Shown: piece after piece, positions 1 through 64,000 of the stretch | How the letters are laid out: each line of letters starts with the position of its first letter | How positions within the stretch are numbered: the first letter of the stretch is position 1 | Assembly: GCA_949288955.1 (NCBI GenBank) | Contig: CASEMS010000016.1 | Span: 4,379-68,378 of the forward strand | DNA: 64,000 nt | DNA from: an uncultured Lentisphaeraceae bacterium | Lineage (GTDB): Bacteria > Verrucomicrobiota > Kiritimatiellia > RFP12 > DVOR01 | Direction of reading: 5' to 3' | The notes under the pieces: model-generated | What the model saw: only the letters and a program-made list of their open reading frames with translations | Database searches by the model: none | Told to the model about the DNA's origin: nothing | Translations under genes and position numbers: made by a program

Positions 1-552
1 GGCGAAGTCGCCCACCCCCTCCTTGTCGTACTCATCGGCGTCGATCCGCACGCCGCTGCGCAGGGCCGAGCGGTCGAGGTGCGCCAACCGGCCGTAGCCC
101 GGGAAGCGGTCCACGCTGAAATAGACCGAGCCATCCTCGCTCTTGTAGGCGATGCCCCGGTCGAAAAGCGCCTGGATGAGCGCCTCCATCTCCGGGATGT
201 GGTCGGTTGCCGCGGGATAGACCGCCGCCGGCTCCACGTTCAGCGCCTTGAGATCCTCGAAGAAGGCCGCGATGTAGGGCCGCGTGTAGTCCCTGAGCGG
301 CACGCCCGCCTGCCGCGAGCCGCGGATCGTCTTGTCGTCCACGTCCGTCAGGTTCATCACCTGGCGCACCTCATAACCCGCGAACTCCAACGTCCGCCGC
401 AGGAGATCCTCGAAAAGGTAGGCGCGGAAGTTGCCGATGTGCGCGAAGTTGTAGACCGTCGGCCCGCAGGTGTACATCCCCACCTTGCCCGGCGCCAAGG
501 TCGTGAACGGCTCGACCTGCCGCGTCATCGAATTGTAAAAGCGCAAATCCAT
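1..552 (-). CDS. cysS: cysteine--tRNA ligase, N-terminal part (gene runs off the window start)
   Basis: Manual reverse translation from the ATG at 552 gives MDLRFYNSMTRQVEPFTTLAPGKVGMYTCGPTVYNFAHIGNFRAYLFEDLLRRTLEFAGYEVRQVMNLTDVDDKTI... This has a HIGH-type motif (HIGN) and a typical CysRS N-terminus. It is absent from the ORF track because it leaves the window. The + strand ORF 79..576 is its antisense shadow. Confidence 0.9.
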   Translation of the reverse strand, partial: MDLRFYNSMTRQVEPFTTLAPGKVGMYTCGPTVYNFAHIGNFRAYLFEDLLRRTLEFAGYEVRQVMNLTDVDDKTIRGSRQAGVPLRDYTRPYIAAFFEDLKALNVEPAAVYPAATDHIPEMEALIQALFDRGIAYKSEDGSVYFSVDRFPGYGRLAHLDRSALRSGVRIDADEYDKEGVGDFA

Positions 553-577
553 CGCAGTCCCTTTCTCTTGGCCTGAC

Positions 578-586
578 AGTATACCA
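578..586 (-). promoter_or_regulatory. predicted extended -10 promoter (TGGTATACT) for cysS
   Basis: The reverse complement of agtatacca at 578..586 reads TGgTATACT, about 26 nt upstream of the cysS ATG. The same TGnTAT..T pattern recurs upstream of many genes in this window. Confidence 0.4.
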
Positions 587-611
587 TATCGCCAGGACAG
601 CTGACGCGCCC

Positions 612-1195
612 GGCACGCGAAGGGGGGGATCACAAAGGCCACGAAGGGGGACACGGAGGCGCACGAAGCACGACGGGGGATACAATCACAAAGAACACAA
701 CGGGCACAAAGGGGGCGCGGGCGTGGCCCGCGCAGGACTGGATGGACGGCGAGGGGAACCGCAGATTGCGCGGATTGGGGCGGATTGGGGGTCGGCTACC
801 GCCGACAGGACTGCCAGGAGGGAGACCACGGAGAGCACGAAGGGGGACACGGAGGCGCACGAAGCACGACGGGGACAATCACAACGGGCACAAAGGGCAC
901 AACGGGGCGCGGGCGTGGCCCGCGCAGGACTGCCAGAACGCCCGACAGGCACAGCAGGGCGGGGGGACTCACTTGGGCAGCGTGGGAGGCGAGGGCGGTA
1001 GGGAGCGGTCAGCGGGCGAAGCCCGCAGAGCGACCGGCGGAGCCCGCAAGCCTCCCGCGCCACCTTGCGTCTTTGCGGTCTCCCCAAGGAGGCTCGGCGG
1101 CTGAGTCTCCTTGGGTCAGCGGCTGATCGGCTTTGGATCGGCGGCTGACTCACCTTGGGTCAGCGGCTGAGCCGAAGTGGGTCAGCCGCCGAGGC
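612..1195. repeat. composite intergenic repeat locus R1 (inverted copy of R2)
   Basis: Exact 39-nt duplicate cacgaagggggacacggaggcgcacgaagcacgacgggg at 640..678 and 836..874 (196-bp offset). GC hairpin gcgcgggcgtggcccgcgc at 715..733 and 907..925. CACAAMGGG short repeats. A 22-bp-phased array of five units at about 1088..1195. Region 750..1195 is the reverse complement of 11029..11545, with about 95 percent identity over the stretches I aligned by eye. Confidence 0.85.
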
Positions 1196-1242
1196 GCCGG
1201 GGCGCCGGGGCTTTGGGTTCGCGTGTTTGGGGGGCGGGGCGC

Positions 1243-1274
1243 AAAAAAAAAGCCCCCGGCGGGGGCCGGGGGCT
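1243..1274 (-). terminator. intrinsic terminator (second of two) downstream of rpsT
   Basis: On the minus strand: agcccccggcccccgccgggggct stem-loop (9-bp GC stem) followed by a run of 9 T. Confidence 0.7.
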
Positions 1275-1286
1275 GATGGGATGGGC

Positions 1287-1326
1287 AAAAAGAAGCCATC
1301 GGGCGCGAGGGTCGCGCGCCCGATGG
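1287..1326 (-). terminator. intrinsic terminator (first) downstream of rpsT
   Basis: On the minus strand: ccatcgggcgcg / cgcgcccgatgg 12-bp stem followed by gcttcttttt. Confidence 0.6.
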
Positions 1327-1354
1327 GGAATCGCCCGGGAGGAGGGGGCCGGCC

Positions 1355-1618
1355 TTAGGCCATCTTGGCGTAGGCTTGGGCGGAGCGCGACTTTTTGCGG
1401 TCGGCGGTGTTGTGCTTGATGACGCCCTTCTTGGCGGCCTTGTCCAGCTTGGAGGCGTAGACGGAGACGGCGGCGAAGGCGGCGGTCTTGTCGCCCGAGG
1501 CGATCGAGGCCTCCATCTTCTTGCGGTAGGTCAGCAGCTCGCTCTTCACCGAGCGGTTGCGGAGGTTGGCCTTGGCGGCGGTTTTGACGCGCTTGGCGGC
1601 GCTCTTGATGTTCGGCAT
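1355..1618 (-). CDS. rpsT: 30S ribosomal protein S20
   Basis: MPNIKSAAKRVKTAAKANLRNRSVKSELLTYRKKMEASIASGDKTAAFAAVSVYASKLDKAAKKGVIKHNTADRKKSRSAQAYAKMA is a typical S20. This uses an internal ATG of track ORF 1355..1696. Confidence 0.93.
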   Translation of the reverse strand: MPNIKSAAKRVKTAAKANLRNRSVKSELLTYRKKMEASIASGDKTAAFAAVSVYASKLDKAAKKGVIKHNTADRKKSRSAQAYAKMA

Positions 1619-1691
1619 GATGTGTCCTTGCTTTCTAAAGACTGTCCCGGGGGGCCCGTCCGTGGGCCGCTTCCCCTTCCATGAAGCACGT

Positions 1692-1700
1692 AACATACCA
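1692..1700 (-). promoter_or_regulatory. predicted extended -10 promoter (TGGTATGTT) for rpsT
   Basis: The reverse complement of aacatacca reads TGgTATGTT, about 75 nt upstream of the rpsT ATG. Confidence 0.35.
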
Positions 1701-1832
1701 CATCCCAGGGGAGAAATGCAAGCGGCCCCCCGCCCGGCGGCGTGCGGGGGTGGGGACGGCTTAGAGCGGGTCTCGTGGCGGCGTTGTGCGCGTCGCGGGT
1801 GTGCTTAGAGCGGGTCTTGGCGGAAAAGGGGG

Positions 1833-1861
1833 TTGACGGGGGCGCGGGGGTGGGCTATACT
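1833..1861 (+). promoter_or_regulatory. sigma70-type promoter for the HU-like/efflux operon
   Basis: TTGACG (1833..1838), 17-nt spacer, TATACT (1856..1861). GGAGG Shine-Dalgarno at 1875..1879 and ATG at 1886. Confidence 0.55.
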
Positions 1862-1885
1862 GGGGGCGAACATTGGAGGTCTGCC

Positions 1886-2302
1886 ATGGAACGCGAGGAT
1901 GCCAAGGCCCCTGAGGGCGTGCAGTACATCGTCCACCCGACGCCGCCGGACGCGCGGGGGCGGCGGCAGTGGTGCGCGCACCCGGTGACGCGCAAGACCT
2001 ATTCGCAGGAGGAGCTGGCGGCGTATGTGGCGGCGCGGGAGCCGTTGCTGAGCGCGGCGACGGTGCTGTTCGTGCAGCAGGTGGTGCATGACGCGGTGAA
2101 GGAGATCCTGCGGCGGGGGGACAGCGTGGCGTTCCAGAACCTTTTCACGATGCAGCTCTCCATCTCGGGCACCTTCGAGGAGGGGGGGCGGCCGGACCCG
2201 GCCAAGGGGAATGTGCTGAAGCCGCGGGTGCGCATCGCGCCGGCCTTCATCAAGGAGCTGAACAAGGGCATCGCCTTCGTGCCGAAGGAGGGGACGCCAT
2301 GA
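1886..2302 (+). CDS. HU-family-like DNA-binding protein (Bacteroidota-style HU_HIG-like)
   Basis: MEREDAKAPEGVQYIVHP...TYSQEELAAYVAAREPLLSAATVLFVQQVVHDAVKEILRRGDSVAFQNLFTMQLSISGTFEE...LKPRVRIAPAFIKELNKGIAF matches my recollection of the long HU-like family pattern. Its stop overlaps the next ATG (ATGA at 2299..2302). Confidence 0.6.
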   Translation: MEREDAKAPEGVQYIVHPTPPDARGRRQWCAHPVTRKTYSQEELAAYVAAREPLLSAATVLFVQQVVHDAVKEILRRGDSVAFQNLFTMQLSISGTFEEGGRPDPAKGNVLKPRVRIAPAFIKELNKGIAFVPKEGTP

Positions 2303-3768
2303 GGCCGTGGCTGTGGTTGGGCGTGGCGGCGGCGTGGTGCGCGGGGTGCGCGCCGGGCCTGGATGAGCGTTTGGAGGCGGCGCGGGCCTATCAGGTGGGG
2401 AAGGCGGAGGAGACGGCGGACTTCTTCGGGGGGCGCACGGCGCCGCTGACGTTGCCGGAGTGCCGGGCGTGGGCGCGGGAGCGGACGTTGAAGCTGACGC
2501 AGGCGCGGTTGGACGCGAGCCTGGCGCGGATCCAGGGCACGGCGGCCTTCTCGGCCTTCCTGCCGCAGGTGGAGTGGAGCTACCAGCGCTCGGGCACGGA
2601 CAAGACGCTGCGGACGAACGTGCCCGCGCTGGGCCTCTCGGTGCAGATGCAGGATAAGTGGGTGACGCAGTCGGCGCTGACCATCAGCCAGCCGGTCTTC
2701 GCCCCGAACGCCTGGTTGCTGTGGTTGGCGGCGCGGCGCGGCGCGGATTTGCAGGCGCTCACGGCGGCGCGCAACGAGGAGATGCTCGACGTGCAGGTGG
2801 CGACGCTCTTCTATCAGGCCGCCGTCGCCGCCCGCACCATCGCGGCCTACGACGCGCAGGCGGAGGCCTCCGCCGAGTTGGTGCGCCAGATCGGCGCGTT
2901 GGAGGCCGAGGGGTTGGCGCTGCGGGGGGAGGCGGCGCGGGCGCGGGCCTTCCACGAGAATGACCGTTACAACGCGCGGGTGGCGCGGGACAACGCCTTC
3001 GCGGCGAAGGCGAACCTGCTGGATCTGCTGAATCTGCACCCGCTCTCGGAGGCCGCGCCGCCGCTCGACGGCGAGAGCCTGTTGGCGGTGCGGGCGTTGC
3101 CGTGGGGGGTGATGGGCGAGGATGGGGGGTGGGCGCCGCTGGGGCGGGAGGCGGCGTTGGCCCTGCCTTTGGAGGAGTGGCTGTGGACGGCCCTCGTGGC
3201 CCGCAGGGAGATGTGGGCCGGCGACCTCGCCATCGCCTTGCGCAAGGTGGAGGCGTTGGCGGCGCTGGCGCATTTCCTGCCGACGCTCTCGGTGACCGGC
3301 GGCAGGGCCTACGCGGGGAGCGACTTCGTCACGCCGCACAGCTATCTGACCGGCGGCATCGGCGGGGTGATGAGCGTCTTCGACGGGCTACGCTCCATCG
3401 CCGATTACCAGGCGGCGCGGGCGCGGGAGCGGGCCGCCTACGCCCTGCGCGAGGACGCGGCCGCCACGTTGATGGTCTCGGTGTGGCAGGCGTGGACGAA
3501 CTGGCGCCAGGCGCGGGAGCTGCGGGCCGTCGCCACCGCCGCCCGCGAGGCCGCCGAGGTGGACTACGCCGAGACGCGGGCGCGGTATGAGAGCGACCAA
3601 GAGACGCTCTCGGAGGTGCTCGACAAGTTCTCCGCGTTGGAGCAGGCGCGGATCGACGCGGTGGCCTCGGAGTACGCGGACGCCTTGGCGGAGTTCGTCT
3701 TCCGGGACACGGTCGGTCTGGGGTGGGGGAAGGTGCTGGAGGGGGAGGATTCGGAGGTGCAGGAATGA
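2299..3768 (+). CDS. outer membrane efflux protein (TolC/OMF family lipoprotein)
   Basis: Lipoprotein-type signal MRPWLWLGVAAAWCAGC. About 490 aa with the two-repeat helical OMF character. Sits directly upstream of MFP and RND genes, and its stop overlaps the MFP ATG at 3765. Confidence 0.8.
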   Translation: MRPWLWLGVAAAWCAGCAPGLDERLEAARAYQVGKAEETADFFGGRTAPLTLPECRAWARERTLKLTQARLDASLARIQGTAAFSAFLPQVEWSYQRSGTDKTLRTNVPALGLSVQMQDKWVTQSALTISQPVFAPNAWLLWLAARRGADLQALTAARNEEMLDVQVATLFYQAAVAARTIAAYDAQAEASAELVRQIGALEAEGLALRGEAARARAFHENDRYNARVARDNAFAAKANLLDLLNLHPLSEAAPPLDGESLLAVRALPWGVMGEDGGWAPLGREAALALPLEEWLWTALVARREMWAGDLAIALRKVEALAALAHFLPTLSVTGGRAYAGSDFVTPHSYLTGGIGGVMSVFDGLRSIADYQAARARERAAYALREDAAATLMVSVWQAWTNWRQARELRAVATAAREAAEVDYAETRARYESDQETLSEVLDKFSALEQARIDAVASEYADALAEFVFRDTVGLGWGKVLEGEDSEVQE

Positions 3769-4898
3769 GGCAGTGGGCATGGATCGTGGTCGCGGCGGCG
3801 TTGGCCGGCTGCGCGAAGGAAGAGGCGGCGCCGCGGACGGAGAGCCGCCCGCGGGTGCGTGTGTGCGCGCTGACGCCGGGGCTGACCTTCGAGGACGCGG
3901 CGGTGGTGCAGGGCAGCGTCCGCACGAAGTTCACCGCCGCCGTCGCCTCGCGTCTGCCTGGGACGGTGGACGAGGTGCTCGCCGATGAGGGCGACGTGGT
4001 GAAGGCCGGGCAGCCGCTCTTCCAGGTGGATCGCGTGAATCTGGAGAACCAGGTGGCCATCGCGAAGGACGACCAGGCCGTCGCCCGGGCCGCGCGGGAG
4101 GAGGCCCTCGCCGCGCAGGCGGAGGCGGAGGCCGCCCACGCCAAGGCGGAGACCGACGCCACGCGCTTCCGCCGCCTCTACAACGAGTCGCGCTCCGTCA
4201 CCAAGGACGCCTGGGAGAAGGCCGAGTTGCAGCTGCGCTCCGCCGCCGCCGCGCTCGCCCGCGCCAAGGCCGCCGTCGCCACCGCCGATGCCAAGATCCT
4301 CCAGGCGGCCACCGCCCTGCGCATCGCCGAGAAGAACCTGGCTGACTCGCGCGGGCTGGCGCCCTTCGATGGCGTCATCACGCAGAAGTTGCAGGACCGC
4401 GGGGACTATGTTGGCGCGGGCACCCCCATCTTCATGCTCGACGATCCGCGCGTCCGCGAGCTCTGCCTCACCCTCACCGCCGACCGCTACGCCGATGTGG
4501 CGGTGGGCAAGACGTTGGTGGCGGCGGACTTCGGGCAGGAGCTGCCGGTAACCTACAAGGCCCCCACCGTCAACCCGCTGACGCGCACCTTCGAGTTGCG
4601 CGCCGTTACCAAGCCCGACCCCGCCGTGGCGCCGGGGATGCTCTGCGGCGCGCGCATCGTCTTCGCGCGGCGCACGGGCTTCGGTCTGCCCGCGGGGGCG
4701 GTGGCCCTGCGCGGCGGGCGGGAGGTGGCCTTCGTGGTGGGGGATGACGGCGTGGTCGTGGCGGTGGAGGCCAAGCGCGGCGCCTCCGCCGGCGGCATGG
4801 TCGAGATCCTCAACCCCGAGGCCTTCGAGGGCAAGCGCGTCGTGGCCGAGGGGATGCTTCTGCTGAACCCCGGCGACGCCGTGCAGGCCGTGGAGTGA
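3765..4898 (+). CDS. efflux RND periplasmic adaptor (MFP/HlyD family)
   Basis: MRQWAWIVVAAALAGCAKEE lipoprotein signal, a coiled-coil alanine-rich hairpin and barrel domains. Positioned between the OMF and RND pump genes. Confidence 0.85.
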   Translation: MRQWAWIVVAAALAGCAKEEAAPRTESRPRVRVCALTPGLTFEDAAVVQGSVRTKFTAAVASRLPGTVDEVLADEGDVVKAGQPLFQVDRVNLENQVAIAKDDQAVARAAREEALAAQAEAEAAHAKAETDATRFRRLYNESRSVTKDAWEKAELQLRSAAAALARAKAAVATADAKILQAATALRIAEKNLADSRGLAPFDGVITQKLQDRGDYVGAGTPIFMLDDPRVRELCLTLTADRYADVAVGKTLVAADFGQELPVTYKAPTVNPLTRTFELRAVTKPDPAVAPGMLCGARIVFARRTGFGLPAGAVALRGGREVAFVVGDDGVVVAVEAKRGASAGGMVEILNPEAFEGKRVVAEGMLLLNPGDAVQAVE

Positions 4899-4914
4899 CG
4901 GAAGGGAGGCGCCC

Positions 4915-7900
4915 ATGTTCCTCGCAGACGCATCCGTCAGACGCCCCATCGCGATGAGCGTGCTCATCATCATGCTCTCCTTCCTGGGCGTGATGTCCCT
5001 CCGCAACCTGGGCAACGACCTGCTCCCGACGGTCGACGTCCCCTACGTTACCATCTCCGTCACCTACTCCGGCGCCTCGCCCGACGAGATCGAGACCTCC
5101 ATCACCCGCAAGATCGAGGATGCCATCTCGCAGGTGGAGGGCATCAAGCATATCTCCTCCACCTGCCTCAACAATTTCACCCAGGTGCTCATCGAGTTCG
5201 AGCTTGACCGCGACGTCGACGTCGCCGCCACCGACGTCCGCGAGAAGATCGACCTCATCCTCGACGAGCTGCCCGAGGACGCCGAGGAGCCCGAGATCCT
5301 CAAGTACGACATCAACGCCACCCCCGTCGTTACCATGGTGCTCAAGGCCAAGGGCGACACCCTCGCAGGGGCCACCCCCGAGCAGACCGAGGCCTTCGTC
5401 GACGAGCTCTACGACTACGCCGACGACACGCTGAGCGACCGCTTCTCCTCCCTCGCCGGCGTCGCGAGCGTCGACCTCATCGGCGGCATGGAGCGCGAGG
5501 TGCTCGTGGAGGTCGACCGCGGCAAGCTCGCCGGCCGGGGCCTCTCCATGGCCGACGTCGTCCAAGCCGTCGGCCAAGGCAACACCAAGATCCCCATGGG
5601 CCAGATCGACGCCGCCGGCCGCGAGATCTCCCTGACCTTCGATGGCGAGGCCGACGTGCCCGAGGCGTTGGGCGACATCCAGGTGGGCGTTGTCCAAGGC
5701 CAGCGCGTCTACCTCCGCGACGTCGCCGACTTCCGCTTCGGCACCGAGCGCGTAACCTCCCGCTCCTTCTACGACGGCGAGCCGTGCGTAACCATGAAGG
5801 TCACCAAGAAGGGCGACGCCAACGGCACCCAGGTCGTCGCCGCCGTCGCGCGCGCCGCCCAGGCGCTCGAAGGCACCCTCCCCGGCGGCATGGAGCTGGT
5901 CTGGTTCCGCGACGACGGCTCCTACATCAACGCCACCGTGCGCGACGGCTTCGTCTCCGTCTGGCAGGGCGTCCTCCTTACCGGCCTCGTCCTCCTCCTC
6001 TTCCTGGCCGACGTGCGGACCGCCTTCGCAGCCTTCGTCTCCATCCCCGTCACCATGCTTGTTACCGCGGGCGTCTTCCCCCTCTTTGGCTACACCTTCA
6101 ACATCATCACCATGTGCGCGGTGGGCATCTCGGTGGGCATTTTGGTGGCCAACTCCATCGTCGTGCTGGAGAACATCGGCGCGGAGTTCGCCAAGCGCCG
6201 CGGCACCCGCTACGAGGTCGGCCCCGTCGTCGCCTCCGCCACCAGCTACGTCGCCCTGGCGGTCGCGGCCTCGGCCCTCACCAACGTGGTCGTCTTCCTC
6301 CCCATCGCCACGATGTCCTCGCTGGCGGGCAAGTTCCTTTCGCCCTTCGCGGTGGTGGTGACGGTGGCGACCTTCGCCTCGCTGCTCATCTCCTTCACGC
6401 TCACGCCCATCCTGGCGATGGTTACCACGCACTGGGGCGAGCGGTGGCTCAACCCCGCGCTGGCCTGGCTTCTCCGCCCCTGGGCCTGGTTCTACAAGCG
6501 TCTGGAGCGCGCCTACGTCCGCTCCGTCAAATGGGTCGCCCGCGCGCCGTGGGCCTTCCTCGGCATCGCCACCGGCCTCACCGTCCTGGGTTTCGCCTAC
6601 TTTCCCTCCCGCGTCGAGATGGACTTCGTCCCCGAGATCGACCAAGGCGATGTTACCATCCGCCTCGAATATCCCGCCGACTGCAACCTCCGCCGCTGCA
6701 TCGAGCGCACCACCGCCATCGCCCGCCGCCTCCTTGCCGACGAGACCGCCGTCACCCACACCAACATCAACTGCGGCAAGGTCCAAGGCCAGATGGGCAC
6801 CGTCTCCGAAGGCCCCTACCTCGCCGAGGTCAACCTCCGCCTCACCCCCATGACCGAGCGCCCCGACGACCCCATCGGCGCCATCCGCGCCCGCCTTCGC
6901 GCCCGCCTCGCCGACGAGCCGGACTGCATCTATTCCGTGCTCATCCCCTCCGCCGCCGGCGGCGCCAGCCAGGACATCGCCCAATACGTCAAGGGCCCCG
7001 ACCTCGACGTCCTGGATCAGGCCGGGCTCAGGATGGCCAAGGCCTTCGCCGCCGACCCCGTCAATACCGACGTCGCCTCCTCCATCCGCCCCGGCCGCCC
7101 CGAGGTCCGCTTCCTCCCCGACCGCGCCGTCCTCCACGACCTCGGCCTTCCCGCCGCCACCCTCGGCCAAGCCCTTCGCGCCGACGTCGCGGGCCTCGAA
7201 CAGACCGTCTACAAGCGCGGCGACCGCTCCTACGACATCCGCGTCCGCTACAAGCAGATCGACGGCGAGGCCCAACTCCCCGCGCTCGACCTCCCCGGCC
7301 CCGACGGCCTCCCCACCCCCATCGGCGCCGTCGCCGAGCTCCGCGAGGGCCTCCAACCCACCATCATCAACCGCTACGACAAGTCCCGCACCGTCGTCCT
7401 CTACGCCAACGCCGCCCGCGGCCACGGCATGGGCACCGCCCTCGCCCACCAGGCCGAGGCCATCCGTGCGAACCTCCCGCCCGGCTGCTCCGCCACCATC
7501 GGCGGCATGGCCGAGAAGATGAACGAGACCTTCGCCGAGTTCGCCACCGTCTCCTTCGTCGCCATCGTCCTCACCTACCTGCTCCTCTGCGCCATGATGG
7601 AGTCCTGGACGCAGCCCTTCATCATCCTGCTCACGGTGCCCTTCTCCTACCTTGGGCTCTACCTCGCCCTCTGGCTGACCGATGAGAGCCTCTCCATGTT
7701 CGGCCTCCTCGCCGGCGTCATGCTCGTGGGCGTCGTCGTCAACGCCGCCATCCTCCTGATCGACGAGATCAACATCATCCGCCGCGCCACCGGCGCACCC
7801 AAGCACATCGCCCTCATCCGCGCCGCCAAGCGCAAGTTCCGCCCCATCCTCATGAGCTGCGTCGCCGCGCTCTTCGGGATGCTCCCCATGGCCACCGGCG

Positions 7901-8031
7901 CCGGGCTGGGCTCCGAGCTCCGCGCCTCCATCGGCATCGGCTCGGTGGGCGGCATTATCCTCTCCTCCCTCATGGCGCTCTACTTCATCCCCGCCGCCTA
8001 CCTTGTCCTCTCCCGGCGCGCCTCACGCTGA
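4915..8031 (+). CDS. RND efflux transporter permease (AcrB/HAE family)
   Basis: 1038 aa. N-terminus [49 protein letters not shown] is typical of AcrB-like pumps. 12-TM architecture with two large periplasmic loops. Confidence 0.93.
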
Positions 8032-8080
8032 CGGATGTGCTATCATCTCCGCGTCAACCTCAACCGAAAGGAACCGAAGC

Positions 8081-8218
8081 ATGAAATACGTCTGCCAAGT
8101 GTGCGGCTACGTCTACGACCCCGCCGAGAACGACGGCATCCCCTTCGAGCAGCTCCCCGACGACTGGGTGTGCCCCACCTGCGGCGTCGGCAAGGCCGAC
8201 TTCGCCCCGGCGGAGTGA
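8081..8218 (+). CDS. rubredoxin
   Basis: [45 protein letters not shown] has two CxxCG knuckles and is a canonical rubredoxin. Confidence 0.92.
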
Positions 8219-8237
8219 GCGCGCGATCGGAACAGTC

Positions 8238-8267
8238 AGGCGGCGGGCAGTCCCGCCGCCTTTTTTT
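8238..8267 (+). terminator. intrinsic terminator after rubredoxin
   Basis: aggcggcggg cagt cccgccgcct stem-loop followed by 7 T. Confidence 0.8.
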
Positions 8268-8284
8268 GTGCCCGCGCACAGCCC

Positions 8285-10369
8285 TCAGCCTTCGGCCAAG
8301 GCGAGCGCCAACAGGGGCCAGGCGAAGCGGGCGCGGGCGGAGGCGAAGAGCGGGGCGAAGCGGGCCTCGCGCGCCTCGGGGGGGAGGGCGGCGAAGCGGC
8401 GCAGGGCGTCGGCGAGGGCGTCGGCGGAGACGTCGACCCAGAAGTCGCCGAGCTCCGGCCAGGGGGCGCCGCGCGTGCAGATGACGGGCGTGCGGCACCA
8501 GAGCGCCTCGGCCACGACAAGGCCAAAGTTCTCGCTGCGGGTGGGGAGGACCAGGCAGGCGGCGGCCTTCAGGGCGCGCGCTTTCGCCTCCCCCGCGAGC
8601 GGGCCGGGGCAGTCGATGCCGGGGCCGCTCGGCGGCGACGCGCCGTCGGCCGGGCCGGCGACGACCAACCGCCAGCCTTCCGCCGCCAACCCGCTTCGCG
8701 CCCACGCCTCGCCAAGGAGGTCGAGTCCCTTGATCGGGTGGAGCCGCCCCAAGTAAAGGAAGGTCTTTGTGCGGGGGAGGTCGGGCGCGGCGTCGAGGAG
8801 CGCGGCGTCCACGCCGTTGGGGATGACGCGGATGGGCGGGCAACGCCGCCCCAGCGCGTCGTGGAGCCATTGCGCCTCGGCCTGTGACTTCGCGCGCAGC
8901 CAGGCCGCGCCCAGGAGGTTGCGGCGGTCGAAGCACCACCAGGCGAGGGTTTTGCGGAGGCGCCCCTTGGCCAGCGAGGCCGGCCCGAGGCTCCCGCAGG
9001 GCGAGCAGACCAAGGGCACGCTCAGCCACCGCGCCCATCCCGCCGCCGCCCAGACGGGGAAGGTCCAGCAGCCGTGGACGTGCACCTGCGTGGCGCGGCG
9101 CACCAGACGCGGCAGGGCGCGGGCCATCGCCCGGGAGTGGTAGAGCGCGTTCGGGCGGCTCCGCGGGAAGACCCAGACCGTCACCCCCGCGCGGCGGCAC
9201 GCCCGCACCAAGGGATGCTCCGGCTGGCCGCCCAGGAAGGCGAGCGTAACGCGCAGCCCCTGCCGCGCCTGCGCCAACGCCGTCTCCGCCAACGACTCCG
9301 AGAGCCCGCCGCCCGCCGCCCAGCAACCGGCCGCGACGTGGAGGTGGTGGCGCGGCGGCACCCACACCTCCCCAAAGCCTTTCAGACGGCGGACGAGCGC
9401 GTCGGCCAGACGGTCGGGCGCGGTGGCCGCGAGGGGGGCGGCGTCGGCGCGGAGCGCGGGCGCGTCCTCCAAGGCCTGGATGAGGGCGGGGACGTCGCCG
9501 GGCGGCACGATGAAGCCGTTGCGCCCGGGGCGGATGAGCGGCTCGGCCGCGCCGCAGGTCTGCGTGGCGATGAGCGTCAGCCCCGCGCGGGCATACTCGG
9601 CCACCACCATGCCCCAACCGTCGAAGCGGCTCGGCAGGATGCCGCAGTCGCAGTCGGCCAGGGCCTCGTCGATCCGCTCGGGCGGGCAGACGCCCCACCG
9701 CTCCACGCGCGGGAGCCCCTCAAAGCACCCTTCCAGCGGCCCCGCCCCCACCAGGCGCAACGTGGCCTCGGGGTGGGCGGGCGCGTAGGCCGCCCAGGCG
9801 CGGGCCAGGAGGTCGGCCGCCTTCCGGCGCGTCAGCGCCCCGGCGAAGACGAAGCGGAAGCCCGCGTGCGGACGCGGCGCGGCGGGCGTCCCCGGCGTGG
9901 CGTAGGCGAAGCCGGCCAACTTGCTCCGGCGGATCCCCCACCCACGCGCCAGATCGTCCACCGCCTCGGGCCCCAGACCGAAGGCGGCGACCGCCGAGCG
10001 GTTGACGAGCGCGCCGAAGAGGCGGCGCACCGGCCACGAGCGGGCGCGCCCCTGGCTCTTCTCGGCGATGAGCGCCCACGGCTGACGGCGCAGCGCGCAG
10101 CGCAGGGCGTTGGCCCAGAAGACGGGATGCGAATAGCCGCCCAGGGTGCGCGAATCATAGTCGGGGATGGCCGCGCGCGCGGCGCGGAGGGTGCGGACGC
10201 GGCGTTCCTGCGGGTGGAGCGTGGCGGGCTCCACCCAACCCAATCGCGCGCGGTAGGCGTCGTAATGGCCGTAGTAGCAGACCTCCACGTCGTGCCCCGC
10301 CGCGCGGAGCGCGTCGATCAGCGCCCGCTGGTGAACGTTCGGGAAGATCGTCCAATAGGCCAACCTCAT
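8285..10369 (-). CDS. two-module GT-B (GT4-like) glycosyltransferase, apparently a fusion
   Basis: 694 aa from MRLAYWTIFPNVHQRALIDALRAAGHDVEV. The first GT4-like module ends near ...RRLKGFGE. The second begins HHLHVAAGCWAAGGGLSESLAETALAQARQGLRVTL and carries ...LPTRSENFGLVVAEALWCRTPVI. There is no in-frame stop between the modules. The track ORF extension 10370..10876 overlaps VanZ and is rejected. Confidence 0.8.
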   Translation of the reverse strand: MRLAYWTIFPNVHQRALIDALRAAGHDVEVCYYGHYDAYRARLGWVEPATLHPQERRVRTLRAARAAIPDYDSRTLGGYSHPVFWANALRCALRRQPWALIAEKSQGRARSWPVRRLFGALVNRSAVAAFGLGPEAVDDLARGWGIRRSKLAGFAYATPGTPAAPRPHAGFRFVFAGALTRRKAADLLARAWAAYAPAHPEATLRLVGAGPLEGCFEGLPRVERWGVCPPERIDEALADCDCGILPSRFDGWGMVVAEYARAGLTLIATQTCGAAEPLIRPGRNGFIVPPGDVPALIQALEDAPALRADAAPLAATAPDRLADALVRRLKGFGEVWVPPRHHLHVAAGCWAAGGGLSESLAETALAQARQGLRVTLAFLGGQPEHPLVRACRRAGVTVWVFPRSRPNALYHSRAMARALPRLVRRATQVHVHGCWTFPVWAAAGWARWLSVPLVCSPCGSLGPASLAKGRLRKTLAWWCFDRRNLLGAAWLRAKSQAEAQWLHDALGRRCPPIRVIPNGVDAALLDAAPDLPRTKTFLYLGRLHPIKGLDLLGEAWARSGLAAEGWRLVVAGPADGASPPSGPGIDCPGPLAGEAKARALKAAACLVLPTRSENFGLVVAEALWCRTPVICTRGAPWPELGDFWVDVSADALADALRRFAALPPEAREARFAPLFASARARFAWPLLALALAEG

Positions 10370-10827
10370 CGCCGCGCCCACCGCCTCCGCGCCAAGGCCC
10401 ACGCCATCATGAGCGCGCCGCAGACCGCCGCCGCCACCGCCGCGCCGCAGGCGTTGGCCGCCATGTCCCGGAGATCGAAGCTGCGGCAGGCCCACCCCAA
10501 CGCCGTCACGGCCCACTGCCCGCACTCCATCAGCGCCCCCCACGCCACCGCCGCGCCGAAGGCCCACCACGGCGAAGGCACCCCGCGCACCCGCCCCGGC
10601 AACGCCATCCAGAGCGTCCCGCAAAGCCCAAAATACATCGCCGCGTGCGCCGCCTTGTCCGCCGGCACCCCCAAGGCCCGCACCAACCCCCAGAACCACG
10701 GCGCCTCGACCTCCGTGCGCAGGCTCTCCCCGTCCGCCAGCGACAGCCACGTGACCGTCCCCAGCACCGCCAAGGCCAAGCCCCGGCGCGCCCACAGCCA
10801 ACCCTTCTCCAAACGTTCCCTCTTCAT
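10366..10827 (-). CDS. VanZ-like family membrane protein
   Basis: MKRERLEKGWLWARRGLALAVLGTVTWLSLADGE...DKAAHAAMYFGLCGTLW... is a small 4-TM protein of VanZ-like pattern. ATGA overlap with the downstream glycosyltransferase start. Confidence 0.6.
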   Translation of the reverse strand: MKRERLEKGWLWARRGLALAVLGTVTWLSLADGESLRTEVEAPWFWGLVRALGVPADKAAHAAMYFGLCGTLWMALPGRVRGVPSPWWAFGAAVAWGALMECGQWAVTALGWACRSFDLRDMAANACGAAVAAAVCGALMMAWALARRRWARR

Positions 10828-10878
10828 AGGTGGGTAGGATAACAAAAAACGGGCCTTGGTCGCCCAAGGCCCGCAAGA

Positions 10879-10952
10879 TGGAGGCGCGAATCGGAGTCGA
10901 ACCGGTCTAAAAGGATTTGCAGTCCTCTGCCTAGCCGCTTGGCTATCGCGCC
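10879..10952 (-). tRNA. tRNA-Cys: tRNA-Cys (anticodon GCA), CCA encoded
   Basis: Reverse complement is GGCGCGATAGCCAAGCGGCTAGGCAGAGGACTGCAAATCCTTTTAGACCGGTTCGACTCCGATTCGCGCCTCCA. 7-bp acceptor stem GGCGCGA/TCGCGCC, anticodon loop CTGCAAA, T-loop TTCGACT. One C-A mismatch in the T stem. Confidence 0.88.
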
Positions 10953-10967
10953 AAAAAGAATGGGGAT

Positions 10968-10996
10968 AGGATAGCATAACCCGCCCCCGCCTGCAA
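10968..10996 (-). promoter_or_regulatory. sigma70-type promoter for tRNA-Cys
   Basis: Minus strand: TTGCAG (10996..10991), 17-nt spacer containing TG, TATCCT (10973..10968). An A-tract lies upstream of -35. The -10 ends about 15 nt before the mature tRNA 5' end. Confidence 0.5.
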
Positions 10997-11028
10997 ACGT
11001 TTTTTTGGCCGCGGGCTGTGTGGGATGG

Positions 11029-11545
11029 GCTCAGCCGCCGATCCACCCCGACTCAGCCGCCGATCCACCCTGGCTCAGCCGCCGATCCACTTCGGGTCAG
11101 CCGCCGATCCTCCTTGGGGCAACCGCAAAGACGCAAGGTTGCGCGGGAGGCTTGCGGGCATGATGGGGAGGCTTGGAAGTTTGGAGGCTTGGAGGCTTGG
11201 GGGGCTTTGACCGCAAAGACGCAAGGGGGCGCGGGAGGCTTGCGGGCTCCGCCGGTCGCTCTGCGGGCTTTGCCCGCTGACCGCTCCCTACCGCCCTCGC
11301 CTCCCGCGCTGCCCAAATGAGTCCCCCGCCATGTTTCGTGGTCTCCCCGCGTCGTCCTGCGCGGGCCACGCCCGCGCCCCCCTTTGTGCCCTTTGTGCCC
11401 GTTGTGATTTCTTCCCCGTTGTGCTTCGTGCTTCTCCGTGCCCCCCTTCGTGCCCTTGGTGATCTCCCCCCTGGCAGTCCTGTCGGCGGTAGCCGACCCC
11501 CAATCCGCCCCAATCCGCGCAATCTGCGGTTCCCCTTTGTCGGCC
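11029..11545. repeat. composite intergenic repeat locus R2 (inverted copy of R1)
   Basis: 22-bp array with units starting at 11029, 11051, 11073 and 11095 (ctcagccgccgatccac...). A 38-bp module accgcaaagacgcaagg..gcgcgggaggcttgcgggc is duplicated at 11121..11158 and 11209..11246, flanking a ggaggcttgg microsatellite. Hairpin gcgcgggccacgcccgcgc at 11358..11376. The remainder is the reverse complement of R1. Confidence 0.85.
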
Positions 11546-11570
11546 AATGCTTCCCAGATGGCGGGGGAGT

Positions 11571-11579
11571 TGTTATACT
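11571..11579 (+). promoter_or_regulatory. predicted extended -10 promoter (TGTTATACT), possibly leaderless
   Basis: TGtTATACT ends 6 nt before the ATG at 11586 (MKTTSLLL...). Confidence 0.35.
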
Positions 11580-11585
11580 AATGGT

Positions 11586-11747
11586 ATGAAGACGACATCT
11601 CTCTTGTTGGCGGCGATGCTCCCGGGTGCGCTGTTGGCGCAGGGCATGGCCACGGGCACGGTCTCGCGCGTGGAGGCCTCCGCGCGCGTCGAGGGCGCGC
11701 CTCCGAGGAGGAGAAGGCACGTCTGCGCCACGCCTGCGGCGGCATGA
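11586..11747 (+). pseudogene. detached signal-peptide ORF, probably the frameshifted 5' end of the GH3 gene
   Basis: MKTTSLLLAAMLPGALLAQG is a signal peptide, in a different frame from the GH3 body. Its TGA overlaps the GH3 ATG at 11744. GH3-like sequence (ASEEEKARLRHACGG) continues upstream of 11744 in the GH3 frame, but that frame has no start codon there. Confidence 0.5.
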
Positions 11748-13798
11748 GCTCGGGCCTGCTCCCGCGCGTCGGCCTGCCGGAGATCCGCACGCTCGACGGC
11801 CCGAACGGCCCGCGCACGGACTATAAGCGGCCCGTTACCTACTTCCCCACGGCCATCGCCTATGCGGCGACATGGGACGAGGCGTTGGTGGAGGAGATCG
11901 GCCGGGTGCTGGGGCGCGAGACGCGCGGCGCGTACTCGGTGGGCGAGGTGCCGGCGCGGATGCTGTTGGGGCCGGGGGTGAACATCGCCCGCACACCGCT
12001 TGGGGGGCGCAACTTCGAGTACTTCGGCGAGGATCCGCTCCTCTCGGGCAAGATGGCGGCGGCGATTTGCCGCGGCCTCCAGTCCGTCAAAGTCTCGGCC
12101 TGCGTGAAGCACTGGGTGCTGAACGACCAAGAGTGGGCGCGCACCGTCATCAGCGTGGACTGCCCCGAGCGCGCGTTGCGCGAGATTTACGCCCGCCCCT
12201 TCGAGATTGCGGTGAGGGAGGGGAAGTGCTGGGCCATCATGGGCGGCTACAACGCCGTGCGCGGCCAATGGTGCTCGCACAACGCCTACCTCAACGACCT
12301 GCTCACCTCCTTTGGTTTCGACGGCGCCATCTATTCCGACTGGGGCGCGTGGCATGACACGGTGAAGGCCATCAACGGCGGCGCGACCATCGAGTCCGGC
12401 GTGAAGGTGAACCCGAAGCGCGACGCCTGGGAGGCCGAGCAGGTGCGCAAAGGCGTCATCGACGCCAAGCGCGCCGAGGAGGCCACCCGCCGCAACCTGC
12501 GCAACCTCTTTCGCATGGGCGCCTTCGACCTCGCCACCGAGGCCGACAAGGCTGAGCAGGCCGCCTGCGAGCGGAGTGTCCATTCGCCCGAGCACCGCGC
12601 CTTCGCCCGCCGCGTGGCGTGCGAGGGCGCCGTGTTGCTGAAGAACGACAAGGCCTTTCTGCCGCGCGACGAGAAGGCCATCCGCAAAATCGCGGTCATC
12701 GGCCCCAACGCAGACCAGTATCACTCGATGATCGACGGCAGCCACGTCCATCGGCGCGGCGGCGCGGGCGCCGTCCACACCGACCGCGAGATAACCCCGC
12801 TGGCGGCCTTCGTGGAGCGCTTCGGGCGCGAGCGCGTCCTCTGCGCCCCCGGTTTCCGCTTCGAGAACCAAGGCCGCAAGGACGCCATCTCCGTGCCGGG
12901 GATGCCCGCGATGGACCCCGTCGAGGCCGCCAAGCAGGCCGACCTCGTCGTCTTCTGCGGCGGGTTAGACCATAGCCTCGACCGCGAGGCGCCGGGGTGG
13001 GCCAACATCTACCCCTCCGACAAGCCAGACCTCGGGCTCAAAGGCCCGCAGGCCGAGCTGATCCGCAAGGTGGCCGCCGCGAACCCCAACGTCGTCGTCG
13101 CCCTCACCACCGGCGCCCCCGTCTCCGTCGAGGAGTGGATCGACGACGTGCCCGCCCTGCTGGTTACCTGGTACGCCGGCGGCGAGGGCGGCCTGGCGTT
13201 GGCCGACCTCATCTTCGGCGACGCCGCCCCCGGCGGCCGCCTCCCCTACACCTGGGGCAAGCGGTTGGAGGACTGGCACTGCCACAGCCTCGGCGAAGGC
13301 ATCACCTATCCCGGTCTCCTCACCGGCGTGGACGGCAAACCGCTCCCCAAGCCCCTCATCGCCCGTGAGTTCTACCACGACGGCATCTGGGTGGGCTATC
13401 GCGGCTTCGACCGCTTCGGCAAGACGCCGCGCTGGCCCTTCGGCTTCGGCCTCACCTACACCGACTTCGCCATCGAGCCCGCCGGCGCACAGGGCGGCAA
13501 CTACGCCGTGAAGGTGCGCAACGTGGGCAAGCGCGCCGGCCGCGCCGTCGTCCAGTGCTACGTCTCCAAGCCCGAGAGCGAGGGGCAGCCCATGCCCGAG
13601 AAGGAGCTCGCGGCCTTCAAGAGCGTTACCCTCGCCCCCGGCGAGGAACGGACCGTCGCCTTCACCCTCAAGCCCGAGGACTTCCGCTATTGGAGCGAGG
13701 CCAAGGGCGCCTGGGCCATCCCCGAGGGCACCTGCGGCGTCCGCATCGGCTTCTCCGCCGGCGACCTCCCCGTGCGTTACGAGACGCGCGCCCACTAA
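11744..13798 (+). CDS. glycoside hydrolase family 3 (beta-glucosidase/beta-hexosaminidase-like)
   Basis: LPRVGLPEIRTLDGPNGPR..., GPGVNIARTPLGGRNFEYFGEDPLLSG, KHWVLNDQE, and GFDGAIYSDWGA with the nucleophile-region SDW. The C-terminal GH3 and fibronectin-like parts are present. Confidence 0.88.
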   Translation: MSSGLLPRVGLPEIRTLDGPNGPRTDYKRPVTYFPTAIAYAATWDEALVEEIGRVLGRETRGAYSVGEVPARMLLGPGVNIARTPLGGRNFEYFGEDPLLSGKMAAAICRGLQSVKVSACVKHWVLNDQEWARTVISVDCPERALREIYARPFEIAVREGKCWAIMGGYNAVRGQWCSHNAYLNDLLTSFGFDGAIYSDWGAWHDTVKAINGGATIESGVKVNPKRDAWEAEQVRKGVIDAKRAEEATRRNLRNLFRMGAFDLATEADKAEQAACERSVHSPEHRAFARRVACEGAVLLKNDKAFLPRDEKAIRKIAVIGPNADQYHSMIDGSHVHRRGGAGAVHTDREITPLAAFVERFGRERVLCAPGFRFENQGRKDAISVPGMPAMDPVEAAKQADLVVFCGGLDHSLDREAPGWANIYPSDKPDLGLKGPQAELIRKVAAANPNVVVALTTGAPVSVEEWIDDVPALLVTWYAGGEGGLALADLIFGDAAPGGRLPYTWGKRLEDWHCHSLGEGITYPGLLTGVDGKPLPKPLIAREFYHDGIWVGYRGFDRFGKTPRWPFGFGLTYTDFAIEPAGAQGGNYAVKVRNVGKRAGRAVVQCYVSKPESEGQPMPEKELAAFKSVTLAPGEERTVAFTLKPEDFRYWSEAKGAWAIPEGTCGVRIGFSAGDLPVRYETRAH

Positions 13799-13814
13799 GC
13801 GCGGAGCCGCCGCC

Positions 13815-14183
13815 ATGAGCCTCGTCGAAATCCTCTGGGAGCTCCACCAGGAGAAGCGCATCAGCCAGGCCGAGGCCGCCGCCGAGGCCAAGCAAAGCAG
13901 CCTCGAAGCCGCACAGTCCGACCTCGACCGCCTCCGCCGCCGCCTCGACCGCCAAACCCTCCTCTGTCAGGCCCTCTGGGAGCTCCTTGCCGAGAAGCTC
14001 GGCCTCACCGAGGAGGCGCTCCTGGCCCGGATGCGCGAGATCGACCGCCGCGACGGACGCGAGGACGGCAAGATCGGCGCCCGCCCCCTCCGTTGCCCCG
14101 AATGCGGCCGCACCACCACCTCCCGCCGCCGCACCTGCGCCTATTGCGGCGCCGCGATGCGGCGGGAGCACCTTTTCGAGTGA
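13815..14183 (+). CDS. hypothetical coiled-coil protein with C-terminal zinc ribbon
   Basis: 122 aa, helical N-terminus, then CPECG...CAYCG. Located immediately upstream of scpA. Confidence 0.55.
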   Translation: MSLVEILWELHQEKRISQAEAAAEAKQSSLEAAQSDLDRLRRRLDRQTLLCQALWELLAEKLGLTEEALLARMREIDRRDGREDGKIGARPLRCPECGRTTTSRRRTCAYCGAAMRREHLFE

Positions 14184-14189
14184 GGCCCG

Positions 14190-14996
14190 ATGGCCGACGC
14201 CACCCTCCCCCTCTTCGACGACTACAAGGTCAGCCTCGACGCCTTCGAGGGCCCCCTCGACCTCCTCCTCTTCCTCATCCGGAAGGAGGAGGTCGACATC
14301 TTCGACATCCCCATCGGCCGCATCACCGACCAATACCTCGCCTACCTCGCCCGCTGGCGCGCCCTCGACGTGAACGTCGCCGGCGAGTTCGCCGTCATGG
14401 CCGCCACCCTCATGCTCATCAAGAGCCGCACCCTCCTCCCCCGCGAGGCCCAGCCCGGCGACGAGGACGGGGAGGAGGAAGGCCCCGACCCCCGCCTCGA
14501 CCTCGTCCGCCAGCTCATCGAATACAAACGGTGCAAGGAGACCGCCGCCGACCTCTCCGTGCGCGAGGCCCTCCGCGGCGAGACCTTCCCCCGCGGCCGC
14601 CACGACGCGCCCCCACCCCCCGGCCCCCCGCCCCTGCGCCTGGGCGACGTGGGGGTCGACGCGCTCCTGGCCGCCTTCAAGGCCGTCCTCGCCCGCGCCG
14701 GCGAGACCGTCTCCTTCGGCCACCTCAAGATGCGCCGCTGGTCCGTCCCCGACAAGATCCGCGCCATCCTCGGCCGCGTCGCCCAGGCGCGCCACCTCCG
14801 CTTCGACACCCTCTTCGCCCCCGACGCCCCCAAAGGCGAGGTCATCGTTACCTTCGTCGCGCTCCTGGAGTTGCTGCGCCTGCGCCATGTAACCGTCACG
14901 CAGACGGCGCCCTTCGGCGAACTCTGGGTCGACGCCATCCCCGAAGGCACCCCCGACGCCCACCTCCCCCTCCCCGCCTTCGACGAGGACGCCTGA
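14190..14996 (+). CDS. scpA: segregation and condensation protein A
   Basis: YKVSLDAFEGPLDLLLFLIRKEEVDIFDIPIGRITDQYLAYL is a typical ScpA N-terminus. 268 aa. Confidence 0.88.
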   Translation: MADATLPLFDDYKVSLDAFEGPLDLLLFLIRKEEVDIFDIPIGRITDQYLAYLARWRALDVNVAGEFAVMAATLMLIKSRTLLPREAQPGDEDGEEEGPDPRLDLVRQLIEYKRCKETAADLSVREALRGETFPRGRHDAPPPPGPPPLRLGDVGVDALLAAFKAVLARAGETVSFGHLKMRRWSVPDKIRAILGRVAQARHLRFDTLFAPDAPKGEVIVTFVALLELLRLRHVTVTQTAPFGELWVDAIPEGTPDAHLPLPAFDEDA

Positions 14997-15039
14997 CGCG
15001 GCGAGGGCGGCCACGCGGCACCACGGGGAACGCCGGAGG

Positions 15040-15235
15040 GGGGAGGGCCTGAAGGACCTGAAGGACGGGAAGGACCTGAAGGACTGCCTCGCTGGCGTGG
15101 CCGCCACCCCACCGAGACTCGGCGGCCGATCCATCGAGACTCCGCGGCTACCTCTCTGAGAGTCAGCCGCCGATCCACCTCGGGTCGGCCGCCAAGTCTC
15201 CTCGGGTCGGCGGCTTCGCGGGCGGAGGGCGGGTT
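15040..15235. repeat. composite intergenic repeat locus R3
   Basis: Four 9-bp units (ctgaaggac) at 15049..15084. Shared block gcctcgctggcgtggccgccacccca, also present in R4. 22-bp-phased units gagactcggcggccgatccatc / gagactccgcggctacctctct / gagagtcagccgccgatccacc ... at about 15112..15215. Confidence 0.85.
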
Positions 15236-15268
15236 GGTGGGGCGTCGTGGGCGACCTCGGATAGGGGG

Positions 15269-15298
15269 TTGCGCAAGGTGTCGGGGGAGTGCTATATT
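15269..15298 (+). promoter_or_regulatory. sigma70-type promoter with extended -10
   Basis: TTGCGC (15269..15274), 18-nt spacer ending in TGc, TATATT (15293..15298). The same gggTTGCGC -35 context is seen at 48759. Confidence 0.5.
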
Positions 15299-15304
15299 AC
15301 CCTT

Positions 15305-15660
15305 ATCTTGCGAGACGCCAGGGGCTGTGTCTGAGCCTTGGCGCGTGACGCGAGCCGGCCGCAGGGGCCCCTTCCCCCCGCGCGGCGCCCATGACCGGAA
15401 GGGAAACGGAGCACGCGATGGCAAGAGCGACCCTTTGGGCTCACGCGCTCCCCGCTCCCAAAGCGGGGGGGGGTACGTCTTGCTAGTTGCCTCCCGCTAA
15501 GTTTCGTCCCAACCGGGCGCGCCGCGCCTGACCGCCCCGCCGTCTCGGCGCGGTCCGGCCTGCTTTCCCATCCTTTTCAGCCGTCGGGGTGTTCCCGTCG
15601 GCCCCGCCGTGTTTTCCCCGAACGCGTTGGGCACTTCCACAGGGGAATAGGAAAACGATC
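15305..15660 (+). other. about 350-nt GC-rich leader or candidate structured RNA upstream of the lipoprotein operon
   Basis: No credible ORF lies between the predicted promoter and the ATG at 15661. Contains local hairpins (cgcgtgacgcg; ccccgc-tcccaaa-gcgggg followed by a G run) and possible long-range pairing gcgcgtga...tcacgcgc. I could not match it to any known RNA family. Confidence 0.25.
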
Positions 15661-16656
15661 ATGAAGACTGGCATGAAGATTGGCGTGTTGGCGGTGGCCG
15701 GGTGCGCGTTGCTGGCCGGGTGCGTGAGCGCCCCCGAGATGTCCGAGGAGGATAAGCGCTATGCGGGGCCTTGGGTCGAGACCGCGGAGGCCTATGCCTT
15801 GGCGAACGACGATGAGCTGCGCAAGCCGAGCAAGATCGGGATCGAGGAGATGGATATGCTCTTCGACCAGATTTCCGGCGTGGCCGTGGAGTCGCTGAAC
15901 AGCGCGCTCAACACCATCTCGACGTGTGAGGCGGAGAAGTCGTGGGCCTCTTATCTGATGTGGGCCACGGATGAGCAGGGGGTGAAGGTCGTCGCGCTCG
16001 CCCAGAAGCCCGGGGAGAAGCAGGCCGAGGCGAAGGCCGAGTGTGTGACGCAGGCGAAGTTCTCCACGTTCACGACCGCGATGATGCAGGCCACGCAGGA
16101 TGTCCAGAAGGACATGGCGATCGTGGTGCAGTTCCAGAAGGACAAGGATCGGGAGGACTTGGGCGCGGATCCCGTGGCGCGCACGGCCAAGTTGGTGGCG
16201 GAGAATTACCCCGAGAGCCAGGCGGTGCTCTTTGAGACGCTCGCCAAGACGCAGACCTTCACCCCGGAAGGGAAGGCGCAGTACTACAAGGACGCGTTCC
16301 AGGTGAAGCCGATGAGCAAGGCCGAGCGGGAGAATTACCTGCTGGTGCTGGCCAAGCGCATCACCCGCCTGGTCGAGCTGCAGCAGCAGTTCGCCGCCGT
16401 GCAGCAGAAGAACAGCGACAAGCTGAGCAAGATCGCGGAGGCCGCCGCGAAGGCCGCCATGCTCGCGAAGTTCGGCAAGGCGGTCTCCGACGAGGGGATT
16501 CAGGCCCAGGAGGCGATGGCGTCGCTCAAGCGCATCGGGTTGCAGCTGGAGGCGTCGCTCAAGCTGAGCCGTTTTGAGGAGCAGGCGTTGAAGGAGTTGG
16601 ATGCGCAGAAGGCCGAGAGCGCCGCGAACGAGGCCGGAGCGACGGCCGCCAACTAA
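15661..16656 (+). CDS. hypothetical helical lipoprotein (operon gene A)
   Basis: MKTGMKIGVLAVAGCALLAGCVSAPE has a lipobox LLAGC. The rest is Ala/Lys/Gln/Glu-rich and predicted helical. I recognise no family. Confidence 0.75.
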   Translation: MKTGMKIGVLAVAGCALLAGCVSAPEMSEEDKRYAGPWVETAEAYALANDDELRKPSKIGIEEMDMLFDQISGVAVESLNSALNTISTCEAEKSWASYLMWATDEQGVKVVALAQKPGEKQAEAKAECVTQAKFSTFTTAMMQATQDVQKDMAIVVQFQKDKDREDLGADPVARTAKLVAENYPESQAVLFETLAKTQTFTPEGKAQYYKDAFQVKPMSKAERENYLLVLAKRITRLVELQQQFAAVQQKNSDKLSKIAEAAAKAAMLAKFGKAVSDEGIQAQEAMASLKRIGLQLEASLKLSRFEEQALKELDAQKAESAANEAGATAAN

Positions 16657-16668
16657 GGGGGACGAGGC

Positions 16669-17745
16669 ATGAATATCCCTGGCATTCTTTGCGTTGGCCT
16701 GCTTGTCGCGTTGGTCGCCGGTTGCGCGGATACCTCCGTGACAACCCGCCACACGGTGGCGCCCCGCCTGCCCGTGAAGGCGCAGGAGAGCCCGAATCGC
16801 GTGATCGCGTCGCGCAGGATGGTCGAAGACCGCCCGTTCAGAATGCCGGGGAACTTCTCCGGTTCCTCGTGGAAGCACATGGTCATCGGCGTCAATCCTC
16901 GCGCGAACGTCTATGCTTCCTCGTCGTCGTATTTCTCCGAGGAGGACGTGCGCTTCATGGGCGCGCGCATCCAGTCGGAGCTCGCGAAGATCAAGCGTTT
17001 CACCATCCAGGACGTCGAGGATGCGGACTATTCGGCGCTCCGCGACGCCCAGGAGGATGGGGACATCCGCATCGCCGACCGGGTCGACCAGCCGGAGATC
17101 ACGCACTTCGCGCAGTGGAACATCAAGCTGTCGACGATCTCCGAGCGCACCGGCACCTACTCGAAGGAGATCCGCGTGGTCTGCGATCTGGCGTTCAAGC
17201 TGACGGAGGCCGCCACGGGGAACATCGTGGAGGACGCGTCGCTGCCGCCTTTTGACATCTGCGAGGAGCAGCGGCTGGACAACATGGGGCGCGTCGTCTC
17301 CGGGATCAACTGGCGCGATTCGAGCGCGTTGCGTGGGATCGTGCAGCAGTTGGCCTCGCAGGGGGCTATCCGCATCGCCAACATCCTCGCCAACGAGAAC
17401 CCGTGCGGCGGCAAAATCGTCGCGTGTCTCAGCGCGAAGGCGATGGTGATGGAGAACGGCACGCGCCAGGGCATCTCCGATGGGATGCAGATGCTCGTCT
17501 ATGCGACGGTCGAGGGCGTCCCCGTGCCAATCGCCTATGCCGACGCCCAGCCCGGTCCGGACCGGACGAAGCTGGATCTGTGGAAGTTCAACGAGGACGA
17601 TCCTTTCGCGCAGACGGTGATCGCGGCGCTCAAGGCGAACCCGAGGGGCTTCAGGGAGCACGGGCTGAACGCCGTCTCCGTGGGCGAGGCGGCCAACCCG
17701 CTGTGGCGGAACAACGTCTTGGGTGTCTTCCCCGAGGACGATTGA
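16669..17745 (+). CDS. hypothetical lipoprotein with CsgG/LpoB-like module plus C-terminal PCGG...VYATV domain (gene B)
   Basis: MNIPGILCVGLLVALVAGCADTS has a lipobox. The segment HMVIGVNPRANVYASSSSYFSEEDVRFMGARIQSELAKIKRFTIQDVEDADYSALRDAQ resembles CsgG/LpoB-type lipoproteins. The C-terminal domain NPCGGKIVACLSAKAMVMENGTRQGISDGMQMLVYATVEG is shared with gene C. Confidence 0.7.
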   Translation: MNIPGILCVGLLVALVAGCADTSVTTRHTVAPRLPVKAQESPNRVIASRRMVEDRPFRMPGNFSGSSWKHMVIGVNPRANVYASSSSYFSEEDVRFMGARIQSELAKIKRFTIQDVEDADYSALRDAQEDGDIRIADRVDQPEITHFAQWNIKLSTISERTGTYSKEIRVVCDLAFKLTEAATGNIVEDASLPPFDICEEQRLDNMGRVVSGINWRDSSALRGIVQQLASQGAIRIANILANENPCGGKIVACLSAKAMVMENGTRQGISDGMQMLVYATVEGVPVPIAYADAQPGPDRTKLDLWKFNEDDPFAQTVIAALKANPRGFREHGLNAVSVGEAANPLWRNNVLGVFPEDD

Positions 17746-17756
17746 GGGAGGGTGCG

Positions 17757-19397
17757 ATGAAAGGGTACGGCGCGTGGATGTGCGGGGCGGCGTTGGCCGC
17801 GTTGTGCGTGGGGGGCGTCTCGATGGCGGATAGGGCGGCGGCCCTCAAGCGGCTTGGCGTGTTGGTCACGGAGTGTTTGGCCGGAATCCAGGGGCGCGTG
17901 GCGCCGTGCGGCGGCACAATCCCGGCCTGCTCGGACGTGGATGAGATGGCCATGGAGGGCGGCTCACGCCTGAGAATCGATGGCGGCATGCCGATGCGCG
18001 TCTACGCGACGGTGGTCGGCGAGGCGTTGCCACGGGCCTTCGACGAGGAGGCACAGGCGTTGCGCCTCTTGAACGGCGACCTGGAATCCGCCCGCGGGCA
18101 CGATGCGGAGGTCGGGGAATGGGTCATGGTGAAGGGGAGCGTGCCGCTTGTCGGCCTCACGGAGGCGCAGGCCAGGGCCAAGGCGCAACTGGAGGCGCGC
18201 AAGGCTCTGGCGGCGTTCGTCTCCAATCAGCTCTCGGCCGAGGAGGTCTCCCAGTCCAAGGAGCGCACGGTGACGACTGGGGAGGGGACGCGTTACGAGG
18301 GTGTCTCTTTCTTGGCGCACTATTCCAAGAGCGAGATCGAGTCCCTGTTGCGGGGGGCGCGCATTGTGCTGACCAAGGAAAAGGCGGGGGCGTGCGTCGC
18401 CATCGCGTTGCTTTCCGAACGCGCCAAGGACGCGGCTGGCGCGTTGGGCGCGGCGAAGGCCGGCGAGGCGCCCGGCACGGTCCGGGCCGTCGGGGTCGGC
18501 CCGACGGAGGAGGCCGCCATCGCTGCGGCCTGCCGCAGCGCGGTGGCTCAGGTGAACGGCACGGCCATCACCGCGGCCGATGCCGCCACGGACGATGCCA
18601 TCCGCTCCAGAACGTATGCCACCACGCAGGGTCTGGTTTCGGAGTATCGCCTCTTGTCCAAGGAGGCGGAGGAGGGGCAGGTGCGCGTCGCCATCGCGGC
18701 CAAGGTCGTCTCCGGCGACCAATTGGTGGACGACTTGGGTGGGAAGCTGAAGGCGATGGGGGATCCCATCTTCTGGGTGGACTCCCAGGATCGGGACGCA
18801 CGTGCCCAGCTCTCCGATTTCCTCATCGGCAAATCGCTTCGGACCAGCCTCGACCGCGAGACCTCCGACTACCGGGTGGAGGTCGTCCCCGAGTATGAGG
18901 CCTTCACGCACTCCCGGACCGGGCGTGCGGGGACGCGCCTGCATCTGACGGTGGCGTGCTACGACCCTGCGGGCGTCCAGCTCTTCGTCTTGCAGAACGA
19001 TGCTGGGCGGGCGACGAGCACGGCGCGTTCGGAGGTCTATCGGCGGCGTGAGACCCTGCGGTTGGCGCTCAAGGAGATCGCCACCCCGCTCCACCAACGC
19101 TTGCAGCAGGCCGTCAGCGACATCGCCAACAATGGGCGCACCGTGCGTCTGGCGGTCACCAACGTGAAGACCCGCGAGCAGATGCGTCTGGTGGAGTCGC
19201 TCACGGATGTCATCAACGACCTGCCCGGCGCCTCTTCGGCCTCCTTCTCGTGGGGCACGGTGGCCGAGAGCACCGCCATCATCCGCCTGACGCTCCAAGG
19301 GAACCCCCAGGATTTCCTCTCGCTCCTGCGCAAGCAGGTTCCGGCCTGCCCAACGGCCGTCGAGGTCTCCCCCAACCTGATCATCCTTACCTTCTGA
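17757..19397 (+). CDS. hypothetical exported multidomain protein with LPP20/FlgT-like segments (gene C)
   Basis: Signal MKGYGAWMCGAALAALCVGGVSMA, with Shine-Dalgarno GAGGGAGGG upstream. The N-terminal domain APCGGTIPACSDVDEMAMEGGSRLRIDGGMPMRVYATVVGE is paralogous to the gene B C-terminus. Segments LTEAQARAKAQLEARKALAAFVSNQL and VGVGPTEEAAIAAACRSAVAQVNG resemble LPP20/FlgT-type folds. Confidence 0.7.
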   Translation: MKGYGAWMCGAALAALCVGGVSMADRAAALKRLGVLVTECLAGIQGRVAPCGGTIPACSDVDEMAMEGGSRLRIDGGMPMRVYATVVGEALPRAFDEEAQALRLLNGDLESARGHDAEVGEWVMVKGSVPLVGLTEAQARAKAQLEARKALAAFVSNQLSAEEVSQSKERTVTTGEGTRYEGVSFLAHYSKSEIESLLRGARIVLTKEKAGACVAIALLSERAKDAAGALGAAKAGEAPGTVRAVGVGPTEEAAIAAACRSAVAQVNGTAITAADAATDDAIRSRTYATTQGLVSEYRLLSKEAEEGQVRVAIAAKVVSGDQLVDDLGGKLKAMGDPIFWVDSQDRDARAQLSDFLIGKSLRTSLDRETSDYRVEVVPEYEAFTHSRTGRAGTRLHLTVACYDPAGVQLFVLQNDAGRATSTARSEVYRRRETLRLALKEIATPLHQRLQQAVSDIANNGRTVRLAVTNVKTREQMRLVESLTDVINDLPGASSASFSWGTVAESTAIIRLTLQGNPQDFLSLLRKQVPACPTAVEVSPNLIILTF

Positions 19398-19415
19398 ACG
19401 CAAAGGAGAAACACC

Positions 19416-20792
19416 ATGAAGCACACACTTCTCGCGGCCGCGATGGCCTTGTCCGCAGGCGCGCTGCTCGCCCAGGCCGAGCCGGGCGGGCAGGATTGGC
19501 CCCTCACGCCGATCACGGCCGCCGTCGCCGATTCGGAGACGGACGCGCAGACGGACATCGAGGCCTTCCTCAAGGACAAAGACAAGAATGGCTTTGGCGC
19601 CGCTATCAATGCCGGCGTGAACAAGAAAGACGACGGCTCGGTCTTTGTGGTCTCCACGGGCATCGGCATCGTGGCCGCGCCGATCACGCACCCCTCCTTC
19701 GGCGCCTCGCGCGCACGGGCCTTCGACCGCGCGATGCTTGACGCGAAGGCCGAAATGGCCCGCACGGTCGCGGTCGCGTTGGAGACTGGCGCACAGATCC
19801 GATCCCGGCAGTATGGGGAATCCGACCCGGCCGCGGATCCCAACGTCGCGTTGGCCGAGGCGATGGCCAAGATGCCGCCCGACACCTTGGGAGGCAAGAT
19901 GATGCTCTTGCTCAACAAGAAGTTGGACAACCTGCTCAAGGAGGAAGGGTACGACATCGACGCCGCCCGCGCGGAAGGCAATGCGGCGCAGGCCGCCGCG
20001 GCGGCGAAGAAGGTGATTGGCGAGGAAGAGTTCTCCGTCGCGCGTCGGGCCGCGGCCAATGCCATCATCGGCGGGCTTCAGGCCTATTACACCGTGGAGT
20101 GTGTCCTCCCGGAGCGCGTCGAAATCGGCGTCGTGGCCATCTGGAGCCCCAAAATGGCGGAATTGGCCGATGCGATGGTCTCCGGGCGGCAGATTGTTAC
20201 GGAGCCCGGCAAACCGCTCGCGGAGCGGATCCCTTCCGACAAGGCCAAACTCCTGAACACCTTCGGCACCCAAGTCGTGGTGGATGAGCACGGGGAGATG
20301 GTCCTGGTCTCCTATGGGCAGAGCGCGCCGCGCTCCTCCTCCGGCATGAGCATCCGCATGGCGCGGAACAACGCGCGGCTCATGGCGGAGACGCAAATCC
20401 GCGCATTCGCCGAGGAGGAGGTCGCCTTCAATGCCGCCACCGACGAGGCGGAGAAGACGATGGATCTGGAAGGGATGGGACAGGTCTACGTCGATGAGAG
20501 CACGGCGGAGGACTTCCGAAAGACCTACGCCAAGTCCATGACGCTCTCCGGGATCACCCAGTACACCACCTGGAACGCAAAACACCCGCAGAGCGGGAAG
20601 ACCATCTATGGTTCCGTCTGCGTGTGGAGCCCCTCCCAGGCCCTTGTCGGGAAAGCGCTCCGGGATGGTTGGAAAAGCAAGGAGGGCGCCGCCGCCCAAC
20701 CGGCCACCACAAACGCCCGCCCCAATCGAGGCACCGGGGTGAGCGCCCCCCAGTTCAACCGCGGCGCGCGTGGCGATGCGAACGCTATCTAA
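19416..20792 (+). CDS. hypothetical periplasmic protein (gene D)
   Basis: Signal MKHTLLAAAMALSAGALLAQA. The segment VFVVSTGIGIVAAPITHPSFGASRARAFDRAMLDAKAEMARTVAV is an LPP20-like pattern. 457 aa. Confidence 0.7.
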   Translation: MKHTLLAAAMALSAGALLAQAEPGGQDWPLTPITAAVADSETDAQTDIEAFLKDKDKNGFGAAINAGVNKKDDGSVFVVSTGIGIVAAPITHPSFGASRARAFDRAMLDAKAEMARTVAVALETGAQIRSRQYGESDPAADPNVALAEAMAKMPPDTLGGKMMLLLNKKLDNLLKEEGYDIDAARAEGNAAQAAAAAKKVIGEEEFSVARRAAANAIIGGLQAYYTVECVLPERVEIGVVAIWSPKMAELADAMVSGRQIVTEPGKPLAERIPSDKAKLLNTFGTQVVVDEHGEMVLVSYGQSAPRSSSGMSIRMARNNARLMAETQIRAFAEEEVAFNAATDEAEKTMDLEGMGQVYVDESTAEDFRKTYAKSMTLSGITQYTTWNAKHPQSGKTIYGSVCVWSPSQALVGKALRDGWKSKEGAAAQPATTNARPNRGTGVSAPQFNRGARGDANAI

Positions 20793-21705
20793 GCTCTTGC
20801 TCCTGACGTTACTGGCCCCCGGGTGCGCCATGGCGGCGACCCCGGGGGAGATTTTCGCGCAGGCCAAGCCTGAGATCCTCGCCACCGCCTACGTCAAGAA
20901 GGGCGGTTACCGCTTTGGCGTGGCGCGGGTCAGGCCGGCGACTTTCGCGGGGATCCGTGGCAGAAGGGCCCCAACGCAGGCGTGGCTCTACGCCTCCACC
21001 GATCTCATGGCCGCCATCGCCTGCGAGGCAATCGCTTGGCCCGACGCACTCCCACCGGAAACCTGCCGCGCATTGGAGCGCATCCTGTGCGGCAGGTTTG
21101 GCCTCTCTGCCACGGTCTCCGGCCTCACCACGGTGCACAGCGCACGCGAGGGGGATTGCTGGGTCTGCGTCGTCGCCTTGCCGGAGGGCGAGGCCGCCAA
21201 GGTGCCGCGGCTGACCTTCGAGGCGGCGCGGGCGCGTCTCCTGCGGGAGGAGGTGCTGCTGGCCGAGGGCGCGCCTGTCGAGGCGCTGATCGCCCTGCGG
21301 CGCACCGCGGGGCCGATGCCGGAGGCCATTGACCGCGCCCCGTGGGAGGGATTGCTGGCGGCGGCGACGTTCGCGACGCCGCGTCTCAAGGCCCTGCCGC
21401 GGCTGGCGGGGCGTTACCCTCTGGGCTCGGCGGAGCCGCCGACGGACGGGGATTTCGCCAAGGGCAACGAGGCCTTCGGGCGCGGCGATCTGCCGACGGC
21501 CTATGCGGCCTTCCTGGCGAGCGCGGAGCGGGCCTGGGCTTTCGACGCCTTGAACATGGCCGGCAACGTGGCGCGTCGCCTGCCGGGGCATGAGGCCGAG
21601 GCCGCCGCCCCCGGGGCCCCCGGCAGGGTGCAAGGCACCCTGCACCCCCGGGCGCGTCCTGCGGACGCGCCTGAAGGAACGCCACGGGGGCGGGAAAGAA
21701 CCTGA
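20776..21705 (+). CDS. hypothetical exported protein, possible lipoprotein, TPR-like C-terminal segment (gene E)
   Basis: MRTLSKLLLLTLLAPGCAMAATPGE. It overlaps the 3' end of gene D. The last ~12 codons are encoded by repeat locus R4, so the true C-terminus is uncertain. Confidence 0.6.
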   Translation: MRTLSKLLLLTLLAPGCAMAATPGEIFAQAKPEILATAYVKKGGYRFGVARVRPATFAGIRGRRAPTQAWLYASTDLMAAIACEAIAWPDALPPETCRALERILCGRFGLSATVSGLTTVHSAREGDCWVCVVALPEGEAAKVPRLTFEAARARLLREEVLLAEGAPVEALIALRRTAGPMPEAIDRAPWEGLLAAATFATPRLKALPRLAGRYPLGSAEPPTDGDFAKGNEAFGRGDLPTAYAAFLASAERAWAFDALNMAGNVARRLPGHEAEAAAPGAPGRVQGTLHPRARPADAPEGTPRGRERT

Positions 21706-21950
21706 ATGACCTGAAGGTCGGGAAGAACCTGAAGGACAGCCTCGCTGGCGTGGCCGCCACCCCAACGAGCCTCGGCCGCCAAGTCTCCCTGCCTCAGCCG
21801 CCGATCCACCGAGACTCAGCGGCTACCTCTCCGAGACTCAGCCGCCGATCCTCCGAGAGTCAGCCGCTAAGTCTCCTCGCGTCGGCGGCTGATGCTCCGA
21901 GCGTGTGCGACCAAGCCTCCAAGCATCCAAACCTCCAAACTTCCAATTGC
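21670..21950. repeat. composite intergenic repeat locus R4
   Basis: cctgaaggaa / cctgaatgac / ctgaaggtc / cctgaaggac units. The shared block gcctcgctggcgtggccgccacccca. 22-bp-phased units at about 21766..21898 (gagactcagcggctacctctcc, gagactcagccgccgatcctcc, gagagtcagccgctaagtctcc ...). Then ccaagcctccaagcatccaaacctccaaacttcc, the reverse complement of the microsatellite in R2. Confidence 0.85.
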
Positions 21951-22022
21951 GCGGTCAAAGTGTGGCTGTCGGTAGGCGGGGCGGCGGGGAGGGCGAAGTG
22001 TGCCTTGGCGGGGCGGCGGGTG

Positions 22023-22031
22023 TGGTATAAT
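22023..22031 (+). promoter_or_regulatory. predicted extended -10 promoter (TGGTATAAT), possibly leaderless
   Basis: TGgTATAAT with the -10 ending at 22031. In-frame ATGs at 22030 and 22039. The ATG at 22039 lies 7 nt after the -10. Confidence 0.4.
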
Positions 22032-22038
22032 GGGGATT

Positions 22039-22842
22039 ATGGAACAGAGCAAGGGCCGGGCGATTGCGATCTCGGTGGCGGCGAACGCCGTCATCTGCGT
22101 GGCGCTTGCCTTGGTCTCCCTGGGTGGGTGCGCGGGGGGGCCGAAGGAGGAGATCGTGCCGGTGGAGTTCCTGGTGGTGACGGAGGAGAACGCGGCGGAT
22201 GTGTTGGCGGAGGCGCCGAACGACGTGGCCGAGCCGGAGCCGGAACCTCCCAAGCCGGAGCCGAAGCCTGACCCGAAACCCGACCCGGCGCCCCTCCCGC
22301 CGCCCCCGCCGAAGGCCGAGCCGGAGCCCGCGCCGCCGAAGCCGGCGCCGAAGCCGAGGGCCGAGCCGCCGAAGCCGGCCGCGAAGCCGAAGCCGCGCTA
22401 CGTCCAGGCGAAGGACATCAAGATCGGCAAGCGCATCGGCCCCGTTACGACGGGGCGGAAGGATCGCACGAAGGCGGCGACGGCGAAGAAGCTCTCGGAG
22501 GCGGAGATCCGCCGTCTGCTGGCGGCGGGGGCGCGTCCGGGGAACGTGAACCAGACGCCGCCGAACGAGGCGTCGCGCTGCTACGGGGTGATCGCGCGGG
22601 CCTTCCGGGAGGCGTGCGCGAACACGTTGGAGGGCTCGCCCACGGGGCGGGCGCCGGTGCTGCGCGTAACCTTCGGCGCGGGGGGCGCGGTGGAGGGGAT
22701 CGCGGTGGCGCAGTCGAGCGGGGATGGGACGTTCGACAGACAGGTTTTGGCGGCGTGCCGGAAGGTGCGCCGGGTGAGCGGCCTCTCGGCCGCCTTCTTG
22801 AAGGATTACCGATCCGTGGATATCCGCGTGGATGTGGAGTGA
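22039..22842 (+). CDS. TonB-like protein (N-terminal anchor, Pro-rich spacer, C-terminal TonB_C-like domain)
   Basis: MEQSKGRAIAISVAANAVICVALALVSLGG is the anchor. EPEPEPPKPEPKPDPKPDPAPLPPPPPKAEPEPAPPKPAPKP is the spacer. The C-terminus reads RVTFGAGGAVEGIAVAQSSGDGTFDRQVLAACRKV. The exact start is uncertain (22000 GTG, 22030 or 22039). Confidence 0.65.
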   Translation: MEQSKGRAIAISVAANAVICVALALVSLGGCAGGPKEEIVPVEFLVVTEENAADVLAEAPNDVAEPEPEPPKPEPKPDPKPDPAPLPPPPPKAEPEPAPPKPAPKPRAEPPKPAAKPKPRYVQAKDIKIGKRIGPVTTGRKDRTKAATAKKLSEAEIRRLLAAGARPGNVNQTPPNEASRCYGVIARAFREACANTLEGSPTGRAPVLRVTFGAGGAVEGIAVAQSSGDGTFDRQVLAACRKVRRVSGLSAAFLKDYRSVDIRVDVE

Positions 22843-22846
22843 AACC

Positions 22847-25800
22847 ATGAAGAAGATCGCAGTGATGTCGGCCGCGTGGGCGGTGGCGGCGTGCGCCTGG
22901 GCGCAGACCGCAGCGCTCTATGTGGGGAGCGATTGGGACGAGGCGGGCGCGGCGTTGCGCGCGGCCTGGGCCGAGCCCGCGGTGGCGGCGCAGGCGGGCG
23001 GCGCGGCCTTGGCCGTGGTGGACGCGCCGGAGGTGGTGGACGACGCCGCCAAGGCGCAGTGGGAGCGGCAGAAGGCCATCCGCCTGGAGCCGCGCGCCTA
23101 CCCCGCGGTGGCCTACTTCGACAAGGCCGGCAACTGCGTGCTCCTGCGCGAGGCGGTGCGCGACCCGCGCGCCCTCCCGGGCCTCGTGGCCATCGGCCGC
23201 GCCCGCGCGGAGGCGGTGGCGGGGGCCATCCGCTCGGGCGACGCGGAGACGATCGGGCGGACGTTGCTGCCGATCGCGGAGGAGTTGGGCGCCAAGCAGT
23301 CGCAGAGCCGCTGCAAGGGGCTTTGGGACGCGCTCCGCAAGGCGGACCCGAAGGACGCGACGGGCTGGGCGTGGGCGCTGACCTTCGACCCGGCCTCCGA
23401 CGCGTGCTACAAGGTGCAGGACTTCGCCAAGCGCAAGGATTGGGCCGGCGGCGAGGCCTACATCAAGGCGTTGGAGGCCAAGCCGCAGGCGCACCTCTCG
23501 GCGAACCAGCGGCAGGGGCTGATGCTCCTGCGTTATGTGCTCTATCGGAACGATCCCGCGAAGGCGGGGGAGATGACCGCGCTCCTGCGGCAGGTGTTGG
23601 CCTTGGGCGCGGAGACCCACTTCGGCCTGGCGGCGCAGGGGTTGCTCTGCCTCCGCGGCGAGGGGCCCGTGGCCATCCCTTACGGGTGGTGGCCCAAGGA
23701 CGCCAAGCCCGGTCGGCAGACCTGGCCGGTAACGGTGGGCGTGGCCAAGGTGGTGCGCGCGCCGGGGCGTTACGTGCTGACCTTGCATCGTGAGAAGGGC
23801 GCGGGCGCGATGGACTTCGCCGGGCTGACGGTGGGCGGCCGGCGCTACGGGGAGCCCGCCGCGTTGGCGGTGGGCAAGAGCCTGACGGTGCCCTTCGACG
23901 TGCGGCCCGGGGACAAGCCGGAGCTGTCGCTGGAGGTGGCCTTCGACAAGCCCGGCGCGGAGGAGCGCGGCGCGCTGTGGCTCCGCCGCGTCCTGCCCGA
24001 ACGCGCCGCCGCGGAGGGCGACGCCGACTGGGCGCCCACGGGCCCCTCGGGGGATTTCCTGCGCGCCGCCGTGCCGCCCGCGACCATCGAGGCCATCGCC
24101 CGCCGCAAGGGCGGGGCGGACTTCCTCAAGGCCTTCGCCGCCGACGAGGCGTGGCGGGAGGACTTCTGCGGCAGCGGCGACCCGTTGGCGGGGTGGGGGG
24201 GCGCGCTGGAGGCGCTCGACGCCATCTGCCATCACTACCCGCGCGCGCTCGACAGCGCCGTAACACGCCGTTGGGCCGCCGCCGCCGCCCTCAACGCCGG
24301 CGAGGACCCCACCGACGCCGTGCTCCTCTTCGGGGCGTTGCTGGACATCCGCGCGGCGGGCGGTCTCGCGCGGGGCGCCGACGCGCTGCGTTGCGACCAG
24401 ATGCGCTTCACCCTCGTCCCCGCCCAGAGCGACGCCGCGAACGCCCGTTGGCTGGCGGCCCGCCACAACGTGCCCCCGCGGCAGTACAACGGCGTCTGCT
24501 GGGCCGCGCCTTACCGTCTGAACAACTTCTTTGGCGACTCCATCCACGGGCGCGACTACTACAAGCCCTGGGACCACGCCTACCTCCGCCACGAGGCCTC
24601 GCGCAAGGTCGGCGGCGTCTGCGGGGCGCTGAGCTACTACGGCAGCGCGGCGGCCAAGGCGCATGGCGTGCCCTCCACGCCCGGCGGCCAGCCGGGGCAC
24701 TGCGCCTACACCGTCTGGTCGCCCAGCCAGGGGCGTTGGACGCTGGCCTACAACATCGCCCCCTACACCGGGCCGCACTTCGCCCTCTGGGGCGGCCGCG
24801 GCCGTTACGCCTATCAGGAGCTCGCGGCCGCGGCCTTCGCCCACCCCGGGATGCGCGATTCCATGCGCCACCTCTGGCAGGCCGCCGCCCTCCGCGCCGC
24901 CGCCACGCCCGAGGTGCGCCGCACCCCGATGGTCTGCGACGCCTACGAGTGGGGCGGCAAGGCCCTCCCCGAGGATCCCGCCGCCCTCACGCGCATCGGC
25001 TCCTGGCACGGCCTCGCCAAGACCGACCCCAACCAGGCCGGGCGCAAGGACCGCGTCCTCCTCGTCTGGACGGGGTGGCTGGAGGCGGAGGCCGACACGG
25101 AGGCGGAGATCGTGGTGCGCAGCGACGACGGCGCGCGCCTTTGGGTCGACGGCAAGCCCGTCGCCGGGAAGGACGGGCTCCACGGCATGGGCGATGTCAG
25201 CGCCGCCCGCATCCGCCTCGCCAAGGGTCGCCATCCCTTCGAGCTGCGCTACTTCAACCACACCGGCGCCAACGGCATCGACCTAGCCGTCACCCCGATC
25301 GAGCGCTTCGACCCCGCCATCGACGCCGCCTACCGCGCCGCCGCCGAGGCCTGCCCCCTCAACTACGCCGCTTGGCGCGACTGGGGCGACTGGCTCCGCA
25401 AGGTCGGCGCCGACGCCGCCGCTTGGCGCGCCTTCGGCGACGCCTGCGCCAAGGGGCTCGGCGGCCACGTCGAGCCGGTCTGGGACGTGCTTCTGGGCTG
25501 GCCCGCGCCCGAGCTGCGCAAGGCCGGCGCCGCGCCGTTGCGCGAGGCCCTCGTGGCTTGGAGCGGCGTCGTCCGCCAGGGGGATTTCCCCACCGCCGAG
25601 TTCGGCGACTACGCGGGGCAGCTGAACCGTCTGGCCACCCTGCTCGGCGGCGACGAGGCGGGCATCTTCGCCTGCTACGCCGCCGCCCTCAAGGCGCAGT
25701 TCGGCACGTCCGACGCCTTCGGGCGGCTCATGCGTTGGGGCGGCGCGCGCTTCCTCCGCGAGCCGGACTACGCCAAGCGCTTCGTCGCCGCCGTCGAGGG

Positions 25801-26380
25801 GCTCCTCCAGACGGGCGACGGCGCCGGCGACGCGTTGGGCAAGTATGTGAAGGAGGCCGTGCGCGGCGCCTCCGAGGCCGGCAACGCCGAGGCCTTCCAC
25901 GCCCTCTGCGACCTGCAGGACGCCCTCGCCCCGCGCGACCGCCAGCCCCTCCCCGCCAAGCTCCCCGGCGAGCTTCTCTCCGAGCGCGGCCTCCTGCGCC
26001 TCTCCTCCACCTCCTCCTGGGACCATCCGGAGGCCTACCGCGCCGTTATCGACGGCAAGTCCCCGATCGGCAACTTCCACACCGGCAACGAGAAGGCCCC
26101 CTGGGCCGAGGTCGTCCTCCCCGGCATGGCCGAGGTCTCCGGCGTGTGGCTGATGAACCGCGGCGACCAGAACAACGGCCGCCTCCCGCCCTTCACCGTC
26201 GAGGTCAGCGAGGATGGCAAGGCCTGGCACGCGGTGGCCGGCAGCGAGAAGACCCAGGGCGAGTACACCTTCACCTTCGCCCCCGCCAAGGCCACGCGGG
26301 TGCGCGTCGTCTGCCACCCCAAGGACAAGACCTACCTGCACCTGCGCAAGTTCTGCGTCTTCGGCAAACCGCTTTACTGA
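22847..26380 (+). CDS. large secreted multidomain protein (transglutaminase-like Cys/His core, PA14-like, C-terminal discoidin/F5-8 type C-like)
   Basis: Signal MKKIAVMSAAWAVAACAWAQ. GGVCGALSYYGSAAAKAHGVPSTPGGQPGHCAY is a transglutaminase-like pattern. EIVVRSDDGARLWVDGKPVAGKDG...RHPFELRYFNHTG is PA14-like. The C-terminus APWAEVVLPGMAEVSGVWLMNRGDQNNGRLPPFTVEVSEDGKAWHAV...RVRVVC is discoidin-like. Confidence 0.7.
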   Translation: MKKIAVMSAAWAVAACAWAQTAALYVGSDWDEAGAALRAAWAEPAVAAQAGGAALAVVDAPEVVDDAAKAQWERQKAIRLEPRAYPAVAYFDKAGNCVLLREAVRDPRALPGLVAIGRARAEAVAGAIRSGDAETIGRTLLPIAEELGAKQSQSRCKGLWDALRKADPKDATGWAWALTFDPASDACYKVQDFAKRKDWAGGEAYIKALEAKPQAHLSANQRQGLMLLRYVLYRNDPAKAGEMTALLRQVLALGAETHFGLAAQGLLCLRGEGPVAIPYGWWPKDAKPGRQTWPVTVGVAKVVRAPGRYVLTLHREKGAGAMDFAGLTVGGRRYGEPAALAVGKSLTVPFDVRPGDKPELSLEVAFDKPGAEERGALWLRRVLPERAAAEGDADWAPTGPSGDFLRAAVPPATIEAIARRKGGADFLKAFAADEAWREDFCGSGDPLAGWGGALEALDAICHHYPRALDSAVTRRWAAAAALNAGEDPTDAVLLFGALLDIRAAGGLARGADALRCDQMRFTLVPAQSDAANARWLAARHNVPPRQYNGVCWAAPYRLNNFFGDSIHGRDYYKPWDHAYLRHEASRKVGGVCGALSYYGSAAAKAHGVPSTPGGQPGHCAYTVWSPSQGRWTLAYNIAPYTGPHFALWGGRGRYAYQELAAAAFAHPGMRDSMRHLWQAAALRAAATPEVRRTPMVCDAYEWGGKALPEDPAALTRIGSWHGLAKTDPNQAGRKDRVLLVWTGWLEAEADTEAEIVVRSDDGARLWVDGKPVAGKDGLHGMGDVSAARIRLAKGRHPFELRYFNHTGANGIDLAVTPIERFDPAIDAAYRAAAEACPLNYAAWRDWGDWLRKVGADAAAWRAFGDACAKGLGGHVEPVWDVLLGWPAPELRKAGAAPLREALVAWSGVVRQGDFPTAEFGDYAGQLNRLATLLGGDEAGIFACYAAALKAQFGTSDAFGRLMRWGGARFLREPDYAKRFVAAVEGLLQTGDGAGDALGKYVKEAVRGASEAGNAEAFHALCDLQDALAPRDRQPLPAKLPGELLSERGLLRLSSTSSWDHPEAYRAVIDGKSPIGNFHTGNEKAPWAEVVLPGMAEVSGVWLMNRGDQNNGRLPPFTVEVSEDGKAWHAVAGSEKTQGEYTFTFAPAKATRVRVVCHPKDKTYLHLRKFCVFGKPLY

Positions 26381-26411
26381 GAGCCCCCCTTACCGAGAGA
26401 AAGGACCCGAG

Positions 26412-27671
26412 ATGAACCAAGACACCATCGCCGTCATCGACCTGGGCAGCGCGCGCACCACCGAGATCGCCCGCGCCATCCGCAAAGTCGGCGTCTACAC
26501 CGAGCTCCACCCGCACGACCTCACGGCCGCGCAGCTCGCCGCCATCCCCAACCTCCGCGGCCTCGTGCTCGCCAGCGGCCCCCGCCGCGCCTACGAAGGC
26601 CAGGTCGTCGAGCCCTCCCCCGCCATCCTCGAGGCCGGCCTCCCCCTGCTGGCGGTGGACGACGCGGGCGACCCCGAGCCCGACCTCGCCGCCTTCGTCT
26701 TCAAGACCGGCGCCACCCGCAACTGGGACATGGACAACTTCATCGCCGACCAGGTCGAGGCCATCCGCGCCCAGGTGGGCGACAAGAAGGTGCTCCTGGC
26801 CCTCTCCGGCGGCGTGGACAGCTCCGTCGTCGCCGCCCTCCTCATCCGCGCCATCGGCAAGCAGCTCACCTGCGTCCACGTCAACCACGGCCTCCTCCGC
26901 AAAGGCGAGCCCGAGCAGGTCATCCGCGTCTTCCGCGAGGAGCTGGGCGCCAACCTCGTCTACGTCGACGCCACCGACCGCTTCCTCGGCAAGCTCGAAG
27001 GCGTGGCCGACCCCGAGCAGAAGCGCAAGATCATCGGCGCCGAGTTCATCCGCGTCTTCGAGGAGGAGGCCCGCAAGCTCGACGGCATCGCCTTCCTCGG
27101 CCAGGGCACCATCTACCCCGACATCATCGAGAGCGGCACCAAGACCGCCAAGGCCGTCAAGAGCCACCACAACGTCGGCGGCCTCCCCCCCGACCTCCGG
27201 TTCGAGCTCGTCGAGCCCCTCAAGATGCTCTTCAAGGACGAGGTCCGCGCCTGCGGCCTGGCCCTCGGCCTCCCCGAGGCCATGGTCAACCGCCAGCCCT
27301 TCCCTGGCCCAGGCCTCGGCGTCCGCTGCCTCGGCGCCATCACGCGCGATCGCCTCGAGGCCGTCCGCGCCTCCGACGCCATCCTCCGCGAGGAGTTCGC
27401 CGCCGCCGGCCTCGCCGCCCACGTCTGGCAATACTTCACCCTCATCCCCGACGTCCGCTCAGTCGGCGTCCGCGACGGCGTCCGCGCCTTCGAGTGGCCC
27501 TGCGTCATCCGCGCCGTCAACACCGTCGACGCCATGACCGCCACCGTCGAGCGCCTCCCCTGGCCCCTCATGGAACGCCTCGCCGACCGCATCACCCACG
27601 AGGTCCCCGGCATCAACCGCGTCCTCTTCGACCTCACCCCCAAACCCGTCGGCACCATCGAGTGGGAATGA
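26412..27671 (+). CDS. guaA: GMP synthase with complete ATP-pyrophosphatase and dimerisation domains but a truncated, Cys-less GATase remnant
   Basis: P-loop KKVLLALSGGVDSSV, KSHHNVGGLP, LVEPLKMLFKDEVR and C-terminal PVGTIEWE are canonical GuaA. Only about 125 residues precede the P-loop, and no GxCxG nucleophile elbow is present. Confidence 0.9.
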   Translation: MNQDTIAVIDLGSARTTEIARAIRKVGVYTELHPHDLTAAQLAAIPNLRGLVLASGPRRAYEGQVVEPSPAILEAGLPLLAVDDAGDPEPDLAAFVFKTGATRNWDMDNFIADQVEAIRAQVGDKKVLLALSGGVDSSVVAALLIRAIGKQLTCVHVNHGLLRKGEPEQVIRVFREELGANLVYVDATDRFLGKLEGVADPEQKRKIIGAEFIRVFEEEARKLDGIAFLGQGTIYPDIIESGTKTAKAVKSHHNVGGLPPDLRFELVEPLKMLFKDEVRACGLALGLPEAMVNRQPFPGPGLGVRCLGAITRDRLEAVRASDAILREEFAAAGLAAHVWQYFTLIPDVRSVGVRDGVRAFEWPCVIRAVNTVDAMTATVERLPWPLMERLADRITHEVPGINRVLFDLTPKPVGTIEWE

Positions 27672-27678
27672 GGTGCGG
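27647..27678 (+). repeat. 32-bp direct repeat, left copy (last 25 nt of guaA including the stop codon, plus 7 nt)
   Basis: cgtcggcaccatcgagtgggaatgaggtgcgg is identical to 29443..29474. Confidence 0.95.
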
Positions 27679-27692
27679 ATTCACGCAATCAG

Positions 27693-27720
27693 TCTCCCCG
27701 CCATATCCATGGCGGGGAGA
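27693..27720 (+). other. perfect 12-bp stem hairpin at the left edge of the islet
   Basis: tctccccgccat atcc atggcggggaga. No T-run follows, so it is not a canonical intrinsic terminator. Confidence 0.6.
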
Positions 27721-27779
27721 TGTGGAAGGTTGCCTCACAGACAGTTTAAATAATCAATGTGTTTGGCGTGAACGTGGCT

Positions 27780-28496
27780 ATGCTGTTTGACAATAGGCGG
27801 TTGGAGGAAGAAATATCCCATGCGTTGCGCGTGTTTTGGATGACACGACATCGGCAAGCGCGGCATTCGGAGGATAAGGGTAATCGGGCAGCAGTGACGG
27901 GCGGTCGACAATTGGATGGGTTTGTCACGTTGATTCGCGAGTTGCTTTGCGCGAATGGCGTTCCGAAAGAGGCAATCTTCACGGATGTAGCCTTGGAATT
28001 GCCCGGTTATTATCGACCGAACAAGAAGTGGGATCTCTTGGTGGTGCGTGAGAAACGCCTATTGGCCGCGCTTGAGTTCAAAAGCCAGGTTGGGCCTTCA
28101 TTCGGCAACAACTTCAATAATCGTGCGGAAGAAGCGTTAGGAAGTGCCACGGATTTGTGGACGGCCTATCGGGAAGGCGTGTTTGGGACGAACGTGGCGC
28201 CGTGGGTCGGATATTTTATGTTGGTGGAGGACTGTAAGGCAAGTACGACTCCCGTCGCGGTGCGCTCTGCCCATTTCCCTGTGTTGGAGGAATTTCGGGA
28301 TGTCTCGTATTTGAGACGTTATGAGATCTTTTGCAAGAAGTTGATGTTGGAGCGGCAATATTCCGCGACTTGCTTAATGACGACCTCGTTTCATGCGCCA
28401 TCCTCGATCCATTATGGGTTTCCGGATGAGGCGTTGTCCTTGCAAAAGTTCCTATTTTCGTTGCTTGCTGCGACATGCATCGAGGAACAACGATGA
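27780..28496 (+). CDS. type II restriction endonuclease (PD-(D/E)xK; XhoI/PaeR7I-like by recollection)
   Basis: Overlaps the methyltransferase start (ATGA at 28493..28496). The D...ExK motif is KKWDLLVVREKRLLAALEFKSQVGPSFGNNFNNRAEEA. About 240 aa, the size class of PaeR7I/XhoI enzymes. An alternative GTG start lies at 27759. Confidence 0.65.
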   Translation: MLFDNRRLEEEISHALRVFWMTRHRQARHSEDKGNRAAVTGGRQLDGFVTLIRELLCANGVPKEAIFTDVALELPGYYRPNKKWDLLVVREKRLLAALEFKSQVGPSFGNNFNNRAEEALGSATDLWTAYREGVFGTNVAPWVGYFMLVEDCKASTTPVAVRSAHFPVLEEFRDVSYLRRYEIFCKKLMLERQYSATCLMTTSFHAPSSIHYGFPDEALSLQKFLFSLLAATCIEEQR

Positions 28497-29314
28497 CGCA
28501 TCACACGCTTTATCATGGTGATGCGAGGTCGTTGTCGTTCATCGATGACGCGAGTATCCATTTGGTGCTTACCTCTCCGCCATATTGGAACCTCAAGGCT
28601 TATGAGCGCGGAGAGCGGCAGTTGGGAATAATCGATGATTACGCCACGTTCGTCGCCGAATTGGAAAAGGTGTGGCGAGAGTGTTATCGGGTGTTGGTCC
28701 CTGGTGGGCGTGTCGTTTGTGTGGTTGGGGATGTGTGCCTGTCGCGAAAAGAGTACGGTCGCCATGCGGTTATGCCCTTGCATGCTGACATCGCCGTGAG
28801 TTGCCGAAAACTAGGTTTCGATAATCTCAACCCAATCATTTGGCATAAGATCTCGAACGCACGTTTCGAGGCGAACACGCATAGTTCTTTCTTGGGGAAG
28901 CCTTACGAACCTAATGCCATCATCAAGAATGACATCGAATTCATTCTCATGGAACGCAAACCTGGTGGTTATCGGAAGCCTTCGGTGGAGCAACGCAAGG
29001 CTAGCATGATTGGGAAAGAAGAGTTTCAGGCGTGGTTTTCCCAGTTCTGGGAACTGCCAGGTGCTTCGACAAAAAACGGCCATCCGGCTCCTTTCCCCTT
29101 GGAGTTGGCTAGCCGTTTGGTGCAAATGTTTTCTTTTTCCGGCGACACGGTGTTAGACCCGTTTTGCGGGAGTGGTACGACAATGCTGGCAGCCATGCAG
29201 AATAATCGCAATAGCATCGGGGTCGAGGCCGAACAATTGTATTGCGATGGTATCTTGAGTCGTTTGCGTGAGCCATTTTTAGGGAGTGAGGTAACGTTCA
29301 TCGATGCGCTATAG
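28493..29314 (+). CDS. beta-class N4-cytosine/N6-adenine DNA methyltransferase
   Basis: Motif IV TSPPYW near the N-terminus and motif I VLDPFCGSGTT near the C-terminus give the beta-class order. Shine-Dalgarno GAGGAA upstream. Confidence 0.9.
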   Translation: MTHHTLYHGDARSLSFIDDASIHLVLTSPPYWNLKAYERGERQLGIIDDYATFVAELEKVWRECYRVLVPGGRVVCVVGDVCLSRKEYGRHAVMPLHADIAVSCRKLGFDNLNPIIWHKISNARFEANTHSSFLGKPYEPNAIIKNDIEFILMERKPGGYRKPSVEQRKASMIGKEEFQAWFSQFWELPGASTKNGHPAPFPLELASRLVQMFSFSGDTVLDPFCGSGTTMLAAMQNNRNSIGVEAEQLYCDGILSRLREPFLGSEVTFIDAL

Positions 29315-29442
29315 AGTGGCCCTAAACACGCTATTGCTTGCGTTTGATTTCTTCTTTGAGGGTGTGGGGAGGAGAAGCGTGGCCTCAATCTCTTGCACAT
29401 AATCTGCAAGACCGCTTCTCCGCCCTACGAATATCACGTGCG

Positions 29443-29474
29443 CGTCGGCACCATCGAGTGGGAATGAGGTGCGG
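29443..29474 (+). repeat. 32-bp direct repeat, right copy (duplicated guaA 3' end)
   Basis: Identical to 27647..27678. Confidence 0.95.
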
Positions 29475-29507
29475 GGCTTCGCACGCCGTCGCCTGCGGGA
29501 GAGGGGG

Positions 29508-30131
29508 TCAGGGGCGGAGGCGGCGGAGGATGGGCCAGAGGACCCAGAGGCCGATGGCGGCGACGGCGAGGGCGGCGGCGCGTCCGGCCCAGACGGCGGC
29601 GGCGGGGTTGGCGCGGAGGAAGGCGGCGAGGCCGCCGCCGGCGAGGGCGAAGGCCGCCATCACGAGGGCCGCGCAGAGGGCGAAGAGGGCGCCAAGGCCC
29701 AGCAACCCCAGGGCGCGGCGGCGGCAACCCTCGGGGAGGAATTGGGGGAGGAAGGCGACGAAGAAGAGGATGACCTTGGGGTTGGAGAGGTTGAGGAGCA
29801 CGCCGCGCAGCCAGAAGCCGAGGGGGCCGAGCGCCTCGGCCCGCGCCGTCCCGAGGCCCGCGCCCCACATCCCCCACGCCATATAGAACAGGTAGCAGGC
29901 GCCGAGGGCGGAGATGGCGTCCGCGGCGCGGGGCCAGCGTTTGAGAAGGGCGGCGACGCCGAGCGCGGCGAGGGTGATGTGGAGGCAGAGGCCGCTGACC
30001 AGCCCGGCGGTGACGCAGAGCCCGGCCCACGCGCCGAAGGCGGCGGATTGCGCGAGCACGAAGCAGTTGTCCGGCCCGGGGGCGAGGGCCACGAGGAGGC
30101 AGGCGCCGAGGTAGGCGGCGAGGCGCCTCAT
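29508..30131 (-). CDS. LysE/RhtB family amino-acid exporter
   Basis: MRRLAAYLGACLLVALAPGPDNCFVLAQSAAFG...LRGVLLNLSNPKVILFFVAFLPQF is a typical LysE-family pattern. ATGA overlap with the maf stop. Confidence 0.85.
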   Translation of the reverse strand: MRRLAAYLGACLLVALAPGPDNCFVLAQSAAFGAWAGLCVTAGLVSGLCLHITLAALGVAALLKRWPRAADAISALGACYLFYMAWGMWGAGLGTARAEALGPLGFWLRGVLLNLSNPKVILFFVAFLPQFLPEGCRRRALGLLGLGALFALCAALVMAAFALAGGGLAAFLRANPAAAVWAGRAAALAVAAIGLWVLWPILRRLRP

Positions 30132-30718
30132 GGCGTGGCGTCCCGGCGGAGGAGGCCGTGGGCGGCGAGCCAGTCGCGCACGAGTCCGCGGGGGAGGCCC
30201 ATGGCGTTGGTGTGGCTGCCGACGCGGCCGGCGATGAGCATCTCGCCGTGCGCGTTCACGTCGTAGGCGCCGGCACGGTCGAGGGGGCGGACGCGCCGGA
30301 GGTAGGCCTCGGCCACGTCGGGGCCGTAGTCCCTGAACAGCAGCCCGGTGGCCTCGATGCGCAGGGAGGGCTCCTCGGCGCCGGGCAGGAGCAGGGCCAC
30401 GCCGGTGAAGACGGTCTGCGCGCGCCCGGCGTAGGAGAGGAGCCAGGCGCGCGCCTCCTCCTCGTCGCGCGGCTTGCCCAGCACGCGCCCTTGGAAGCAG
30501 ACCACGGTGTCGGCGGCGATGATGGCGGCGTGGGGGCGGAGGGCCTGCGCGGCGAGGGCTTTGTGGCGGGCGTTCACGCCCACCGTCGCCACGGGCTCCT
30601 CCGGGCGGGCGATCTCGATGCTCCGCGGCACGACGACCTCGAAGGCCACCCCCAACGCTTGGAGGATGGCCCGCCGCCTCGGGCTGCCCGAGGCCAAGAC
30701 GATCGGCGTGCCCCGCAT
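30128..30718 (-). CDS. maf: Maf-like nucleoside triphosphate pyrophosphatase
   Basis: MRGTPIVLASGSPRRRAILQALGVAFEVV...AADTVV...GKP...AGAY match Maf motifs. Confidence 0.88.
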   Translation of the reverse strand: MRGTPIVLASGSPRRRAILQALGVAFEVVVPRSIEIARPEEPVATVGVNARHKALAAQALRPHAAIIAADTVVCFQGRVLGKPRDEEEARAWLLSYAGRAQTVFTGVALLLPGAEEPSLRIEATGLLFRDYGPDVAEAYLRRVRPLDRAGAYDVNAHGEMLIAGRVGSHTNAMGLPRGLVRDWLAAHGLLRRDATP

Positions 30719-30770
30719 GGCGCGTATTGTAGCAAAGCCCCACCGATGAAAGGCGGGGTTGTCGATAACT

Positions 30771-30836
30771 TTGGATCGGCGGCTGACCCGAGGTGGATCG
30801 GCGGCTGACCCGAGGTGGATCGGCCGCCGATCCTCG
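30771..30836. repeat. repeat locus R5: three 22-bp units
   Basis: tggatcggcggctgacccgagg occurs twice identically (30771 and 30793). It is followed by tggatcggccgccgatcctcgg (30815). Confidence 0.9.
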
Positions 30837-30864
30837 GAAGGGCGGGGCGGCGCGCCATCGGGGC

Positions 30865-30895
30865 TTGACCTGGAGCGCACACCATGTGCTATCGT
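30865..30895 (+). promoter_or_regulatory. predicted promoter for the DUF362 gene
   Basis: TTGACC (30865..30870) and TGcTATCGT (30887..30895). The spacer is 16 or 19 nt depending on the -10 register. Confidence 0.35.
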
Positions 30896-30922
30896 GGACT
30901 TCGCAATGAAAGGAGTGTGTTT

Positions 30923-31894
30923 ATGAACCGAAGGGCATTTCTGACGGCCTCGCTCGGCGCGTTGGCGGCGGGCGCGGCGCCTCTCTCCCCCGCGCGGGCG
31001 GAGGGCAAGCCGAAGGCTTGGGCCGGCGCCGAGGGGCCGGCGGTCTATTTCACCAAGGACATCTCCCCCGCGGGGCTGCGAAAGGCCTTCGACGCGCTGA
31101 AGGCCAACCTGCCGGGCAAGGTGGGGGTGAAGGTCTCGACGGGCGAGCCGGGCGGCCACAACTTCCTGAACCCGCAGTTGGTCAAGGGCTTGGTGCAGGG
31201 GCTGCGGGCGAACATCGTGGAGTGCAACACGGCCTACGGCGGTCGGCGCGGCACGCTTCACGACCACATCCGCGCGGCGGTGGAGCACGGCTGGTGCGAC
31301 ATCGCCACCGTGGACATCCTGGACGGCGTGGCGACGATGGACCTGCCCGCGCCGGAGGGGGCCAAGCGGCTGCGCAAGGACATCGTGGGCGCGAACTTCC
31401 GCGACTACGCGTCCTTCCTCGTCCTCTCCCACTTCAAGGGGCACGCGATGGGCGGCTTCGGCGGGGCGCTGAAGAATCTCTCCATCGGCTTCGCCTCCCG
31501 CGCGGGCAAGTGCCTCATCCACACCGGCGGTAAGACGGAGAAGACGTGGATGGGCGGCGAGCAGCTCGCCTTCCTGGAGGCGATGGCCGAGGCCGCCACC
31601 GCCGTCTGCCGCGCCCGCCCGGGGGCGATGGCCTTCGTCAACGTCATGAACCGCCTCTCGGTGGATTGCGACTGCGACAGCAGCCCCTCCGAGCCGACGA
31701 TGCGGGATATCGGCATCCTCGCCTCCCTCGACCCCGTGGCCCTCGACCAAGCCTGCGTGGATCTCGTCTACGCCGCGCCCGACGGCGCCGACCTCATCGC
31801 GCGGATGGAGAGCCGCCAAGGCATCCACACCGTGGAGCACGCCGCGGCGCTCGGCCTCGGCTCCCGCGCCTACCGGCTGGTCGAACTGGGCTGA
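30923..31894 (+). CDS. DUF362 domain protein with Tat-type signal
   Basis: MNRRAFLTASLGALAAGAAP is a twin-arginine-like signal. FKGHAMGGFGGALKNLSIGF and the Cys-rich VDCDCDSSP fit DUF362. Shine-Dalgarno AAAGGAG upstream. Confidence 0.7.
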   Translation: MNRRAFLTASLGALAAGAAPLSPARAEGKPKAWAGAEGPAVYFTKDISPAGLRKAFDALKANLPGKVGVKVSTGEPGGHNFLNPQLVKGLVQGLRANIVECNTAYGGRRGTLHDHIRAAVEHGWCDIATVDILDGVATMDLPAPEGAKRLRKDIVGANFRDYASFLVLSHFKGHAMGGFGGALKNLSIGFASRAGKCLIHTGGKTEKTWMGGEQLAFLEAMAEAATAVCRARPGAMAFVNVMNRLSVDCDCDSSPSEPTMRDIGILASLDPVALDQACVDLVYAAPDGADLIARMESRQGIHTVEHAAALGLGSRAYRLVELG

Positions 31895-33501
31895 GGGGGG
31901 AGGAAGCGGGCGCGGTCGGGGTCGAGCGGGTCGCCAAGGCGGGCGCGCCTCTCGGCGGCGCGGAGCCAGAGTCCGCCCAGCAGGATGGCGAGCTGGAGCA
32001 GGACGGTGGGGGCGAGGCCAAGGCGGGGAAGCTCGACCACGGCGAAGGGCAGGCGGAGCGCCAGGTCGGAGCAGAGCGCGATGGCGTGGAGGACGAAGGC
32101 GCTGACGCGGTTGAGGAAGACCGAGAGGAGCGGCAGCGCAAAGCCCGCCAACGCGCTGACGCACGCACCCCAGACGATGACGACGCTGGCGGCGGGGATG
32201 AGCAGGTTGAGGAAGAGCCCCACGAGGGAGAGCCGCCCGAAATAGTGGAGGCAGAGGGGCAGGGAGGCCAGCCACGCGGCCAGGCTGAGCGCCAGCCCAA
32301 GGGCCAGCCCGCGCCGGAGGCGTCGGCCAAAGGGAATCGGCGGTGGGGGGCCGGGGGAGGGGGCGGCGCGCGGCAGGGCGCGGAAGGCGCGGCTGAGGAA
32401 GTAGCCCAGCGGCGGCATCCAGAGGAAGATGCCGCCCATGACGGCGAAGGAGAGCAACGCGCCGGCGTTGGCCACCCAGGCCGGCTCCCAGAGGACGACC
32501 GCCGCGGCGGTGGCGAAGAGGGCGCAGGGGGCGTCGGTGCGGCGCAGGAAGCAGGGCGCCACGCACCAGACGCACGCCATGACGCAGGCGCGCACGGCGG
32601 GGGGCGGCGCACCGACAAGGAAGAGGTAGAAGAGCAGCGCGGGGATGAGCAGCAGCGCGCGAACCCGCAGACGCACGCCCGCCCAGGCCAGAAACCAGAT
32701 GAGCAGCCCGGTAACGATGCCCACGTGGAGGCCGGAGATGGAGAGAACGTGGATGATGCCGGCGTCGGCGTAGCGGTCGAGCTCCTCGCGGGGCAGGCGG
32801 AGGTTCGCGCCCAAGGTCATGGTCTGGGCGATGAGCGCCTCGGAAGGGGCGACGCCGAGGGCGAGGTTGAGGCCCAGGCGGTCGCGCAGGCGGGAGAGTC
32901 GGTAGGCGAGCGCGTCGGTGCGGTCGCGCCCCGGGTCGCGGCGGGCCTGCGCGCCGCGGACGGAGAGGGGGGCGCTGGCGCGCCAGTCCACGCGATGGAA
33001 CTTGGCCGGGGCCTCCCACGCCTGGCCCACCTGCGGGAAGTCCCGGAGCCGGCCGTACCAACAGACGTCGATGCGCTTGCCGACGAGCGGCGTGCCGTCG
33101 GCCAGGCGCGGGTCGTCCGCGGTGAAGCGGCAGTAGGGGCCGCCGCGGCGGCGCCAGATGACGCGGCGGTCGTCGGAGACGACGAAGGTGAGGGGGAAGG
33201 TCTCCCCGGCCTCGCGGAGGGCCGTGATGCGCGCGTCGGCGAGGGCGTGGGCGTCATGGGTCATCGCGCCGCGCCAGGCGGCGAGGCAGAGGCAGGCCAG
33301 GCAGAGGGCGAGCGAGGCGGCACGGGGGCGGAGCCAGGCGACGGCGAGCGCCGCGCCGCCCAGCGCCAGCCACCAACCGCCGCCCCCCAACGCGAAGCCC
33401 AGCCCCACGCCAAGGACCACCGCGCCGCACCAACCGAAGAGAGGGCGGTGCCGACGGAGCCCCACGTCGGGGTCGGCGAAGGCTTGGGCGAGGGTGGGCA
33501 T
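31870..33501 (-). CDS. comEC: ComEC/Rec2-family competence membrane protein (no C-terminal metallo-beta-lactamase domain)
   Basis: DAGIIHVLSISGLHVGIVTGLLIWFL... and APPPAVRACVMA... are typical of the ComEC competence domain. Multi-TM, 543 aa. Confidence 0.8.
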   Translation of the reverse strand: MPTLAQAFADPDVGLRRHRPLFGWCGAVVLGVGLGFALGGGGWWLALGGAALAVAWLRPRAASLALCLACLCLAAWRGAMTHDAHALADARITALREAGETFPLTFVVSDDRRVIWRRRGGPYCRFTADDPRLADGTPLVGKRIDVCWYGRLRDFPQVGQAWEAPAKFHRVDWRASAPLSVRGAQARRDPGRDRTDALAYRLSRLRDRLGLNLALGVAPSEALIAQTMTLGANLRLPREELDRYADAGIIHVLSISGLHVGIVTGLLIWFLAWAGVRLRVRALLLIPALLFYLFLVGAPPPAVRACVMACVWCVAPCFLRRTDAPCALFATAAAVVLWEPAWVANAGALLSFAVMGGIFLWMPPLGYFLSRAFRALPRAAPSPGPPPPIPFGRRLRRGLALGLALSLAAWLASLPLCLHYFGRLSLVGLFLNLLIPAASVVIVWGACVSALAGFALPLLSVFLNRVSAFVLHAIALCSDLALRLPFAVVELPRLGLAPTVLLQLAILLGGLWLRAAERRARLGDPLDPDRARFLPPQPSSTSR

Positions 33502-33512
33502 GGCATGGGCGC

Positions 33513-34394
33513 TCAGAGCAGGGCGCGGGCGGCGTAGGGGTCGTCCTGCGCGTGGCGGCGGAGGGCGTCGAGGATGGTGGCCTCGGGGACGCCGAAGTAA
33601 CGGGCGAATTGCGCGGGGCGGAGGGGGTGGCGGCGGGCGAGGGCGAGGAGGGCGGCCTCGGAGTAGGGTTCGGGCGCGGGGGCGTGGGCGGCGGTCTGGG
33701 CGTGGGCGACGGTGGCGAAGAGTCGGCGGAGGTGGGCCATCTCGGCGGGCGGCACGTCGCGCACGGCGGAATCGGCGGGCGGGCGCTCGGCGGAGTTGAC
33801 GGTGACGGTGGCGGGGCGGAGGCTCTCGGCCAGGGCGAGGACGCGGTTGAGCGCCTCGGGCGCGTCGTTCACCCCGGGGAGCGCGAAGAACTCGACGTCG
33901 AGCGCGCCGGCGTAGTCTTTGCGGAAGGCGCGCCAGCCTTCGAGGACGCGGGCGAAGGTGAGATCGGGGTGGGGGCGGACGGTGGCGCGGAAGCTGGCCT
34001 CGTCCCAGAAGTGGAGGGAGATCTTGACGCGGTCGGCGAGGGCGGCGTCGGCGCGGACGGCGGGGTCCCAGAGGAGCGCACCGTTGCTCATGAGCAGGGA
34101 GGGGCGGCCGAGGGCGCGGATGTGGCGGAGCACATCGCCGAAATGCGCGTGGAGCGTGGGCTCGCCGGAGCCGCAGAGGGTGAGGACGTCGACGGGTTCG
34201 CCCTTCGCCAGCCAGGCGTCGAGCTCGCGCAGGACGTCGGGGAGGGGGGCGTAGTCGCGCCGTTCGAGGGTGGTGCGGGGGGTGGGGCCGAGCTGGCAGA
34301 AGACGCAGTCGTAGCAGCAGGTCTTCATGGGCACGAGGTCGATGCCCAGGCTGCGCCCATAGCGGCGCGAGGGGACGGGGCCGAAGAGGTACAT
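33513..34394 (-). CDS. radical SAM protein
   Basis: N-terminus MYLFGPVPSRRYGRSLGIDLVPMKTCCYDCVFCQ carries the CxxxCxxC cluster motif. Confidence 0.8.
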   Translation of the reverse strand: MYLFGPVPSRRYGRSLGIDLVPMKTCCYDCVFCQLGPTPRTTLERRDYAPLPDVLRELDAWLAKGEPVDVLTLCGSGEPTLHAHFGDVLRHIRALGRPSLLMSNGALLWDPAVRADAALADRVKISLHFWDEASFRATVRPHPDLTFARVLEGWRAFRKDYAGALDVEFFALPGVNDAPEALNRVLALAESLRPATVTVNSAERPPADSAVRDVPPAEMAHLRRLFATVAHAQTAAHAPAPEPYSEAALLALARRHPLRPAQFARYFGVPEATILDALRRHAQDDPYAARALL

Positions 34395-34428
34395 TTGGGG
34401 GCCTTCGGGGGGTTGGGGGGCGGAGGGG

Positions 34429-36672
34429 TCAGTCCGTGGCGGTCTTCTTGAAGTGCTCGCGGGCGCGGAGCTGGCGGCGGGTCTTGGCGTCCTCGGGGCA
34501 GGTGGGGAAGTCGAAGGCCTCGGCGTCGCCGTAGCGGGAGTCGAGCGGCTTGGAGAAGAGGGCGCCCTCGTCGTCGGCGGAGGGCCAGGGGACCCAATCC
34601 TGCGTGTAGGCGTAGGCGGCCTTGGAGAGGGGGAGGCCCCAGAGCTCGAAGTAAGGGGTGAGGTCGCGCTGGACGGCGCGGCTCCAGGCGCAGCAGAGCT
34701 TGTCGCCGGTGGCGTCGGCGGGGAGCTTGGAGAGGTCGCCTTGGACGACGCGCATGACGCTCTCGACGCCGAAGTGGTGGGCGAGGGTCATGTAGAAGAC
34801 GAGGCGCTCGCCGACGGAGCTTTTGGCCCAGAGGTCGGGGGTGCGCTTGGCGGCCTTGGCGGCGATGGAGTCCCAGTTCGCCCGCTGGATACGGTTGAAG
34901 GGCGTGCCGTTGAGGAGGTTCATCGTGCAGGTGCCGTAGAAGTTGTTGATGACCTCGGTGTTGCCGGGGAGGGAGAAGACGCCGCCGGGGCCCTGGCCCA
35001 TGTTGTGGCCGATCTCGTGGAGCGCGCCCCAGGAGCCGGCCCGCTGGAGACCGGCGAGGTTCATCATGCCGCCGCCCCAGTCGATGCACATGATGGGATA
35101 GCCGGAGTGCCCGGCGCCGGAGTTGATCTGCGTGTCGTCCACGATGCGTATGGGCGTCCACTTCGGCTCGTTCTCGCGCGAGGGTTTCTTGATGGCCTTG
35201 GGTTTGTTGGGGTTCTGGGGCACGGGCTCCTCGGGCGCGGGGCCGTAGCGGTTGGCCTCGGGGCTGTCGGCGGCGGCCTTGGCGGCGGCGCGGGCGTTCT
35301 CCTCGGCGTCGGGCGGCGCGTCGGGGTTGAGCTGGACGAGCTTCTTGTCCTTGATGCCCCATTCGCGGCGGTCGCCGCGGAAGTTGTCGGCCTCGGAGTC
35401 GGTGGGCAGGCCGTGGCCGGAGACGCGGAGCATGATGGCGGCGGCCTTGCCCCACCACTGCGCGAGCGCCTGCATGTCCTGGACGTGGCGGACGTCCTCG
35501 GAGGGGACGGTGAGGATGACGGTCTTGGTCTGCACCTCGGCCCAGGGCGCGGGGTACTTGGAGATGGTGGAGACCCACTCTTCGTTGGTGTCCAGCCCCA
35601 GGCGGAACCAGGGCATCTGGACGCAGCCGGAGACCTCCACGTCCATCGGGCGGCGCCCGCCCTCCCACTTGAACCAGAGCACGCCGCCGAGGACGTGGCC
35701 GATCTCCTGGCGCTTCTTGGCGATGCGGAAGTCGCGCACCATGTCGGGCCAACGCCAGAGGGGGCGGTCGTCGGTGATCTGCTGCCAGCCCATCTTCACC
35801 TTCATCAGGTTGATGGGCTGGGGGTCATAGGGGTTGTTCAGCGGGTTGCCGTCCTCGTCGAGGGGGCAGATCTTCGGGGGCAGGTTGTCGCTGTGGCACC
35901 CGATGCGGGCGGTGAGCGTGCCGGAGAGTGCGCCGCAATCGAGCGTAACCACCTCGCCCGGCGGCACATAGAGCCCCGTGCTCACCCACCCGCCCTCGCC
36001 GGGGTAGAGGCGCACCTTCTTGCGGACGCGCTCGGCGTCGGCGGGCACCTTGCCGGGCCAGAGGTCGGCGGACTTGGCGGGGTAGAGCTCGTCCATCCCC
36101 AGGCGCTGCGCCTTCCAGCTCTGATAACGCACCAGCAGCAACTCCAACGGCCACTTGATGCTCACGCCGCGCGAGGGGCCGCAGACCACCTCTCCGCCAC
36201 GACGGTAGAGCAGCTCCTCCAAGGCGGCCTTCAGCTGGCGTGCGTCCTTGGCCAACGAGCCGCCCTCCTCGGTGTCGCTGTTGAAGATGCGCATGGTCTC
36301 CACGTAGGCCACCATGCCCTGTCCCGTCTGGCCCGTCGCCTTGCCCCCCACGCCGTCCCCGGCCAGGCCGCCACCGTCGTCCGCGTACCTCTCCTCCGCC
36401 GCCTTCTGGTCGATCTCCAGGCGCTGGATGGCGTCGAACCACGGCCCCACCTCGCGGGCCACCTTCCTCATGCGCTCGCGCTCCTTCAGCTCGGCGCGGT
36501 ACTCGGCGGCCGAGGGCAGGCCGTTGGTGGCCACGATCTTGCGGTCGTAGTCCAGCTTCTCGATGACGTGCCCCTGGCGGGTCACCTCCGCGGGCTTGTC
36601 GTTCCGGAAGGTCAGTTGCGCGTGGGCCGCGAGGGCCAACGCGAGCATCGCGACTGTCAGCAAGCGTCTCAT
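34429..36672 (-). CDS. secreted M60-like zinc metallopeptidase
   Basis: Signal MRRLLTVAMLALALAAHAQ. The HExxH motif appears in GSWGALHEIGHNMGQ (M60/enhancin-like context). 747 aa. Confidence 0.75.
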   Translation of the reverse strand: MRRLLTVAMLALALAAHAQLTFRNDKPAEVTRQGHVIEKLDYDRKIVATNGLPSAAEYRAELKERERMRKVAREVGPWFDAIQRLEIDQKAAEERYADDGGGLAGDGVGGKATGQTGQGMVAYVETMRIFNSDTEEGGSLAKDARQLKAALEELLYRRGGEVVCGPSRGVSIKWPLELLLVRYQSWKAQRLGMDELYPAKSADLWPGKVPADAERVRKKVRLYPGEGGWVSTGLYVPPGEVVTLDCGALSGTLTARIGCHSDNLPPKICPLDEDGNPLNNPYDPQPINLMKVKMGWQQITDDRPLWRWPDMVRDFRIAKKRQEIGHVLGGVLWFKWEGGRRPMDVEVSGCVQMPWFRLGLDTNEEWVSTISKYPAPWAEVQTKTVILTVPSEDVRHVQDMQALAQWWGKAAAIMLRVSGHGLPTDSEADNFRGDRREWGIKDKKLVQLNPDAPPDAEENARAAAKAAADSPEANRYGPAPEEPVPQNPNKPKAIKKPSRENEPKWTPIRIVDDTQINSGAGHSGYPIMCIDWGGGMMNLAGLQRAGSWGALHEIGHNMGQGPGGVFSLPGNTEVINNFYGTCTMNLLNGTPFNRIQRANWDSIAAKAAKRTPDLWAKSSVGERLVFYMTLAHHFGVESVMRVVQGDLSKLPADATGDKLCCAWSRAVQRDLTPYFELWGLPLSKAAYAYTQDWVPWPSADDEGALFSKPLDSRYGDAEAFDFPTCPEDAKTRRQLRAREHFKKTATD

Positions 36673-37409
36673 GGCTCATCCTCCGCTTCGTCGTCATCCC
36701 ATACCACCGTCACTGTGCCCTGCGCGGGGCCCTTGCCGCGGCCCTTCCCCACCGCCACGCGCAACGCCCGCAGCGTCGCCGTCTCCTTGCCGGAGGGGGC
36801 GAAGCGCAGCGCCGCGGCCACGCGCCCATCCTCCCCCAGGCGCACCCAGAAGACCGCCTTGCCGCGACCCTCCGGCGCCGACGCCTCCATCCGGAAGCCC
36901 GCCGCCGCCAAGGCCCCGTCGGGCCGCACGGACACCTTCGGCGCCGTGCCCGCCGTCAGCCCCTCCGCCACGGGCGGGAGCGCCTGGCGCCAGACGCCCG
37001 CCGCGCCGCGCGCCCGCACCTCGGGCAACGGCCCCGGCCGCGCGAAGGCCACCGGCCTTGGCTCCGGCAGCGGCAGATCCAGCGAGATGCCGATGTCCGC
37101 GTCGCCCAAGGCCCCGACCAGGCGGCGGGCGTTGCCCATCCGCAGCAGCTCCCCCACCTCCCCCGCCGTCGCCTGCGCCAAACCCAGCCCGGCGGGGGGG
37201 AGGGCGTAGCGCGCGGGGTCGCCGCCGCCGGGGCGGAAGGCCAGGAAGCCGACCGCCGTGGAGGCCATCCCCGCGAGCGCCAACCCGCAGACCAGGGCCG
37301 GCGCCCACCAGAAGAGGAAGGCGCGCCAGACGGGCGAGCGCCGCCGCCGCCGCGCCTGGTAATGGCGGATCTGCTTGCGCCGCCGCTCAATGTTCTGCCG
37401 CCGCGCCAT
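36669..37409 (-). CDS. hypothetical membrane-anchored protein, possibly TonB-like
   Basis: Basic N-terminus, a single TM (VWRAFLFWWAPALVCGLALAGMA), and the C-terminal segment GKAVFWVRLGEDGRVAAALRF. Overlaps the exbD stop and the M60 start. Confidence 0.5.
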   Translation of the reverse strand: MARRQNIERRRKQIRHYQARRRRRSPVWRAFLFWWAPALVCGLALAGMASTAVGFLAFRPGGGDPARYALPPAGLGLAQATAGEVGELLRMGNARRLVGALGDADIGISLDLPLPEPRPVAFARPGPLPEVRARGAAGVWRQALPPVAEGLTAGTAPKVSVRPDGALAAAGFRMEASAPEGRGKAVFWVRLGEDGRVAAALRFAPSGKETATLRALRVAVGKGRGKGPAQGTVTVVWDDDEAEDEP

Positions 37410-37902
37410 CGCCCCCCGCCTTCGGCACCGCCACCAGGTTCACCCGCGCCACCCCGCACGCCCGCAGACGCTCCACCCAGCCGAGCGTCTCCCCATAGGT
37501 CACCGCCGCGTCCACGAGCAGGTTCAGCGCCTCGCCGGGGCGCACCCGGGCCAAGGCCTCCAGCTCCGCGACGTTGTCCGAGGAGTAGCGGCCCTCGTCC
37601 AGCAGCAGCACCGTGACGTCCCCCCGCTCGGGGGAGGAGACGCGGCGCACCACCGCCGTGGGCAGGCGCGCGGGCAGCCCCTCCTCCAACGGCGCCTGCG
37701 GCAGCTCCAGCACGCGCCCCGGCTGGATCACCGTCTGTTGCCCCAGGCACCAGAGCAGCACCGCCAGGGCCATCAGGTTGACCCACGGCACGATGAGCAG
37801 GAAGGAGCGCCACACGCGGCTGCGCGGCCACCGCCGCCCCGCGAAGGTGTGCCGCTGCCAGACGAAGGGCCCCTGCGCCGCCCGCTCACGCGCCCGCGCC
37901 AT
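37387..37902 (-). CDS. exbD: ExbD/TolR-family biopolymer transport protein
   Basis: Single TM (SFLLIVPWVNLMALAVLLW) followed by a periplasmic ExbD-like domain (...LLVDAAVTYGETLGWVERLRACGVARVNL). Follows the exbB-like gene. Confidence 0.65.
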   Translation of the reverse strand: MARARERAAQGPFVWQRHTFAGRRWPRSRVWRSFLLIVPWVNLMALAVLLWCLGQQTVIQPGRVLELPQAPLEEGLPARLPTAVVRRVSSPERGDVTVLLLDEGRYSSDNVAELEALARVRPGEALNLLVDAAVTYGETLGWVERLRACGVARVNLVAVPKAGGDGAAAEH

Positions 37903-38524
37903 CGCGCGTCCCTCCCCCTGCCGCGTTGCGCGCCAGGTAATCCAGGGTCAGCGCCACCGTCTGATCCATGTCCAGGCAGAGCGCGTCGGTCTTCTGCACC
38001 AGCACGTGGTGGGCCGCGTAGCAGAAGGCCGCGCCCACCAGGCCGGCGATGGTGGTGGCCAGCGCGCCCGCCGCCGCGCCCACCGCCGCGCCCGTCGCCA
38101 CCAACGGCGCCTCCGCGTCGATGGCCGAGAGGGCCGCGTAGCCCCCCACGAAGGTGCCGATCAGCCCGATCAGCGGCAGCAGTTGGGCGAAGAGCGAGAG
38201 CGCCATCGTCCGCCGCTCCAGGCGCGAGAGCTCCGCGTGGGCGGTGGCCGAGAGGATGTCGCGCAGGTGCGCCTCGTCGCTGCCGCGGTGCGAGATTGCG
38301 TCCGCCACCAAGGCCGCCAAGGGGCCGGGCGTCTCGTCGCAGATCGCCAACGCCTCGTCCGTCTGCCCCTTGTCGAGCACGTTGAAGACGCCCTGCAGGA
38401 AATCCTGCGGGTCGATGGCGATTTTGCGCAGGCGCAGCAGGCGGTCCACGAAGATCGCCACCGCCACAACCGTCAGCGCCACCGTCAGCCAAAACAGCAT
38501 CCCGCCGTCCCAAAAGAGACTCAT
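37886..38524 (-). CDS. exbB: MotA/TolQ/ExbB-family proton channel protein
   Basis: MSLFWDGGMLFWLTVALTVVAVAIFVDRLLRLR...LFAQLLPLIGLIGTFVG...ATTIAGLVGA is a typical ExbB/TolQ pattern. Confidence 0.8.
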   Translation of the reverse strand: MSLFWDGGMLFWLTVALTVVAVAIFVDRLLRLRKIAIDPQDFLQGVFNVLDKGQTDEALAICDETPGPLAALVADAISHRGSDEAHLRDILSATAHAELSRLERRTMALSLFAQLLPLIGLIGTFVGGYAALSAIDAEAPLVATGAAVGAAAGALATTIAGLVGAAFCYAAHHVLVQKTDALCLDMDQTVALTLDYLARNAAGGGTRDGAGA

Positions 38525-38856
38525 CCCTCGTTCCTCCGACCTGCGCAGACCGCCTCGATCGCGGCGCTCCGCCAACGCTCCGGGTAATCCCGGCACTGCC
38601 GCGGCCGCGCCGCGTAGACCCTGCAACGGTTGTCCGCGCCCAGGAAGGGGCAGGGCCCCTCCGGGTCGCCCCGCAGCGCCAGCCCCGTCCGCGACGGCGT
38701 CAGCTCCGCGTAGGCGTTCACGAACGCCCCCACCTCCATCCCCAGAAAGCCCGCCAGCGCCTCCGCGTCCCCCTCCGCCAGGCGCACCAGCCCCGGCACG
38801 CGGCAACACGCCCCGCACCCACGGCAGACAAACTTCCGTGTCCCGTCGCTTTCCAT
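38521..38856 (-). CDS. YkgJ-family (UPF0153) cysteine-cluster protein
   Basis: FVCRGCGACCR...CPFLGADNRCRVYAARPRQCRDYP. ATGA overlap with the exbB start. Confidence 0.7.
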   Translation of the reverse strand: MESDGTRKFVCRGCGACCRVPGLVRLAEGDAEALAGFLGMEVGAFVNAYAELTPSRTGLALRGDPEGPCPFLGADNRCRVYAARPRQCRDYPERWRSAAIEAVCAGRRNEG

Positions 38857-38934
38857 ATCCTTTATTATAGCACTTTGGGGCGGGGTTGGTGGGGCGCCCC
38901 CCCGAAGGCCCGGAACGCCCCGAAGGGCGGTCGC

Positions 38935-39088
38935 GGAGACTTGGCCGCCAATCCACGGAGACTTAGCCCCCGACCCAGGGAGACTCAGCCGCCAATCCAA
39001 GGAGACTTAGCGGCTGACCCGGGGAGACTCGGCGGCTGACCCGGGGAGACTCAGCGGCTGACCCACGGAGACTTGGCGGCCGATCCTG
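38935..39088. repeat. repeat locus R6: seven 22-bp units in perfect phase
   Basis: GGAGAC starts at 38935, 38957, 38979, 39001, 39023, 39045 and 39067. Example units: ggagactcagccgccaatccaa, ggagacttagcggctgacccgg, ggagactcggcggctgacccgg, ggagactcagcggctgacccac. Confidence 0.92.
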
Positions 39089-39120
39089 GGTGGGGAGGGG
39101 CGGGGGTTCGCGGACGCACC

Positions 39121-39150
39121 TTGCGGGGTGGGGGGCGGTTTTGGTATCAT
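39121..39150 (+). promoter_or_regulatory. sigma70-type promoter with extended -10
   Basis: TTGCGG (39121..39126), 18-nt spacer ending in TGg, TATCAT (39145..39150). Confidence 0.45.
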
Positions 39151-39156
39151 GGGGGC

Positions 39157-39293
39157 GCATTGAGGGAGTAGCCGGCGCGGAAACGCGCGGTAGGCCAACA
39201 GTCTCGGCGGCAACGCCTGGTCTATCTTGAATGGCGAGACTCATGTGCGGCGCGTCGCGCCGCGCAGGGTCGCCCTTTGACGCAAGCAAGGAG
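39157..39293 (+). promoter_or_regulatory. candidate yybP-ykoY (Mn2+) riboswitch aptamer
   Basis: 5' GAGGGAGUAGCC and 3' CUUUGACGCAAGCAAGGAGAC resemble the conserved GGGGAGUAG and UUGAC...AGCAAGAC strands of the family. Three internal hairpins are present: gcgcg-gaaa-cgcgc, gtctcg...cgagac and gcggcgcg-tc-gcgccgc. It lies upstream of a P-type cation ATPase, a typical genomic context. Confidence 0.5.
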
Positions 39294-39330
39294 ACGCCCG
39301 CGCGGGAGACCGCCGGGCGTTTTTGCGTTT
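39294..39330 (+). terminator. leader terminator (riboswitch expression platform)
   Basis: acgcccg ... cgggcgt stem followed by TTTTTGCGTTT, 20 nt before the ATPase ATG. The 5' arm overlaps the 3' conserved aptamer strand. Confidence 0.55.
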
Positions 39331-39349
39331 GTCAGAGGACGGAGCGAGT

Positions 39350-41938
39350 ATGGACAAGGCTTTTTGCACACCCGCCGACGAGGTGTTGCGCGCGTTGGGC
39401 GGCGACCGCCACAGGGGGTTGGACGAGGGGGCCGTGCGGGCGAGCCGCGAGGCCCACGGCGCCAACGAGCTGGCCAGGCCGGAGCCGATCGGCTGGTGCC
39501 GGCGGATCGTCGAGGCGTTCAAGGAGCCGATGATTCTGCTGTTGGTGCTGGCGCTGCTCATCATGGTGGGGGTGAACGTGGCGCATCTGCTGACGGATGG
39601 GCACACGGAGTTCGCCGAGTGCGTGGGCGTGGCGCTGGCGATCCTGCTCTCGGTGGGGATCTCGGTGGGGATGGAGGGGCGCAGCGCCAAGGCCTTCGAG
39701 GCGCTGCGCGGGATGGGGGCGGATGTCCGTCCCCGGGTGCTGCGCGGCGGCAAGAGCTTCCGCATCCCGCAGTCGGAGCTGGTGGTGGGCGACGTGATGT
39801 TCGTGGGGACGGGGGACAAGCTGACGGCGGATGGCCGCCTGCTGGAATCCAACGGCTTGGTGGCCGACGAGAGCGCGCTGACGGGGGAGTCGGCGCCGGT
39901 GGAGAAGCACGCGGCGGCCGTGGTGGCCGAGTCCGCCCCCGTGGCGGAGCGCCCGACGATGCTCTACGCGGGGAGCTATGTAACGGCGGGCACGGGCCTG
40001 ATGGTGGTGACGGCGGTGGGGATGCGCACGGAGTTCGGGCGCATCGCGGCGGCGTTGGCGGATCAGAGCGCGGGCAAGACGCCGCTTCAGGAGCGCCTGG
40101 CGCATCTGGGCAAGTGGGTGACGCTGGCGGGCATCGCGGCGGCGGTGTTGGTCTTCGCCATCCAGATCGCCCAGAACGTGCTGCGGCATGGGGAGCTGTC
40201 GTGGACGGGCGTGGGCGAGGCCTTCATCTCGGCCATCGTGCTGATCGTGGCGTGCGTGCCCGAGGGGCTGCCGACCATCGTGGCGATGAGCCTGGCCATC
40301 AACGTGCTGAAGATGGCGAAGCAGAACGCGCTGGTCAAGAAGCTCATCGCCTGCGAGACGATCGGGTGCGTCACCTTCATCTGCTCCGACAAGACAGGGA
40401 CGCTGACCGAGAACCGGATGACGCTCATCGCCCTCTGCGGCCCCGACGGCCGGCGCGTCGCGCCCGAGGGGCTGCTGCTGGAGAATCTGTGCGTGAACGC
40501 CACCGCGGACCTCGCGCCCGACGGCAAGGGCTTCGTGGGCAACCCCACGGAAGGCGCCCTCATCGTGGCCGCGGCCCAGGCGGGGCATGACCCCGCGGCC
40601 CTGCGCGAGGCGGCGGAGATCGTCGCGGTCGAGCCCTTCTCCTCCGACACCAAGCGGATGGTCACGCGCCTGGGCGGCGCGCACCCCATCGCCCTCATGA
40701 AAGGCAGCCCCGAGGCCGTCCTCGCCGCCTGTGCCCTCGCGCCCGAGGCCCGCGCCGCCGCCGAGGCCGCCATGGCGAAGTGGCAGGACCAGGCCTGCCG
40801 CGTCCTCGCCTTCGCCCACGCCGAGGGCGACGGCGCGTATGCCTACGACGGCTTCGCGGCCATCGCCGACCCCGTGCGCGCGGACGTGCCGCCGGCCATC
40901 GAGGCCTGCCGCACCGCCGGCATCAACGTGATGATGCTGACGGGCGACAACCTCATCACCGCCACCGCCATCGCCCGCTCGCTCGGGATGCTGGAGGGCG
41001 GCCACCGCGCCGTCACCGCCGCCGAGCTGGAGCGCTTGGACGACGCCGCCTTCGCCGAGGCGCTCCGCACCGTCCGCGTCATCGCCCGCTCCACCCCCTC
41101 CGTCAAGCTCCGCGTCGTGCGCACCCTCAAGGCCCAGGGCGAGTCCGTCGCCGTCACGGGCGACGGCATCAACGACGCGCCCGCCATCAAGGAGGCCGAC
41201 GTGGGCGTGGCCATGGGCATCACCGGCACCGAGGTGACCAAGGAGGCGTGCGACATCCTGCTGCTCGACGACGCCTTCGCCACCATCGTGCGCGCCATCC
41301 GCTGGGGCCGCGGCATCACTGACAACTTCAAGCGCTTCATCCTCTTCCAGCTCACCGTCAACGTCTCGGCCGTGCTCGTGGTGCTCGTGGCCGTCATCCT
41401 CGACGAGCCGCCCCCCTTCTCCGCCCTGGAGCTGCTCTGGATCAACATCATCATGGACGGCCCGCCCGCCCTCTGCCTGGGCCTGGAGCGCATGAGCGAC
41501 GACCTCCTGCGCCGCAAGCCCCTCCGCCGCGACGCCCCGCTCGTCAGCCGCGGCATGGCCCTGCGCATGGCCGTCGTCGGCGTCTTCATCGCCGCGCTCT
41601 GCCTGCTCCAGCTCAAGGGCGTGGCCGACTTCCTCGGCGTGGCCGGGGAGGAGACCCTCGCCACCGCCGTCTTCACCCTCTTCGTCTTCTGCCAGCTGGC
41701 CAACGCGCTGGCCGCGCGCCGGCCCGAGGGCGGCAACCCCCTCGGCGGGCTCTTGGGCAACCCGGCGCTCCTCTGCGCCATCCTCATCGCCGCCGCGCTG
41801 CAATGGGTCATCGTAACCTACGGCGGCGGCGCCTTCGGCACCGTGCCGCTCGACCTCGCCACCTGGGGCCGGATCCTCCTGGCCGCCGCCTGCGTGCCCC
41901 TCCTGGCGGCCCTGCTGCCGCGCTCCCGGGGCGCCTGA
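39350..41938 (+). CDS. P-type cation-transporting ATPase (type II, Ca2+/Mn2+-like)
   Basis: ICSDKTGTLTENRM (DKTGT phosphorylation site), VAVTGDGINDAPAIKEADVGVAMG, TGES-type LTGESAPV. 10-TM architecture. 862 aa. Confidence 0.92.
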   Translation: MDKAFCTPADEVLRALGGDRHRGLDEGAVRASREAHGANELARPEPIGWCRRIVEAFKEPMILLLVLALLIMVGVNVAHLLTDGHTEFAECVGVALAILLSVGISVGMEGRSAKAFEALRGMGADVRPRVLRGGKSFRIPQSELVVGDVMFVGTGDKLTADGRLLESNGLVADESALTGESAPVEKHAAAVVAESAPVAERPTMLYAGSYVTAGTGLMVVTAVGMRTEFGRIAAALADQSAGKTPLQERLAHLGKWVTLAGIAAAVLVFAIQIAQNVLRHGELSWTGVGEAFISAIVLIVACVPEGLPTIVAMSLAINVLKMAKQNALVKKLIACETIGCVTFICSDKTGTLTENRMTLIALCGPDGRRVAPEGLLLENLCVNATADLAPDGKGFVGNPTEGALIVAAAQAGHDPAALREAAEIVAVEPFSSDTKRMVTRLGGAHPIALMKGSPEAVLAACALAPEARAAAEAAMAKWQDQACRVLAFAHAEGDGAYAYDGFAAIADPVRADVPPAIEACRTAGINVMMLTGDNLITATAIARSLGMLEGGHRAVTAAELERLDDAAFAEALRTVRVIARSTPSVKLRVVRTLKAQGESVAVTGDGINDAPAIKEADVGVAMGITGTEVTKEACDILLLDDAFATIVRAIRWGRGITDNFKRFILFQLTVNVSAVLVVLVAVILDEPPPFSALELLWINIIMDGPPALCLGLERMSDDLLRRKPLRRDAPLVSRGMALRMAVVGVFIAALCLLQLKGVADFLGVAGEETLATAVFTLFVFCQLANALAARRPEGGNPLGGLLGNPALLCAILIAAALQWVIVTYGGGAFGTVPLDLATWGRILLAAACVPLLAALLPRSRGA

Positions 41939-42014
41939 GGCGCCCCCGGGGGATGGCCGCCCCGCCTGGCCTCCGCACGCATTCCGGAAGGTTCGTAAAA
42001 GGCGGCGAAAAGGC

Positions 42015-42044
42015 TTGACAGCGGGGCGGCGGGCGGTGTATATT
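42015..42044 (+). promoter_or_regulatory. sigma70-type promoter of the atp operon
   Basis: TTGACA (42015..42020), 18-nt spacer ending in TG, TATATT (42039..42044). ATG of atpB at 42073. Confidence 0.6.
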
Positions 42045-42072
42045 ACGAATCATTCTTTCGGAGAGGACGCGC

Positions 42073-42864
42073 ATGCAAGAGCAGTTGGCGAAGTTCCAAG
42101 AGTATGTGAACCACCACGTGTTGCACCACGAGGGGACGCCCGACGCGAGCACCTTCTCCGAGTGGATCTCCGGCATCGGCTTCCCCAAGCTGGCCATCTT
42201 CCACAGCGACGTGGTGATGCTGCTGGTGTTGGTGCTGCTGCTGTGCGCGATCGCCTTCCTGGCGCGCCGGAAGATCGGGCGCGTGCCCAGCGGCCTGGGG
42301 CTGCTGATGGAGAAGTACGTCATCTTCATCCGCGACGAGATGGTGGAGCCGAACTTCGGCGGCAAGGGCTCGGGCCGCGGCTTCATCCCCTTCTTCTGCA
42401 CGCTTTTCCTCTTCATCCTGATGGCGAACCTGCTGGGGCTCGTCCCGCTCTTCTCGTGCGTCACGGGCAACATCAACGTGACGGGCGCGCTCTCGCTCAT
42501 CTTCTTCATCGTGGCGCTGTGCGCGACGGTGTGGCTGGGGGGCGCGCGGGGGACGCTCGCGGCCTTCCTGCCGGGCGGCCTGCCCGGGCCGATGAAGCCG
42601 CTGATGTTCGTCATGGAGGTCATCTCCTTCTTCACGCGCACGGCGGCGCTGATGATCCGTCTCTTCGCCAACATGATGGGCGGGCACATCATGCTCTACA
42701 TCATGGCCGCGATGACGGCCATCGTGGGGTGGTACGCGGCCCCGACCGTCCTCGTCGCCTCGCTGCTTTACTTCTTCGAGCTTTTCGTCGCTTGCCTCCA
42801 GGCCTACGTCTTCACGATGCTGGCGGCGGTCTTCATCGGGATGATGGTTCATCCCCAACACTGA
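42073..42864 (+). CDS. atpB: F0F1 ATP synthase subunit a
   Basis: MKPLMFVMEVISFFTRTAALMIRLFANMMGGHIM contains the conserved Arg helix. Confidence 0.93.
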   Translation: MQEQLAKFQEYVNHHVLHHEGTPDASTFSEWISGIGFPKLAIFHSDVVMLLVLVLLLCAIAFLARRKIGRVPSGLGLLMEKYVIFIRDEMVEPNFGGKGSGRGFIPFFCTLFLFILMANLLGLVPLFSCVTGNINVTGALSLIFFIVALCATVWLGGARGTLAAFLPGGLPGPMKPLMFVMEVISFFTRTAALMIRLFANMMGGHIMLYIMAAMTAIVGWYAAPTVLVASLLYFFELFVACLQAYVFTMLAAVFIGMMVHPQH

Positions 42865-42891
42865 CACAGGACAGAAGAGAGGAACACGGAC

Positions 42892-43089
42892 ATGAGCATG
42901 AGTGCGATCGGTGCGGGTCTTGCGGCCGTCGGCGCGGGCATTGGCATTGGGTTGGCCGCCTTCGGCGCCCTGAACGGCATGGCGCGCCAGCCTGAGATGG
43001 CCGGCAAGCTGCAGACGGCGATGCTGATCGCCGCGGCGCTGGTCGAGGGCGTGGCCCTCTTCGCCGTGGTGCTTGCCTTCATCAAGTGA
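42892..43089 (+). CDS. atpE: F0F1 ATP synthase subunit c
   Basis: MSMSAIGAGLAAVGAGIGIGLAAFGALNGMARQPEMAGKLQTAMLIAAALVEGVALFAVVLAFIK is a hairpin proteolipid with the conserved Glu. Confidence 0.93.
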   Translation: MSMSAIGAGLAAVGAGIGIGLAAFGALNGMARQPEMAGKLQTAMLIAAALVEGVALFAVVLAFIK

Positions 43090-43103
43090 CGCAGGGGCCG
43101 CGC

Positions 43104-43706
43104 ATGGACACGCAGGCGCCACACGCACAGACCGCCCCGGCGCCCGGCGGCACCGGGCCGCAGGCCTTCGAGGGGCAGCCCCCGCCCGCGCCGCACGAGG
43201 CGCTCCCGGCCTCCTCCTCCGTGATGGACTTCAACGGGCTGGTGCTCACGCTCACGTGGGTCGCCTTCCTCATCGCGTTCGTGGTGCTGGGCAAGTTCCT
43301 CTGGAAGCCCATCCTCCACTGGCTTGAGAGCCGCGAGGCGGAGATCCGCACGTCGCTCGACGACGCCGCCGCCGCCCGCAAGGCCGCCGAGGAGGCCGAC
43401 GCCAAGGCCGCACAGACCATCGCCGACGCCGAGCGCGACGCCCGCGCCAAGGCCGACGCCATGGCCGCCGCCGCACGCAGGCACGTCGCCGAGATGGAGG
43501 GCGAGGCCCGCGAGGCCATCGCCGCCAAGCGCCGCCAGGCCGAGGCCGACCTGGCCGACGAGCGCGCCGCCGCGATGCGCAAGCTCTCCGAGCAGGCCGG
43601 CGGCGAGATCGCCAAGGCGCTCGACCGCCTTCTGCCCGGCCTGCTGACCGACGCGCAGCGCCAGGCCTATCAGGATCAGATCGCCGCCGACGTGCGGTTC
43701 CGGTGA
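43104..43706 (+). CDS. atpF: F0F1 ATP synthase subunit b (start uncertain)
   Basis: TM LVLTLTWVAFLIAFVVLGKFLWKPILHWLESREAEI followed by a long Ala/Glu/Arg-rich helix. Alternative starts at 43086 (GTG) and 43224 (ATG, MDFNG). Confidence 0.8.
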   Translation: MDTQAPHAQTAPAPGGTGPQAFEGQPPPAPHEALPASSSVMDFNGLVLTLTWVAFLIAFVVLGKFLWKPILHWLESREAEIRTSLDDAAAARKAAEEADAKAAQTIADAERDARAKADAMAAAARRHVAEMEGEAREAIAAKRRQAEADLADERAAAMRKLSEQAGGEIAKALDRLLPGLLTDAQRQAYQDQIAADVRFR

Positions 43707-43713
43707 GGTCGCC

Positions 43714-44256
43714 ATGCTGAACGATGAGGAAGCCGCCCGCCCCTACGCCCGAGCCCTGGCCCAGGCCGCACAGGACTTGGGGCTGATGGCGCGCGTGCGC
43801 GCCGACATGGAGGCGCTGGGGGCGCAGTGGGAGGGCTCCGAGGAACTCCGCCGCTGGGCCTGCGGCTTCCACAGCATGCCGCGCGCCCAGCACCGCGCCA
43901 CGGTGGGCCTGCTTTGGGGCGACACGATGGCGCCGCCGACGCTGCGGTTGCTCGAGGCGCTCTCCGTCCACGGCCTGCTGGCGGCCATCCCCGCGGTGGT
44001 CAAGGCCTTCCGCCGCTTCGCCGACAAGGCGGAGGGGCGCGTGGACGTGGACATCGTCTTCGCCGCGCCGCCCAAGCCCGAGACGGAGGCGGCGCTCCGC
44101 GCCCGCGCCGTCGAGGCCTATGGCTCGAACACGCGCGTCTTCGTCGCCACGGACGCGCGCCTGGGCGCCGGGCTGGTGGTGCGCGCCGGCCACACGCAGT
44201 TTGACGGATCGTTGAAAGGGCGCCTGCGCCGCCTGCGCCACGCCTTCGCACAATAA
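43714..44256 (+). CDS. atpH: F0F1 ATP synthase subunit delta (OSCP)
   Basis: 180 aa. Positioned between b and alpha. N-terminus [12 protein letters not shown] and C-terminus [19 protein letters not shown] are typical. Confidence 0.85.
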
Positions 44257-44264
44257 GGATCGCA

Positions 44265-45764
<1,500 letters not shown>

Positions 45765-45767
45765 GCC

Positions 45768-46640
45768 ATGCCCAGCCTGCGCGAATACAACGAACGCTTG
45801 GCCTCGATGGCCAGCATGGGCCGCGTCACCGGCACGATGAAGCTGGTGGCCGGCTCCCACCTCCATCGCGTCCAAAGCGAGCTCTCCAAGCCCGAGGGCT
45901 TCACGCGCGCCCTCTTCGCCCTGGCCGAGGTGGCCAAGCAGCCGCGCTTCGCCAAGAACCGCATCCTCCTGCCGCCGCCGGAGAAGGACAGCAAGATCCT
46001 CCTGGTGGTGATGAGCGCCGACCGCGGCCTCTGCGGCGGCTTCAACACCGCCGTCGTCCGCGCCGTCAAGGAGTTCCACGCCAAGCACGCCGCCCGCGCC
46101 GCCAAGATCGACCATTTCTACGTGGGGCAGAAGGCCTACGGCGTCCTCAAGGCCGAGTTCCCCGGCCTCTCGCGCGTCCTCCCCGCCTCCAGCCACCCTG
46201 ACGTGAAGGACTCCGACCGCGTGGCCAAGTTCGTCATGCGCCTCTTCCACTGGCGCTTCTACGACGAGATCTGGCTCATCTCCAACCACTTCGTCAACTC
46301 GATGACCAACGACTGCCGCACCGAGCGCCTCCTGCCCGACGCGCGGCCCCCCGTGCCCAAGGTGCAGGTCGAGCCCATGCCCCTGCCCGAGCTCATCGAG
46401 CCCAACGACGAGCGCCTCCTCGAGAACATCGTCTATCTCTGGATCCAGCTCTCCCTCTACTACGCGATGCTCCACTCCGCCACCGGCGAGCTCGCCGCAC
46501 GCGTCATGGCCATGGACAACTCCACCATGAACCTCAACGCCATGATCAAGGAGCTCAAGACCCAGCGCAACCGCGCCCGCCAGGCCGCCATCACCAACGA
46601 ACTCACCGAAATCGTCTCCGGCGCCGAGGCGCTGAACTGA
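45768..46640 (+). CDS. atpG: F0F1 ATP synthase subunit gamma
   Basis: MPSLREYNERLASMASMGRVTGTMKLVAGSHL... and C-terminus RQAAITNELTEIVSGAEAL are typical. Confidence 0.92.
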   Translation: MPSLREYNERLASMASMGRVTGTMKLVAGSHLHRVQSELSKPEGFTRALFALAEVAKQPRFAKNRILLPPPEKDSKILLVVMSADRGLCGGFNTAVVRAVKEFHAKHAARAAKIDHFYVGQKAYGVLKAEFPGLSRVLPASSHPDVKDSDRVAKFVMRLFHWRFYDEIWLISNHFVNSMTNDCRTERLLPDARPPVPKVQVEPMPLPELIEPNDERLLENIVYLWIQLSLYYAMLHSATGELAARVMAMDNSTMNLNAMIKELKTQRNRARQAAITNELTEIVSGAEALN

Positions 46641-48095
<1,455 letters not shown>

Positions 48096-48098
48096 CAC

Positions 48099-48365
48099 AT
48101 GGACACCACCTTCCACTTCTGCATCGAGACCCCCTCCGGCATCTTCGTCGAAGGCGACGACATCACCGAGGTGGAGGTCACCACCGCCGAAGGCAAACTC
48201 GGCGTCATGGCCCGCCACGAGCCCATGATCGCCGCCTGCCCCCCCGGCCTCATGCGCATCCGTCAAGGCGGCGAGTGGGTCACCTTTCGCACCTCCCGCG
48301 CCATCCTCGTCGTCGACAAAGGCGGCGTCAAGCTCCTCACGCCTCTCGCCCGTCTTGCCGTCTGA
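48099..48365 (+). CDS. atpC: F0F1 ATP synthase subunit epsilon, short form (beta-sandwich only)
   Basis: 88 aa. Positioned after beta. It lacks room for the C-terminal helical hairpin. Confidence 0.8.
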   Translation: MDTTFHFCIETPSGIFVEGDDITEVEVTTAEGKLGVMARHEPMIAACPPGLMRIRQGGEWVTFRTSRAILVVDKGGVKLLTPLARLAV

Positions 48366-48381
48366 TGAATGCCTCCCCGCG

Positions 48382-48411
48382 AAAAAGCCGCCGATTTCGG
48401 CGGCTTTTTTT
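48382..48411 (+). terminator. intrinsic terminator of the atp operon
   Basis: aaaaagccgccg attt cggcggc followed by 7 T. Confidence 0.85.
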
Positions 48412-48758
48412 GTGCCTGCGCACTTCCCGCAGGCCCAGTCCCTGACGCAACTTGTCCGTGCGGTTGCCTTGTGCGGCGCCTTCGCCCCTTTCCGCCGCTC
48501 GGTTCAAGAAAAGTGACGGGCGCGAGGCTCTTCAGAGTTTTTAGTGGGTCGGGTGTGGAAGCGCGCCGCAGTGGAAGAGGATGGCGATACGGTGGTTGGC
48601 AAAGTTGCGAAAGCCTCGGGCGGGGACATTGGTGTAGAATGTCAATAGAATTGCGCAGGGGGCGTGGGATGGCGTGGAAGATTTGCATGGGACAGTGGGC
48701 CTTTCGGGGTGAGCGGGGGTAGTGGACGATTCAAGTTGCGTTTTGCCTTCGGACGGGG

Positions 48759-48787
48759 TTGCGCGTGGCGTGGGGATATGGTATGGT
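48759..48787 (+). promoter_or_regulatory. sigma70-type promoter with extended -10
   Basis: TTGCGC (48759..48764), 17-nt spacer ending in TGg, TATGGT (48782..48787). Confidence 0.45.
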
Positions 48788-48825
48788 GGGGGCGTATCTG
48801 AACCGATTTGGCGAAGGGGCGGCCT

Positions 48826-51800
48826 ATGCTCACGATGTTGTTGGATTTCTTTTGTTCGCGGCCATTCCCGGAGGCGCCGACGGCGCGCGGGCGTGCGTTG
48901 GCGGCGTTGTCGGCGCTCTTTTGGGTGGCGGCGGCGTTGGCGGTGGGGTGGCTGTGGGCGGGTGACTTCGCGATTCCCGGGGAGAACGCGGGCGCGCTGA
49001 CGATGCTCACGGGGGCGTTGCCTTCGGCGGGCGAGGCGTATCCGTTGTTGCGGTGGGCGGTGCGGCTCTTTTGCGGGGAGGCGCCTTCGATGGCGGCGTT
49101 GAACCTTTTTGGCGCGGGGGTGATGGGGGTGTCGTTGGCGCTGACGTGGCTGGCGGTGCGTTTCTGGGCGTTGGACGCGATGGGCGAGGGCGTGGGTGTG
49201 GCGGCGGCGCGGCGGCTTTCGGCCTGGGCCGCGCACGTGGCCTGCCTGCTCACGCTTTTCGCGTTGCCGGGGCTGTACGCGGCGACGGGGGTGTCGGTGG
49301 GGGTGTGGTGCTTCGCGTGGCTGTTGCTGTGCGTGACGCTCCAGAATGCCTACGCGTTGGGCGGGGGGCATCGCGCGGCGTTGGTGCCGTTTGCGTTGGT
49401 GTTGGGCGTGGCCACGGTGGAGAGCCCGTTTGTGTTGGTGTGCCTGCCAATCTTCTTCCTGCGGGCGTTGGCGATGGAGTGGCGGCTGTGGGACCATAGC
49501 GCGAAGAATCTGCCGCTGTGGTTCGTGGCGTTGGTGGTGGGGGTGTTGGCCGGGGTTTGCCTTAACGGTTGGCGCGTGCAGGAGGTCTTTTCGTTCGCGG
49601 GGGTGTGGGCGACGGAGAAGGCGGTGTTGTTGGCGCAACTGGGCATGTTGCGCGGCTTTGTGGCGGGGCCGTGGTTGCTCAATCTGGCCGGTGCCGGGCT
49701 GGTGCCACTCCTCTCCTGGATCGTCGCGCGGCGTATGCTCGACAACGCGCGCTCGTGGGGCTTGCTCTTCACGGCGCTGACGCTGACGGCGGCGACCTTC
49801 GGGCTCTATTGGGGGCTCGCCCCGACGCCGTGGCGGATGTGGCTGGGCATCGGCGCGATGCCCGTGGCGACCGCGTGGGTGGTGGCCGTTTGCGCGGGCA
49901 TGCTCATCGTGGGGTGGTTCGTGCAGCTCTTCGCGCGCAATCCCAACGTGGAGGAGGAGCAGGAGCGGGGGGCGCGCATCCCCGCCGGCGTCACGGCCTG
50001 CCGCGTGGCGGCCATCTTCCTCTTTCCCCTCGCGGTCATCGCCGCCGGCGTCACGATGGGCACCCACACCCTCCGCTTCCTGCGGGCCGACCGCGCGATG
50101 GCCGATCGCTTCGCCGGCGAGACGATTGCCGCGCTGAAGGCCGATTCGGGCACCCCCGCGGCCGGGCGCTCCTATCTCTTGGGCTCCACCACCAGCTGGA
50201 TCGACCTGAACCTTGTCTTGGTCGCGCGCCGCGAGCACGTGCCCCTGACGCTCTTTTGCCCCTCGCGTATGGGCGACGCGGCCTACGTGGCCGCGCTGCG
50301 CCGCCAGGTCGAGACGGACCCCTTGCTGGGCGATGCCGACCGCCTCCGCCTAACGAACTTGCTGGATTACAACTTCCTTGTCTTTGTGCAGGACTTTTTC
50401 GTGGCGCAGCCCAACGCCCCCAAGATTGCCGCCGTCTATGACCTGGCCGACGTTTGGTATGCCGCGCAGCAGCGCCCCATGCCGTTGGGCACCTTCTACG
50501 TGCCGGCCCCCCAGGAGGGCGACCTGCCCTGTGATGCTCTCGTGGACGGCTGGAAAGCCCTTTGCGCGCGTTGGTCCAAGACCCTTGAACCCGAGGAGCT
50601 GCCGTGGTGGGATCTCTCCGCCGCCACGCAGCGCGCCATTCGCACCCATCTTGCCTTCATGGCCAACAACCTTGGCACCTTCCTGGACGACGCCGGGCGC
50701 CTTCCCGAGGCCGCGGCCTGCTATCTTTACGCCGCCGAGACGAACCCGGAAAACATCTCCGCCAAGCTGAACCTTTACGACATTTGCGTCCGCCGTGGCC
50801 AGATTCCCGAGCGGCGCGTCGAGGTCAACCGCGTTTTCGAGGACTTCATCCGCGCTCAGAGCCGCCGCCACGCGCCGCGTTACGACCTTGGCTTCATCGG
50901 CCGCCGCCACGGTTACATCCGCAACTACACCCTCTTTGTGAACATGGGCTGGGATTGGGCCGTCAGCGCCGCGCCCGAGTCCATCCTGGCCGGCCTGCGC
51001 AGCGCCCGCGAGGCGCTCGCGCCCGGGGACCCGCGCCTCGGCTCCCTGCAAACCGTCGCCGCAGCCGTCTATGAGCGCCAAGGCCAATCCCGCCGTTCCT
51101 ACGAGAATTACGAGGCCGCCCTCCGCAGCGACCCCAACAACGCCGACGCCCTCCGCGGATTGGCCCGCCTCTCCATGCAGCGCGGCAACACCGCCGAGGC
51201 CGGCAAATGGCTCTCCAAACTTGAGGCCACCGGCAAGCAAGACGCGCAGATCGACGTCGACCGCACCGCCTACCTCATGGCCGTGGGCGACCTGGACGGC
51301 GCCGCCAAGGCCATCGGCCGCTATACCGCCGAGCATCAGGATTCCACCATGGGCTGGGCCATGATCGGCATGCTCGAGATGGAACGCGCCAACGCCGCCC
51401 TCGCCAAAAACGACGCCAAGGAAACCGACCGTGCCCTGGAGCGTGCCGCCGGCTTCATCCTTGACAATCTCCGCCGCACCGCCAAGGACAACGACGTCTA
51501 CTACGTCCACGTCCTCGAAGGCCGCATCGCCCAAATCCGGGGCGAGCGCGCCTTCGCGCGCGCCATGGACCCCGAGGCCATCCCCAGCGACGAAGCCCGC
51601 GCCGATGCCGCAGCCCAGGCCCGCACCCTCTGGGAGGAGAGCCGTGCGCATTATCGCCGCGCCTACGCCATCCGCCCCAGCATGCTCGGCATCCTTGAAT
51701 ACATCCTCAACCTCGACCGCCGCCTCGGCGACAAAACCTCGGCGGAGGCCGACGCCCTCACCATCCTGCGCGACGACGACCGCAACCCGCTCGCCAACTT

Positions 51801-52308
51801 CGTCGTGGGCACCCAGCGCCTCGAGGACGGCCACGTGGAGACCGCCGCCCGCTACTTCGCGCTGGCGATGGAAAGCGAATCGGAACGCGCCCGCAACGTC
51901 GAGCTGCTCAACAATTACGCCGACACCCTCACCCGCACGGGCGACTTCGCCAAAGCCAAGGAACTCGCCCTGAACGTCATTCGGATGACCCCCAAGAACT
52001 ACGCCGCCTGGGCCACCTACGCCCTCGCTCTCGCGCGCAACGGCGAGTCCGGCCAGGCGCAGACCGCCTATGACAAATCCATGAGCCTTGTCACGGAGGG
52101 AATCGCCGACAAAATCCTTCCCGAAGGCTTCCGGGCCGACCCGCGCGTCGGCTGGGTCAAAGCCTGGATTGCCGTGGCGCGGCACGACCGCGCCGCCGCC
52201 GAGGCCGCGCGCGACGGTGTCATCCAAGCGCTCGGCGACGCGATCGGCCCGCTTGACCAATGGGACATCCGCGCGGTGAACGCCGCCATCGAGCAACTCC
52301 CCCGGTGA
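48826..52308 (+). CDS. large membrane protein: N-terminal multi-TM DUF2723/glycosyltransferase-C-like region plus C-terminal TPR repeats
   Basis: About 450 aa of polytopic TM segments, then repeated TPR-like helices (...AACYLYAAETNPENISAKLNLY..., ...YEAALRSDPNNADALRGLARLSMQRGN..., ...NYAAWATYALALARNGE...). ATG at 48826 is preceded by GAAGGGG. Confidence 0.7.
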   Translation: MLTMLLDFFCSRPFPEAPTARGRALAALSALFWVAAALAVGWLWAGDFAIPGENAGALTMLTGALPSAGEAYPLLRWAVRLFCGEAPSMAALNLFGAGVMGVSLALTWLAVRFWALDAMGEGVGVAAARRLSAWAAHVACLLTLFALPGLYAATGVSVGVWCFAWLLLCVTLQNAYALGGGHRAALVPFALVLGVATVESPFVLVCLPIFFLRALAMEWRLWDHSAKNLPLWFVALVVGVLAGVCLNGWRVQEVFSFAGVWATEKAVLLAQLGMLRGFVAGPWLLNLAGAGLVPLLSWIVARRMLDNARSWGLLFTALTLTAATFGLYWGLAPTPWRMWLGIGAMPVATAWVVAVCAGMLIVGWFVQLFARNPNVEEEQERGARIPAGVTACRVAAIFLFPLAVIAAGVTMGTHTLRFLRADRAMADRFAGETIAALKADSGTPAAGRSYLLGSTTSWIDLNLVLVARREHVPLTLFCPSRMGDAAYVAALRRQVETDPLLGDADRLRLTNLLDYNFLVFVQDFFVAQPNAPKIAAVYDLADVWYAAQQRPMPLGTFYVPAPQEGDLPCDALVDGWKALCARWSKTLEPEELPWWDLSAATQRAIRTHLAFMANNLGTFLDDAGRLPEAAACYLYAAETNPENISAKLNLYDICVRRGQIPERRVEVNRVFEDFIRAQSRRHAPRYDLGFIGRRHGYIRNYTLFVNMGWDWAVSAAPESILAGLRSAREALAPGDPRLGSLQTVAAAVYERQGQSRRSYENYEAALRSDPNNADALRGLARLSMQRGNTAEAGKWLSKLEATGKQDAQIDVDRTAYLMAVGDLDGAAKAIGRYTAEHQDSTMGWAMIGMLEMERANAALAKNDAKETDRALERAAGFILDNLRRTAKDNDVYYVHVLEGRIAQIRGERAFARAMDPEAIPSDEARADAAAQARTLWEESRAHYRRAYAIRPSMLGILEYILNLDRRLGDKTSAEADALTILRDDDRNPLANFVVGTQRLEDGHVETAARYFALAMESESERARNVELLNNYADTLTRTGDFAKAKELALNVIRMTPKNYAAWATYALALARNGESGQAQTAYDKSMSLVTEGIADKILPEGFRADPRVGWVKAWIAVARHDRAAAEAARDGVIQALGDAIGPLDQWDIRAVNAAIEQLPR

Positions 52309-52340
52309 GGCCTCGGCGCGCCCGGTCGCGCCAAGGGCAC

Positions 52341-52375
52341 AAAAAAGGGCACGGCATTGCGCCGTGCCCTTTTTT
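52341..52375. terminator. bidirectional intrinsic terminator between convergent genes
   Basis: aaaaaa gggcacggc attgc gccgtgccc tttttt. An A-run and a T-run flank a 9-bp stem. Confidence 0.85.
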
Positions 52376-52428
52376 GTGCCCCCATCCATCGCCCCGGGCC
52401 GTCCGCCTCAGGCCATGGTCGCGCCGAT

Positions 52429-53211
52429 TTACGCGACGCCGTGTTTGGAGGCGTTGGCGTAGAAGTTCAGCAGGTGCTCGATTTGCGGGCAGCGGGGGAG
52501 TTCGCGGGCGATGCGGTCGAGGGCGGCGGCGCGGGTGGCGCCTTCGGAGTAGAGGAATTGGTAGGCATCCTTGAGGGCGGCGATGGCTTCGGGGGTGAAG
52601 GCGTTGGCGTGGCGGCGGATGCCGACGGAGTTGAGGCCGCGGACGACGAGGTTTTCCACGCCCATCGTGACCATGTAGGGTGGGGCATCTTTGCGCAGGT
52701 GGGTGCCGCCGCCGATCATGGCGTAGGCGCCGACGTGGGTGAATTGGAGGATGGCGGTGGTGCCGCCGATGACGGCGTTGTGCTCGATGAGGCATTCGCC
52801 GGCGATTTGGACGCCGTTGGACATGATGACGTTGTCGCCGAGGACGCACCCGTGCGCGATGTGGCAGTAGGCCATGATGAGGCAGTCCGCGCCGATGACG
52901 GTCTTGGAGCCGTCGAAGGTGCCGGAATGGATGGTGGCACATTCGCGGATGACCGTGCGGGGGCCGATTTCGACGTAGGTCACGGTGCCGGGGCGCCACT
53001 TGAGGTCTTGCGTCTTGGTGCCCACGCAGGCGTTGGGGAAGACTTCGCACCCTTCGTCGAGGGTGGTGTGCCCCTCGACGGTGGCATGGTGGTGGATGTG
53101 GACGCCCGGGCCGATTTTCGTGTCGGGGCCGATGTAGGCGAAGGGGCCGATCTCGGCCGTCGGGTCGATTTGCGCGCCGGCGCAGACGTAGGCAAGGGGG
53201 TGGATGGCCAT
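52429..53211 (-). CDS. lpxA: acyl-ACP--UDP-N-acetylglucosamine O-acyltransferase
   Basis: MAIHPLAYVCAGAQIDPTAEIGPFAYIGPDTKIGPGV hexapeptide repeats plus a helical C-terminus ...GLNSVGIRRHANAFTPEAIAALKDAYQFLY. 260 aa. Confidence 0.92.
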   Translation of the reverse strand: MAIHPLAYVCAGAQIDPTAEIGPFAYIGPDTKIGPGVHIHHHATVEGHTTLDEGCEVFPNACVGTKTQDLKWRPGTVTYVEIGPRTVIRECATIHSGTFDGSKTVIGADCLIMAYCHIAHGCVLGDNVIMSNGVQIAGECLIEHNAVIGGTTAILQFTHVGAYAMIGGGTHLRKDAPPYMVTMGVENLVVRGLNSVGIRRHANAFTPEAIAALKDAYQFLYSEGATRAAALDRIARELPRCPQIEHLLNFYANASKHGVA

Positions 53212-53237
53212 TGCGGGGAGAACCTTTCGTTGTCACG

Positions 53238-54350
53238 TTATTGTTGTTTGGGGATGAGGCGCATCGCGACGCCGATGCAAATCAGCGCCGGGGCCCAGAC
53301 CAGCAGCCACGGGAAGGCCGCCGGCTTGCCGGAGAGCGACTCGGAGAGCAACACGAAGAGGAAGAAGGCGATCCCCACGCCCACGCCCAACGCCATGCCG
53401 CGCGCGGAATCCTTCCGCTGCGCCTGGCACCCCAGCGGGATGCCCACCAGCACAAAGCAGAAGCAGGAGACGGCCCAGACCGCCCGGTAGTTGAGCAGGA
53501 AGCGGAGGCTGCACCGCCACTTGGCCGCCGCCGCGTCGGAGAGATCCGCCCGCGCGGCCTCGCGCTCGGCCGCCAGCAACTCGCCAAAGGTGTAATCCTT
53601 GGGTTTTTTGAGGTATTTGCGGGAGCGGGAGACCACGTTCTCGAAGCGGTAGGGATAGTTGTCCACCGTCGCGGTGCCTTGGACGTCTTTGGCCGGCGGG
53701 GTGATGGTGGCCTGGAAAAGGGTGAAGAGCAGGTCGCTGCCCTCGGTGCGGACCTCGGCGCGGTCGGCGTGGATCTCGCGCAGGAAACCCTCCGAGCGGT
53801 CGATGGCCAGCAGGTTGTAGAGCAACGTGTAGGGGCGACCGTCGCGGTCCTCCATGTCCACCTTGCGGTCACAGAAGACGGTGACGTTGTCGATGTCGTC
53901 GATGAAGCGCCCCGGCTCCAGCAGTTGCACGCCGGCGTCGAGTGCCAGGCGGCTGGCCAGCGTGCGGCGGACGTAGTGGCCGTGGGGCATGGCATAGTTC
54001 TGCAGATAGAAAACCGCCCCCGTGCAGAGGATGGCGACAATCAGCGGCCCGCGCATGATCGTCAGGAAACTGATGCCGCAGGCCTTCATCGCCGCCACCT
54101 CGCTATCGGTGCTCAGCCGCCCGAAGACCAAGAGCGAGGCCACCATCAGCGCGAGCGGGATGGTAAAGCCCAGCACCTCCGGCAACGACGCCAGGATATA
54201 CTGCGCCACCAACGCCCCGGACGCCCCGCGCATCACGAATTGGAAGACCTGGAAGAGGAAGCCCACCGAAAGCACGAAGGTGAGCACCAGCCCCGTCAGC
54301 CCCGCGGCCACCAGAAACGAACGCAGAATGTATCGCTGGAGCGTGCCCAT
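53238..54350 (-). CDS. LptF/LptG-family LPS export permease
   Basis: MGTLQRYILRSFLVAAGLTGLVLTFVLSVGFLFQ...GRLSTDSEVAAMKACGISF is a typical YjgP/YjgQ pattern. Confidence 0.88.
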   Translation of the reverse strand: MGTLQRYILRSFLVAAGLTGLVLTFVLSVGFLFQVFQFVMRGASGALVAQYILASLPEVLGFTIPLALMVASLLVFGRLSTDSEVAAMKACGISFLTIMRGPLIVAILCTGAVFYLQNYAMPHGHYVRRTLASRLALDAGVQLLEPGRFIDDIDNVTVFCDRKVDMEDRDGRPYTLLYNLLAIDRSEGFLREIHADRAEVRTEGSDLLFTLFQATITPPAKDVQGTATVDNYPYRFENVVSRSRKYLKKPKDYTFGELLAAEREAARADLSDAAAAKWRCSLRFLLNYRAVWAVSCFCFVLVGIPLGCQAQRKDSARGMALGVGVGIAFFLFVLLSESLSGKPAAFPWLLVWAPALICIGVAMRLIPKQQ

Positions 54351-54364
54351 GCGCGCAACCTCGC

Positions 54365-55552
54365 TTAGGGCAAGGCGCGGAGACGGTCGCGCGTCGCCGC
54401 GTCCACGCCTTGGATGACGATTTCCACGCGGCGGTTGGAGGGCGTGCCATGCTCCAGGTCCACCGGGTCGCGCGGTTGGTCAAAGGAGTGCCCCACCGCC
54501 GTCATGCGCGCGGCCGGCACGCCATTCTGCGCCAGATAGGTGAGCACGCTCTTGGCGCGGTCCTCGGAGAGGCGCTGGTTGTAGGCATGGTCGGAGCCCC
54601 GCTGGCGGTCGGCGTGGCCATGCAGCGTCACCGTCGCCTGCGGGTTCGCCTCCAACGCGCCCCGCACGATGCGCGTCAGCTCGTCCATCACCGGCAGCTC
54701 GGAAGGCCGGATGATGGCCGTGTCCTTCGCGAAGCCCACGCGCAGCTCCAGGTGCATCGCGTCGCCCGCGCCCACCGGCGTCACGTCGCGCAACTTCTCG
54801 GCATGCCGCGAGGCCGCGTCATACTTCCGCGCGCCCGGCTCGATCGGCGCGCCCGGCTCGGCCAAAGGCGCCACCGTGTCCGCCGAGGTCTCCCCCGTGC
54901 CGCCCGGATACCACACCAGCCCCACGTCCGCCGTCGTGAAATGCATGAAGTCGTCGGCCAGCGCCACGTGCCACCGCAAATCGCCGCGCAGCGACACCTG
55001 CTCAGAGAAATGCCAGAAGGCGCCCACCCCCGCCTGCGCGAAGAGGTGATCCTCCTTGCCATCCTGCCAAACCGGCGTGTTCGTCGAGCCATAATAGGCG
55101 AAGCCGCCCGCCAGGAACGGGTCAAACCGCGCGTACCGGTCGAAATGCCACAGCGCCTCCACGCCCAGCCCCAGAAGCGCGCGACTGCCGCCCGCCCCCT
55201 GCGCCCGGCGCCCCGCGCGCCCCAACATCCCAAACCCCTCGAGCGAGAGCGGGCTGTCCGCAAAGTCATACCCCAGGCGCAGCACCACATAAGGCTGCAC
55301 CCCGCGCAAATCGCTCCCCGGCTTCGGGTGGCCGGTGCGGTGCACGCGCATCGCGCCCACGCCCCCGCCCAAGTAAAAACGACCCGCCTCACGCCCATCG
55401 TCCGCCATCGCCTCGGCCGCCGCCGCGGACTGCGCGTCCTCCGCGGTGGGGGCGACGGGCGCATCGTCCCGCGCGGTCACCACGGGGCCTTGCTGCGCGA
55501 AAACGGGCACACTTGCGGCCAACGCGGCCGCCACGCCAAGCAAACGCTTCAT
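54365..55552 (-). CDS. OmpA-family outer membrane protein
   Basis: Signal MKRLLGVAAALAASVPVFAQ, a beta-barrel-like N-terminal half, and a C-terminal OmpA_C domain VTLHGHADRQRGSDHAYNQRLSEDRAKSVLTYLAQNGVPAARM...NRRVEIVI. Confidence 0.88.
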   Translation of the reverse strand: MKRLLGVAAALAASVPVFAQQGPVVTARDDAPVAPTAEDAQSAAAAEAMADDGREAGRFYLGGGVGAMRVHRTGHPKPGSDLRGVQPYVVLRLGYDFADSPLSLEGFGMLGRAGRRAQGAGGSRALLGLGVEALWHFDRYARFDPFLAGGFAYYGSTNTPVWQDGKEDHLFAQAGVGAFWHFSEQVSLRGDLRWHVALADDFMHFTTADVGLVWYPGGTGETSADTVAPLAEPGAPIEPGARKYDAASRHAEKLRDVTPVGAGDAMHLELRVGFAKDTAIIRPSELPVMDELTRIVRGALEANPQATVTLHGHADRQRGSDHAYNQRLSEDRAKSVLTYLAQNGVPAARMTAVGHSFDQPRDPVDLEHGTPSNRRVEIVIQGVDAATRDRLRALP

Positions 55553-55915
55553 CTTCCAAGAAATCCTTTCGCCCCATACGATAGCATATTCCCCCCAACC
55601 TTTTCACGCACCGCCGGGCACCGGGCGCCTCAGGGGCCTTGGTGGGTAAGTCGGAATGGAGTTTTGCCCCGTACCCCGCGACCTTCCACAGGCATACAAC
55701 AGATCACAACGCGCACAGACGCGTCTGTGTCTTGTTGCGCGATGGTTTGTGTGTGTCTGTTGTGGGGGGTGGGGGAGTTCGGGGGCATGGATTCCCTAGG
55801 GAATGACGTGCCGAAAGTGGATAGAGCCAATCTACCCATTGAAAAACTGAAGCGCCGAACGCATATGCGTGGCAGTACTGTCGCCAATTTTGACGCACGC
55901 CTCCCGGACGCCGTC

Positions 55916-56683
55916 TCACAGCCGCCAATCGTCAAGCACCCACGGGCAGGGGCGGACGGAATTGTGCAGTTTGGGGGCATGAAAGCCACGCGCCGCCACG
56001 TCCGGATCCGGGTTGCCATGAAACACCAACACCTTGGTCTTTGGCTTGTGCGGTGTGAGAAAGAGATTGAATGGGAGGGGATAGACGCACGTACGCTTGA
56101 AACTTTTCACCCAGTCCTCCGGCCACCAACACGGCAAGCGCCCGGTTGCCTGTGTCATGGCATAGGTCATGAAGGCTTGCTCCGTGCGATAACGGGCACG
56201 GTCAACCGCCTGCGGCATCTCGTCCAAAAAGCGTTGATAAACGGCATGTGCCTCCGCACTGCCGGCATTGAAGCGAAAGAGCGAGGAGTTGCCAATGTCC
56301 GGCAATTTCCGGAAGATGCGTTTGCGCCGCTCCACCCAGTTGTGGATAATGCAAAACCGCCCCGGCGCGTAATCGAAGAAACAGTCGATATCCTCCTGGA
56401 TCACGACGTCCACGTCAAAGAACAGCGTCGGTCCCCGCAAGTCGGCCAACCCCTTGCGAAAGAGACACAGCTTCACGAAGATGTCCGGCCAGCAATCGAA
56501 AACCCCCGGGTCCGGGTTCTCGGGGAACGGGCACGCCTCGATGCCCGCGTCCAGCCCCGTCGCGTCATCCGTGACGCAGACAAACCGAAACGGCCGGCGC
56601 AAATGCCGCCGCACCGAGGCATGCAGGATATTCGTGAACGCGGCGGGATAACGCGTCCCCCACTTCAGGCAAAGAATGTTCAC
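55916..56683 (-). CDS. putative glycosyltransferase (DxD type), start uncertain
   Basis: VNILCLKWGTRYPAAFTNIL...LFFDVDVVIQEDIDCFFD has a DVD motif. GTG start chosen at 56683. The track ORF extends to 56779. Confidence 0.55.
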   Translation of the reverse strand: MNILCLKWGTRYPAAFTNILHASVRRHLRRPFRFVCVTDDATGLDAGIEACPFPENPDPGVFDCWPDIFVKLCLFRKGLADLRGPTLFFDVDVVIQEDIDCFFDYAPGRFCIIHNWVERRKRIFRKLPDIGNSSLFRFNAGSAEAHAVYQRFLDEMPQAVDRARYRTEQAFMTYAMTQATGRLPCWWPEDWVKSFKRTCVYPLPFNLFLTPHKPKTKVLVFHGNPDPDVAARGFHAPKLHNSVRPCPWVLDDWRL

Positions 56684-56807
56684 CGGTTCCGACTTGGTCA
56701 ATCCTCCGAGACGAACGACAATCGAAAACGCCAAAGCCCACCCGCCCGGCACGCCCGCCCGGCAAGGGAATCGCCCCAAACAAAAAATCCTGTGCCGCCC
56801 GCCGCCA

Positions 56808-57611
56808 TCACAGCCTCCTCTTCCCGCGCGTGGCCAGCAGATACACCCCGAAACGCCCCATGTCGCGCGGGACGATCTGCCGCGGGATGCGCAACGCGTC
56901 CGCGTGCGCCTCGCGCTTGCGCGTGGTCACGGCGTAACGATAGCCCGCCGCGCGCACCAACCGCTCCTCCCGCGCCCCGAAGTCCCCGAAAGGATAGGCG
57001 AACGACACGATTGGCTCCCCCACCAGCGCCTCGAGCGTGCGCTTGTTCGCCGCAATCTCCGCCCGCGCCGTCGCCTCATCGCAATCCCGCGCCAGCCAAA
57101 CATGCCCCGCCGTGTGCCCCCCAAACTCCACCAGCCCCGACCGCGCCATCTCCCGGATCTGCCCATCCGACAAAAACCTTGGCCCGCGCCGATCCGTCAC
57201 GAAACACGTCGCCGGCACCCCCAATTCCCGCAAAATCGGGAACAGTTCCGTGAAATTGTCCGCGAACCCATCGTCAAACGTCAGCACCATTGTTCGCCTA
57301 TGGCACGGCCCATCGAACGCCTCCCGGAGCGTCCTGAACGTATACCCATCCGCCAGCAAATCCAAAATCAGCCGCCGCAACGCCGGCGGGCGGATGGAAT
57401 TGTTCGGCGCCTCCGGCTCCGCGATCCCCTCGCTCACCGAATGCAACATCAGCACCGCCGGCACGCCCGCCGGCCTACGCGGCCACCAAAACAACGCCCG
57501 CGCCGAAACCGCCGCGAACGCCGTCGCCGCCCTTGATTGGCTTGGCGTTTGTTGCGTAAGTGCCCAATGTCTGTCGCATTTGGCGTTTGGGCATGTCATG
57601 GTAGGTCTCAT
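56808..57611 (-). CDS. polysaccharide deacetylase (NodB homology domain)
   Basis: MVLTFDDGFADNFTELFPILRELGVPATCFV...FGGHTAGH...SFAYPFG. ATGA overlap with the upstream GT8 stop. Confidence 0.85.
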   Translation of the reverse strand: MRPTMTCPNAKCDRHWALTQQTPSQSRAATAFAAVSARALFWWPRRPAGVPAVLMLHSVSEGIAEPEAPNNSIRPPALRRLILDLLADGYTFRTLREAFDGPCHRRTMVLTFDDGFADNFTELFPILRELGVPATCFVTDRRGPRFLSDGQIREMARSGLVEFGGHTAGHVWLARDCDEATARAEIAANKRTLEALVGEPIVSFAYPFGDFGAREERLVRAAGYRYAVTTRKREAHADALRIPRQIVPRDMGRFGVYLLATRGKRRL

Positions 57612-58654
57612 GGTTTACTTGGAAGGTCTGTTTCCTTTTCTAAACTCAAGGCGATGCGACGATGTAAACCCAATGGGACACAAAACGAAAAGATCTTGCG
57701 GCGACGCACCAAGTTTTCGTCGTGGTGGATAAAGTCGTCAATCCATTTGCGCCAAGTCGAAAAGAGACCACTTTCGAGCAATGCGTCAAACCAAAGGTCG
57801 GCCATTGGGGAGTCCGGATATTTCCATGGCTTGATGCCGGAGGCGTAATGGATTTGGACCGGATGTGCAAACATGGCATCCCATGCAGGATTGGAGGCGC
57901 GTTCTTTTTGCGTGAGGCGGGCATACTCACGCCAATAGCCGGCAATCGCCATCATGCGCGGAGGGTAAGCCTTGAGCGCAGGGGAACAAACCAAATTGAG
58001 AACGTCCATTTCCGGGAGAATCAGACGGTGAGCATTGTCTTGAACAAACTTAAGGCACCGTTCTGCCACGTTCTCACGTCGCATTTTCGCCAGATTCAAC
58101 GTCATGAATCCGGAGCCGAGTGTCATCCGGGCACGTTCGGCGGCGGAGAAGTTTTTCGTGTAACGCCGGAGCGATTTGGGGAGGCCGGAATCGCGTAAAA
58201 TCCCTTTGCCATGCCAAACCGCGTAGGAAACATCTTCCGGGCCTGCAAAATAAATATCCTCATCGGATCTCAGACAATCGAACGCGAGTGCGACATCATC
58301 GGCGTACACCACATCCACGTCGGCGACCACCACTCGGTCGTATTGTGGAAACCAATCCGCGAGCTTCAACTTGTGATACAGATCCTTGGAAAAGTTACCC
58401 TCCACCTTGGGGAGCGCCAAGGGCGGCGCTTCCATGATGTGAAGCGAAGCATTTGGAAAAAGCCCAACCACACGCTCCAGACAGGCACAATCCGCCTTGG
58501 AAAGTCCTGTTCCCACGACATGGATGCTGTACCGGCGACTTGGGTTCGCATGTTGCAACAACGAATAGAAGCAAACCCCAGCGGGAAGGACATAATTTCG
58601 ATTGAAACAATGAATAATCGGGATTTCTCCCAGCGTCTCATTCGTTTGTTTCAT
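57608..58654 (-). CDS. glycosyltransferase family 8
   Basis: MKQTNETLGEIPIIHCFNRNYVLPAGVCFYSLLQH...DRVVVADVDVVYADDV. An alternative start lies at 58684. Low-GC island. Confidence 0.8.
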   Translation of the reverse strand: MKQTNETLGEIPIIHCFNRNYVLPAGVCFYSLLQHANPSRRYSIHVVGTGLSKADCACLERVVGLFPNASLHIMEAPPLALPKVEGNFSKDLYHKLKLADWFPQYDRVVVADVDVVYADDVALAFDCLRSDEDIYFAGPEDVSYAVWHGKGILRDSGLPKSLRRYTKNFSAAERARMTLGSGFMTLNLAKMRRENVAERCLKFVQDNAHRLILPEMDVLNLVCSPALKAYPPRMMAIAGYWREYARLTQKERASNPAWDAMFAHPVQIHYASGIKPWKYPDSPMADLWFDALLESGLFSTWRKWIDDFIHHDENLVRRRKIFSFCVPLGLHRRIALSLEKETDLPSKP

Positions 58655-58667
58655 CGCATCCACCCTT

Positions 58668-59636
58668 TCACGAAAACAAATCAAAAAAACGTAGACGAAG
58701 CGCTGCTTTTAATGGGAGACGAATGTCAATCGTTTGTTTGGCATGACGAATGGCTTCTGCGATTTGTCGCCGCTCTTCGGGGGAATAATCCGAACGACGA
58801 TGCCAACATTTGTAGATAATCCAACGGACCAATACCCACTGTAAGGCGGCTTTGGCGCTTTCCGAAAGTTCGGGGTATGTGCGCAACAACCCGTCCTTAT
58901 AGGCGTTCCACACCGCCTCAAACGATTGGCACATCAACCGTGTCCACCGAAGGGAAAGTGTAGAACTCTGACTCCCCGGCGTGATGCTAAAACGATAGAC
59001 GTAAGCGGGGATCCTCACGAGGGAATTGGCCCTCCAGAGATGCTGGGCGCAAAAAACCGCATCGTCCGTTCCGGGAATGGAGGGGTCTAACCGTTTGTCC
59101 CCCCACCATGAGCGACGATAAAGGCGATTCCACAGGTTTACGCCTCCCTGAGAGGGAAGGTAAAGCGTTGCCACATGTCTTGCGAGGTTCTCGCCCTCAA
59201 AAATCGTGAGCGGTTCCTTTTTCGTGCGCAACGAGACTTCCGGCAATGGCGCCGCGCCATCCGCCCGCTCAACCAACCCTTCCACCACGTCGGCCCCAGT
59301 TCTTTGAGCGGCTTCCAACAATGATTGAAACGCCTCAGGAAAATAGAGGTCATCCTGATCCAGGAATGCCAGCCACTCCCCTGTCGCGTTGTCTATTCCG
59401 GTGTTGCGTGCGGCCCCCATCCCCAAATTGCGTACATGCCGCAACAAACGAAACCGTCTGTCGCGTCGAACAAGCGTTTCCGCCTTGGCGATTCCCTCTC
59501 GGTTTGGCCCGGCATCATCAATCAAAAGGCACTCAAAGTCCCCCTCCGTTTGCTCGGCAAGCGAATGGCCCACGCGCTCAATCCATGGCTCGCAATTATA
59601 AAGGGGGACGATGACGGAAATCTTCGGCCTCTTCAT
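58668..59636 (-). CDS. glycosyltransferase family 2
   Basis: [45 protein letters not shown]...LAFLDQDD. ATGA overlap with the epimerase stop. Confidence 0.88.
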   Translation of the reverse strand: MKRPKISVIVPLYNCEPWIERVGHSLAEQTEGDFECLLIDDAGPNREGIAKAETLVRRDRRFRLLRHVRNLGMGAARNTGIDNATGEWLAFLDQDDLYFPEAFQSLLEAAQRTGADVVEGLVERADGAAPLPEVSLRTKKEPLTIFEGENLARHVATLYLPSQGGVNLWNRLYRRSWWGDKRLDPSIPGTDDAVFCAQHLWRANSLVRIPAYVYRFSITPGSQSSTLSLRWTRLMCQSFEAVWNAYKDGLLRTYPELSESAKAALQWVLVRWIIYKCWHRRSDYSPEERRQIAEAIRHAKQTIDIRLPLKAALRLRFFDLFS

Positions 59637-60466
59637 AAGTGTTCCTCCCTTCCCAAAATGGCACGAATCTTGGTGGCATCGCCATAGATACACGGCGAGT
59701 CATACGGACGATCCGGATAGGCGCCGACTTGAAGGTGGATGTTCAGCCTATTTTCCTGAATGAAGGCACGGGCACGATCAAGCAATCGTTGCGGATGCCC
59801 GGAACAACAGTGTATGACACCTGTCACATCGCGTTGACAAACTGTTGCGGCAATCATGTTGGCACATTCGTTTATCTCCAAGAAGTCAAACTCGCGCGTG
59901 CCGCTCACAAAGGGGAACTCATGTTTTTGTTCACGCGCCGCCTTCAGTAAATGCGTGAAGACCGAATGGTTGGCGCCATCATCGCCATAAAGATAGAACA
60001 TGCGCAACCATTGGAAAACACACTTGGGCTGCTCGCTCTCAAGCCACGTTTCAATCAAGCGTCGCAAGGTGTCTTTCGCGATGGCGTAAAGCGTTGTGGG
60101 GTGGCATGGCGTCGTTTCGGTTACCATCCCCTCATGATAACCAACTTCATGTACCGTCCCCGCGATTGCGACTTGAGAGACGCCTCCAAGAACCATGCGA
60201 CGAATGAAGTCAAAGTGGCGCGAAAGTTGCAACGCATGGGAAGGCGAATTGTGCTGAAAGTTGTCCTGCCAAGCCAAATGAAGCAAAACATCGCCCTTTG
60301 GCAACTCCGACGCCTCCAAAATATCGCCTTGGAGGATTTGTGCACCCGTCGGCACGTTGTCGACTTGCCGATCCCATGCCAACACGTCCACACCCCGGTG
60401 AAGCAATGCCTTTACGACATGCCGCCCAATGTAGCCGTTTGCCCCGGTTATGACCACGCGCATCAC
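59633..60466 (-). CDS. NAD-dependent epimerase/dehydratase family protein
   Basis: [28 protein letters not shown] has the Rossmann GxxGxxG motif. 277 aa. Confidence 0.88.
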
Positions 60467-61311
60467 ATTCTCCTTGTTGCGAGTTTAAGAAATAGCCACC
60501 GTCCAAAAGCCTTTATGAACACCCCATTGCGTGAAACCTCAAAGAAAAACCGCTTTCGCGACAAGAAGGGAACCAAATCACTTGTGCTTACAACACGTTC
60601 GGGCAATCGTTTGAGCCGCCCCTCTTGTATGGCCTTGGCAATCCTCTCCAAGGTTTTCGGGATATTCGTCCAGTCAAGCGTCACCTGGCCATCCATGTGC
60701 GGAAAATCGTATTCCCACCATCGACTCGCCTCAATGGCCGCGATGGTTTCCGGTGGAAAGCGATAACGAATGACACGCGCCGGCACGCCCCCGACGATGG
60801 CATAAGGCGGCACGTCTTTTGTAACGACGGCTCCCGTGGCAATCACCGCGCCATTTCCAATCGTCAAACCGTCCATTATGGTGGTTCGCGAACCAATCCA
60901 AACGTCATGGCCAATGATGATGGGCCCGCGCAACGTGACCGGTTCGGCGGTGGCCGCCGGAAAGATCTCAAATGGCCACGCCTCATTGCCTTCCGCATAA
61001 GGCGAAGTCGTCAACCGCCTCAAGTCATGTCTCGGCAAAGAAAACAATATTTCGCGACCAAATGAGCAATAATTTCCTGCTTGAACATTGACTAACACTG
61101 AATTGGTATATGAATAATACCCCATCGACACCTCATAATCCTCGGTACAAATGATGTCTTGTTTAATGCTTGCATAGGAAGCAAAGCGAAGACTTCCCCG
61201 GGGACTTATGACAATCTTTCGAGGTAAAATCACCTTCCAAGCGCTTCGCAATTCGCGCAAGGCCTTTGGCGAAAACCGATAACTAAGCACGCGCCCCATT
61301 GAAAACCTCAT
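60463..61311 (-). CDS. hexapeptide-repeat (LbH) acetyltransferase
   Basis: [55 protein letters not shown]. Paralogous to the C-terminal half of the upstream gene. Confidence 0.85.
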
Positions 61312-63136
61312 CCGTTACGGCATAGAGCCATTTATGCCTATGCGGCGAAAGAAACAGCCAGATCCCGGCCAATTTAAGACTCGGGAAGAAGTGCGACAAT
61401 CCGAAATGGAACAACCTCTTGGTCGAGAAAGGTTGTATGTCCTCACGCTTGACCTCCCAAGCCTCCGGAAGCAATTTTAGCAACCCCTCCTCTTTTTCTT
61501 TTTGCAAGGTGTCCAAAACGGAAGACACATCCCGATAGTCAAACAAAGACCTTGGGTGCCAATTTGGCAGATCAAAGTGCCACCATTGGCTTGCCTCCAA
61601 CCTAGAGATTATTTCCGGTGAAAACCGATAGCGGATGACGCGCGCCGGAACCCCGCCGACAATGGCATAAGGCGGCACATCTTTTGTAACGATGGCCCCC
61701 GCGCCAACGATTGCGCCATTGCCAATCGTTACACCTTCCATGATAATCACACGTTGCCCAACCCAAACATCATGGCCAATCCGCACAGGCTCGTGGAAAA
61801 CCGTTTTGTGACACTCAGACTGTTGCGTGGTTCCCTCATAAAGGTGAGGCGACGTGGAGAGCAACGTAATTGGATGCCGAATCGGGGAGAATGAAACGTC
61901 ATCCGCGATGGAACAGTAATTGCCAATATCAACGTTGGAAAGATCCGAACGGGAATAGGAATAGGCGCCAAGCGCCACCGACTTCCCTTCCGACAGCCGA
62001 ATCGTCTCATACGACGAGCAATGAATACCCAGCTTGAGACAAGCATCGTCTCGCCAAACGATTTTCTTTGGCAACCCAACTCGCCAGTAATGTTTCAGAC
62101 ACTTTCTGATTCTATTGCTGAAACGATAATTCTTGTCGACACATCGATTTTGGAGAGCCTTGGCCCCATCAACCTCGGTCGAGGAAACACGCGAGGCATT
62201 GATTCCCTTTGCCACGGTGTGCTTTCGAACCAATATCCCAAACAGGAGCGTTCGTTCGGTTTCTTTTTTGACATAACGAAACCAAACAAAACCCTTCATG
62301 TGTGCCCACACAAAAGGAAGCGCATGGTCTCTGTATGGTGTTTTCAACAAAAACCGCAAATAAAGCGGCCATGTGCGATTCTTCCAAATGTTGCACCACG
62401 GTTTTGCTGTAAAGCTGCTGAAATGGCGAATCGCAGGTCGCTCACCCTTTTCCAACAGTCGCGGGTCTTGGCAATTCCAGCGCATCGGAAGAAGGCGAAT
62501 ATGCCCTTGGGAGAGCAAATTGATGACATCTTGATCCGGCCAAGCCAACGTCTTGCCCAACTTATGCGTCAAAGCAAAACAGTTGCGCTCAAAATCAATT
62601 TGCCGCAACTTTCCCAAGTTCATGAGCAGCACGCCGGAATTGATATAATCCGCGTTTTCCGGGAACCCCAATTGCTTCCGATAACCTGCAAACCGAGAAT
62701 TGTTCCCGGAGTCATTGGCGACACCTGCCAGAAAAGCGTCGCCCAAATCGGTGTCATACAACGCGGACAGGTCATCCAATACCAACGTGTCCACATCCAG
62801 ATAAAGCGTCCGCTGCTCATTTTGCAAAACGGACGGCAACAGATACCGATAATACATCTCCTGCGTGATATGCTCCAGTGGCAACGGGAATTCGCTAAAA
62901 CGGCTTGGATTTACCGCATGTGTCATGACACGACATCGGCCGACCGGCCACATTTGTGACAAAGCGCGCAACCGCTCCCGAGATTCATCCGACAACTGCC
63001 GCGCCAGAACATGAATGACAAAGCGTCTCCCAGGGGTGTGCAAAAGGGCCGAAACCACAACCACCGTCAAGTGTTGCACATAATTGTCCGAGACACAAAA
63101 TGACAAACTGATAGGCTCGCGGTTCATAGTGCTCAT
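61283..63136 (-). CDS. GT8 glycosyltransferase fused to a hexapeptide-repeat acetyltransferase
   Basis: N-terminus [25 protein letters not shown]...[18 protein letters not shown] is GT8. C-terminus [55 protein letters not shown] is LbH. ATG at 63136 is preceded by GGAAGG. Confidence 0.8.
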
Positions 63137-63165
63137 CAATGCCTTCCAGGATGTGCTAAAAATGC

Positions 63166-64000
63166 TCAAGAGAAAGATGCGTAAACATTGATGGACTTGC
63201 CGTGGGCAAATCGGGTACGCAAACACCGCAACCATTGCCAAAGCTCGGAGAGGAAGCCGCGCAACGTGTGGCGCAAGGCGTGTCGGCTGCGCAAGAGGCG
63301 CGTGGCGGAGGCTTGGAGGATGGCCGCTTCGGGCGTGTGCGTGATGGCATAGAGCACGCGGGCGTGAAGGTTGTAACGCTCACGGATGAGGCGCTGCGCC
63401 TCGGCGATGGCCGTCTGTCCTTTGCCGTAAGCATCCTCGGCGATGGCCTCGCGGATGATGGCGGCGGCGCGCGCGGGGTCGTCCACGGGAATCGCGCGAA
63501 AAGCCTCGTGCGGGAAATAGTCGCCGAAGTCCGGCGCGCCGGCGTAGAACAGGAAGCAGCCCGCGGCAAGCGCGTCGGTCGGCTTCTCCGTCCAATGGCG
63601 CGGGGCGAAATGGTTCTCCACCGCGATGGTGTAGCGGAAGGGCTCCAGAGCCTCGGCCTTCCGCGCGATTGGGCGCACACCCTGCCCGAACCATGTCATC
63701 TCGGGAAGCAATTTGGCCAATGCCCGCGTCAGCCGCAATCGTTTGTGATGTTGGGTATGCCGCTGGTTCTTGGACGAGCAGACCGTGGAAAGCTGTTCCG
63801 TTCGTGGCGGCAAAACGGGGCTCGGATTGTAATAAGGCATCATCGCGCCATTGAGCAGGAACTTGCCGGGATGCCGGATGAACGGGCGTGGTTGCGAGGT
63901 CAGCACCGCCGCGAATTGGCGCGTGTAGACCGGGGGATAACGCTTGATCGTCGGCGGCTCCGCCGTCACCAACACGGCATGCGCGCCATCGGGCAACGCG
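63166..64000 (-). CDS. GT10-like (alpha-1,3-fucosyltransferase family) glycosyltransferase, 5' end beyond the window
   Basis: [38 protein letters not shown] matches the GT10 ENxxxxxYxTEK motif region. The frame stays open to the window end, and the track start at 63996 is a TTG. Confidence 0.65.

Follow-up and report, generated by a model that had tools for sequence, protein, structure and literature searches.

A conserved operon of five genes for exported proteins and lipoproteins in gut PVC bacteria, possibly encoding a periplasmic scaffold

Within the analyzed stretch of DNA (64,000 nucleotides, hereafter the window), five adjacent genes, designated A to E, were found to constitute a real, tightly conserved set encoding exported proteins and lipoproteins. 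Our tentatively preferred reading, which we regard as quite possible if still short of probable, is that this operon encodes a lipoprotein-anchored periplasmic scaffold under the outer membrane, forming an oligomeric ring, arc or lattice that is not linked to flagella. Most known proteins of the SHS2/LPP20 type are either accessories of flagellar motors (FlgP, FlgT) or antigens of pathogens (Lpp20, FTT_1539c); here, three such paralogues occur together with two dedicated lipoproteins in a conserved module in non-flagellar contexts. Hardly any gut PVC bacteria have been cultured, and little is known of how their envelope is organized. The module offers a defined target for study.

Operon layout, export signals and flanking DNA

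All five genes lie on the forward strand: A at 15661-16656 (331 aa), B at 16669-17745 (358 aa), C at 17757-19397 (546 aa), D at 19416-20792 (458 aa) and E at 20770-21705 (311 aa). As the original prediction had described, they are co-directional and tightly spaced, with gaps of 12 nt (A-B), 11 nt (B-C) and 18 nt (C-D), followed by a D/E overlap of 23 nt if E starts at the GTG at 20770, or 17 nt if it starts at the ATG at 20776. Shine-Dalgarno-like motifs are present upstream of B, C and D. The coding assignment is supported by a GC3 of 0.85-0.92 in each gene; all five reading frames are intact, and the long antisense ORFs running across the operon have a high GC1, which is a shadow pattern.

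N-terminal export signals were found on all five products and are kept in their relatives. A lipobox was defined as the pattern [LVI][ASTVI][GAS]C ending the signal peptide, together with a conserved Cys. Both A (LAGC, residues 18-21, Cys21) and B (VAGC, residues 16-19, Cys19) match this pattern, and the lipobox Cys is invariant among 17 A-like and 30 B-like sequences. C and D carry AxA-type signal peptides that are also kept in relatives. The prediction of an export signal on each product thus stands, as do the lipoboxes of A and B; the lipobox LLAPGC proposed for E does not, since its APGC departs from the pattern, and relatives lack the Cys or carry one that is not equivalent. Cleavage of E at a signal-peptidase-I site, AMA/A, is more likely, and C, D and E all look like signal-peptidase-I substrates.

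A promoter and an unusually long structured leader had been proposed in front of the operon, and neither was borne out. The sigma-70 consensus scan upstream of the operon called no site; the candidate at 15269-15298 (+), consisting of TTGCGC, 18 nt and (TGC)TATATT in an AT-rich island, is a sigma-70 look-alike that went uncalled because its -35 hexamer matches at only 3 of 6 positions. The leader or intergenic region of ~360 nt (15299-15660, +) folds no better than its shuffled versions (z = -0.41), and an Rfam search of it returned no match; on these two grounds, a riboswitch or structured leader was rejected. The operon is indeed flanked by two composite intergenic repeats of families D1 and D4. 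The upstream one (15039-15215) is built of GAAGGAC-type units followed by units with a 22-nt period, and the downstream one (21692-21890) overlaps the last codons of E. These repeats are generic and have no part in operon function, contrary to the special role implied for them: the same 22-nt-period arrays occur at six window sites, among them 1075, 11012, 30754 and 38944. Mobile-element boundaries were rejected as an explanation as well, given that the six sites are intergenic and that related loci have other flanks.

Conservation of the operon as a module

The same arrangement, A-B-C-D-E, was found in ~25 species-level MAGs of gut PVC bacteria (loci L001-L033), which are labelled Kiritimatiellae, Lentisphaerae or 'Verrucomicrobia' and all come from animal guts. 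Protein identity between the operon-carrying species is 30-60%, and the flanking genes are unrelated from locus to locus. The same gene order with unrelated flanks indicates a self-contained module, and the five genes do co-occur across genomes, a check that the original prediction had proposed. A small lipoprotein gene (38 aa) accompanies the operon in some relatives and is absent from the window. No flagellar Pfam family was detected among the operon neighbours in the window, L001, L002, L031 and L032, in agreement with the earlier remark that the window has no flagellar genes. The cultured relatives Kiritimatiella and Victivallis are not known to be motile.

Scans against Pfam and NCBIfam placed none of the five proteins in a family at cut-off, as expected from the lack of well-known matches noted before, and no description of the five-gene module was found in the searched literature. 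Anti-phage defence was considered and rejected, the PADLOC scan having given a spurious short match for A only.

Domain composition of the five proteins

By sequence comparison, C, an exported multidomain protein, carries SHS2 domains of the LPP20/FlgT_N/FlgP type, with two such domains followed by two more domains. The window's C alone stays below the Pfam cut-offs, scoring 18 bits against 28.8 for FlgT_N (residues 252-318, E 0.004) and E 0.05 for LPP20. Among the 27 members of its family, LPP20 (PF02169) was matched by 12 (best 6e-6) and FlgT_N (PF16548) by 9. Furthermore, the family profile matched Campylobacter jejuni FlgP (PDB 9HMF_C) with an E-value of 3.1e-8 and almost without gaps over helix, hairpin and strand, which places a FlgP/FlgT_N-like SHS2 domain at ~residues 238-325 of C (18468-18731, +). 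That hardly any gaps interrupt the match to FlgP residues 81-167 implies that C has a stretch as long as the ring-forming hairpin of FlgP. The likeness of C to LPP20 and FlgT noticed originally is thus well founded.

Fused in frame within C, at residues 25-95 (17829-18041, +), is what remains of the C-terminal domain from B2, a paralogue of B. This remnant, seen in this lineage only, is 52% identical to B2 of L001, L009 and L022, versus 38% to the window's B; it is missing from 26 other C proteins and present in P0001 (97% identical, also 546 aa). Apart from this fused piece, hhalign detected no relation between C and B. The fusion provides Rosetta-stone-type support for B-type and C proteins acting together.

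D is homologous over its full length to FTT_1539c of Francisella (DUF6844). Although the window protein itself, at 20.2 bits, stays below the cut-off of 27 for DUF6844 (PF20891), 42 of 46 database homologues have precomputed matches to this family, and the D profile aligned with FTT_1539c (PDB 4QVR_A) over its full length (residues 23-433 versus 78-481) with an E-value of 7e-30. In the AF2 model of D (pLDDT 79.6, pTM 0.80), two tandem hairpin-helix-hairpin domains are seen, and 4QVR was the sole significant Foldseek match of this model (E 8.8e-12, probability 1.00). The domain type shared with C, as first proposed, was recovered by hhalign, which supported paralogy of C with D at 95% and with E at 68%; the more precise description of D is the DUF6844/FTT_1539c homology. 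At its C terminus, D has a tail that reads [GA]D[ED]DAF in PVC relatives and a degenerate GDANAI in the window; this tail is kept across species at 31-49% identity and was modelled by AF2 with high confidence, following a disordered linker.

FTT_1539c is immunoreactive and OMV-associated (PMC10963506; PMC13649117), which favours a different reading, namely that the operon products are surface or OMV host-interaction antigens or adhesins without a common superstructure, comparable to Lpp20, HpaA and FTT_1539c. Every carrier found is an animal-gut MAG, and HpaA and the LPP20 family are among the fold and family matches. However, the known examples are biased to pathogens studied for antigens, no adhesin or toxin family was matched at Pfam/NCBIfam cut-offs by any of the five proteins, and the five genes keep a strict, fixed order and are translationally coupled, which speaks for stoichiometric co-function. 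We consider this reading unlikely.

With regard to the two lipoproteins, an A-like gene lies immediately 5' of B in nearly all related loci, and profile searches of A against PDB and Pfam found no known family. B consists of the lipobox, a linker, an alpha/beta domain and a C-terminal beta domain with a P-x-G-G motif; the linker (~60 residues) is disordered in the structure model (pLDDT < 50). An exhaustive search of 1.8 billion representatives yielded no sequence relatives of B beyond 91 clusters. No Pfam match was obtained with B alone at E up to 1, CsgG (PF03783) included, or when 30 members of its family were scanned up to E 0.1; the 10 most distant relatives gave no bridge to any Pfam family, and the B profile produced only noise against PDB sequences. 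By structure, the best Foldseek match of the B model was CsgG (4UV2, E 3.5e-6, TM-scores 0.26/0.36), and FlgT (E 1.3e-4), an LPHT-ring chain (E 4.9e-5), LptE, HpaA and GNA1162 were matched too, which makes a coherent set. Since the model has a pLDDT of 47 (low confidence), the assignment of the alpha/beta domain to the CsgG/FlgT/LptE fold is only suggestive. The CsgG/LpoB-like module first assigned to B therefore finds an echo in fold matches of this low-confidence model and none in sequence.

These matches bear on whether B forms a CsgG-like outer-membrane channel, with A, C, D and E serving as its accessory factors, chaperones or secreted subunits. Like CsgG, B is a lipoprotein; CsgG chains head its list of structural matches, and the conserved tails of D and of short E could act as secretion or recognition signals. 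Nevertheless, B shows no similarity to CsgG in the Pfam and PDB profile searches, the TM-scores are low, non-channel proteins that share this fold (FlgT, LptE, HpaA, GNA1162) appear in the same Foldseek search, and the operon offers no amyloid-like repeat substrate. In the CsgG family, the nonamer forms a 36-strand barrel to which every subunit adds two transmembrane beta-hairpins. Neither an insert of hairpin length nor an amphipathic segment was apparent in the B alignment or in the low-confidence monomer model, which leaves the hint of a channel given in the original prediction unsupported. A secretion channel is, in our judgement, very unlikely.

LpoB belongs to the same alpha/beta fold class as the matches of the B model, and B, perhaps with A, might accordingly be pictured as an LpoB-like regulator of a peptidoglycan synthase or another inner-membrane machine, with C, D and E as adaptors. 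The disordered linker that follows the lipobox of B and precedes a compact alpha/beta domain fits this picture, as does a dcw-cluster fragment (mraZ, rsmH, PBP) located before the operon in L001. Such a neighbourhood is, however, conserved neither in the other loci nor in the window, B has no LpoB match in Pfam or PDB sequence searches, and LpoB is not in the top 50 Foldseek matches; this role is decidedly improbable.

The N-terminal domain of E is a distant relative of domains found in C and D. The TPR-like tail seen earlier in E is confirmed in relatives, 3 of 23 of which match TPR_2 (best 3.6e-6); the window's E has no such match, and its C-terminal TPR region is truncated. The cause is an in-frame deletion of 219 nt (73 codons), with its junction at 21603-21610 (+) in an 8-nt direct repeat, CGCCGCCC; it removes half of the TPR region, which is intact in the full-length E (384 aa) of L034 and L035, two contigs 98% identical to the window. 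Beyond TPR, profile searches of E against PDB and Pfam found no known relatives. Short forms of E end in DEDLML-type tails.

Speaking against the preferred reading, the lesions in the D tail and the E TPR region mean either that these features are dispensable or that the module is decaying in this strain. Taken together with the B2 remnant in C, they could be read as signs that the five genes are merely adjacent, encoding exported proteins with independent roles in a decaying module. This is highly improbable in view of an order kept in ~25 species at 30-60% identity while the flanks vary, and in view of the intact frames, the high GC3 and the in-frame nature of the E deletion.

The proposed scaffold and its comparison with known systems

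In the preferred reading, the scaffold under the outer membrane would be built as follows. By their sequence-level signals, all five products are exported by Sec. A and B would receive their lipid on the invariant Cys and so be anchored in a membrane, presumably the outer one, because no Asp follows the Cys in either protein; this is by E. coli Lol rules, and PVC rules may differ. B, on its long linker, may supply an alpha/beta domain of the CsgG/FlgT-middle/LptE fold, as the weak model suggests. C, D and E would be soluble periplasmic paralogues of the SHS2 type (LPP20/FlgP/FlgT_N/DUF6844), a homology derived from sequence, and could oligomerize through beta-sheet extension, theirs being the fold by which FlgP polymerizes into the basal disk and FlgT into the H-ring. 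The near-invariant acidic-hydrophobic tails, [GA]D[ED]DAF on D and DEDLML-type on short E, are putative docking peptides that might bind between subunits or onto the TPR domain of E. In gut PVC bacteria, the assembly would probably lend the outer membrane mechanical or organizational support.

As a counterpoint to the scaffold, SHS2/LPP20-type domains are also found in proteins that are monomeric or form small oligomers, Lpp20 for example. A narrower proposal is that the operon builds a periplasmic ring or disk that stands alone and is homologous to the accessory rings of flagellar motors (FlgP/FlgT); this appears rather unlikely. If a stand-alone ring does exist, this scaffold family would have a flagella-independent and perhaps ancestral function, and the orphan DUF6844/FTT_1539c family would gain its first functional context. 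More generally, the module would reveal an extra-flagellar role of SHS2/LPP20 domains and could bear on how flagellar disks were recruited.

Among known systems, CsgG (4UV2/4UV3) resembles B in being a lipoprotein and tops the structural matches obtained with the B model, and differs in that B has no sequence-profile similarity to it and no evident transmembrane hairpins; the five-gene operon also lacks the CsgE, CsgF or CsgA-like partners of curli. Helicobacter pylori Lpp20 (HP1456) is encoded in a non-flagellar operon with several envelope proteins of the LPP20/SHS2 fold, and its Pfam family is the one matched by 12 of 27 C proteins. The proteins of that operon are small, and it has no DUF6844 protein, B-type lipoprotein or TPR protein.

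Vibrio FlgT (H-ring, 3W1E; LPHT ring, 8Z5N) is reflected both in the FlgT_N matches of 9 of 27 C proteins and in the FlgT and LPHT chains matched by the B model. Between them, C and B would carry the domain types of FlgT, namely an SHS2 N-domain and a CsgG/TolB-N-like middle domain. The difference is that these domains sit on separate proteins and that the middle and C-terminal FlgT domains have no Pfam match here. FlgP and FlgT are flagellar proteins, whereas no flagellar genes adjoin the examined operon copies.

FlgP forms concentric rings, ring formation across its family correlates with a hairpin insert, and FlgQ has been described as a two-FlgP repeat (PMC12222027). D is likewise a two-domain tandem, although it is homologous to DUF6844 and not to FlgQ. 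FlgP, at 171 aa, is a small lipoprotein; the C proteins are soluble, multidomain and 440-550 aa long. The periplasmic scaffold of Campylobacter also includes the TPR proteins PflA and PflB, to which E, a TPR protein in relatives, may be compared.

The closest counterpart of D is FTT_1539c, an exported envelope protein homologous to it along the full length and its only solved relative, with no assigned function. FTT_1539c is encoded in a multi-gene operon of hypothetical proteins, FTT1537c-1540c (PMC4696196), a setting that it shares with D. For Francisella, the module described here provides a point of comparison for FTT_1539c, a protein that is abundant and immunogenic and whose structure has been solved.

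Layout and export signals of the five-gene operon

The operon consists of five successive plus-strand ORFs, A (15661-16656), B (16669-17745), C (17757-19397), D (19416-20792), and E (20770-21705), whose spacing agrees with the original prediction: the intergenic gaps measure 12, 11, and 18 nt, and D and E then overlap by 23 nt if E starts at the GTG or by 17 nt if it starts at the ATG. Because the window has a G+C content of about 70%, long ORFs arise on either strand, and genes were told from shadow ORFs by third-position G+C; this value is 0.85-0.92 in A-E, and the long antisense ORFs follow the shadow pattern. Shine-Dalgarno-like motifs were found 5' of B, C, and D.

The lipoboxes assigned to A and B are canonical (LAGC and VAGC, respectively), and their cysteine is invariant among 17 A-like and 30 B-like sequences. 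C and D, as expected, carry signal-peptidase-I-type signal peptides that are kept in their relatives. The lipobox proposed for E (LLAPGC) did not hold up, matching no such pattern and having a cysteine that is not conserved in relatives; cleavage after AMA is more likely. These results show that two of the five products are predicted lipoproteins.

Neither the promoter nor the structured leader suggested for the operon was recovered. A consensus scan found no sigma-70 site, the sole look-alike being TTGCGC-18 nt-TGCTATATT at 15269-15298, and the leader (~360 nt) was no more stably folded than shuffled sequence (z = -0.41) and had no Rfam match. The composite repeats said to flank the operon are both real (15039-15215 and 21692-21890), but nothing about them is operon-specific, since GC-rich arrays with a 22-nt period occupy six apparently intergenic sites of the window (1075-1215, 11012-11152, 15039-15218, 21692-21915, 30754-30872, and 38944-39103). 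Their units are of the GCCGCCGATCC...TCAGCCGCC type and in part palindromic, with a GAAGGAC-type prefix common to two of the six copies; they resemble a REP-like family of intergenic repeats belonging to this genome. One array adjoins a minus-strand tRNA gene (10882-10952), the only Rfam gathering-level match within the window.

The neighbouring genes are unrelated to the operon: upstream lie those for a GH3 glycosidase, a zinc-ribbon protein, and ScpA, and downstream those for a proline-rich protein, a PA14/discoidin protein, and GuaA. A low-GC stretch of ~1.8 kb (27647-29493; 0.58 vs ~0.70) contains an N6/N4 DNA methylase gene (ORF 28475-29314) and is bracketed by 51-nt direct repeats (27647-27697 and 29443-29493) including the last codons of guaA (GMP synthase); it has the appearance of a small island that inserted at the guaA 3' end. 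Over the window's final 8 kb (56001-64000), G+C drops to 0.52-0.61 vs ~0.70 elsewhere, and this DNA may be foreign or mobile.

Domain relationships of the products

As originally predicted, none of A-E matches a well-known family, all five falling below the Pfam and NCBIfam cut-offs. The D family profile aligned over its full length with FTT_1539c (PDB 4QVR; E 7e-30), a Francisella tularensis DUF6844 protein, and 4QVR was the only significant PDB match of the AlphaFold2 model of D (pLDDT 79.6, pTM 0.80), which forms a tandem pair of hairpin / long helix / hairpin domains. FTT_1539c is an uncharacterised envelope protein that is immunoreactive and associated with vesicles (PMC10963506, PMC13649117), and its gene lies within a predicted four-gene operon (PMC4696196). 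That A-E are independent surface or vesicle antigens, a reading which this relative brings to mind, is unlikely. At its C-terminal end, D has a disordered linker and then the tail motif [GA]D[ED]DAF, which is almost invariant among species at only 31-49% identity; in the window, this tail reads GDANAI.

The LPP20/FlgT-like segments ascribed to C and D were largely borne out. Among 27 members of the C family, 12 matched LPP20 and nine matched FlgT_N in Pfam, and the family profile aligned almost without gaps to FlgP residues 81-167 in chain C of 9HMF (E 3.1e-8), 9HMF being a Campylobacter jejuni periplasmic scaffold model. Within the FlgP family, the capacity to form rings goes along with a hairpin inserted after the SHS2 helix and before the second strand (PMC12222027). 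The first domain of C is homologous to the D domain (hhalign, 95%), and the N-terminal domain of E shows a weaker relation (68% to C, 35% to D). These comparisons show that C, D, and E are three paralogues sharing SHS2/DUF6844-type domains, of which C resembles FlgP. The TPR-like tail claimed for E stands insofar as a TPR domain is detected in relatives (TPR_2, three of 23), but the window copy has lost half of this region.

No relatives of A were detected outside the operon, and for B neither Pfam nor PDB yielded a sequence relative. Although the model of B is poor (pLDDT 47, with core residues 80-240 at about 70-86), its Foldseek matches, CsgG (E 3.5e-6), an LPHT-ring chain, FlgT, CC_3750, HpaA, LptE, and GNA1162, are coherent, one alpha/beta lipoprotein fold being common to all. 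These matches lend suggestive support to the predicted CsgG/LpoB-like module, but not to a channel, because no transmembrane hairpin insert is evident. A CsgG-like secretion channel is quite improbable, and a role as LpoB-like regulators, to which the same module could point, is slightly more so.

Conservation and lineage-specific changes

Homologues are rare: a 5.8-billion-protein collection held nine clusters for C, four for B, and 46 for D, and when 1.84 billion representatives were searched exhaustively (HMMER, B profile), no more than 91 clusters had E up to 1e-3. The D alignment, run against genomes, located 25 loci, all in animal-gut MAGs whose labels read Kiritimatiellae, Lentisphaerae/Victivallales, or 'Verrucomicrobia' (taxonomy checked for one genus). 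In tblastn and HMM maps, the B-C-D order is kept wherever the contig permits, with an E gene 3' and an A-like lipoprotein gene directly 5', and in three close relatives (L031-L033; B 63% identical) the gene set is exactly A-B-C-D-E. The flanks vary, from dcw genes (L001), a tRNA synthetase (L002), and DEAD helicases (L031) to ScpA in the window, so A-E travel as a self-contained unit. Taken together, the maps show a conserved operon of five predicted exported proteins, mobile as a unit.

Two sub-types were distinguished, one with a long A, a C of four domains, and an E with TPR, and the other with a short A, a C of ~404 aa, and a short E with a DEDLML-like tail. Four loci (L001, L002, L009, and L022) have a second B paralogue, B2, and an extra gene for a conserved 38-aa lipoprotein ending in ...SSLPxNAEDVSxWQ (L001:8900-9016, L002:9812-9928); this gene also occurs at L008:12576-12686 and is missing from the window. 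Two Kiritimatiellae MAGs carry tandem D (DUF6844) paralogues (L012:3750-6380 and L020:3414-6021), the first copy lacking the DEDAF tail in both.

Residues 25-95 of C (17829-18041) form an N-terminal insertion that is absent from 26 other C proteins and shows 52% identity to the C-terminal domain of B2 but only 38% to the window's own B. In L001, L009, and L022, B2 is the gene immediately 5' of C, and the insertion is best read as a B2-C fusion left by deletions in the window's lineage only. An assembly error is contradicted by a 97%-identical database protein of equal length. The fusion gives Rosetta-stone-type support for B-type and C proteins working together. That A-E have no joint function is highly improbable.

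Compared with two 98%-identical metagenomic contigs (L034 and L035), E has an in-frame deletion of 219 nt (73 codons), with its junction at an 8-nt direct repeat (21603-21610), that takes out half of the TPR region and could reflect a strain variant or collapse during assembly. The 5' part of L034 (1-1620) carries a gene for an ABC-F-like ATPase and an ORF that is C at its C-terminus but unrelated to C at its N-terminus; this contig looks chimeric.

A predicted non-flagellar envelope assembly

Our favoured though tentative reading is that A-E would form an oligomeric scaffold anchored by the lipoproteins under the outer membrane, in which the conserved tails would serve as docking peptides; part of the probability goes to none of the readings considered. 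The claim of a previously undescribed system was upheld, in that the operon is real and no description of the five-gene module was found in the literature searched. Overall, the operon is confined to uncultured gut PVC bacteria and is a non-flagellar variant among the LPP20/FlgP/FlgT and DUF6844 envelope proteins.

Follow-up and report, generated by a model that had tools for sequence, protein, structure and literature searches.

Insertions of restriction-modification (R-M) genes with long target duplication were described by Nobusato et al. (2000) and Furuta, Abe & Kobayashi (2010), and such pairs have been catalogued since 2000 with their mechanism left open (PMC2853133). By the criteria of Furuta et al. 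(2010), homologues of R and M lie inside an insert of <20 kb that carries no other mobile-element genes, the duplication is >30 bp long, and the duplicated sequence stands as a single copy at the empty site of a relative. The repeats of the Haemophilus influenzae cases also extend over a gene's 3' end (PMC2853133).

Two other described systems bear on the locus studied here. First, the 3' end of guaA is a documented attachment site, with the cores GAGTGGGA for GIsul2 (PMC9376610), GAGTGGGAATA for Tn5801/Tn6647 (PMC4844618; bioRxiv 10.64898/2026.03.26.714560) and GAGTGGGAATAAT for GIflu-1 (PMC13418153); the GIsul2 integrase also mobilises a unit that has no integrase of its own and such a site on either side (PMC9376610). 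Second, experiments have shown that one-sided homology gives either an insertion accompanied by a deletion or, where a re-circularised fragment integrates by single crossover, a second copy of the homologous segment (PMC3240628).

The islet described here lies behind guaA in a 64-kb stretch of DNA that was analysed as a whole (the window), from a Kiritimatiellota genome with a G+C content of ~70%. Operationally, it is an R-M insertion with long target duplication. Like the catalogued insertions, it carries an R and an M gene (PF04555 and PF01555) as its sole cargo, within 1,764 bp that hold two genes and no integrase homologue or other mobility gene, and its repeat covers a gene's 3' end, like those of H. 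influenzae. The direct repeat, at 32 bp barely over the 30-bp cut-off, matches at 32/32 positions in the window and in most contigs (23 perfect nt, then 6/9, in the contig L140). Among contigs of the same species, L013 and L018 have an empty site with a single copy, and L009 and L140 have the insertion and the duplication with the rest of the junction intact. The islet departs from the catalogued insertions (PMC2853133) in three further features that suggest homology-anchored capture, namely a donor-type guaA-R-M-ABC locus, a gene stub at one end and a variant left copy of the repeat.

The islet and its boundaries

The guaA gene (26412-27671, + strand) encodes a short, 419-aa form of GMP synthase (NCBIfam PRK00074, E 4e-153; Pfam GMP_synt_C), and gene calls give the same 419 aa in every metagenome contig. 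Its terminal 25 nt fall within the left copy (27647-27678, + strand) of the exact 32-mer CGTCGGCACCATCGAGTGGGAATGAGGTGCGG, which has two copies in the window and 0 matches in 100 shuffles; the right copy, an orphan guaA 3' end, occupies 29443-29474 (+ strand). The repeat is made up of 1 nt of a Pro codon, the final seven guaA sense codons, their TGA stop (27669-27671) and 7 further nt, where the original prediction had wrongly counted eight codons and the stop. Both copies contain the guaA attachment core GAGTGGGAATGA (27660-27671 in the left copy), known from earlier work (PMC9376610, PMC4844618, PMC13418153), and a further 13 nt of repeat identity lie upstream of this core. The right copy is invariant across all 20+ contigs read, and Logan contigs (k = 31; four runs) end exactly at the repeat. 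The right-hand host neighbour is a LysE-family exporter gene (29508-30131, - strand; PF01810, E 7e-26), convergent with guaA.

Between the copies lie 1,764 nt at 51.3% G+C; the remainder of the window has 68.2%, and the DNA directly adjoining the islet 72-77%. Because this composition is unlike that of the host and empty sites exist within the same species, the islet is foreign. A DNA search of a plasmid collection with the islet gave a best match of only 69% identity over 10% of its length. No recombinase is encoded in it, and a tblastn search of the window with two guaA-site integrases as queries gave no homologue; the islet is not self-mobile.

The left non-coding end (27679-27779, + strand) contains a perfect GC hairpin at 27693-27720 (stem of 12-13 bp, -31 kcal/mol, z -4.5). 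It may represent the guaA 3' flank and terminator of a donor, and it resembles neither the guaA-R spacer of the sister lineage discussed below nor the att arms of the integrase element found in a sister species. The right non-coding end (29315-29442, + strand) holds a nested inverted repeat across 29364-29428 (arms 29364-29379 and 29413-29428, 16 nt, 88% complementary) and, at ~29381-29439 (+ strand), the start of an SBP_bac_3/ABC-transporter gene, preserved as a 5' stub (…ICKTASPPYEYHV), which at 35 aa is too short for Pfam scoring. The stub ends 3 nt before the right repeat. Precise excision would be expected to leave the circle junction …CACGTGCG-repeat-ATTCACGC (…TATCACGTGCG + repeat + ATTCACGC…), and after such excision a chromosome that lacks the terminator region would read guaA-repeat-GGCTTCGCACG. 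With this, the principal observations of the original prediction are borne out: an exact 32-mer in two copies, a foreign segment of lower G+C between them, only an R-M pair inside, a hairpin at the left edge, a nested inverted repeat at the right edge and no recombinase.

The R gene (27780-28496, + strand) encodes an XhoI-family restriction endonuclease of 238 aa (PF04555, E 4.8e-81), whose closest homologue beyond its own cluster shares 65% identity; a PDB sequence search with it gave no match. It overlaps by an ATGA (28493-28496) with the M gene (28493-29314, + strand), which encodes a beta-class amino-methyltransferase of 273 aa (PF01555, E 1.5e-41) with the motif order TSPPYW, then DPFCGSGTT. 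This enzyme is probably an N4-cytosine methyltransferase; it matches PDB 2ZIE (TTHA0409; E 2e-102). The islet shares the PF04555 endonuclease family with the Type II systems of the XhoI/PaeR7I type, and both are compact two-gene units, but the islet has the order R then M, is without a C-protein gene and pairs its endonuclease with a small enzyme of the beta class that has the SPPY motif and resembles Thermus TTHA0409. The PaeR7I/XhoI methyltransferase is a gamma-class N6-adenine enzyme.

Across haplotypes the M gene carries 6-17 SNPs, every one of them synonymous, and R carries 0-9 synonymous and 0-4 non-synonymous changes. The purely synonymous variation in M indicates that function has been retained, and the islet is predicted to be a functional, horizontally acquired Type II R-M pair. 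Purifying selection keeps the pair in place, presumably helped by R-M addiction (post-segregational killing). The sequence CTCGAG occurs 13 times in the window outside the islet, against 29 expected, and 0 times in the islet; that CTCGAG is the recognition site is our guess.

Alleles of the guaA-LysE junction and a sister lineage

We compared the junction among same-species metagenome contigs from chicken gut, labelled by locus. It exists in at least three states: empty, occupied by the islet, or occupied by a Dam-like methylase and an HNH-like nuclease, a pair unrelated to the islet R-M genes. Empty guaA-LysE junctions, to which the original prediction had looked for a comparison, are present in this species: L013 and L018 read guaA-repeat-terminator region-LysE. 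Such sites are scarce (2 of ~23 samples). L009 and L140, which come from two studies, read guaA-repeat-islet-repeat-terminator region-LysE and so differ from the empty site by a clean insertion with duplication. The copy in the window is without 130 nt of the old intergenic terminator region, with GGCTT (29475-29479, + strand) as the scar of the deletion. In L009 and L140 these 130 nt, bordered by GGCTT/GGCWT repeats, come after the right repeat; the two empty junctions have them as well, and most carriers would have lost them later. A reading of the 130-nt region as a short mobile element that had duplicated GGCTT was rejected, as no other copy was found in the window or the loci and L009 and L140 show the original intergenic DNA.

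The left repeat copy of L140 (...GGGAATAAGCTGTGG; junction letters GGGAATAAGCTGTGGATTCAC) has TAA and GCTGTGG where its right copy has TGA and GGTGCGG, and these variants head a diverged block at 27670-28061. The Dam-like allele has a TAA stop and a hairpin right behind guaA, is without the repeat and has lost ~22 nt of host DNA. SNPs in the flanks are mosaic among the alleles, no donor-derived SNP tract is visible in the guaA of islet carriers, and diversity within the islet (M up to 2%; one R block 4%) is as high as in the flanking genes. Within the species, homologous recombination in guaA and LysE would have spread and shuffled the islet. ComEC is encoded 2 kb from the islet, and natural competence of this uncultured organism is putative.

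In a sister lineage (L128-L131), guaA is immediately followed by a homologue of the R-M pair (aa identity 65% for R and 83-84% for M) and then by an ABC/SBP gene; no direct repeats were found around this pair. The right end of the islet is colinear with the start of this ABC gene (blastn, 76% over 59 nt, E 4e-6; tblastn with the stub, 47% over 32 aa, E 0.002), a homology that is short. Since the islet's right end matches the start of the ABC gene and the L128-L131 unit stands directly behind guaA, both neighbours of a donor-type locus are kept around the islet. The guaA 3' ends of the two lineages are 97.7% identical over 173 nt, and their intergenic DNA is unalignable. The true donor, expected to have R-M genes of at least 95% identity next to guaA and a full-length ABC gene, did not turn up; L128-L131, with the order guaA-R-M-ABC, is only ~70% identical to the islet R-M genes at the DNA level.

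Possible routes of entry at the guaA 3' end

The explanation that we prefer, with a probability of roughly 0.45, is that the islet is a foreign chromosomal fragment captured through the conserved 3' end of guaA without a recombinase. The donor would be the chromosome of another bacterium with the order guaA - R - M - ABC transporter, expected to read guaA-TAAGCTGTGG-ATTCACGC…R-M-ABC, with …CCGCCCTACGAATATCACGTG running on into an intact SBP/ABC gene, from which a 1.76-kb piece would have entered by homology to the guaA 3' end. This could have happened in two ways. First, a re-circularised donor fragment keeping ~23-32 nt of the guaA end could have integrated by single crossover. Second, a linear fragment could have entered by homology-facilitated illegitimate recombination, a process reportedly described by de Vries and Wackernagel in 2002. 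By either route the left repeat would be the donor's guaA end and the right repeat the recipient's own copy, with the illegitimate joint at the left boundary of the repeat beside the ABC-gene stub. The far-end joint does cut a donor gene, the SBP/ABC 5' stub stopping just short of the right repeat.

Several observations argue for capture, among them the clean insertion in L009 and L140, the ABC-gene stub at the right end, the near-identical guaA 3' ends as a possible anchor and the retained function of the M gene. The islet and the window hold no recombinase and the islet ends are unlike att arms; the mosaic flank SNPs, which point to free recombination, and the nearby ComEC gene also favour it. 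The divergence of the left copy in L140 is the pattern expected if that copy came from a donor, and the Dam-like allele, with its TAA, hairpin, missing repeat and lost host DNA, would be the deletion-type outcome of the same homology-facilitated route. The locus resembles the experimental capture systems (PMC3240628) in its one-sided anchor with an illegitimate joint opposite, and both of their outcomes have a counterpart, deletion in the Dam-like allele and duplication of the homologous segment in the islet. It differs from them in that the islet is read from natural variation and in that the duplicated homology is very short (23-32 nt).

Several points speak against capture, among them the missing donor, the short homology of the stub and the putative status of competence. 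The left and right copies agree over all 32 nt, including the 7 post-stop nt, in the window and most haplotypes, so that capture must invoke a short conversion afterwards to remove three mismatches; the variant left copy of L140 could alternatively be a later mutation in a diverged haplotype. A crossover within 23-32 nt lies at the lower limit for RecA-type recombination. Finally, the repeat holds the canonical integrase core, which in the capture model follows from the conservation of guaA and plays no causal part. A 23-mer from the guaA end is conserved across hosts, and in JGI metagenomes it matched only unrelated organisms of ~58% G+C.

That core is the starting point for the strongest alternative, in which the islet is a minimal att-flanked cassette, like a CIME or the CR2-sul2 unit of GIsul2, moved in trans by a guaA-specific tyrosine integrase encoded elsewhere, with the repeats as attL and attR. 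The original prediction rightly named the guaA 3' end as an attachment site, including that of GIsul2, and the core shared with GIsul2, Tn5801/Tn6647 and GIflu-1 lies inside the repeat. The CR2-sul2 unit and CIMEs are likewise recombinase-less, sit at the guaA 3' end and are bounded by direct repeats containing GAGTGGGA, and the GIsul2 integrase mobilises the former (PMC9376610). Closer at hand, the sister species L029 carries an integrase-NikA-AAA_25 element that starts at the guaA stop and belongs to a family (77% nt identity) with XhoI-type R-M cargo adjoining attR and with arrays of GAGTGGGARTRA sites holding mini-elements. Both the left copy of L140 and the Dam-like allele bring a TAA stop with them, in the manner of gene ends carried by elements. 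However, the att sites of this local family have only a ~12-nt core in common, whereas the islet repeat continues 13 nt upstream of the core, and the right end of the islet is a truncated chromosomal gene and not an arm. Vestigial att arms were sought in the islet ends and rejected, since aligning these ends to four of the element's att sites gave nothing above shuffled controls. No helper integrase is present in the window, and the Dam-like allele is without a right-hand att copy. We consider mobilisation in trans unlikely. The same evidence bears on the original prediction, which took the duplication as the signature of site-specific integration and offered either a decayed minimal island or an R-M cassette that moved on its own or in trans: with a repeat that outruns the core, ends that do not resemble att arms and a stub from a donor chromosome on the right, the signature and the decayed island are not supported in the form proposed, and a cassette moving without a recombinase of its own is closer to the evidence.

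A further account, which we regard as improbable, is a de novo long target duplication, in which a free R-M fragment was joined at a wide staggered break or by replication-based template switching and 32 bp were copied in repair, the position at guaA being a coincidence or a permissive site. The repeat is perfect, both copies match the empty site through the 7 post-stop nt in most haplotypes, all the operational criteria of Furuta et al. (2010) apply and no recombinase is present, but this account has no known molecular mechanism and explains neither the sister-lineage R-M homologue directly behind guaA nor the divergent left copy of L140. That the pair is ancestral, with the empty and alternative alleles arising by deletion between the repeats, is very hard to credit, for although islet diversity equals that of the flanking genes and empty sites are few, the islet lies 17-20 points below the host in G+C, the repeat itself requires an insertion event and the contents of the site differ among sister lineages.

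The guaA end as a possible docking site

The locus offers natural intermediates within one recombining population, namely the empty site, the clean insertion, the donor-type left repeat, the secondary deletion and a deletion-type second R-M allele, and the sister lineage adds the probable donor gene order. If the capture model is true, many "long target duplications" could pair a donor's copy of a conserved gene end with the recipient's, and no special insertion reaction would have made them. The integration hotspot at guaA, known in Proteobacteria and Firmicutes, is also extended to gut Kiritimatiellota.

As a speculative extension, the guaA 3' end may be a two-tier docking site across phyla. 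Integrase elements specific for guaA would bring defence cargo such as XhoI-type R-M pairs; the element would decay, its cargo staying linked to a near-invariant gene end, and that end would then serve as a one-sided homology handle by which the bare R-M pair passes between lineages in transformation-type transfer, through anchored capture. If true, this tentative reading would provide a concrete mechanism for R-M insertion with long target duplication.

A segregating allele at the guaA-LysE junction

As originally predicted, a duplicated 32-mer encloses a low-G+C restriction-modification (R-M) insert behind guaA. The repeat occurs exactly twice in the window, at 27647-27678 and 29443-29474 (shuffled controls gave no match), and comprises the final 25 nt of guaA (stop codon at 27669-27671) plus 7 nt past the stop. 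The 1,764-nt islet between the copies has a G+C content of 51.3%, compared with 68% across the window and 72-77% in the flanking DNA, and carries two genes, an XhoI-family endonuclease gene, R (27780-28496; PF04555, E 4.8e-81), and a methyltransferase gene, M (28493-29314; PF01555), which overlap at ATGA. The predicted hairpin at the left edge and nested inverted repeat at the right edge are both real. The M product very closely resembles Thermus TTHA0409 (PDB 2ZIE, E 2e-102) and has the beta-class motif order with TSPPYW, which by the usual motif-IV rule suggests putative N4-cytosine methylation.

The best genome match of GuaA (88%) is an uncultured Kiritimatiellaeota MAG, and the stretch occurs in sequencing runs of gut metagenomes of chicken and bird origin. 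Exact-protein look-ups yielded more than 20 same-species contigs, all locus comparisons being between assembled metagenome contigs, and the junction has three states among them. The islet is present in about 13 samples, with the repeat copies 1,796 nt apart in every case. About eight samples carry an unrelated pair (L011:7259-8949; also L014, L015, L017, L020, L023, L027 and L028), consisting of a 302-aa D12-class (Dam-like) methyltransferase and a winged-helix protein of 237 aa whose Cys-rich C-terminus is HNH-like. On its left, this Dam-like allele joins guaA within the stop codon, turning TGA into TAA, with a hairpin right after the gene; it has lost about 22 nt of host sequence and is not flanked by a repeat. 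In the remaining two samples the site is empty, with a single 32-mer and, after it, a 171-nt intergenic stretch that contains a strong terminator. Flank SNPs are mosaic across the three alleles, indicating that the locus recombines freely and that the islet is a segregating accessory allele.

Two islet carriers from different studies (L009 and L140) have the order guaA-repeat-islet-repeat-terminator region-LysE. Since both keep the original intergenic DNA, the primary event relative to the empty site was an insertion of 1,764 bp with duplication of 32 bp. A later deletion between two GGCTT pentamers has removed 130 nt of the terminator region from most carriers, the window included.

Other variation surrounds the junction. 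In L003 and L006, guaA and its upstream DNA (left of about window 27500) are 5-24% diverged from the window, and identity begins about 150 nt before the islet, a pattern that points either to homologous recombination carrying the islet across diverged lineages or to chimerism in the metagenome assemblies. A second presence/absence polymorphism lies 1.5 kb from the islet, where L002, L003 and L004 have a 64-aa remnant in place of the DUF362 gene (323 aa; 30884-31894) that lies between Maf and ComEC. GuaA itself is a short, 419-aa form (noted at 26412-26810) in which the amidotransferase N-terminal model is matched at positions 1-76 of 188 only; outside the lineage, its nearest relatives come from Clostridia (about 74% aa), which suggests horizontal acquisition of guaA.

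Origin of the islet and its proposed capture at guaA

The closest relatives of M (83-84% aa) lie on contigs L128-L131 of a sister lineage, in the order guaA, TAA stop, spacer of about 240 nt, R, M and a full-length SBP_bac_3/permease ABC gene. No flanking repeat was found around this R-M unit. The final ~60 nt of the islet match the beginning of this ABC gene colinearly (a short homology; blastn E 4e-6, tblastn E 0.002), the coding sequence reading …ICKTASPPYEYHV in the window and …ICEATFPPYEYHV in the sister lineage, and the homology stops 3 nt short of the right repeat. This colinearity argues that the islet would be an arbitrarily cut fragment of a chromosome in which the R-M genes precede the ABC gene. 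In the sole lineage showing the whole unit, it too stands directly behind guaA. The guaA 3' end there is 97.7% identical to that of the window over 173 nt, and the intergenic DNA is unalignable; the donor itself was not found among the sequences searched. Shortly before the endonuclease gene, the sister-lineage spacer also contains a palindromic motif of the CCCTTATAAGG(G/T) type in four phased copies (L129:500-620; also L128:500-560).

The left repeat copy varies among carriers. That of L140 reads …GGGAATAAGCTGTGG and then ATTCAC, with TAA as the stop; it differs from the right copy by three mismatches, all within the last 10 nt, and opens a diverged block extending to 28061. L008 has a third variant.

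We tentatively favor, at a probability of roughly 45%, capture of the islet through one-sided homology at guaA, which fits the truncated ABC gene at the islet's end, the guaA-R-M-ABC locus, the variant left copy and the Dam-like allele. A linear donor fragment recombining homologously in guaA, with an illegitimate joint at its far end, would produce an insertion with deletion, as in the Dam-like allele, while a re-circularised fragment retaining the last 23-32 nt of guaA could integrate by a single crossover to give an insertion with segment duplication, as in the islet. Both outcomes have been obtained experimentally (PMC3240628). The perfect 32-nt identity of most haplotypes would then need a short conversion of the three mismatches, unless the L140 variant is a later mutation, and our division of probability among routes takes both possibilities into account.

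Integrases at the guaA 3' end

The att cores of GIsul2 (GAGTGGGA; PMC9376610), Tn5801/Tn6647 (GAGTGGGAATA; PMC4844618; bioRxiv 10.64898/2026.03.26.714560) and GIflu-1 (GAGTGGGAATAAT; PMC13418153) are all contained in the window's repeat. The sister species L029, a Kiritimatiellota MAG, has low-GC DNA beginning directly at the guaA stop. This integrative mobilizable element (L029:6237-11233) encodes an HTH protein, a tyrosine integrase of 358 aa and an AAA_25 protein, and its attL core, GAGTGGGAGTGATT, matches an att site in the related L125 element. Its backbone recurs in a Firmicute-like genome (L118/L125; 77% nucleotide identity, integrases 71% identical), where the cargo by the right att site is an XhoI-type R-M pair (64% aa identity to the window's) and an OLD-family nuclease; after the element comes an array of GAGTGGGARTRA sites bracketing mini-elements. 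Such guaA-type sites are accreted in tandem across L125:3938-15100, with GAGTGGGARTRA at 3938, 13716, 14316 and 15054 bracketing one integrase element and two mini-elements of 600-740 bp that contain small ORFs.

An integrase acting in trans would nevertheless be a less likely source of the islet. Identity between att sites in the L029/L125 family is confined to a core of ~12 nt, whereas the islet repeat runs 13 nt further upstream; the islet ends resemble the att arms no more than shuffled controls do, and no integrase homologue was found within the 64-kb window. The original interpretation is supported in part, the structure standing and the 32-bp repeat probably not being a pair of att sites. 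De novo target duplication seems to us slightly less probable again.

Selection, specificity and significance

Haplotypes differ by 6-17 SNPs in M, all synonymous, and by 0-9 synonymous and 0-4 non-synonymous SNPs in R, a mostly synonymous pattern which argues that both genes are under purifying selection. CTCGAG occurs 13 times in the host part of the window against 29 expected, and is absent from the islet; this scarcity weakly hints at XhoI-like specificity as a candidate for the pair.

Whatever its route of arrival, the islet displays every operational feature of the 'insertion with long target duplication' described by Furuta et al. (2010), and the guaA-LysE locus provides an informative set of natural intermediates for this known class of R-M insertion.

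Follow-up and report, generated by a model that had tools for sequence, protein, structure and literature searches.

What kind of element is formed by the seven tandem units at positions 38935-39088 of the window, that is, of the whole 64-kb stretch of DNA analysed here? Each of these units starts with GGAGAC, the first at 38935 and the others at steps of exactly 22 bp. The original prediction placed the same unit at five further loci, with about 30 units in 64 kb, and a core-pattern search and TRF both confirmed this. With T[CT][AG]GC[CG][GC]C[CT][GA]A as the core pattern, we counted 30 units in six arrays (A1 to A6), the cores being placed at exact 22-bp (or 44-bp) steps; the 22-bp register is exact in 30/30 units, and the units are arranged head-to-tail in every array. 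TRF independently reported a period of 22 at all six loci. Three in-phase cores were matched six times in the window versus zero times in 100 dinucleotide shuffles, and the only solitary canonical core of the window, at 36503, is located inside a gene.

Structure of the repeat unit

The conserved part of the unit, originally taken to be an 11-bp core, is in fact a 17-bp dyad, GRV-TCRGC-S-GCYGA-BYC, combined with a free linker of 5 bp. At position +/-8, 82 of the 86 half-sites have C/G. The TCC or CCC that had been seen to trail the core is real, but it represents the outer part of the dyad and is mirrored as GGR or GAC on the other side. Among 43 distinct units, positions -5, -2, -1 and +2 are invariant, positions +1 (41/43), +5 (39/43), -8 (42/43) and +8 (40/43) are nearly so, and positions 0, +/-3, +/-6 and +/-7 are degenerate on both sides of the dyad. 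The conservation is mirror-symmetric, with a correlation of r = 0.976 between the information contents of the left and right halves. Linkers recur between units; the core is common to seven or more loci, and the linkers differ.

This symmetry is not accompanied by covariation between the halves. The observed versus expected numbers of half-to-half complementary pairs at variable positions are 18 vs 20.7, 32 vs 31.7, 3 vs 11.8, and 19 vs 19.3. The commonest unit, TCAGCCGCCGA, is itself mismatched, and a hairpin formed by the dyad would have a central loop of 1 nt. Mirror-symmetric information with no excess of intrastrand complementarity fits a dimer that reads duplex DNA rather than a hairpin or an RNA structure. 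Since 22 bp corresponds to 2.1 helical turns, the sites are not exactly on one face of the helix; the earlier suggestion that all cores face the same side is nearly correct, with a drift of about 34 degrees from site to site.

Genomic context of the arrays

All six arrays in the window are intergenic according to GC3-based gene calls, Pfam matches and gene calls on orthologous contigs, as had been claimed together with their non-coding nature; the intergenic share of the window, estimated from gene calls, is about 8%. The arrays adjoin housekeeping genes, namely cysS, tRNA-Cys, scpA, maf and the P-type ATPase gene. Promoters were found by a search for TGnTATnnT; a standard promoter and terminator scan was too strict for this genome and found none.

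Array A1 (1088-1195, minus strand) has five units with cores at 1094, 1116, 1138, 1160 and 1182 (core span 1094-1192). It is located downstream of the rpsT terminator and about 516 bp upstream of the cysS -10 element, and is identical in L031-L034. Array A2 (11029-11116, plus strand; core span 11031-11107) consists of four units, each TCAGCCGCCGA-TCC. The centre of its proximal unit is 63 bp from the -10 element of the divergent tRNA-Cys promoter, and in strain L031 the array likewise has four units, with different linkers. Array A3 (15112-15222, plus strand) includes three canonical units (core span 15119-15195) and two degenerate ones, five in all, and is found between scpA and a promoter at 15290-15298. 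Array A4 (21766-21898, plus strand; core span 21772-21892), with six units and a partial 44-bp super-period, is upstream of a leaderless-type promoter, TGGTATAAT, at 22023-22031. Array A5 (30771-30836, minus strand; core span 30776-30830) has three units, two of them identical, and lies between the divergent promoters of maf (minus strand) and a DUF362 gene (plus strand). The seven units of array A6 (38935-39088, plus strand; core span 38941-39083) separate the divergent promoters of a CxxCxxCC-protein operon (minus strand) and the P-type ATPase gene (plus strand). The extended -10 element of the ATPase promoter, TGGTATCAT, occupies 39142-39150 on the plus strand, its hexamer being 67 bp downstream of the centre of the last A6 unit. 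The ATPase promoter and leader are conserved across strains, and the A6 array is variable.

A further four-unit array of the same species, A7, was found in L010 and L039. All seven arrays of the species (about 76 kb examined) are upstream of an extended -10 promoter TGnTATnnT, and the promoter side is in each case (7/7) the direction given by a weak unit polarity at +/-6, placement and orientation statistics that are weak because they represent only four independent composite types. The distance between the nearest unit centre and the -10 hexamer is 50-81 bp in six of ten cases; A1 and A2 are about 470-520 bp from the promoter to which they point. No known transcript enters A2, A5 or A6, which are all between divergent promoters.

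Composite mosaic elements

The 22-bp arrays are modules of larger intergenic mosaic repeats that also contain arrays of 8-, 9- and 10-mers, with the modules shuffled. Three composite types, X, Y and Z, were found in two copies each. Composite X1 (620-1195, minus strand) includes A1 as its distal module, a hairpin-like core of about 130 nt, CACAAAGGG-type 9-mer arrays (a duplicated module) and two copies of GCGGATTGGG, and it ends at the cysS promoter. Composite X2 (11028-11540, plus strand), with A2 as the distal module, is an inverted copy of X1 (89% identity over 333 bp) that ends at the promoter of a GH3 gene. It holds an 8-mer array of GGAGGCTT (11167-11200), which strain L031 lacks.

In composite Y1, A3 is preceded by a AAGGACCTG-type 9-mer array (15044-15084, plus strand), which has a homologous copy at 21696-21734. 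Altogether, 15048-15215 matches 21701-21890 of composite Y2, which contains A4, with 79% identity over 190 bp. The 8-mer array CCAAACCT/AAGCCTCC that comes after A4 (21911-21946, minus strand) is the reverse complement of the GGAGGCTT module of X2, and the same 8-mer module is present behind the array of metagenome contig L019. Composite Z is defined by the left flank of A5, a GTTATCGACAACCCCGCC module common to A7 of L010 and L039. One 100-bp module is present or absent depending on the strain. Repeats of this kind break short-read assemblies of the lineage and attract spurious ORF calls, such as the 142-aa ORF over X2 in L031.

Comparison between strains

The strains compared are 96.5-100% identical. 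The unit counts of orthologous arrays are the same at 5/5 loci: A6 has seven units in the window, L010 and L039, A5 has three in both sequences, A7 and A2 have four in both, and A1 has five in five sequences. The fixed 22-bp helical register is kept in all arrays and all strains compared. No indels occur within orthologous arrays; the flank directly upstream of A6 has a 14-bp indel.

The sequence of the arrays changes rapidly, with divergence between strains of 7-23% versus 0.7-3.5% genome-wide. This turnover, 3-10 times the genome average, occurs in conversion-like tracts, and substitutions are limited to the symmetric degenerate positions. None of the 32 comparisons differed between strains at -8, -2, -1, +2, +5 or +8, and up to 12-15 of 32 differed at 0, +3 and +10. 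Bacterial repeats do not usually combine a constant unit number and spacing with a sequence that turns over rapidly and symmetrically; the combination makes the arrays a clean natural experiment on selection for binding geometry versus concerted evolution.

Phylogenetic distribution

In about 83 kb of DNA from five related lineages, there are no arrays. None was found in the lineages at 86-95% protein identity (L029, L030, L035-L038, L050 and L051) or in the 52% GC relatives L011-L016. A search for the triple-core pattern in 185,579 species genomes (GTDB representatives) found no family member; its nine singleton matches, in Actinomycetota and Halorubrum, are near-identical 22-bp tandem duplications and were attributed to chance. 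The same pattern gave zero matches in viral contigs, and blastn of the arrays versus plasmid and phage records found no similar DNA.

Of 12 matches in a metagenome scan, L019 is the only clear family member, recognised by the AAGCCTCC module that it shares with the others. The L019 array is between convergent genes, upstream of their shared terminator, and has no obvious promoter. In L026, six phased TCAGCSGCTGAC units are found in 460 bp of host DNA beside an insertion sequence (IS), and the neighbouring ORF has a weak match to the DDE_Tnp_1 transposase family. We rejected the terminal repeats of this IS as a source of the L026 array: the IS ends 335 bp away, and ten related IS copies have no array. 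The remaining metagenome matches are chance pairs.

The family is confined to one species-level lineage of high-GC (70% GC) Kiritimatiellae, a narrow distribution that would be more usual for selfish repeats than for a regulatory system. The arrays match no described repeat family, as the original prediction had supposed. In Rfam, they had no match at the gathering or at a permissive threshold (E <= 0.5), and only tRNA-Cys reached a gathering score. In the literature, searches on palindromic intergenic repeats of 22 bp, on repeats of Kiritimatiellae and on the literal cores brought up nothing but general REP/SMAG papers and unrelated primers.

Arrays as putative protein-binding sites

We tentatively favour, at somewhat less than even confidence, an explanation in which the arrays provide binding sites for a dimeric DNA-binding protein peculiar to the species, and in-register gene conversion maintains them. 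This explanation draws on the observed anatomy and phasing of the arrays, their dyad symmetry without pairing covariation, the conservation of register and count along with hypervariability elsewhere, the placement upstream of promoters and the narrow distribution; from these features we infer protein binding, cooperativity and any effect on transcription. A dimeric sequence-specific protein would read the 17-bp dyad at the DNA level, and the 22-bp spacing of centres would place successive dimers on nearly the same face of the helix, so that three to seven of them could bind side by side and cooperatively. Adjacent dimers may then form a short nucleoprotein filament. Such filaments would be assembled directly upstream of sigma-70-type extended -10 promoters, often between divergent ones, and could serve there as an architectural, insulating or regulatory platform.

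The family would be young and species-specific, dispersed as a module of the mosaic intergenic repeats. Its uniformity could be kept by in-register gene conversion between units and between arrays, while the contact positions, the spacing and the unit number would be held by selection or by the recognition requirement of the binding protein. Conservation of the core could also be explained by concerted evolution alone, if every conversion donor carries the core. The original view of the arrays as protein sites, rather than REP-like hairpins or terminators, stands insofar as a DNA-level site fits better; no candidate protein could be tied to the arrays among the window ORFs scanned, and a REP/BIME-like origin is still a rival. 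The only DNA-binding-like ORFs among those scanned are an HU-like protein at 1742-2302, with marginal Pfam matches, and a small ORF at 13815-14183 with weak sub-threshold matches to helix-turn-helix and zinc-ribbon domains.

The rival that survives best, which we consider possible though less likely, is that the arrays are selfish or neutral mosaic DNA of the REP/BIME/NIME type, whose palindromic units spread through intergenic regions together with other modules and are homogenised by gene conversion. The spread would be due to an enzyme recognising the 17-bp dyad (a RAYT-like transposase, a recombinase or a nuclease) or to ectopic recombination; sites upstream of promoters would be those where insertions are tolerated, and binding of a host protein would be incidental. 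The restriction to a single species-level clade, the paired composites with their shuffled 8-, 9- and 10-mer modules, including the flank shared by A5 and A7, the module that is present or absent between strains and the fast conversion-like turnover are all consistent with this scenario, as is the L019 array with no downstream promoter. Recognition by an enzyme would likewise yield dyad-symmetric conservation.

In Neisseria NIME, 20-bp dRS3 palindromes alternate with RS units of 50-150 bp. Like NIME, the mosaics described here are intergenic recombination hot spots with a short palindrome between other modules; unlike NIME, the arrays have 5-bp linkers and rigid helical phasing, and the sequences are unrelated. 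REP/BIME and SMAG repeats, as portrayed in PMC2613905, PMC3733652 and PMC3116915, are also short GC-rich palindromic units that are abundant, intergenic and species-specific, form mosaics with other short motifs, are sometimes arranged in tandem, and have family members replaced through recombination.

Several features of the arrays speak against this origin. The units lack the GTAG/CGTC end tags that mark the two large REP super-families (PMC3733652); GTAG, CTAC, CGTC and GACG occur zero or one time each per array (30 units in total). REP units are imperfect palindromes of 20-40 bp that can fold into a stem-loop; the 17-bp dyad of the arrays has a single central base in place of a proper loop, and its halves do not covary. 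SMAG loci of Stenotrophomonas maltophilia have units of 50-103 bp that differ in length by locus (PMC2613905), whereas the arrays everywhere have one rigid 22-bp period and are strictly head-to-tail, with no inverted pairs. The unit number, conserved at all five orthologous loci, is opposite to the copy-number polymorphism of REP/SMAG clusters. A Pfam scan of 30 window ORFs detected no transposase and no RAYT was seen in about 76 kb of the species examined, and the IS beside the L026 array does not include that array.

Other interpretations

As a special case of protein binding, the arrays could be loading or centromere-like sites of a ParB/KorB-family or other partition protein, their palindrome clusters nucleating a clamp or partition complex that spreads to silence or organise the neighbouring DNA. 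We consider this very unlikely. Tandem palindromic units in strict phase make up F sopC and the parC sites of R1 and pSK41; F sopC has twelve 43-bp repeats, each with a palindrome, and the gamma-ori of R6K has seven 22-bp iterons. Iteron and centromere arrays of three to twelve units are bound cooperatively by dimeric proteins and often adjoin or overlap promoters. The arrays resemble them in that their tandem units keep an exact helical register and consist of a conserved core and a less conserved spacer. However, plasmid iterons and centromeres occupy one or two loci per replicon beside their own rep or par gene, whereas the arrays are found at no fewer than seven loci in about 76 kb of chromosome, within dispersed mosaics; no rep or par gene was found near the six window loci.

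The operator OB of the IncP-1 plasmid RK2 is a 13-bp palindrome, TTTAGCSGCTAAA, that is read by a ParB-family protein (PMC11790492). The TCRGC-S-GCYGA consensus resembles its core, TTTAGCGGCTAAA (PMC11790492). Both are odd-length palindromes centred on S, located near promoters, with the inner AGC-S-GCT and position +/-5 in common, and the variant units TTAGCGGCTGA, TCAGCCGCTAA and TCAGCGGCTAA exactly match one OB half-site. The reader of OB is a dimeric helix-turn-helix protein, and KorB is described as acting on promoters from operators nearby. On the other hand, position +/-4 (G/C in the arrays, A/T in OB), position +/-6 and the flanks differ, KorB operators are single, scattered sites rather than phased 22-bp arrays, and no ParB/KorB-like gene was detected among the window ORFs scanned. 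An 11-bp resemblance is weak evidence in a 70% GC genome, and we treat it as a lead only.

Action at the RNA level also appears quite improbable. Under this reading, the arrays would be transcribed in 3' or 5' untranslated regions or small RNAs, and base-pairing of near-complementary neighbouring cores would give 11-bp stems and 11-nt loops that act as stabilisers, processing sites or terminator-like elements. Most arrays indeed fold far better than shuffled sequences (z = -3 to -7), A3 and A4 follow genes on the same strand, from which no intrinsic terminator was seen to separate them on reading the sequence, and in L019 the array is flanked by a gene end and a terminator. But such a folding excess is expected of any array of palindromes and is absent for the plus strand of A2 (z = -0.75). 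Across strains, covariation contributes only -0.32 kcal/mol to the alifold energy, in line with the lack of covariation between the halves; conservation is symmetric on both strands, no T-tracts were found downstream of the arrays, and neither the Rfam result nor the position of A2, A5 and A6 between divergent promoters favours this reading. We rejected hairpin or RNA structure, the folding excess being not universal and covariation being absent.

A most improbable and disfavoured reading is that slippage during replication, or unequal crossing-over, gave rise to ordinary minisatellites in which no sequence is specifically recognised, and that the loci resemble each other by chance or common descent. 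Many short intergenic tandem arrays do exist in the lineage and its relatives (7- and 9-mers in L038; 8-, 9- and 10-mers in the window), and single 22-bp tandem duplications with the core arise by chance in unrelated high-GC genomes. But the core is the same at seven or more loci, where the linkers differ, and its conservation profile is mirror-symmetric; a copy number that is invariant between strains while the sequence changes is the opposite of slippage behaviour.

Three further candidates were rejected: a CRISPR array, in which repeats of about 23-50 bp alternate with unique spacers of similar length, next to cas genes or a leader, in view of a conserved part of 17 bp, a variable part of only 5 bp and recurring linkers; MITE or IS terminal repeats, which the original prediction had named as a refuting outcome, in view of the missing plasmid or phage similarity and of the only nearby IS, that of L026, whose relatives have no arrays; and a C-rich Rho-utilisation site, since the arrays have a C/G bias that does not fit the direction from which transcription comes in.

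Implications

If the arrays are selfish, they would extend the REP/BIME concept to a tag-less, head-to-tail, rigidly phased type and would call for a new mechanism that mobilises or homogenises them. If they are protein platforms, as we tentatively prefer, a bacterium could rapidly install one and the same architectural multi-site element upstream of many unrelated promoters. A bolder and unlikely version of this explanation is that they form an undescribed class of chromosomal cis-elements, phased platforms of three to seven sites that would nucleate a short filament of a lineage-specific dimer immediately upstream of promoters or between divergent ones, in an insulator- or enhancer-like way or by KorB-like clamp loading, with site number and spacing selected and the sequence reshuffled by gene conversion. 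Protein platforms of either kind would point to a new DNA-binding protein in an uncultured lineage of the PVC group.

Six phased arrays of a 22-bp unit

The original prediction of strictly 22-bp-phased arrays at six loci, with about 30 units in all, was confirmed by a regular-expression scan, by Tandem Repeats Finder and by shuffling. Scanning the window with T[CT][AG]GC[CG][GC]C[CT][GA]A yielded 28 cores, 27 of which form six groups with steps of exactly 22 or 44 bp, the only other match being a lone one inside a gene, at 36503. Once degenerate units are filled in, there are 30 units: five in A1 (1088..1195), four in A2 (11029..11116), five in A3 (15112..15222), six in A4 (21766..21898), three in A5 (30771..30836) and seven in A6 (38935..39088), where every successive unit starts with GGAGAC. 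Tandem Repeats Finder called period-22 arrays at all six loci; a 44-bp super-period scores stronger at 21766-21901 and 38935-39086. The window contains six in-phase core triplets versus none in 100 dinucleotide-preserving shuffles. With one mismatch allowed, 32 single-core matches were found versus 14.9 ± 3.8 expected, the canonical cores all lying within arrays, except for the one at 36503. As predicted, all six arrays are located between genes, and the impression that they belong to no described repeat family agrees with Rfam, where no family matches them. This repeat family is real and non-random and has so far not been described.

A further stretch scored as period 22 by the same program, 1757-1817, has two copies of GCTTAGAGCGGGTCT 48 bp apart and lies immediately 5' of the HU-like gene's promoter (-10 element at 1853-1861).

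Symmetry of the unit

We folded each of 43 distinct units from the window and the strains about its centre and tabulated both halves. The predicted quasi-palindromic core of 11 bp is real, but the conserved dyad extends to 17 bp, GRV-TCRGC-S-GCYGA-BYC, with a linker of about 5 bp. Counted from the dyad centre (position 0), which is S with G and C equally frequent, positions -5, -2, -1 and +2 are invariant (43/43), and +1 (41/43), +5 (39/43), -8 (42/43) and +8 (40/43) are nearly so. The half-site bases are G at ±1, C at ±2, A at ±5 and C at ±8; ±3 is Y, ±4 is mostly G, ±6 is variable, ±7 is Y-rich, and constraint is weak at ±9 to 11. The two halves correlate in information content (r = 0.976).

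Complementarity between the halves at variable positions is no more common than under independence (18 observed versus 20.7 expected at ±3, 32 versus 31.7 at ±4, 19 versus 19.3 at ±7, and 3 versus 11.8 at ±6). Because of the deficit at ±6, the unit is weakly polar, with GAC on the left and TCC on the right. By this polarity each orientable array points to the downstream promoter, a trend that is statistically not strong, since the placement and orientation statistics come from only four independent composite types of element. Symmetric conservation without pairing covariation is what would be expected from a dimeric protein that reads duplex DNA, and not from a hairpin or an RNA stem. In most arrays folding is stronger than in shuffled sequences (z = -3 to -7), as it must be in any array of palindromes. 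The plus strand of A2 has no folding excess (z = -0.75), which, together with the lack of covariation between the halves, agrees with the earlier view that the arrays do not suggest REP-like hairpins or terminators. The covariation term in the consensus fold of three A6 orthologues is only -0.32 kcal/mol, and the GTAG and CGTC tags are absent from the arrays.

Variation between strains

Contigs of the same ENA study represent close strains: L010 (99.3% identical to the window over 37004-45747 and 97.2% on to 48365), L031 (98.8% over 1-11128), L032-L034 (100% over part of 1-3387) and L039 (96.5% over 29475-43115 and 97-99% on to 48365). The number and register of units are kept in every orthologous array: 7/7/7 in A6, 3/3 in A5, 4/4 in A2, five in each of five sequences in A1, and 4/4 in A7, a seventh array found in L010 and L039. 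No indel was observed within any array compared; one of 14 bp is found immediately upstream of A6.

Within their intergenic regions, the arrays vary most. Over about 530 bp around A6, the window and L010 show only 11 differences, which are clustered in units 4-6; between the window and L039, 36 of the 154 positions of A6 differ and the ATPase promoter with its leader of about 170 nt is nearly identical. In A2, the window differs from L031 at 18 of 88 positions, and one of the two lacks a 100-bp module with a GGAGGCTT array. Summed over pairs, differences amount to 0 of 32 at -8, -2, -1, +2, +5 and +8, and to as many as 9-15 of 32 at 0, +3, +6, +9, +10 and -4. These clustered, patterned changes, such as the replacement of GGCTGACCC by CGCCGATCC in consecutive units, look like in-register conversion tracts, and the conservation of the core could partly be a by-product of concerted evolution. 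The array loci appear to predate the divergence of the strains. Slippage-type VNTRs behave in the opposite way, since here the copy number is stable while the sequence turns over; in SMAG clusters, unlike here, the copy number varies by strain.

Genes and promoters around the arrays

The window has a GC content of about 70%, lower in its tail, and its gene content is ordinary chromosomal: cysS, rpsT, an HU-like protein, an RND efflux system, a glycosyltransferase, tRNA-Cys, a GH3 hydrolase, scpA, guaA, an XhoI-type restriction-modification pair, a DUF362 protein, an M60 peptidase, a P-type ATPase, the atp operon, and lpxA-like, lptF/G-like and ompA-like genes. The nearest named homologues of its AtpA are Kiritimatiellae MAG proteins. 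Promoters resemble extended -10 elements (TGnTATnnT) with weak -35 elements, e.g. at 22023-22042 and 11571-11589, and on the minus strand at 38852-38872 and 30716-30734. An ATG often follows about 7 nt after the extended -10, so several transcripts are probably leaderless, which suggests that leaderless mRNAs are frequent in this lineage.

An extended -10 promoter lies beyond every array (A1-A7), and A2, A5 and A6 are flanked by divergent promoters. Between the centre of the nearest unit and the start of the -10 hexamer, the distance is 50 bp from A5 to maf, 63 bp from A2 to tRNA-Cys, 65 bp from A5 to the DUF362 gene, 67 bp from A6 to the ATPase gene, 77 bp from A6 to a CxxCxxCC operon, 81 bp for A3, 139 bp for A4, 150 bp for A7 (in L010), 472 bp from A2 to the GH3 gene and 516 bp from A1 to cysS.

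The 5' leader of the P-type (Ca2+-type) ATPase gene (39151-39323), which is almost 100% conserved in L010 and L039 and adjoins the hypervariable A6, has a folding z of -2.5 and a terminator-like hairpin with a T-run at its end (about 39285-39322). It has no Rfam match and may be a riboswitch or attenuator of an undescribed kind. The XhoI-family restriction endonuclease (PF04555, E = 4.8e-81) adjoins an N6/N4 DNA methylase at 27759-29314, inside an island of lower GC (about 58%) between guaA and maf; this system was probably horizontally acquired. From about 56000 to 64000, GC falls to 52-60% and minus-strand genes form a run, which looks like another horizontally acquired island; an ORF in this tail (55916-56779) has no Pfam match.

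Larger mosaic elements

Self-comparison of the window revealed that the arrays are modules of larger mosaics, of three composite types. In type X, 622-1195 is an inverted copy of 11028-11536 (89% over 333 bp); in type Y, 15048-15215 is homologous to 21701-21890 (79% over 190 bp); in type Z, the sequence to the left of A5 (GGCGGGGTTGTCGATAACTTTGGA) recurs as its reverse complement to the right of A7 in L010 and L039. The composites join the 22-bp array, in varying order, to a 130-nt hairpin-like core, 9-mer arrays of the CACAAAGGG and AAGGACCTG types, an 8-mer array of GGAGGCTT and a 10-mer pair, GCGGATTGGG.

These other short arrays share the intergenic regions of the 22-bp arrays and are shuffled modules, each found at two or more loci: the CACAAAGGG type at 687-713, 880-906 and 11380-11406, the GCGGATTGGG pair at 770-790 and 11498-11518, GGAGGCTT at 11167-11200 and 21911-21946, and the AAGGACCTG type at 15044-15084 and 21696-21734. 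The 9-mer arrays, too, differ between strains through conversion-like swaps. The core segment of type X (about 130 nt; 975-1085 and 11205-11335), with close to 97% identity between copies as counted from the alignment, forms, in folding, a single long and imperfect hairpin (z about -2.5 for either strand) and might be a small RNA or a MITE-like core.

Distribution

The triple-core pattern has no real match in 185,579 species-representative genomes, nine matches, in unrelated high-GC genomes, having been rejected as single tandem duplications of 22 bp with near-identical copies. It is unmatched in the viral collection, and blastn found no similar DNA in plasmid and phage records. The metagenome scan returned one clear relative, on L019, with three units followed by a AAGCCTCC module, between convergent genes and upstream of a bidirectional terminator. 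It also returned L026, where 460 bp of host DNA contain six phased TCAGCSGCTGAC units with free linkers. The IS next to the latter array, with a weak DDE_Tnp_1 match, ends 335 bp from it, and ten related IS copies carry no array, so the repeat is not an IS end. That element (L026, 461-2082) and its relatives on L040-L049 are about 1.8-2 kb long and encode a protein of 436-461 aa with a weak DDE_Tnp_1 match only; several copies have a small HTH_28 ORF ahead of the gene for it. The protein has thousands of homologues, and of the 120 matches listed nearly all come from contigs about 2 kb long, which suggests an IS family that is abundant and poorly annotated.

Five contigs of relatives (L029, L030, L035, L038 and L050; 86-95% protein identity, GC 64-69%, about 83 kb in total) contain no 22-bp array, so the family appears to be confined to one species-level clade. 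The contig of a related Kiritimatiellae lineage, L038 (87% ATPase identity), has its own 7-mer and 9-mer tandem arrays (2928-2958, 6006-6045, 6096-6129 and 7558-7593), all between genes by its gene coordinates, and the clade may generally carry short arrays in its intergenic DNA.

Possible function of the arrays

We tentatively regard the arrays as putative sites for a dimeric sequence-specific DNA-binding protein, dimers of which would sit side by side along the array. Dyad-symmetric contacts, rigid 22-bp spacing, conserved unit number and placement upstream of promoters point to this arrangement as the simplest explanation. The suggestion that all cores face the same side of the helix holds in part: 22 bp is close to two turns, but it corresponds to 2.1 turns, a drift of about 34 degrees per unit, and thus not exactly to one face. 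No binding protein for the arrays was found in the approximately 76 kb of the species' genome examined.

A less probable explanation is a selfish repeat family of the REP/BIME or NIME kind, in which a mobilising enzyme would recognise the dyad. It is favoured by the limitation to one species, the mosaic and duplicated composite elements, the turnover driven by conversion, and the non-promoter context of the L019 array. The two explanations are not mutually exclusive, since REP/BIMEs are bound by host proteins. That the binding protein would be KorB/ParB-like seems improbable; the core resembles the KorB operator TTTAGCSGCTAAA, which is a lead and not a test. A function at the RNA level is very unlikely given the absence of pairing covariation and of Rfam matches, and plain slippage minisatellites can hardly account for a stable copy number combined with sequence turnover.

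Among the known dispersed intergenic palindromic or iteron-like repeats, the family is a new structural variant, and its unusual property is the combination of invariant geometry with fast, symmetric sequence turnover.
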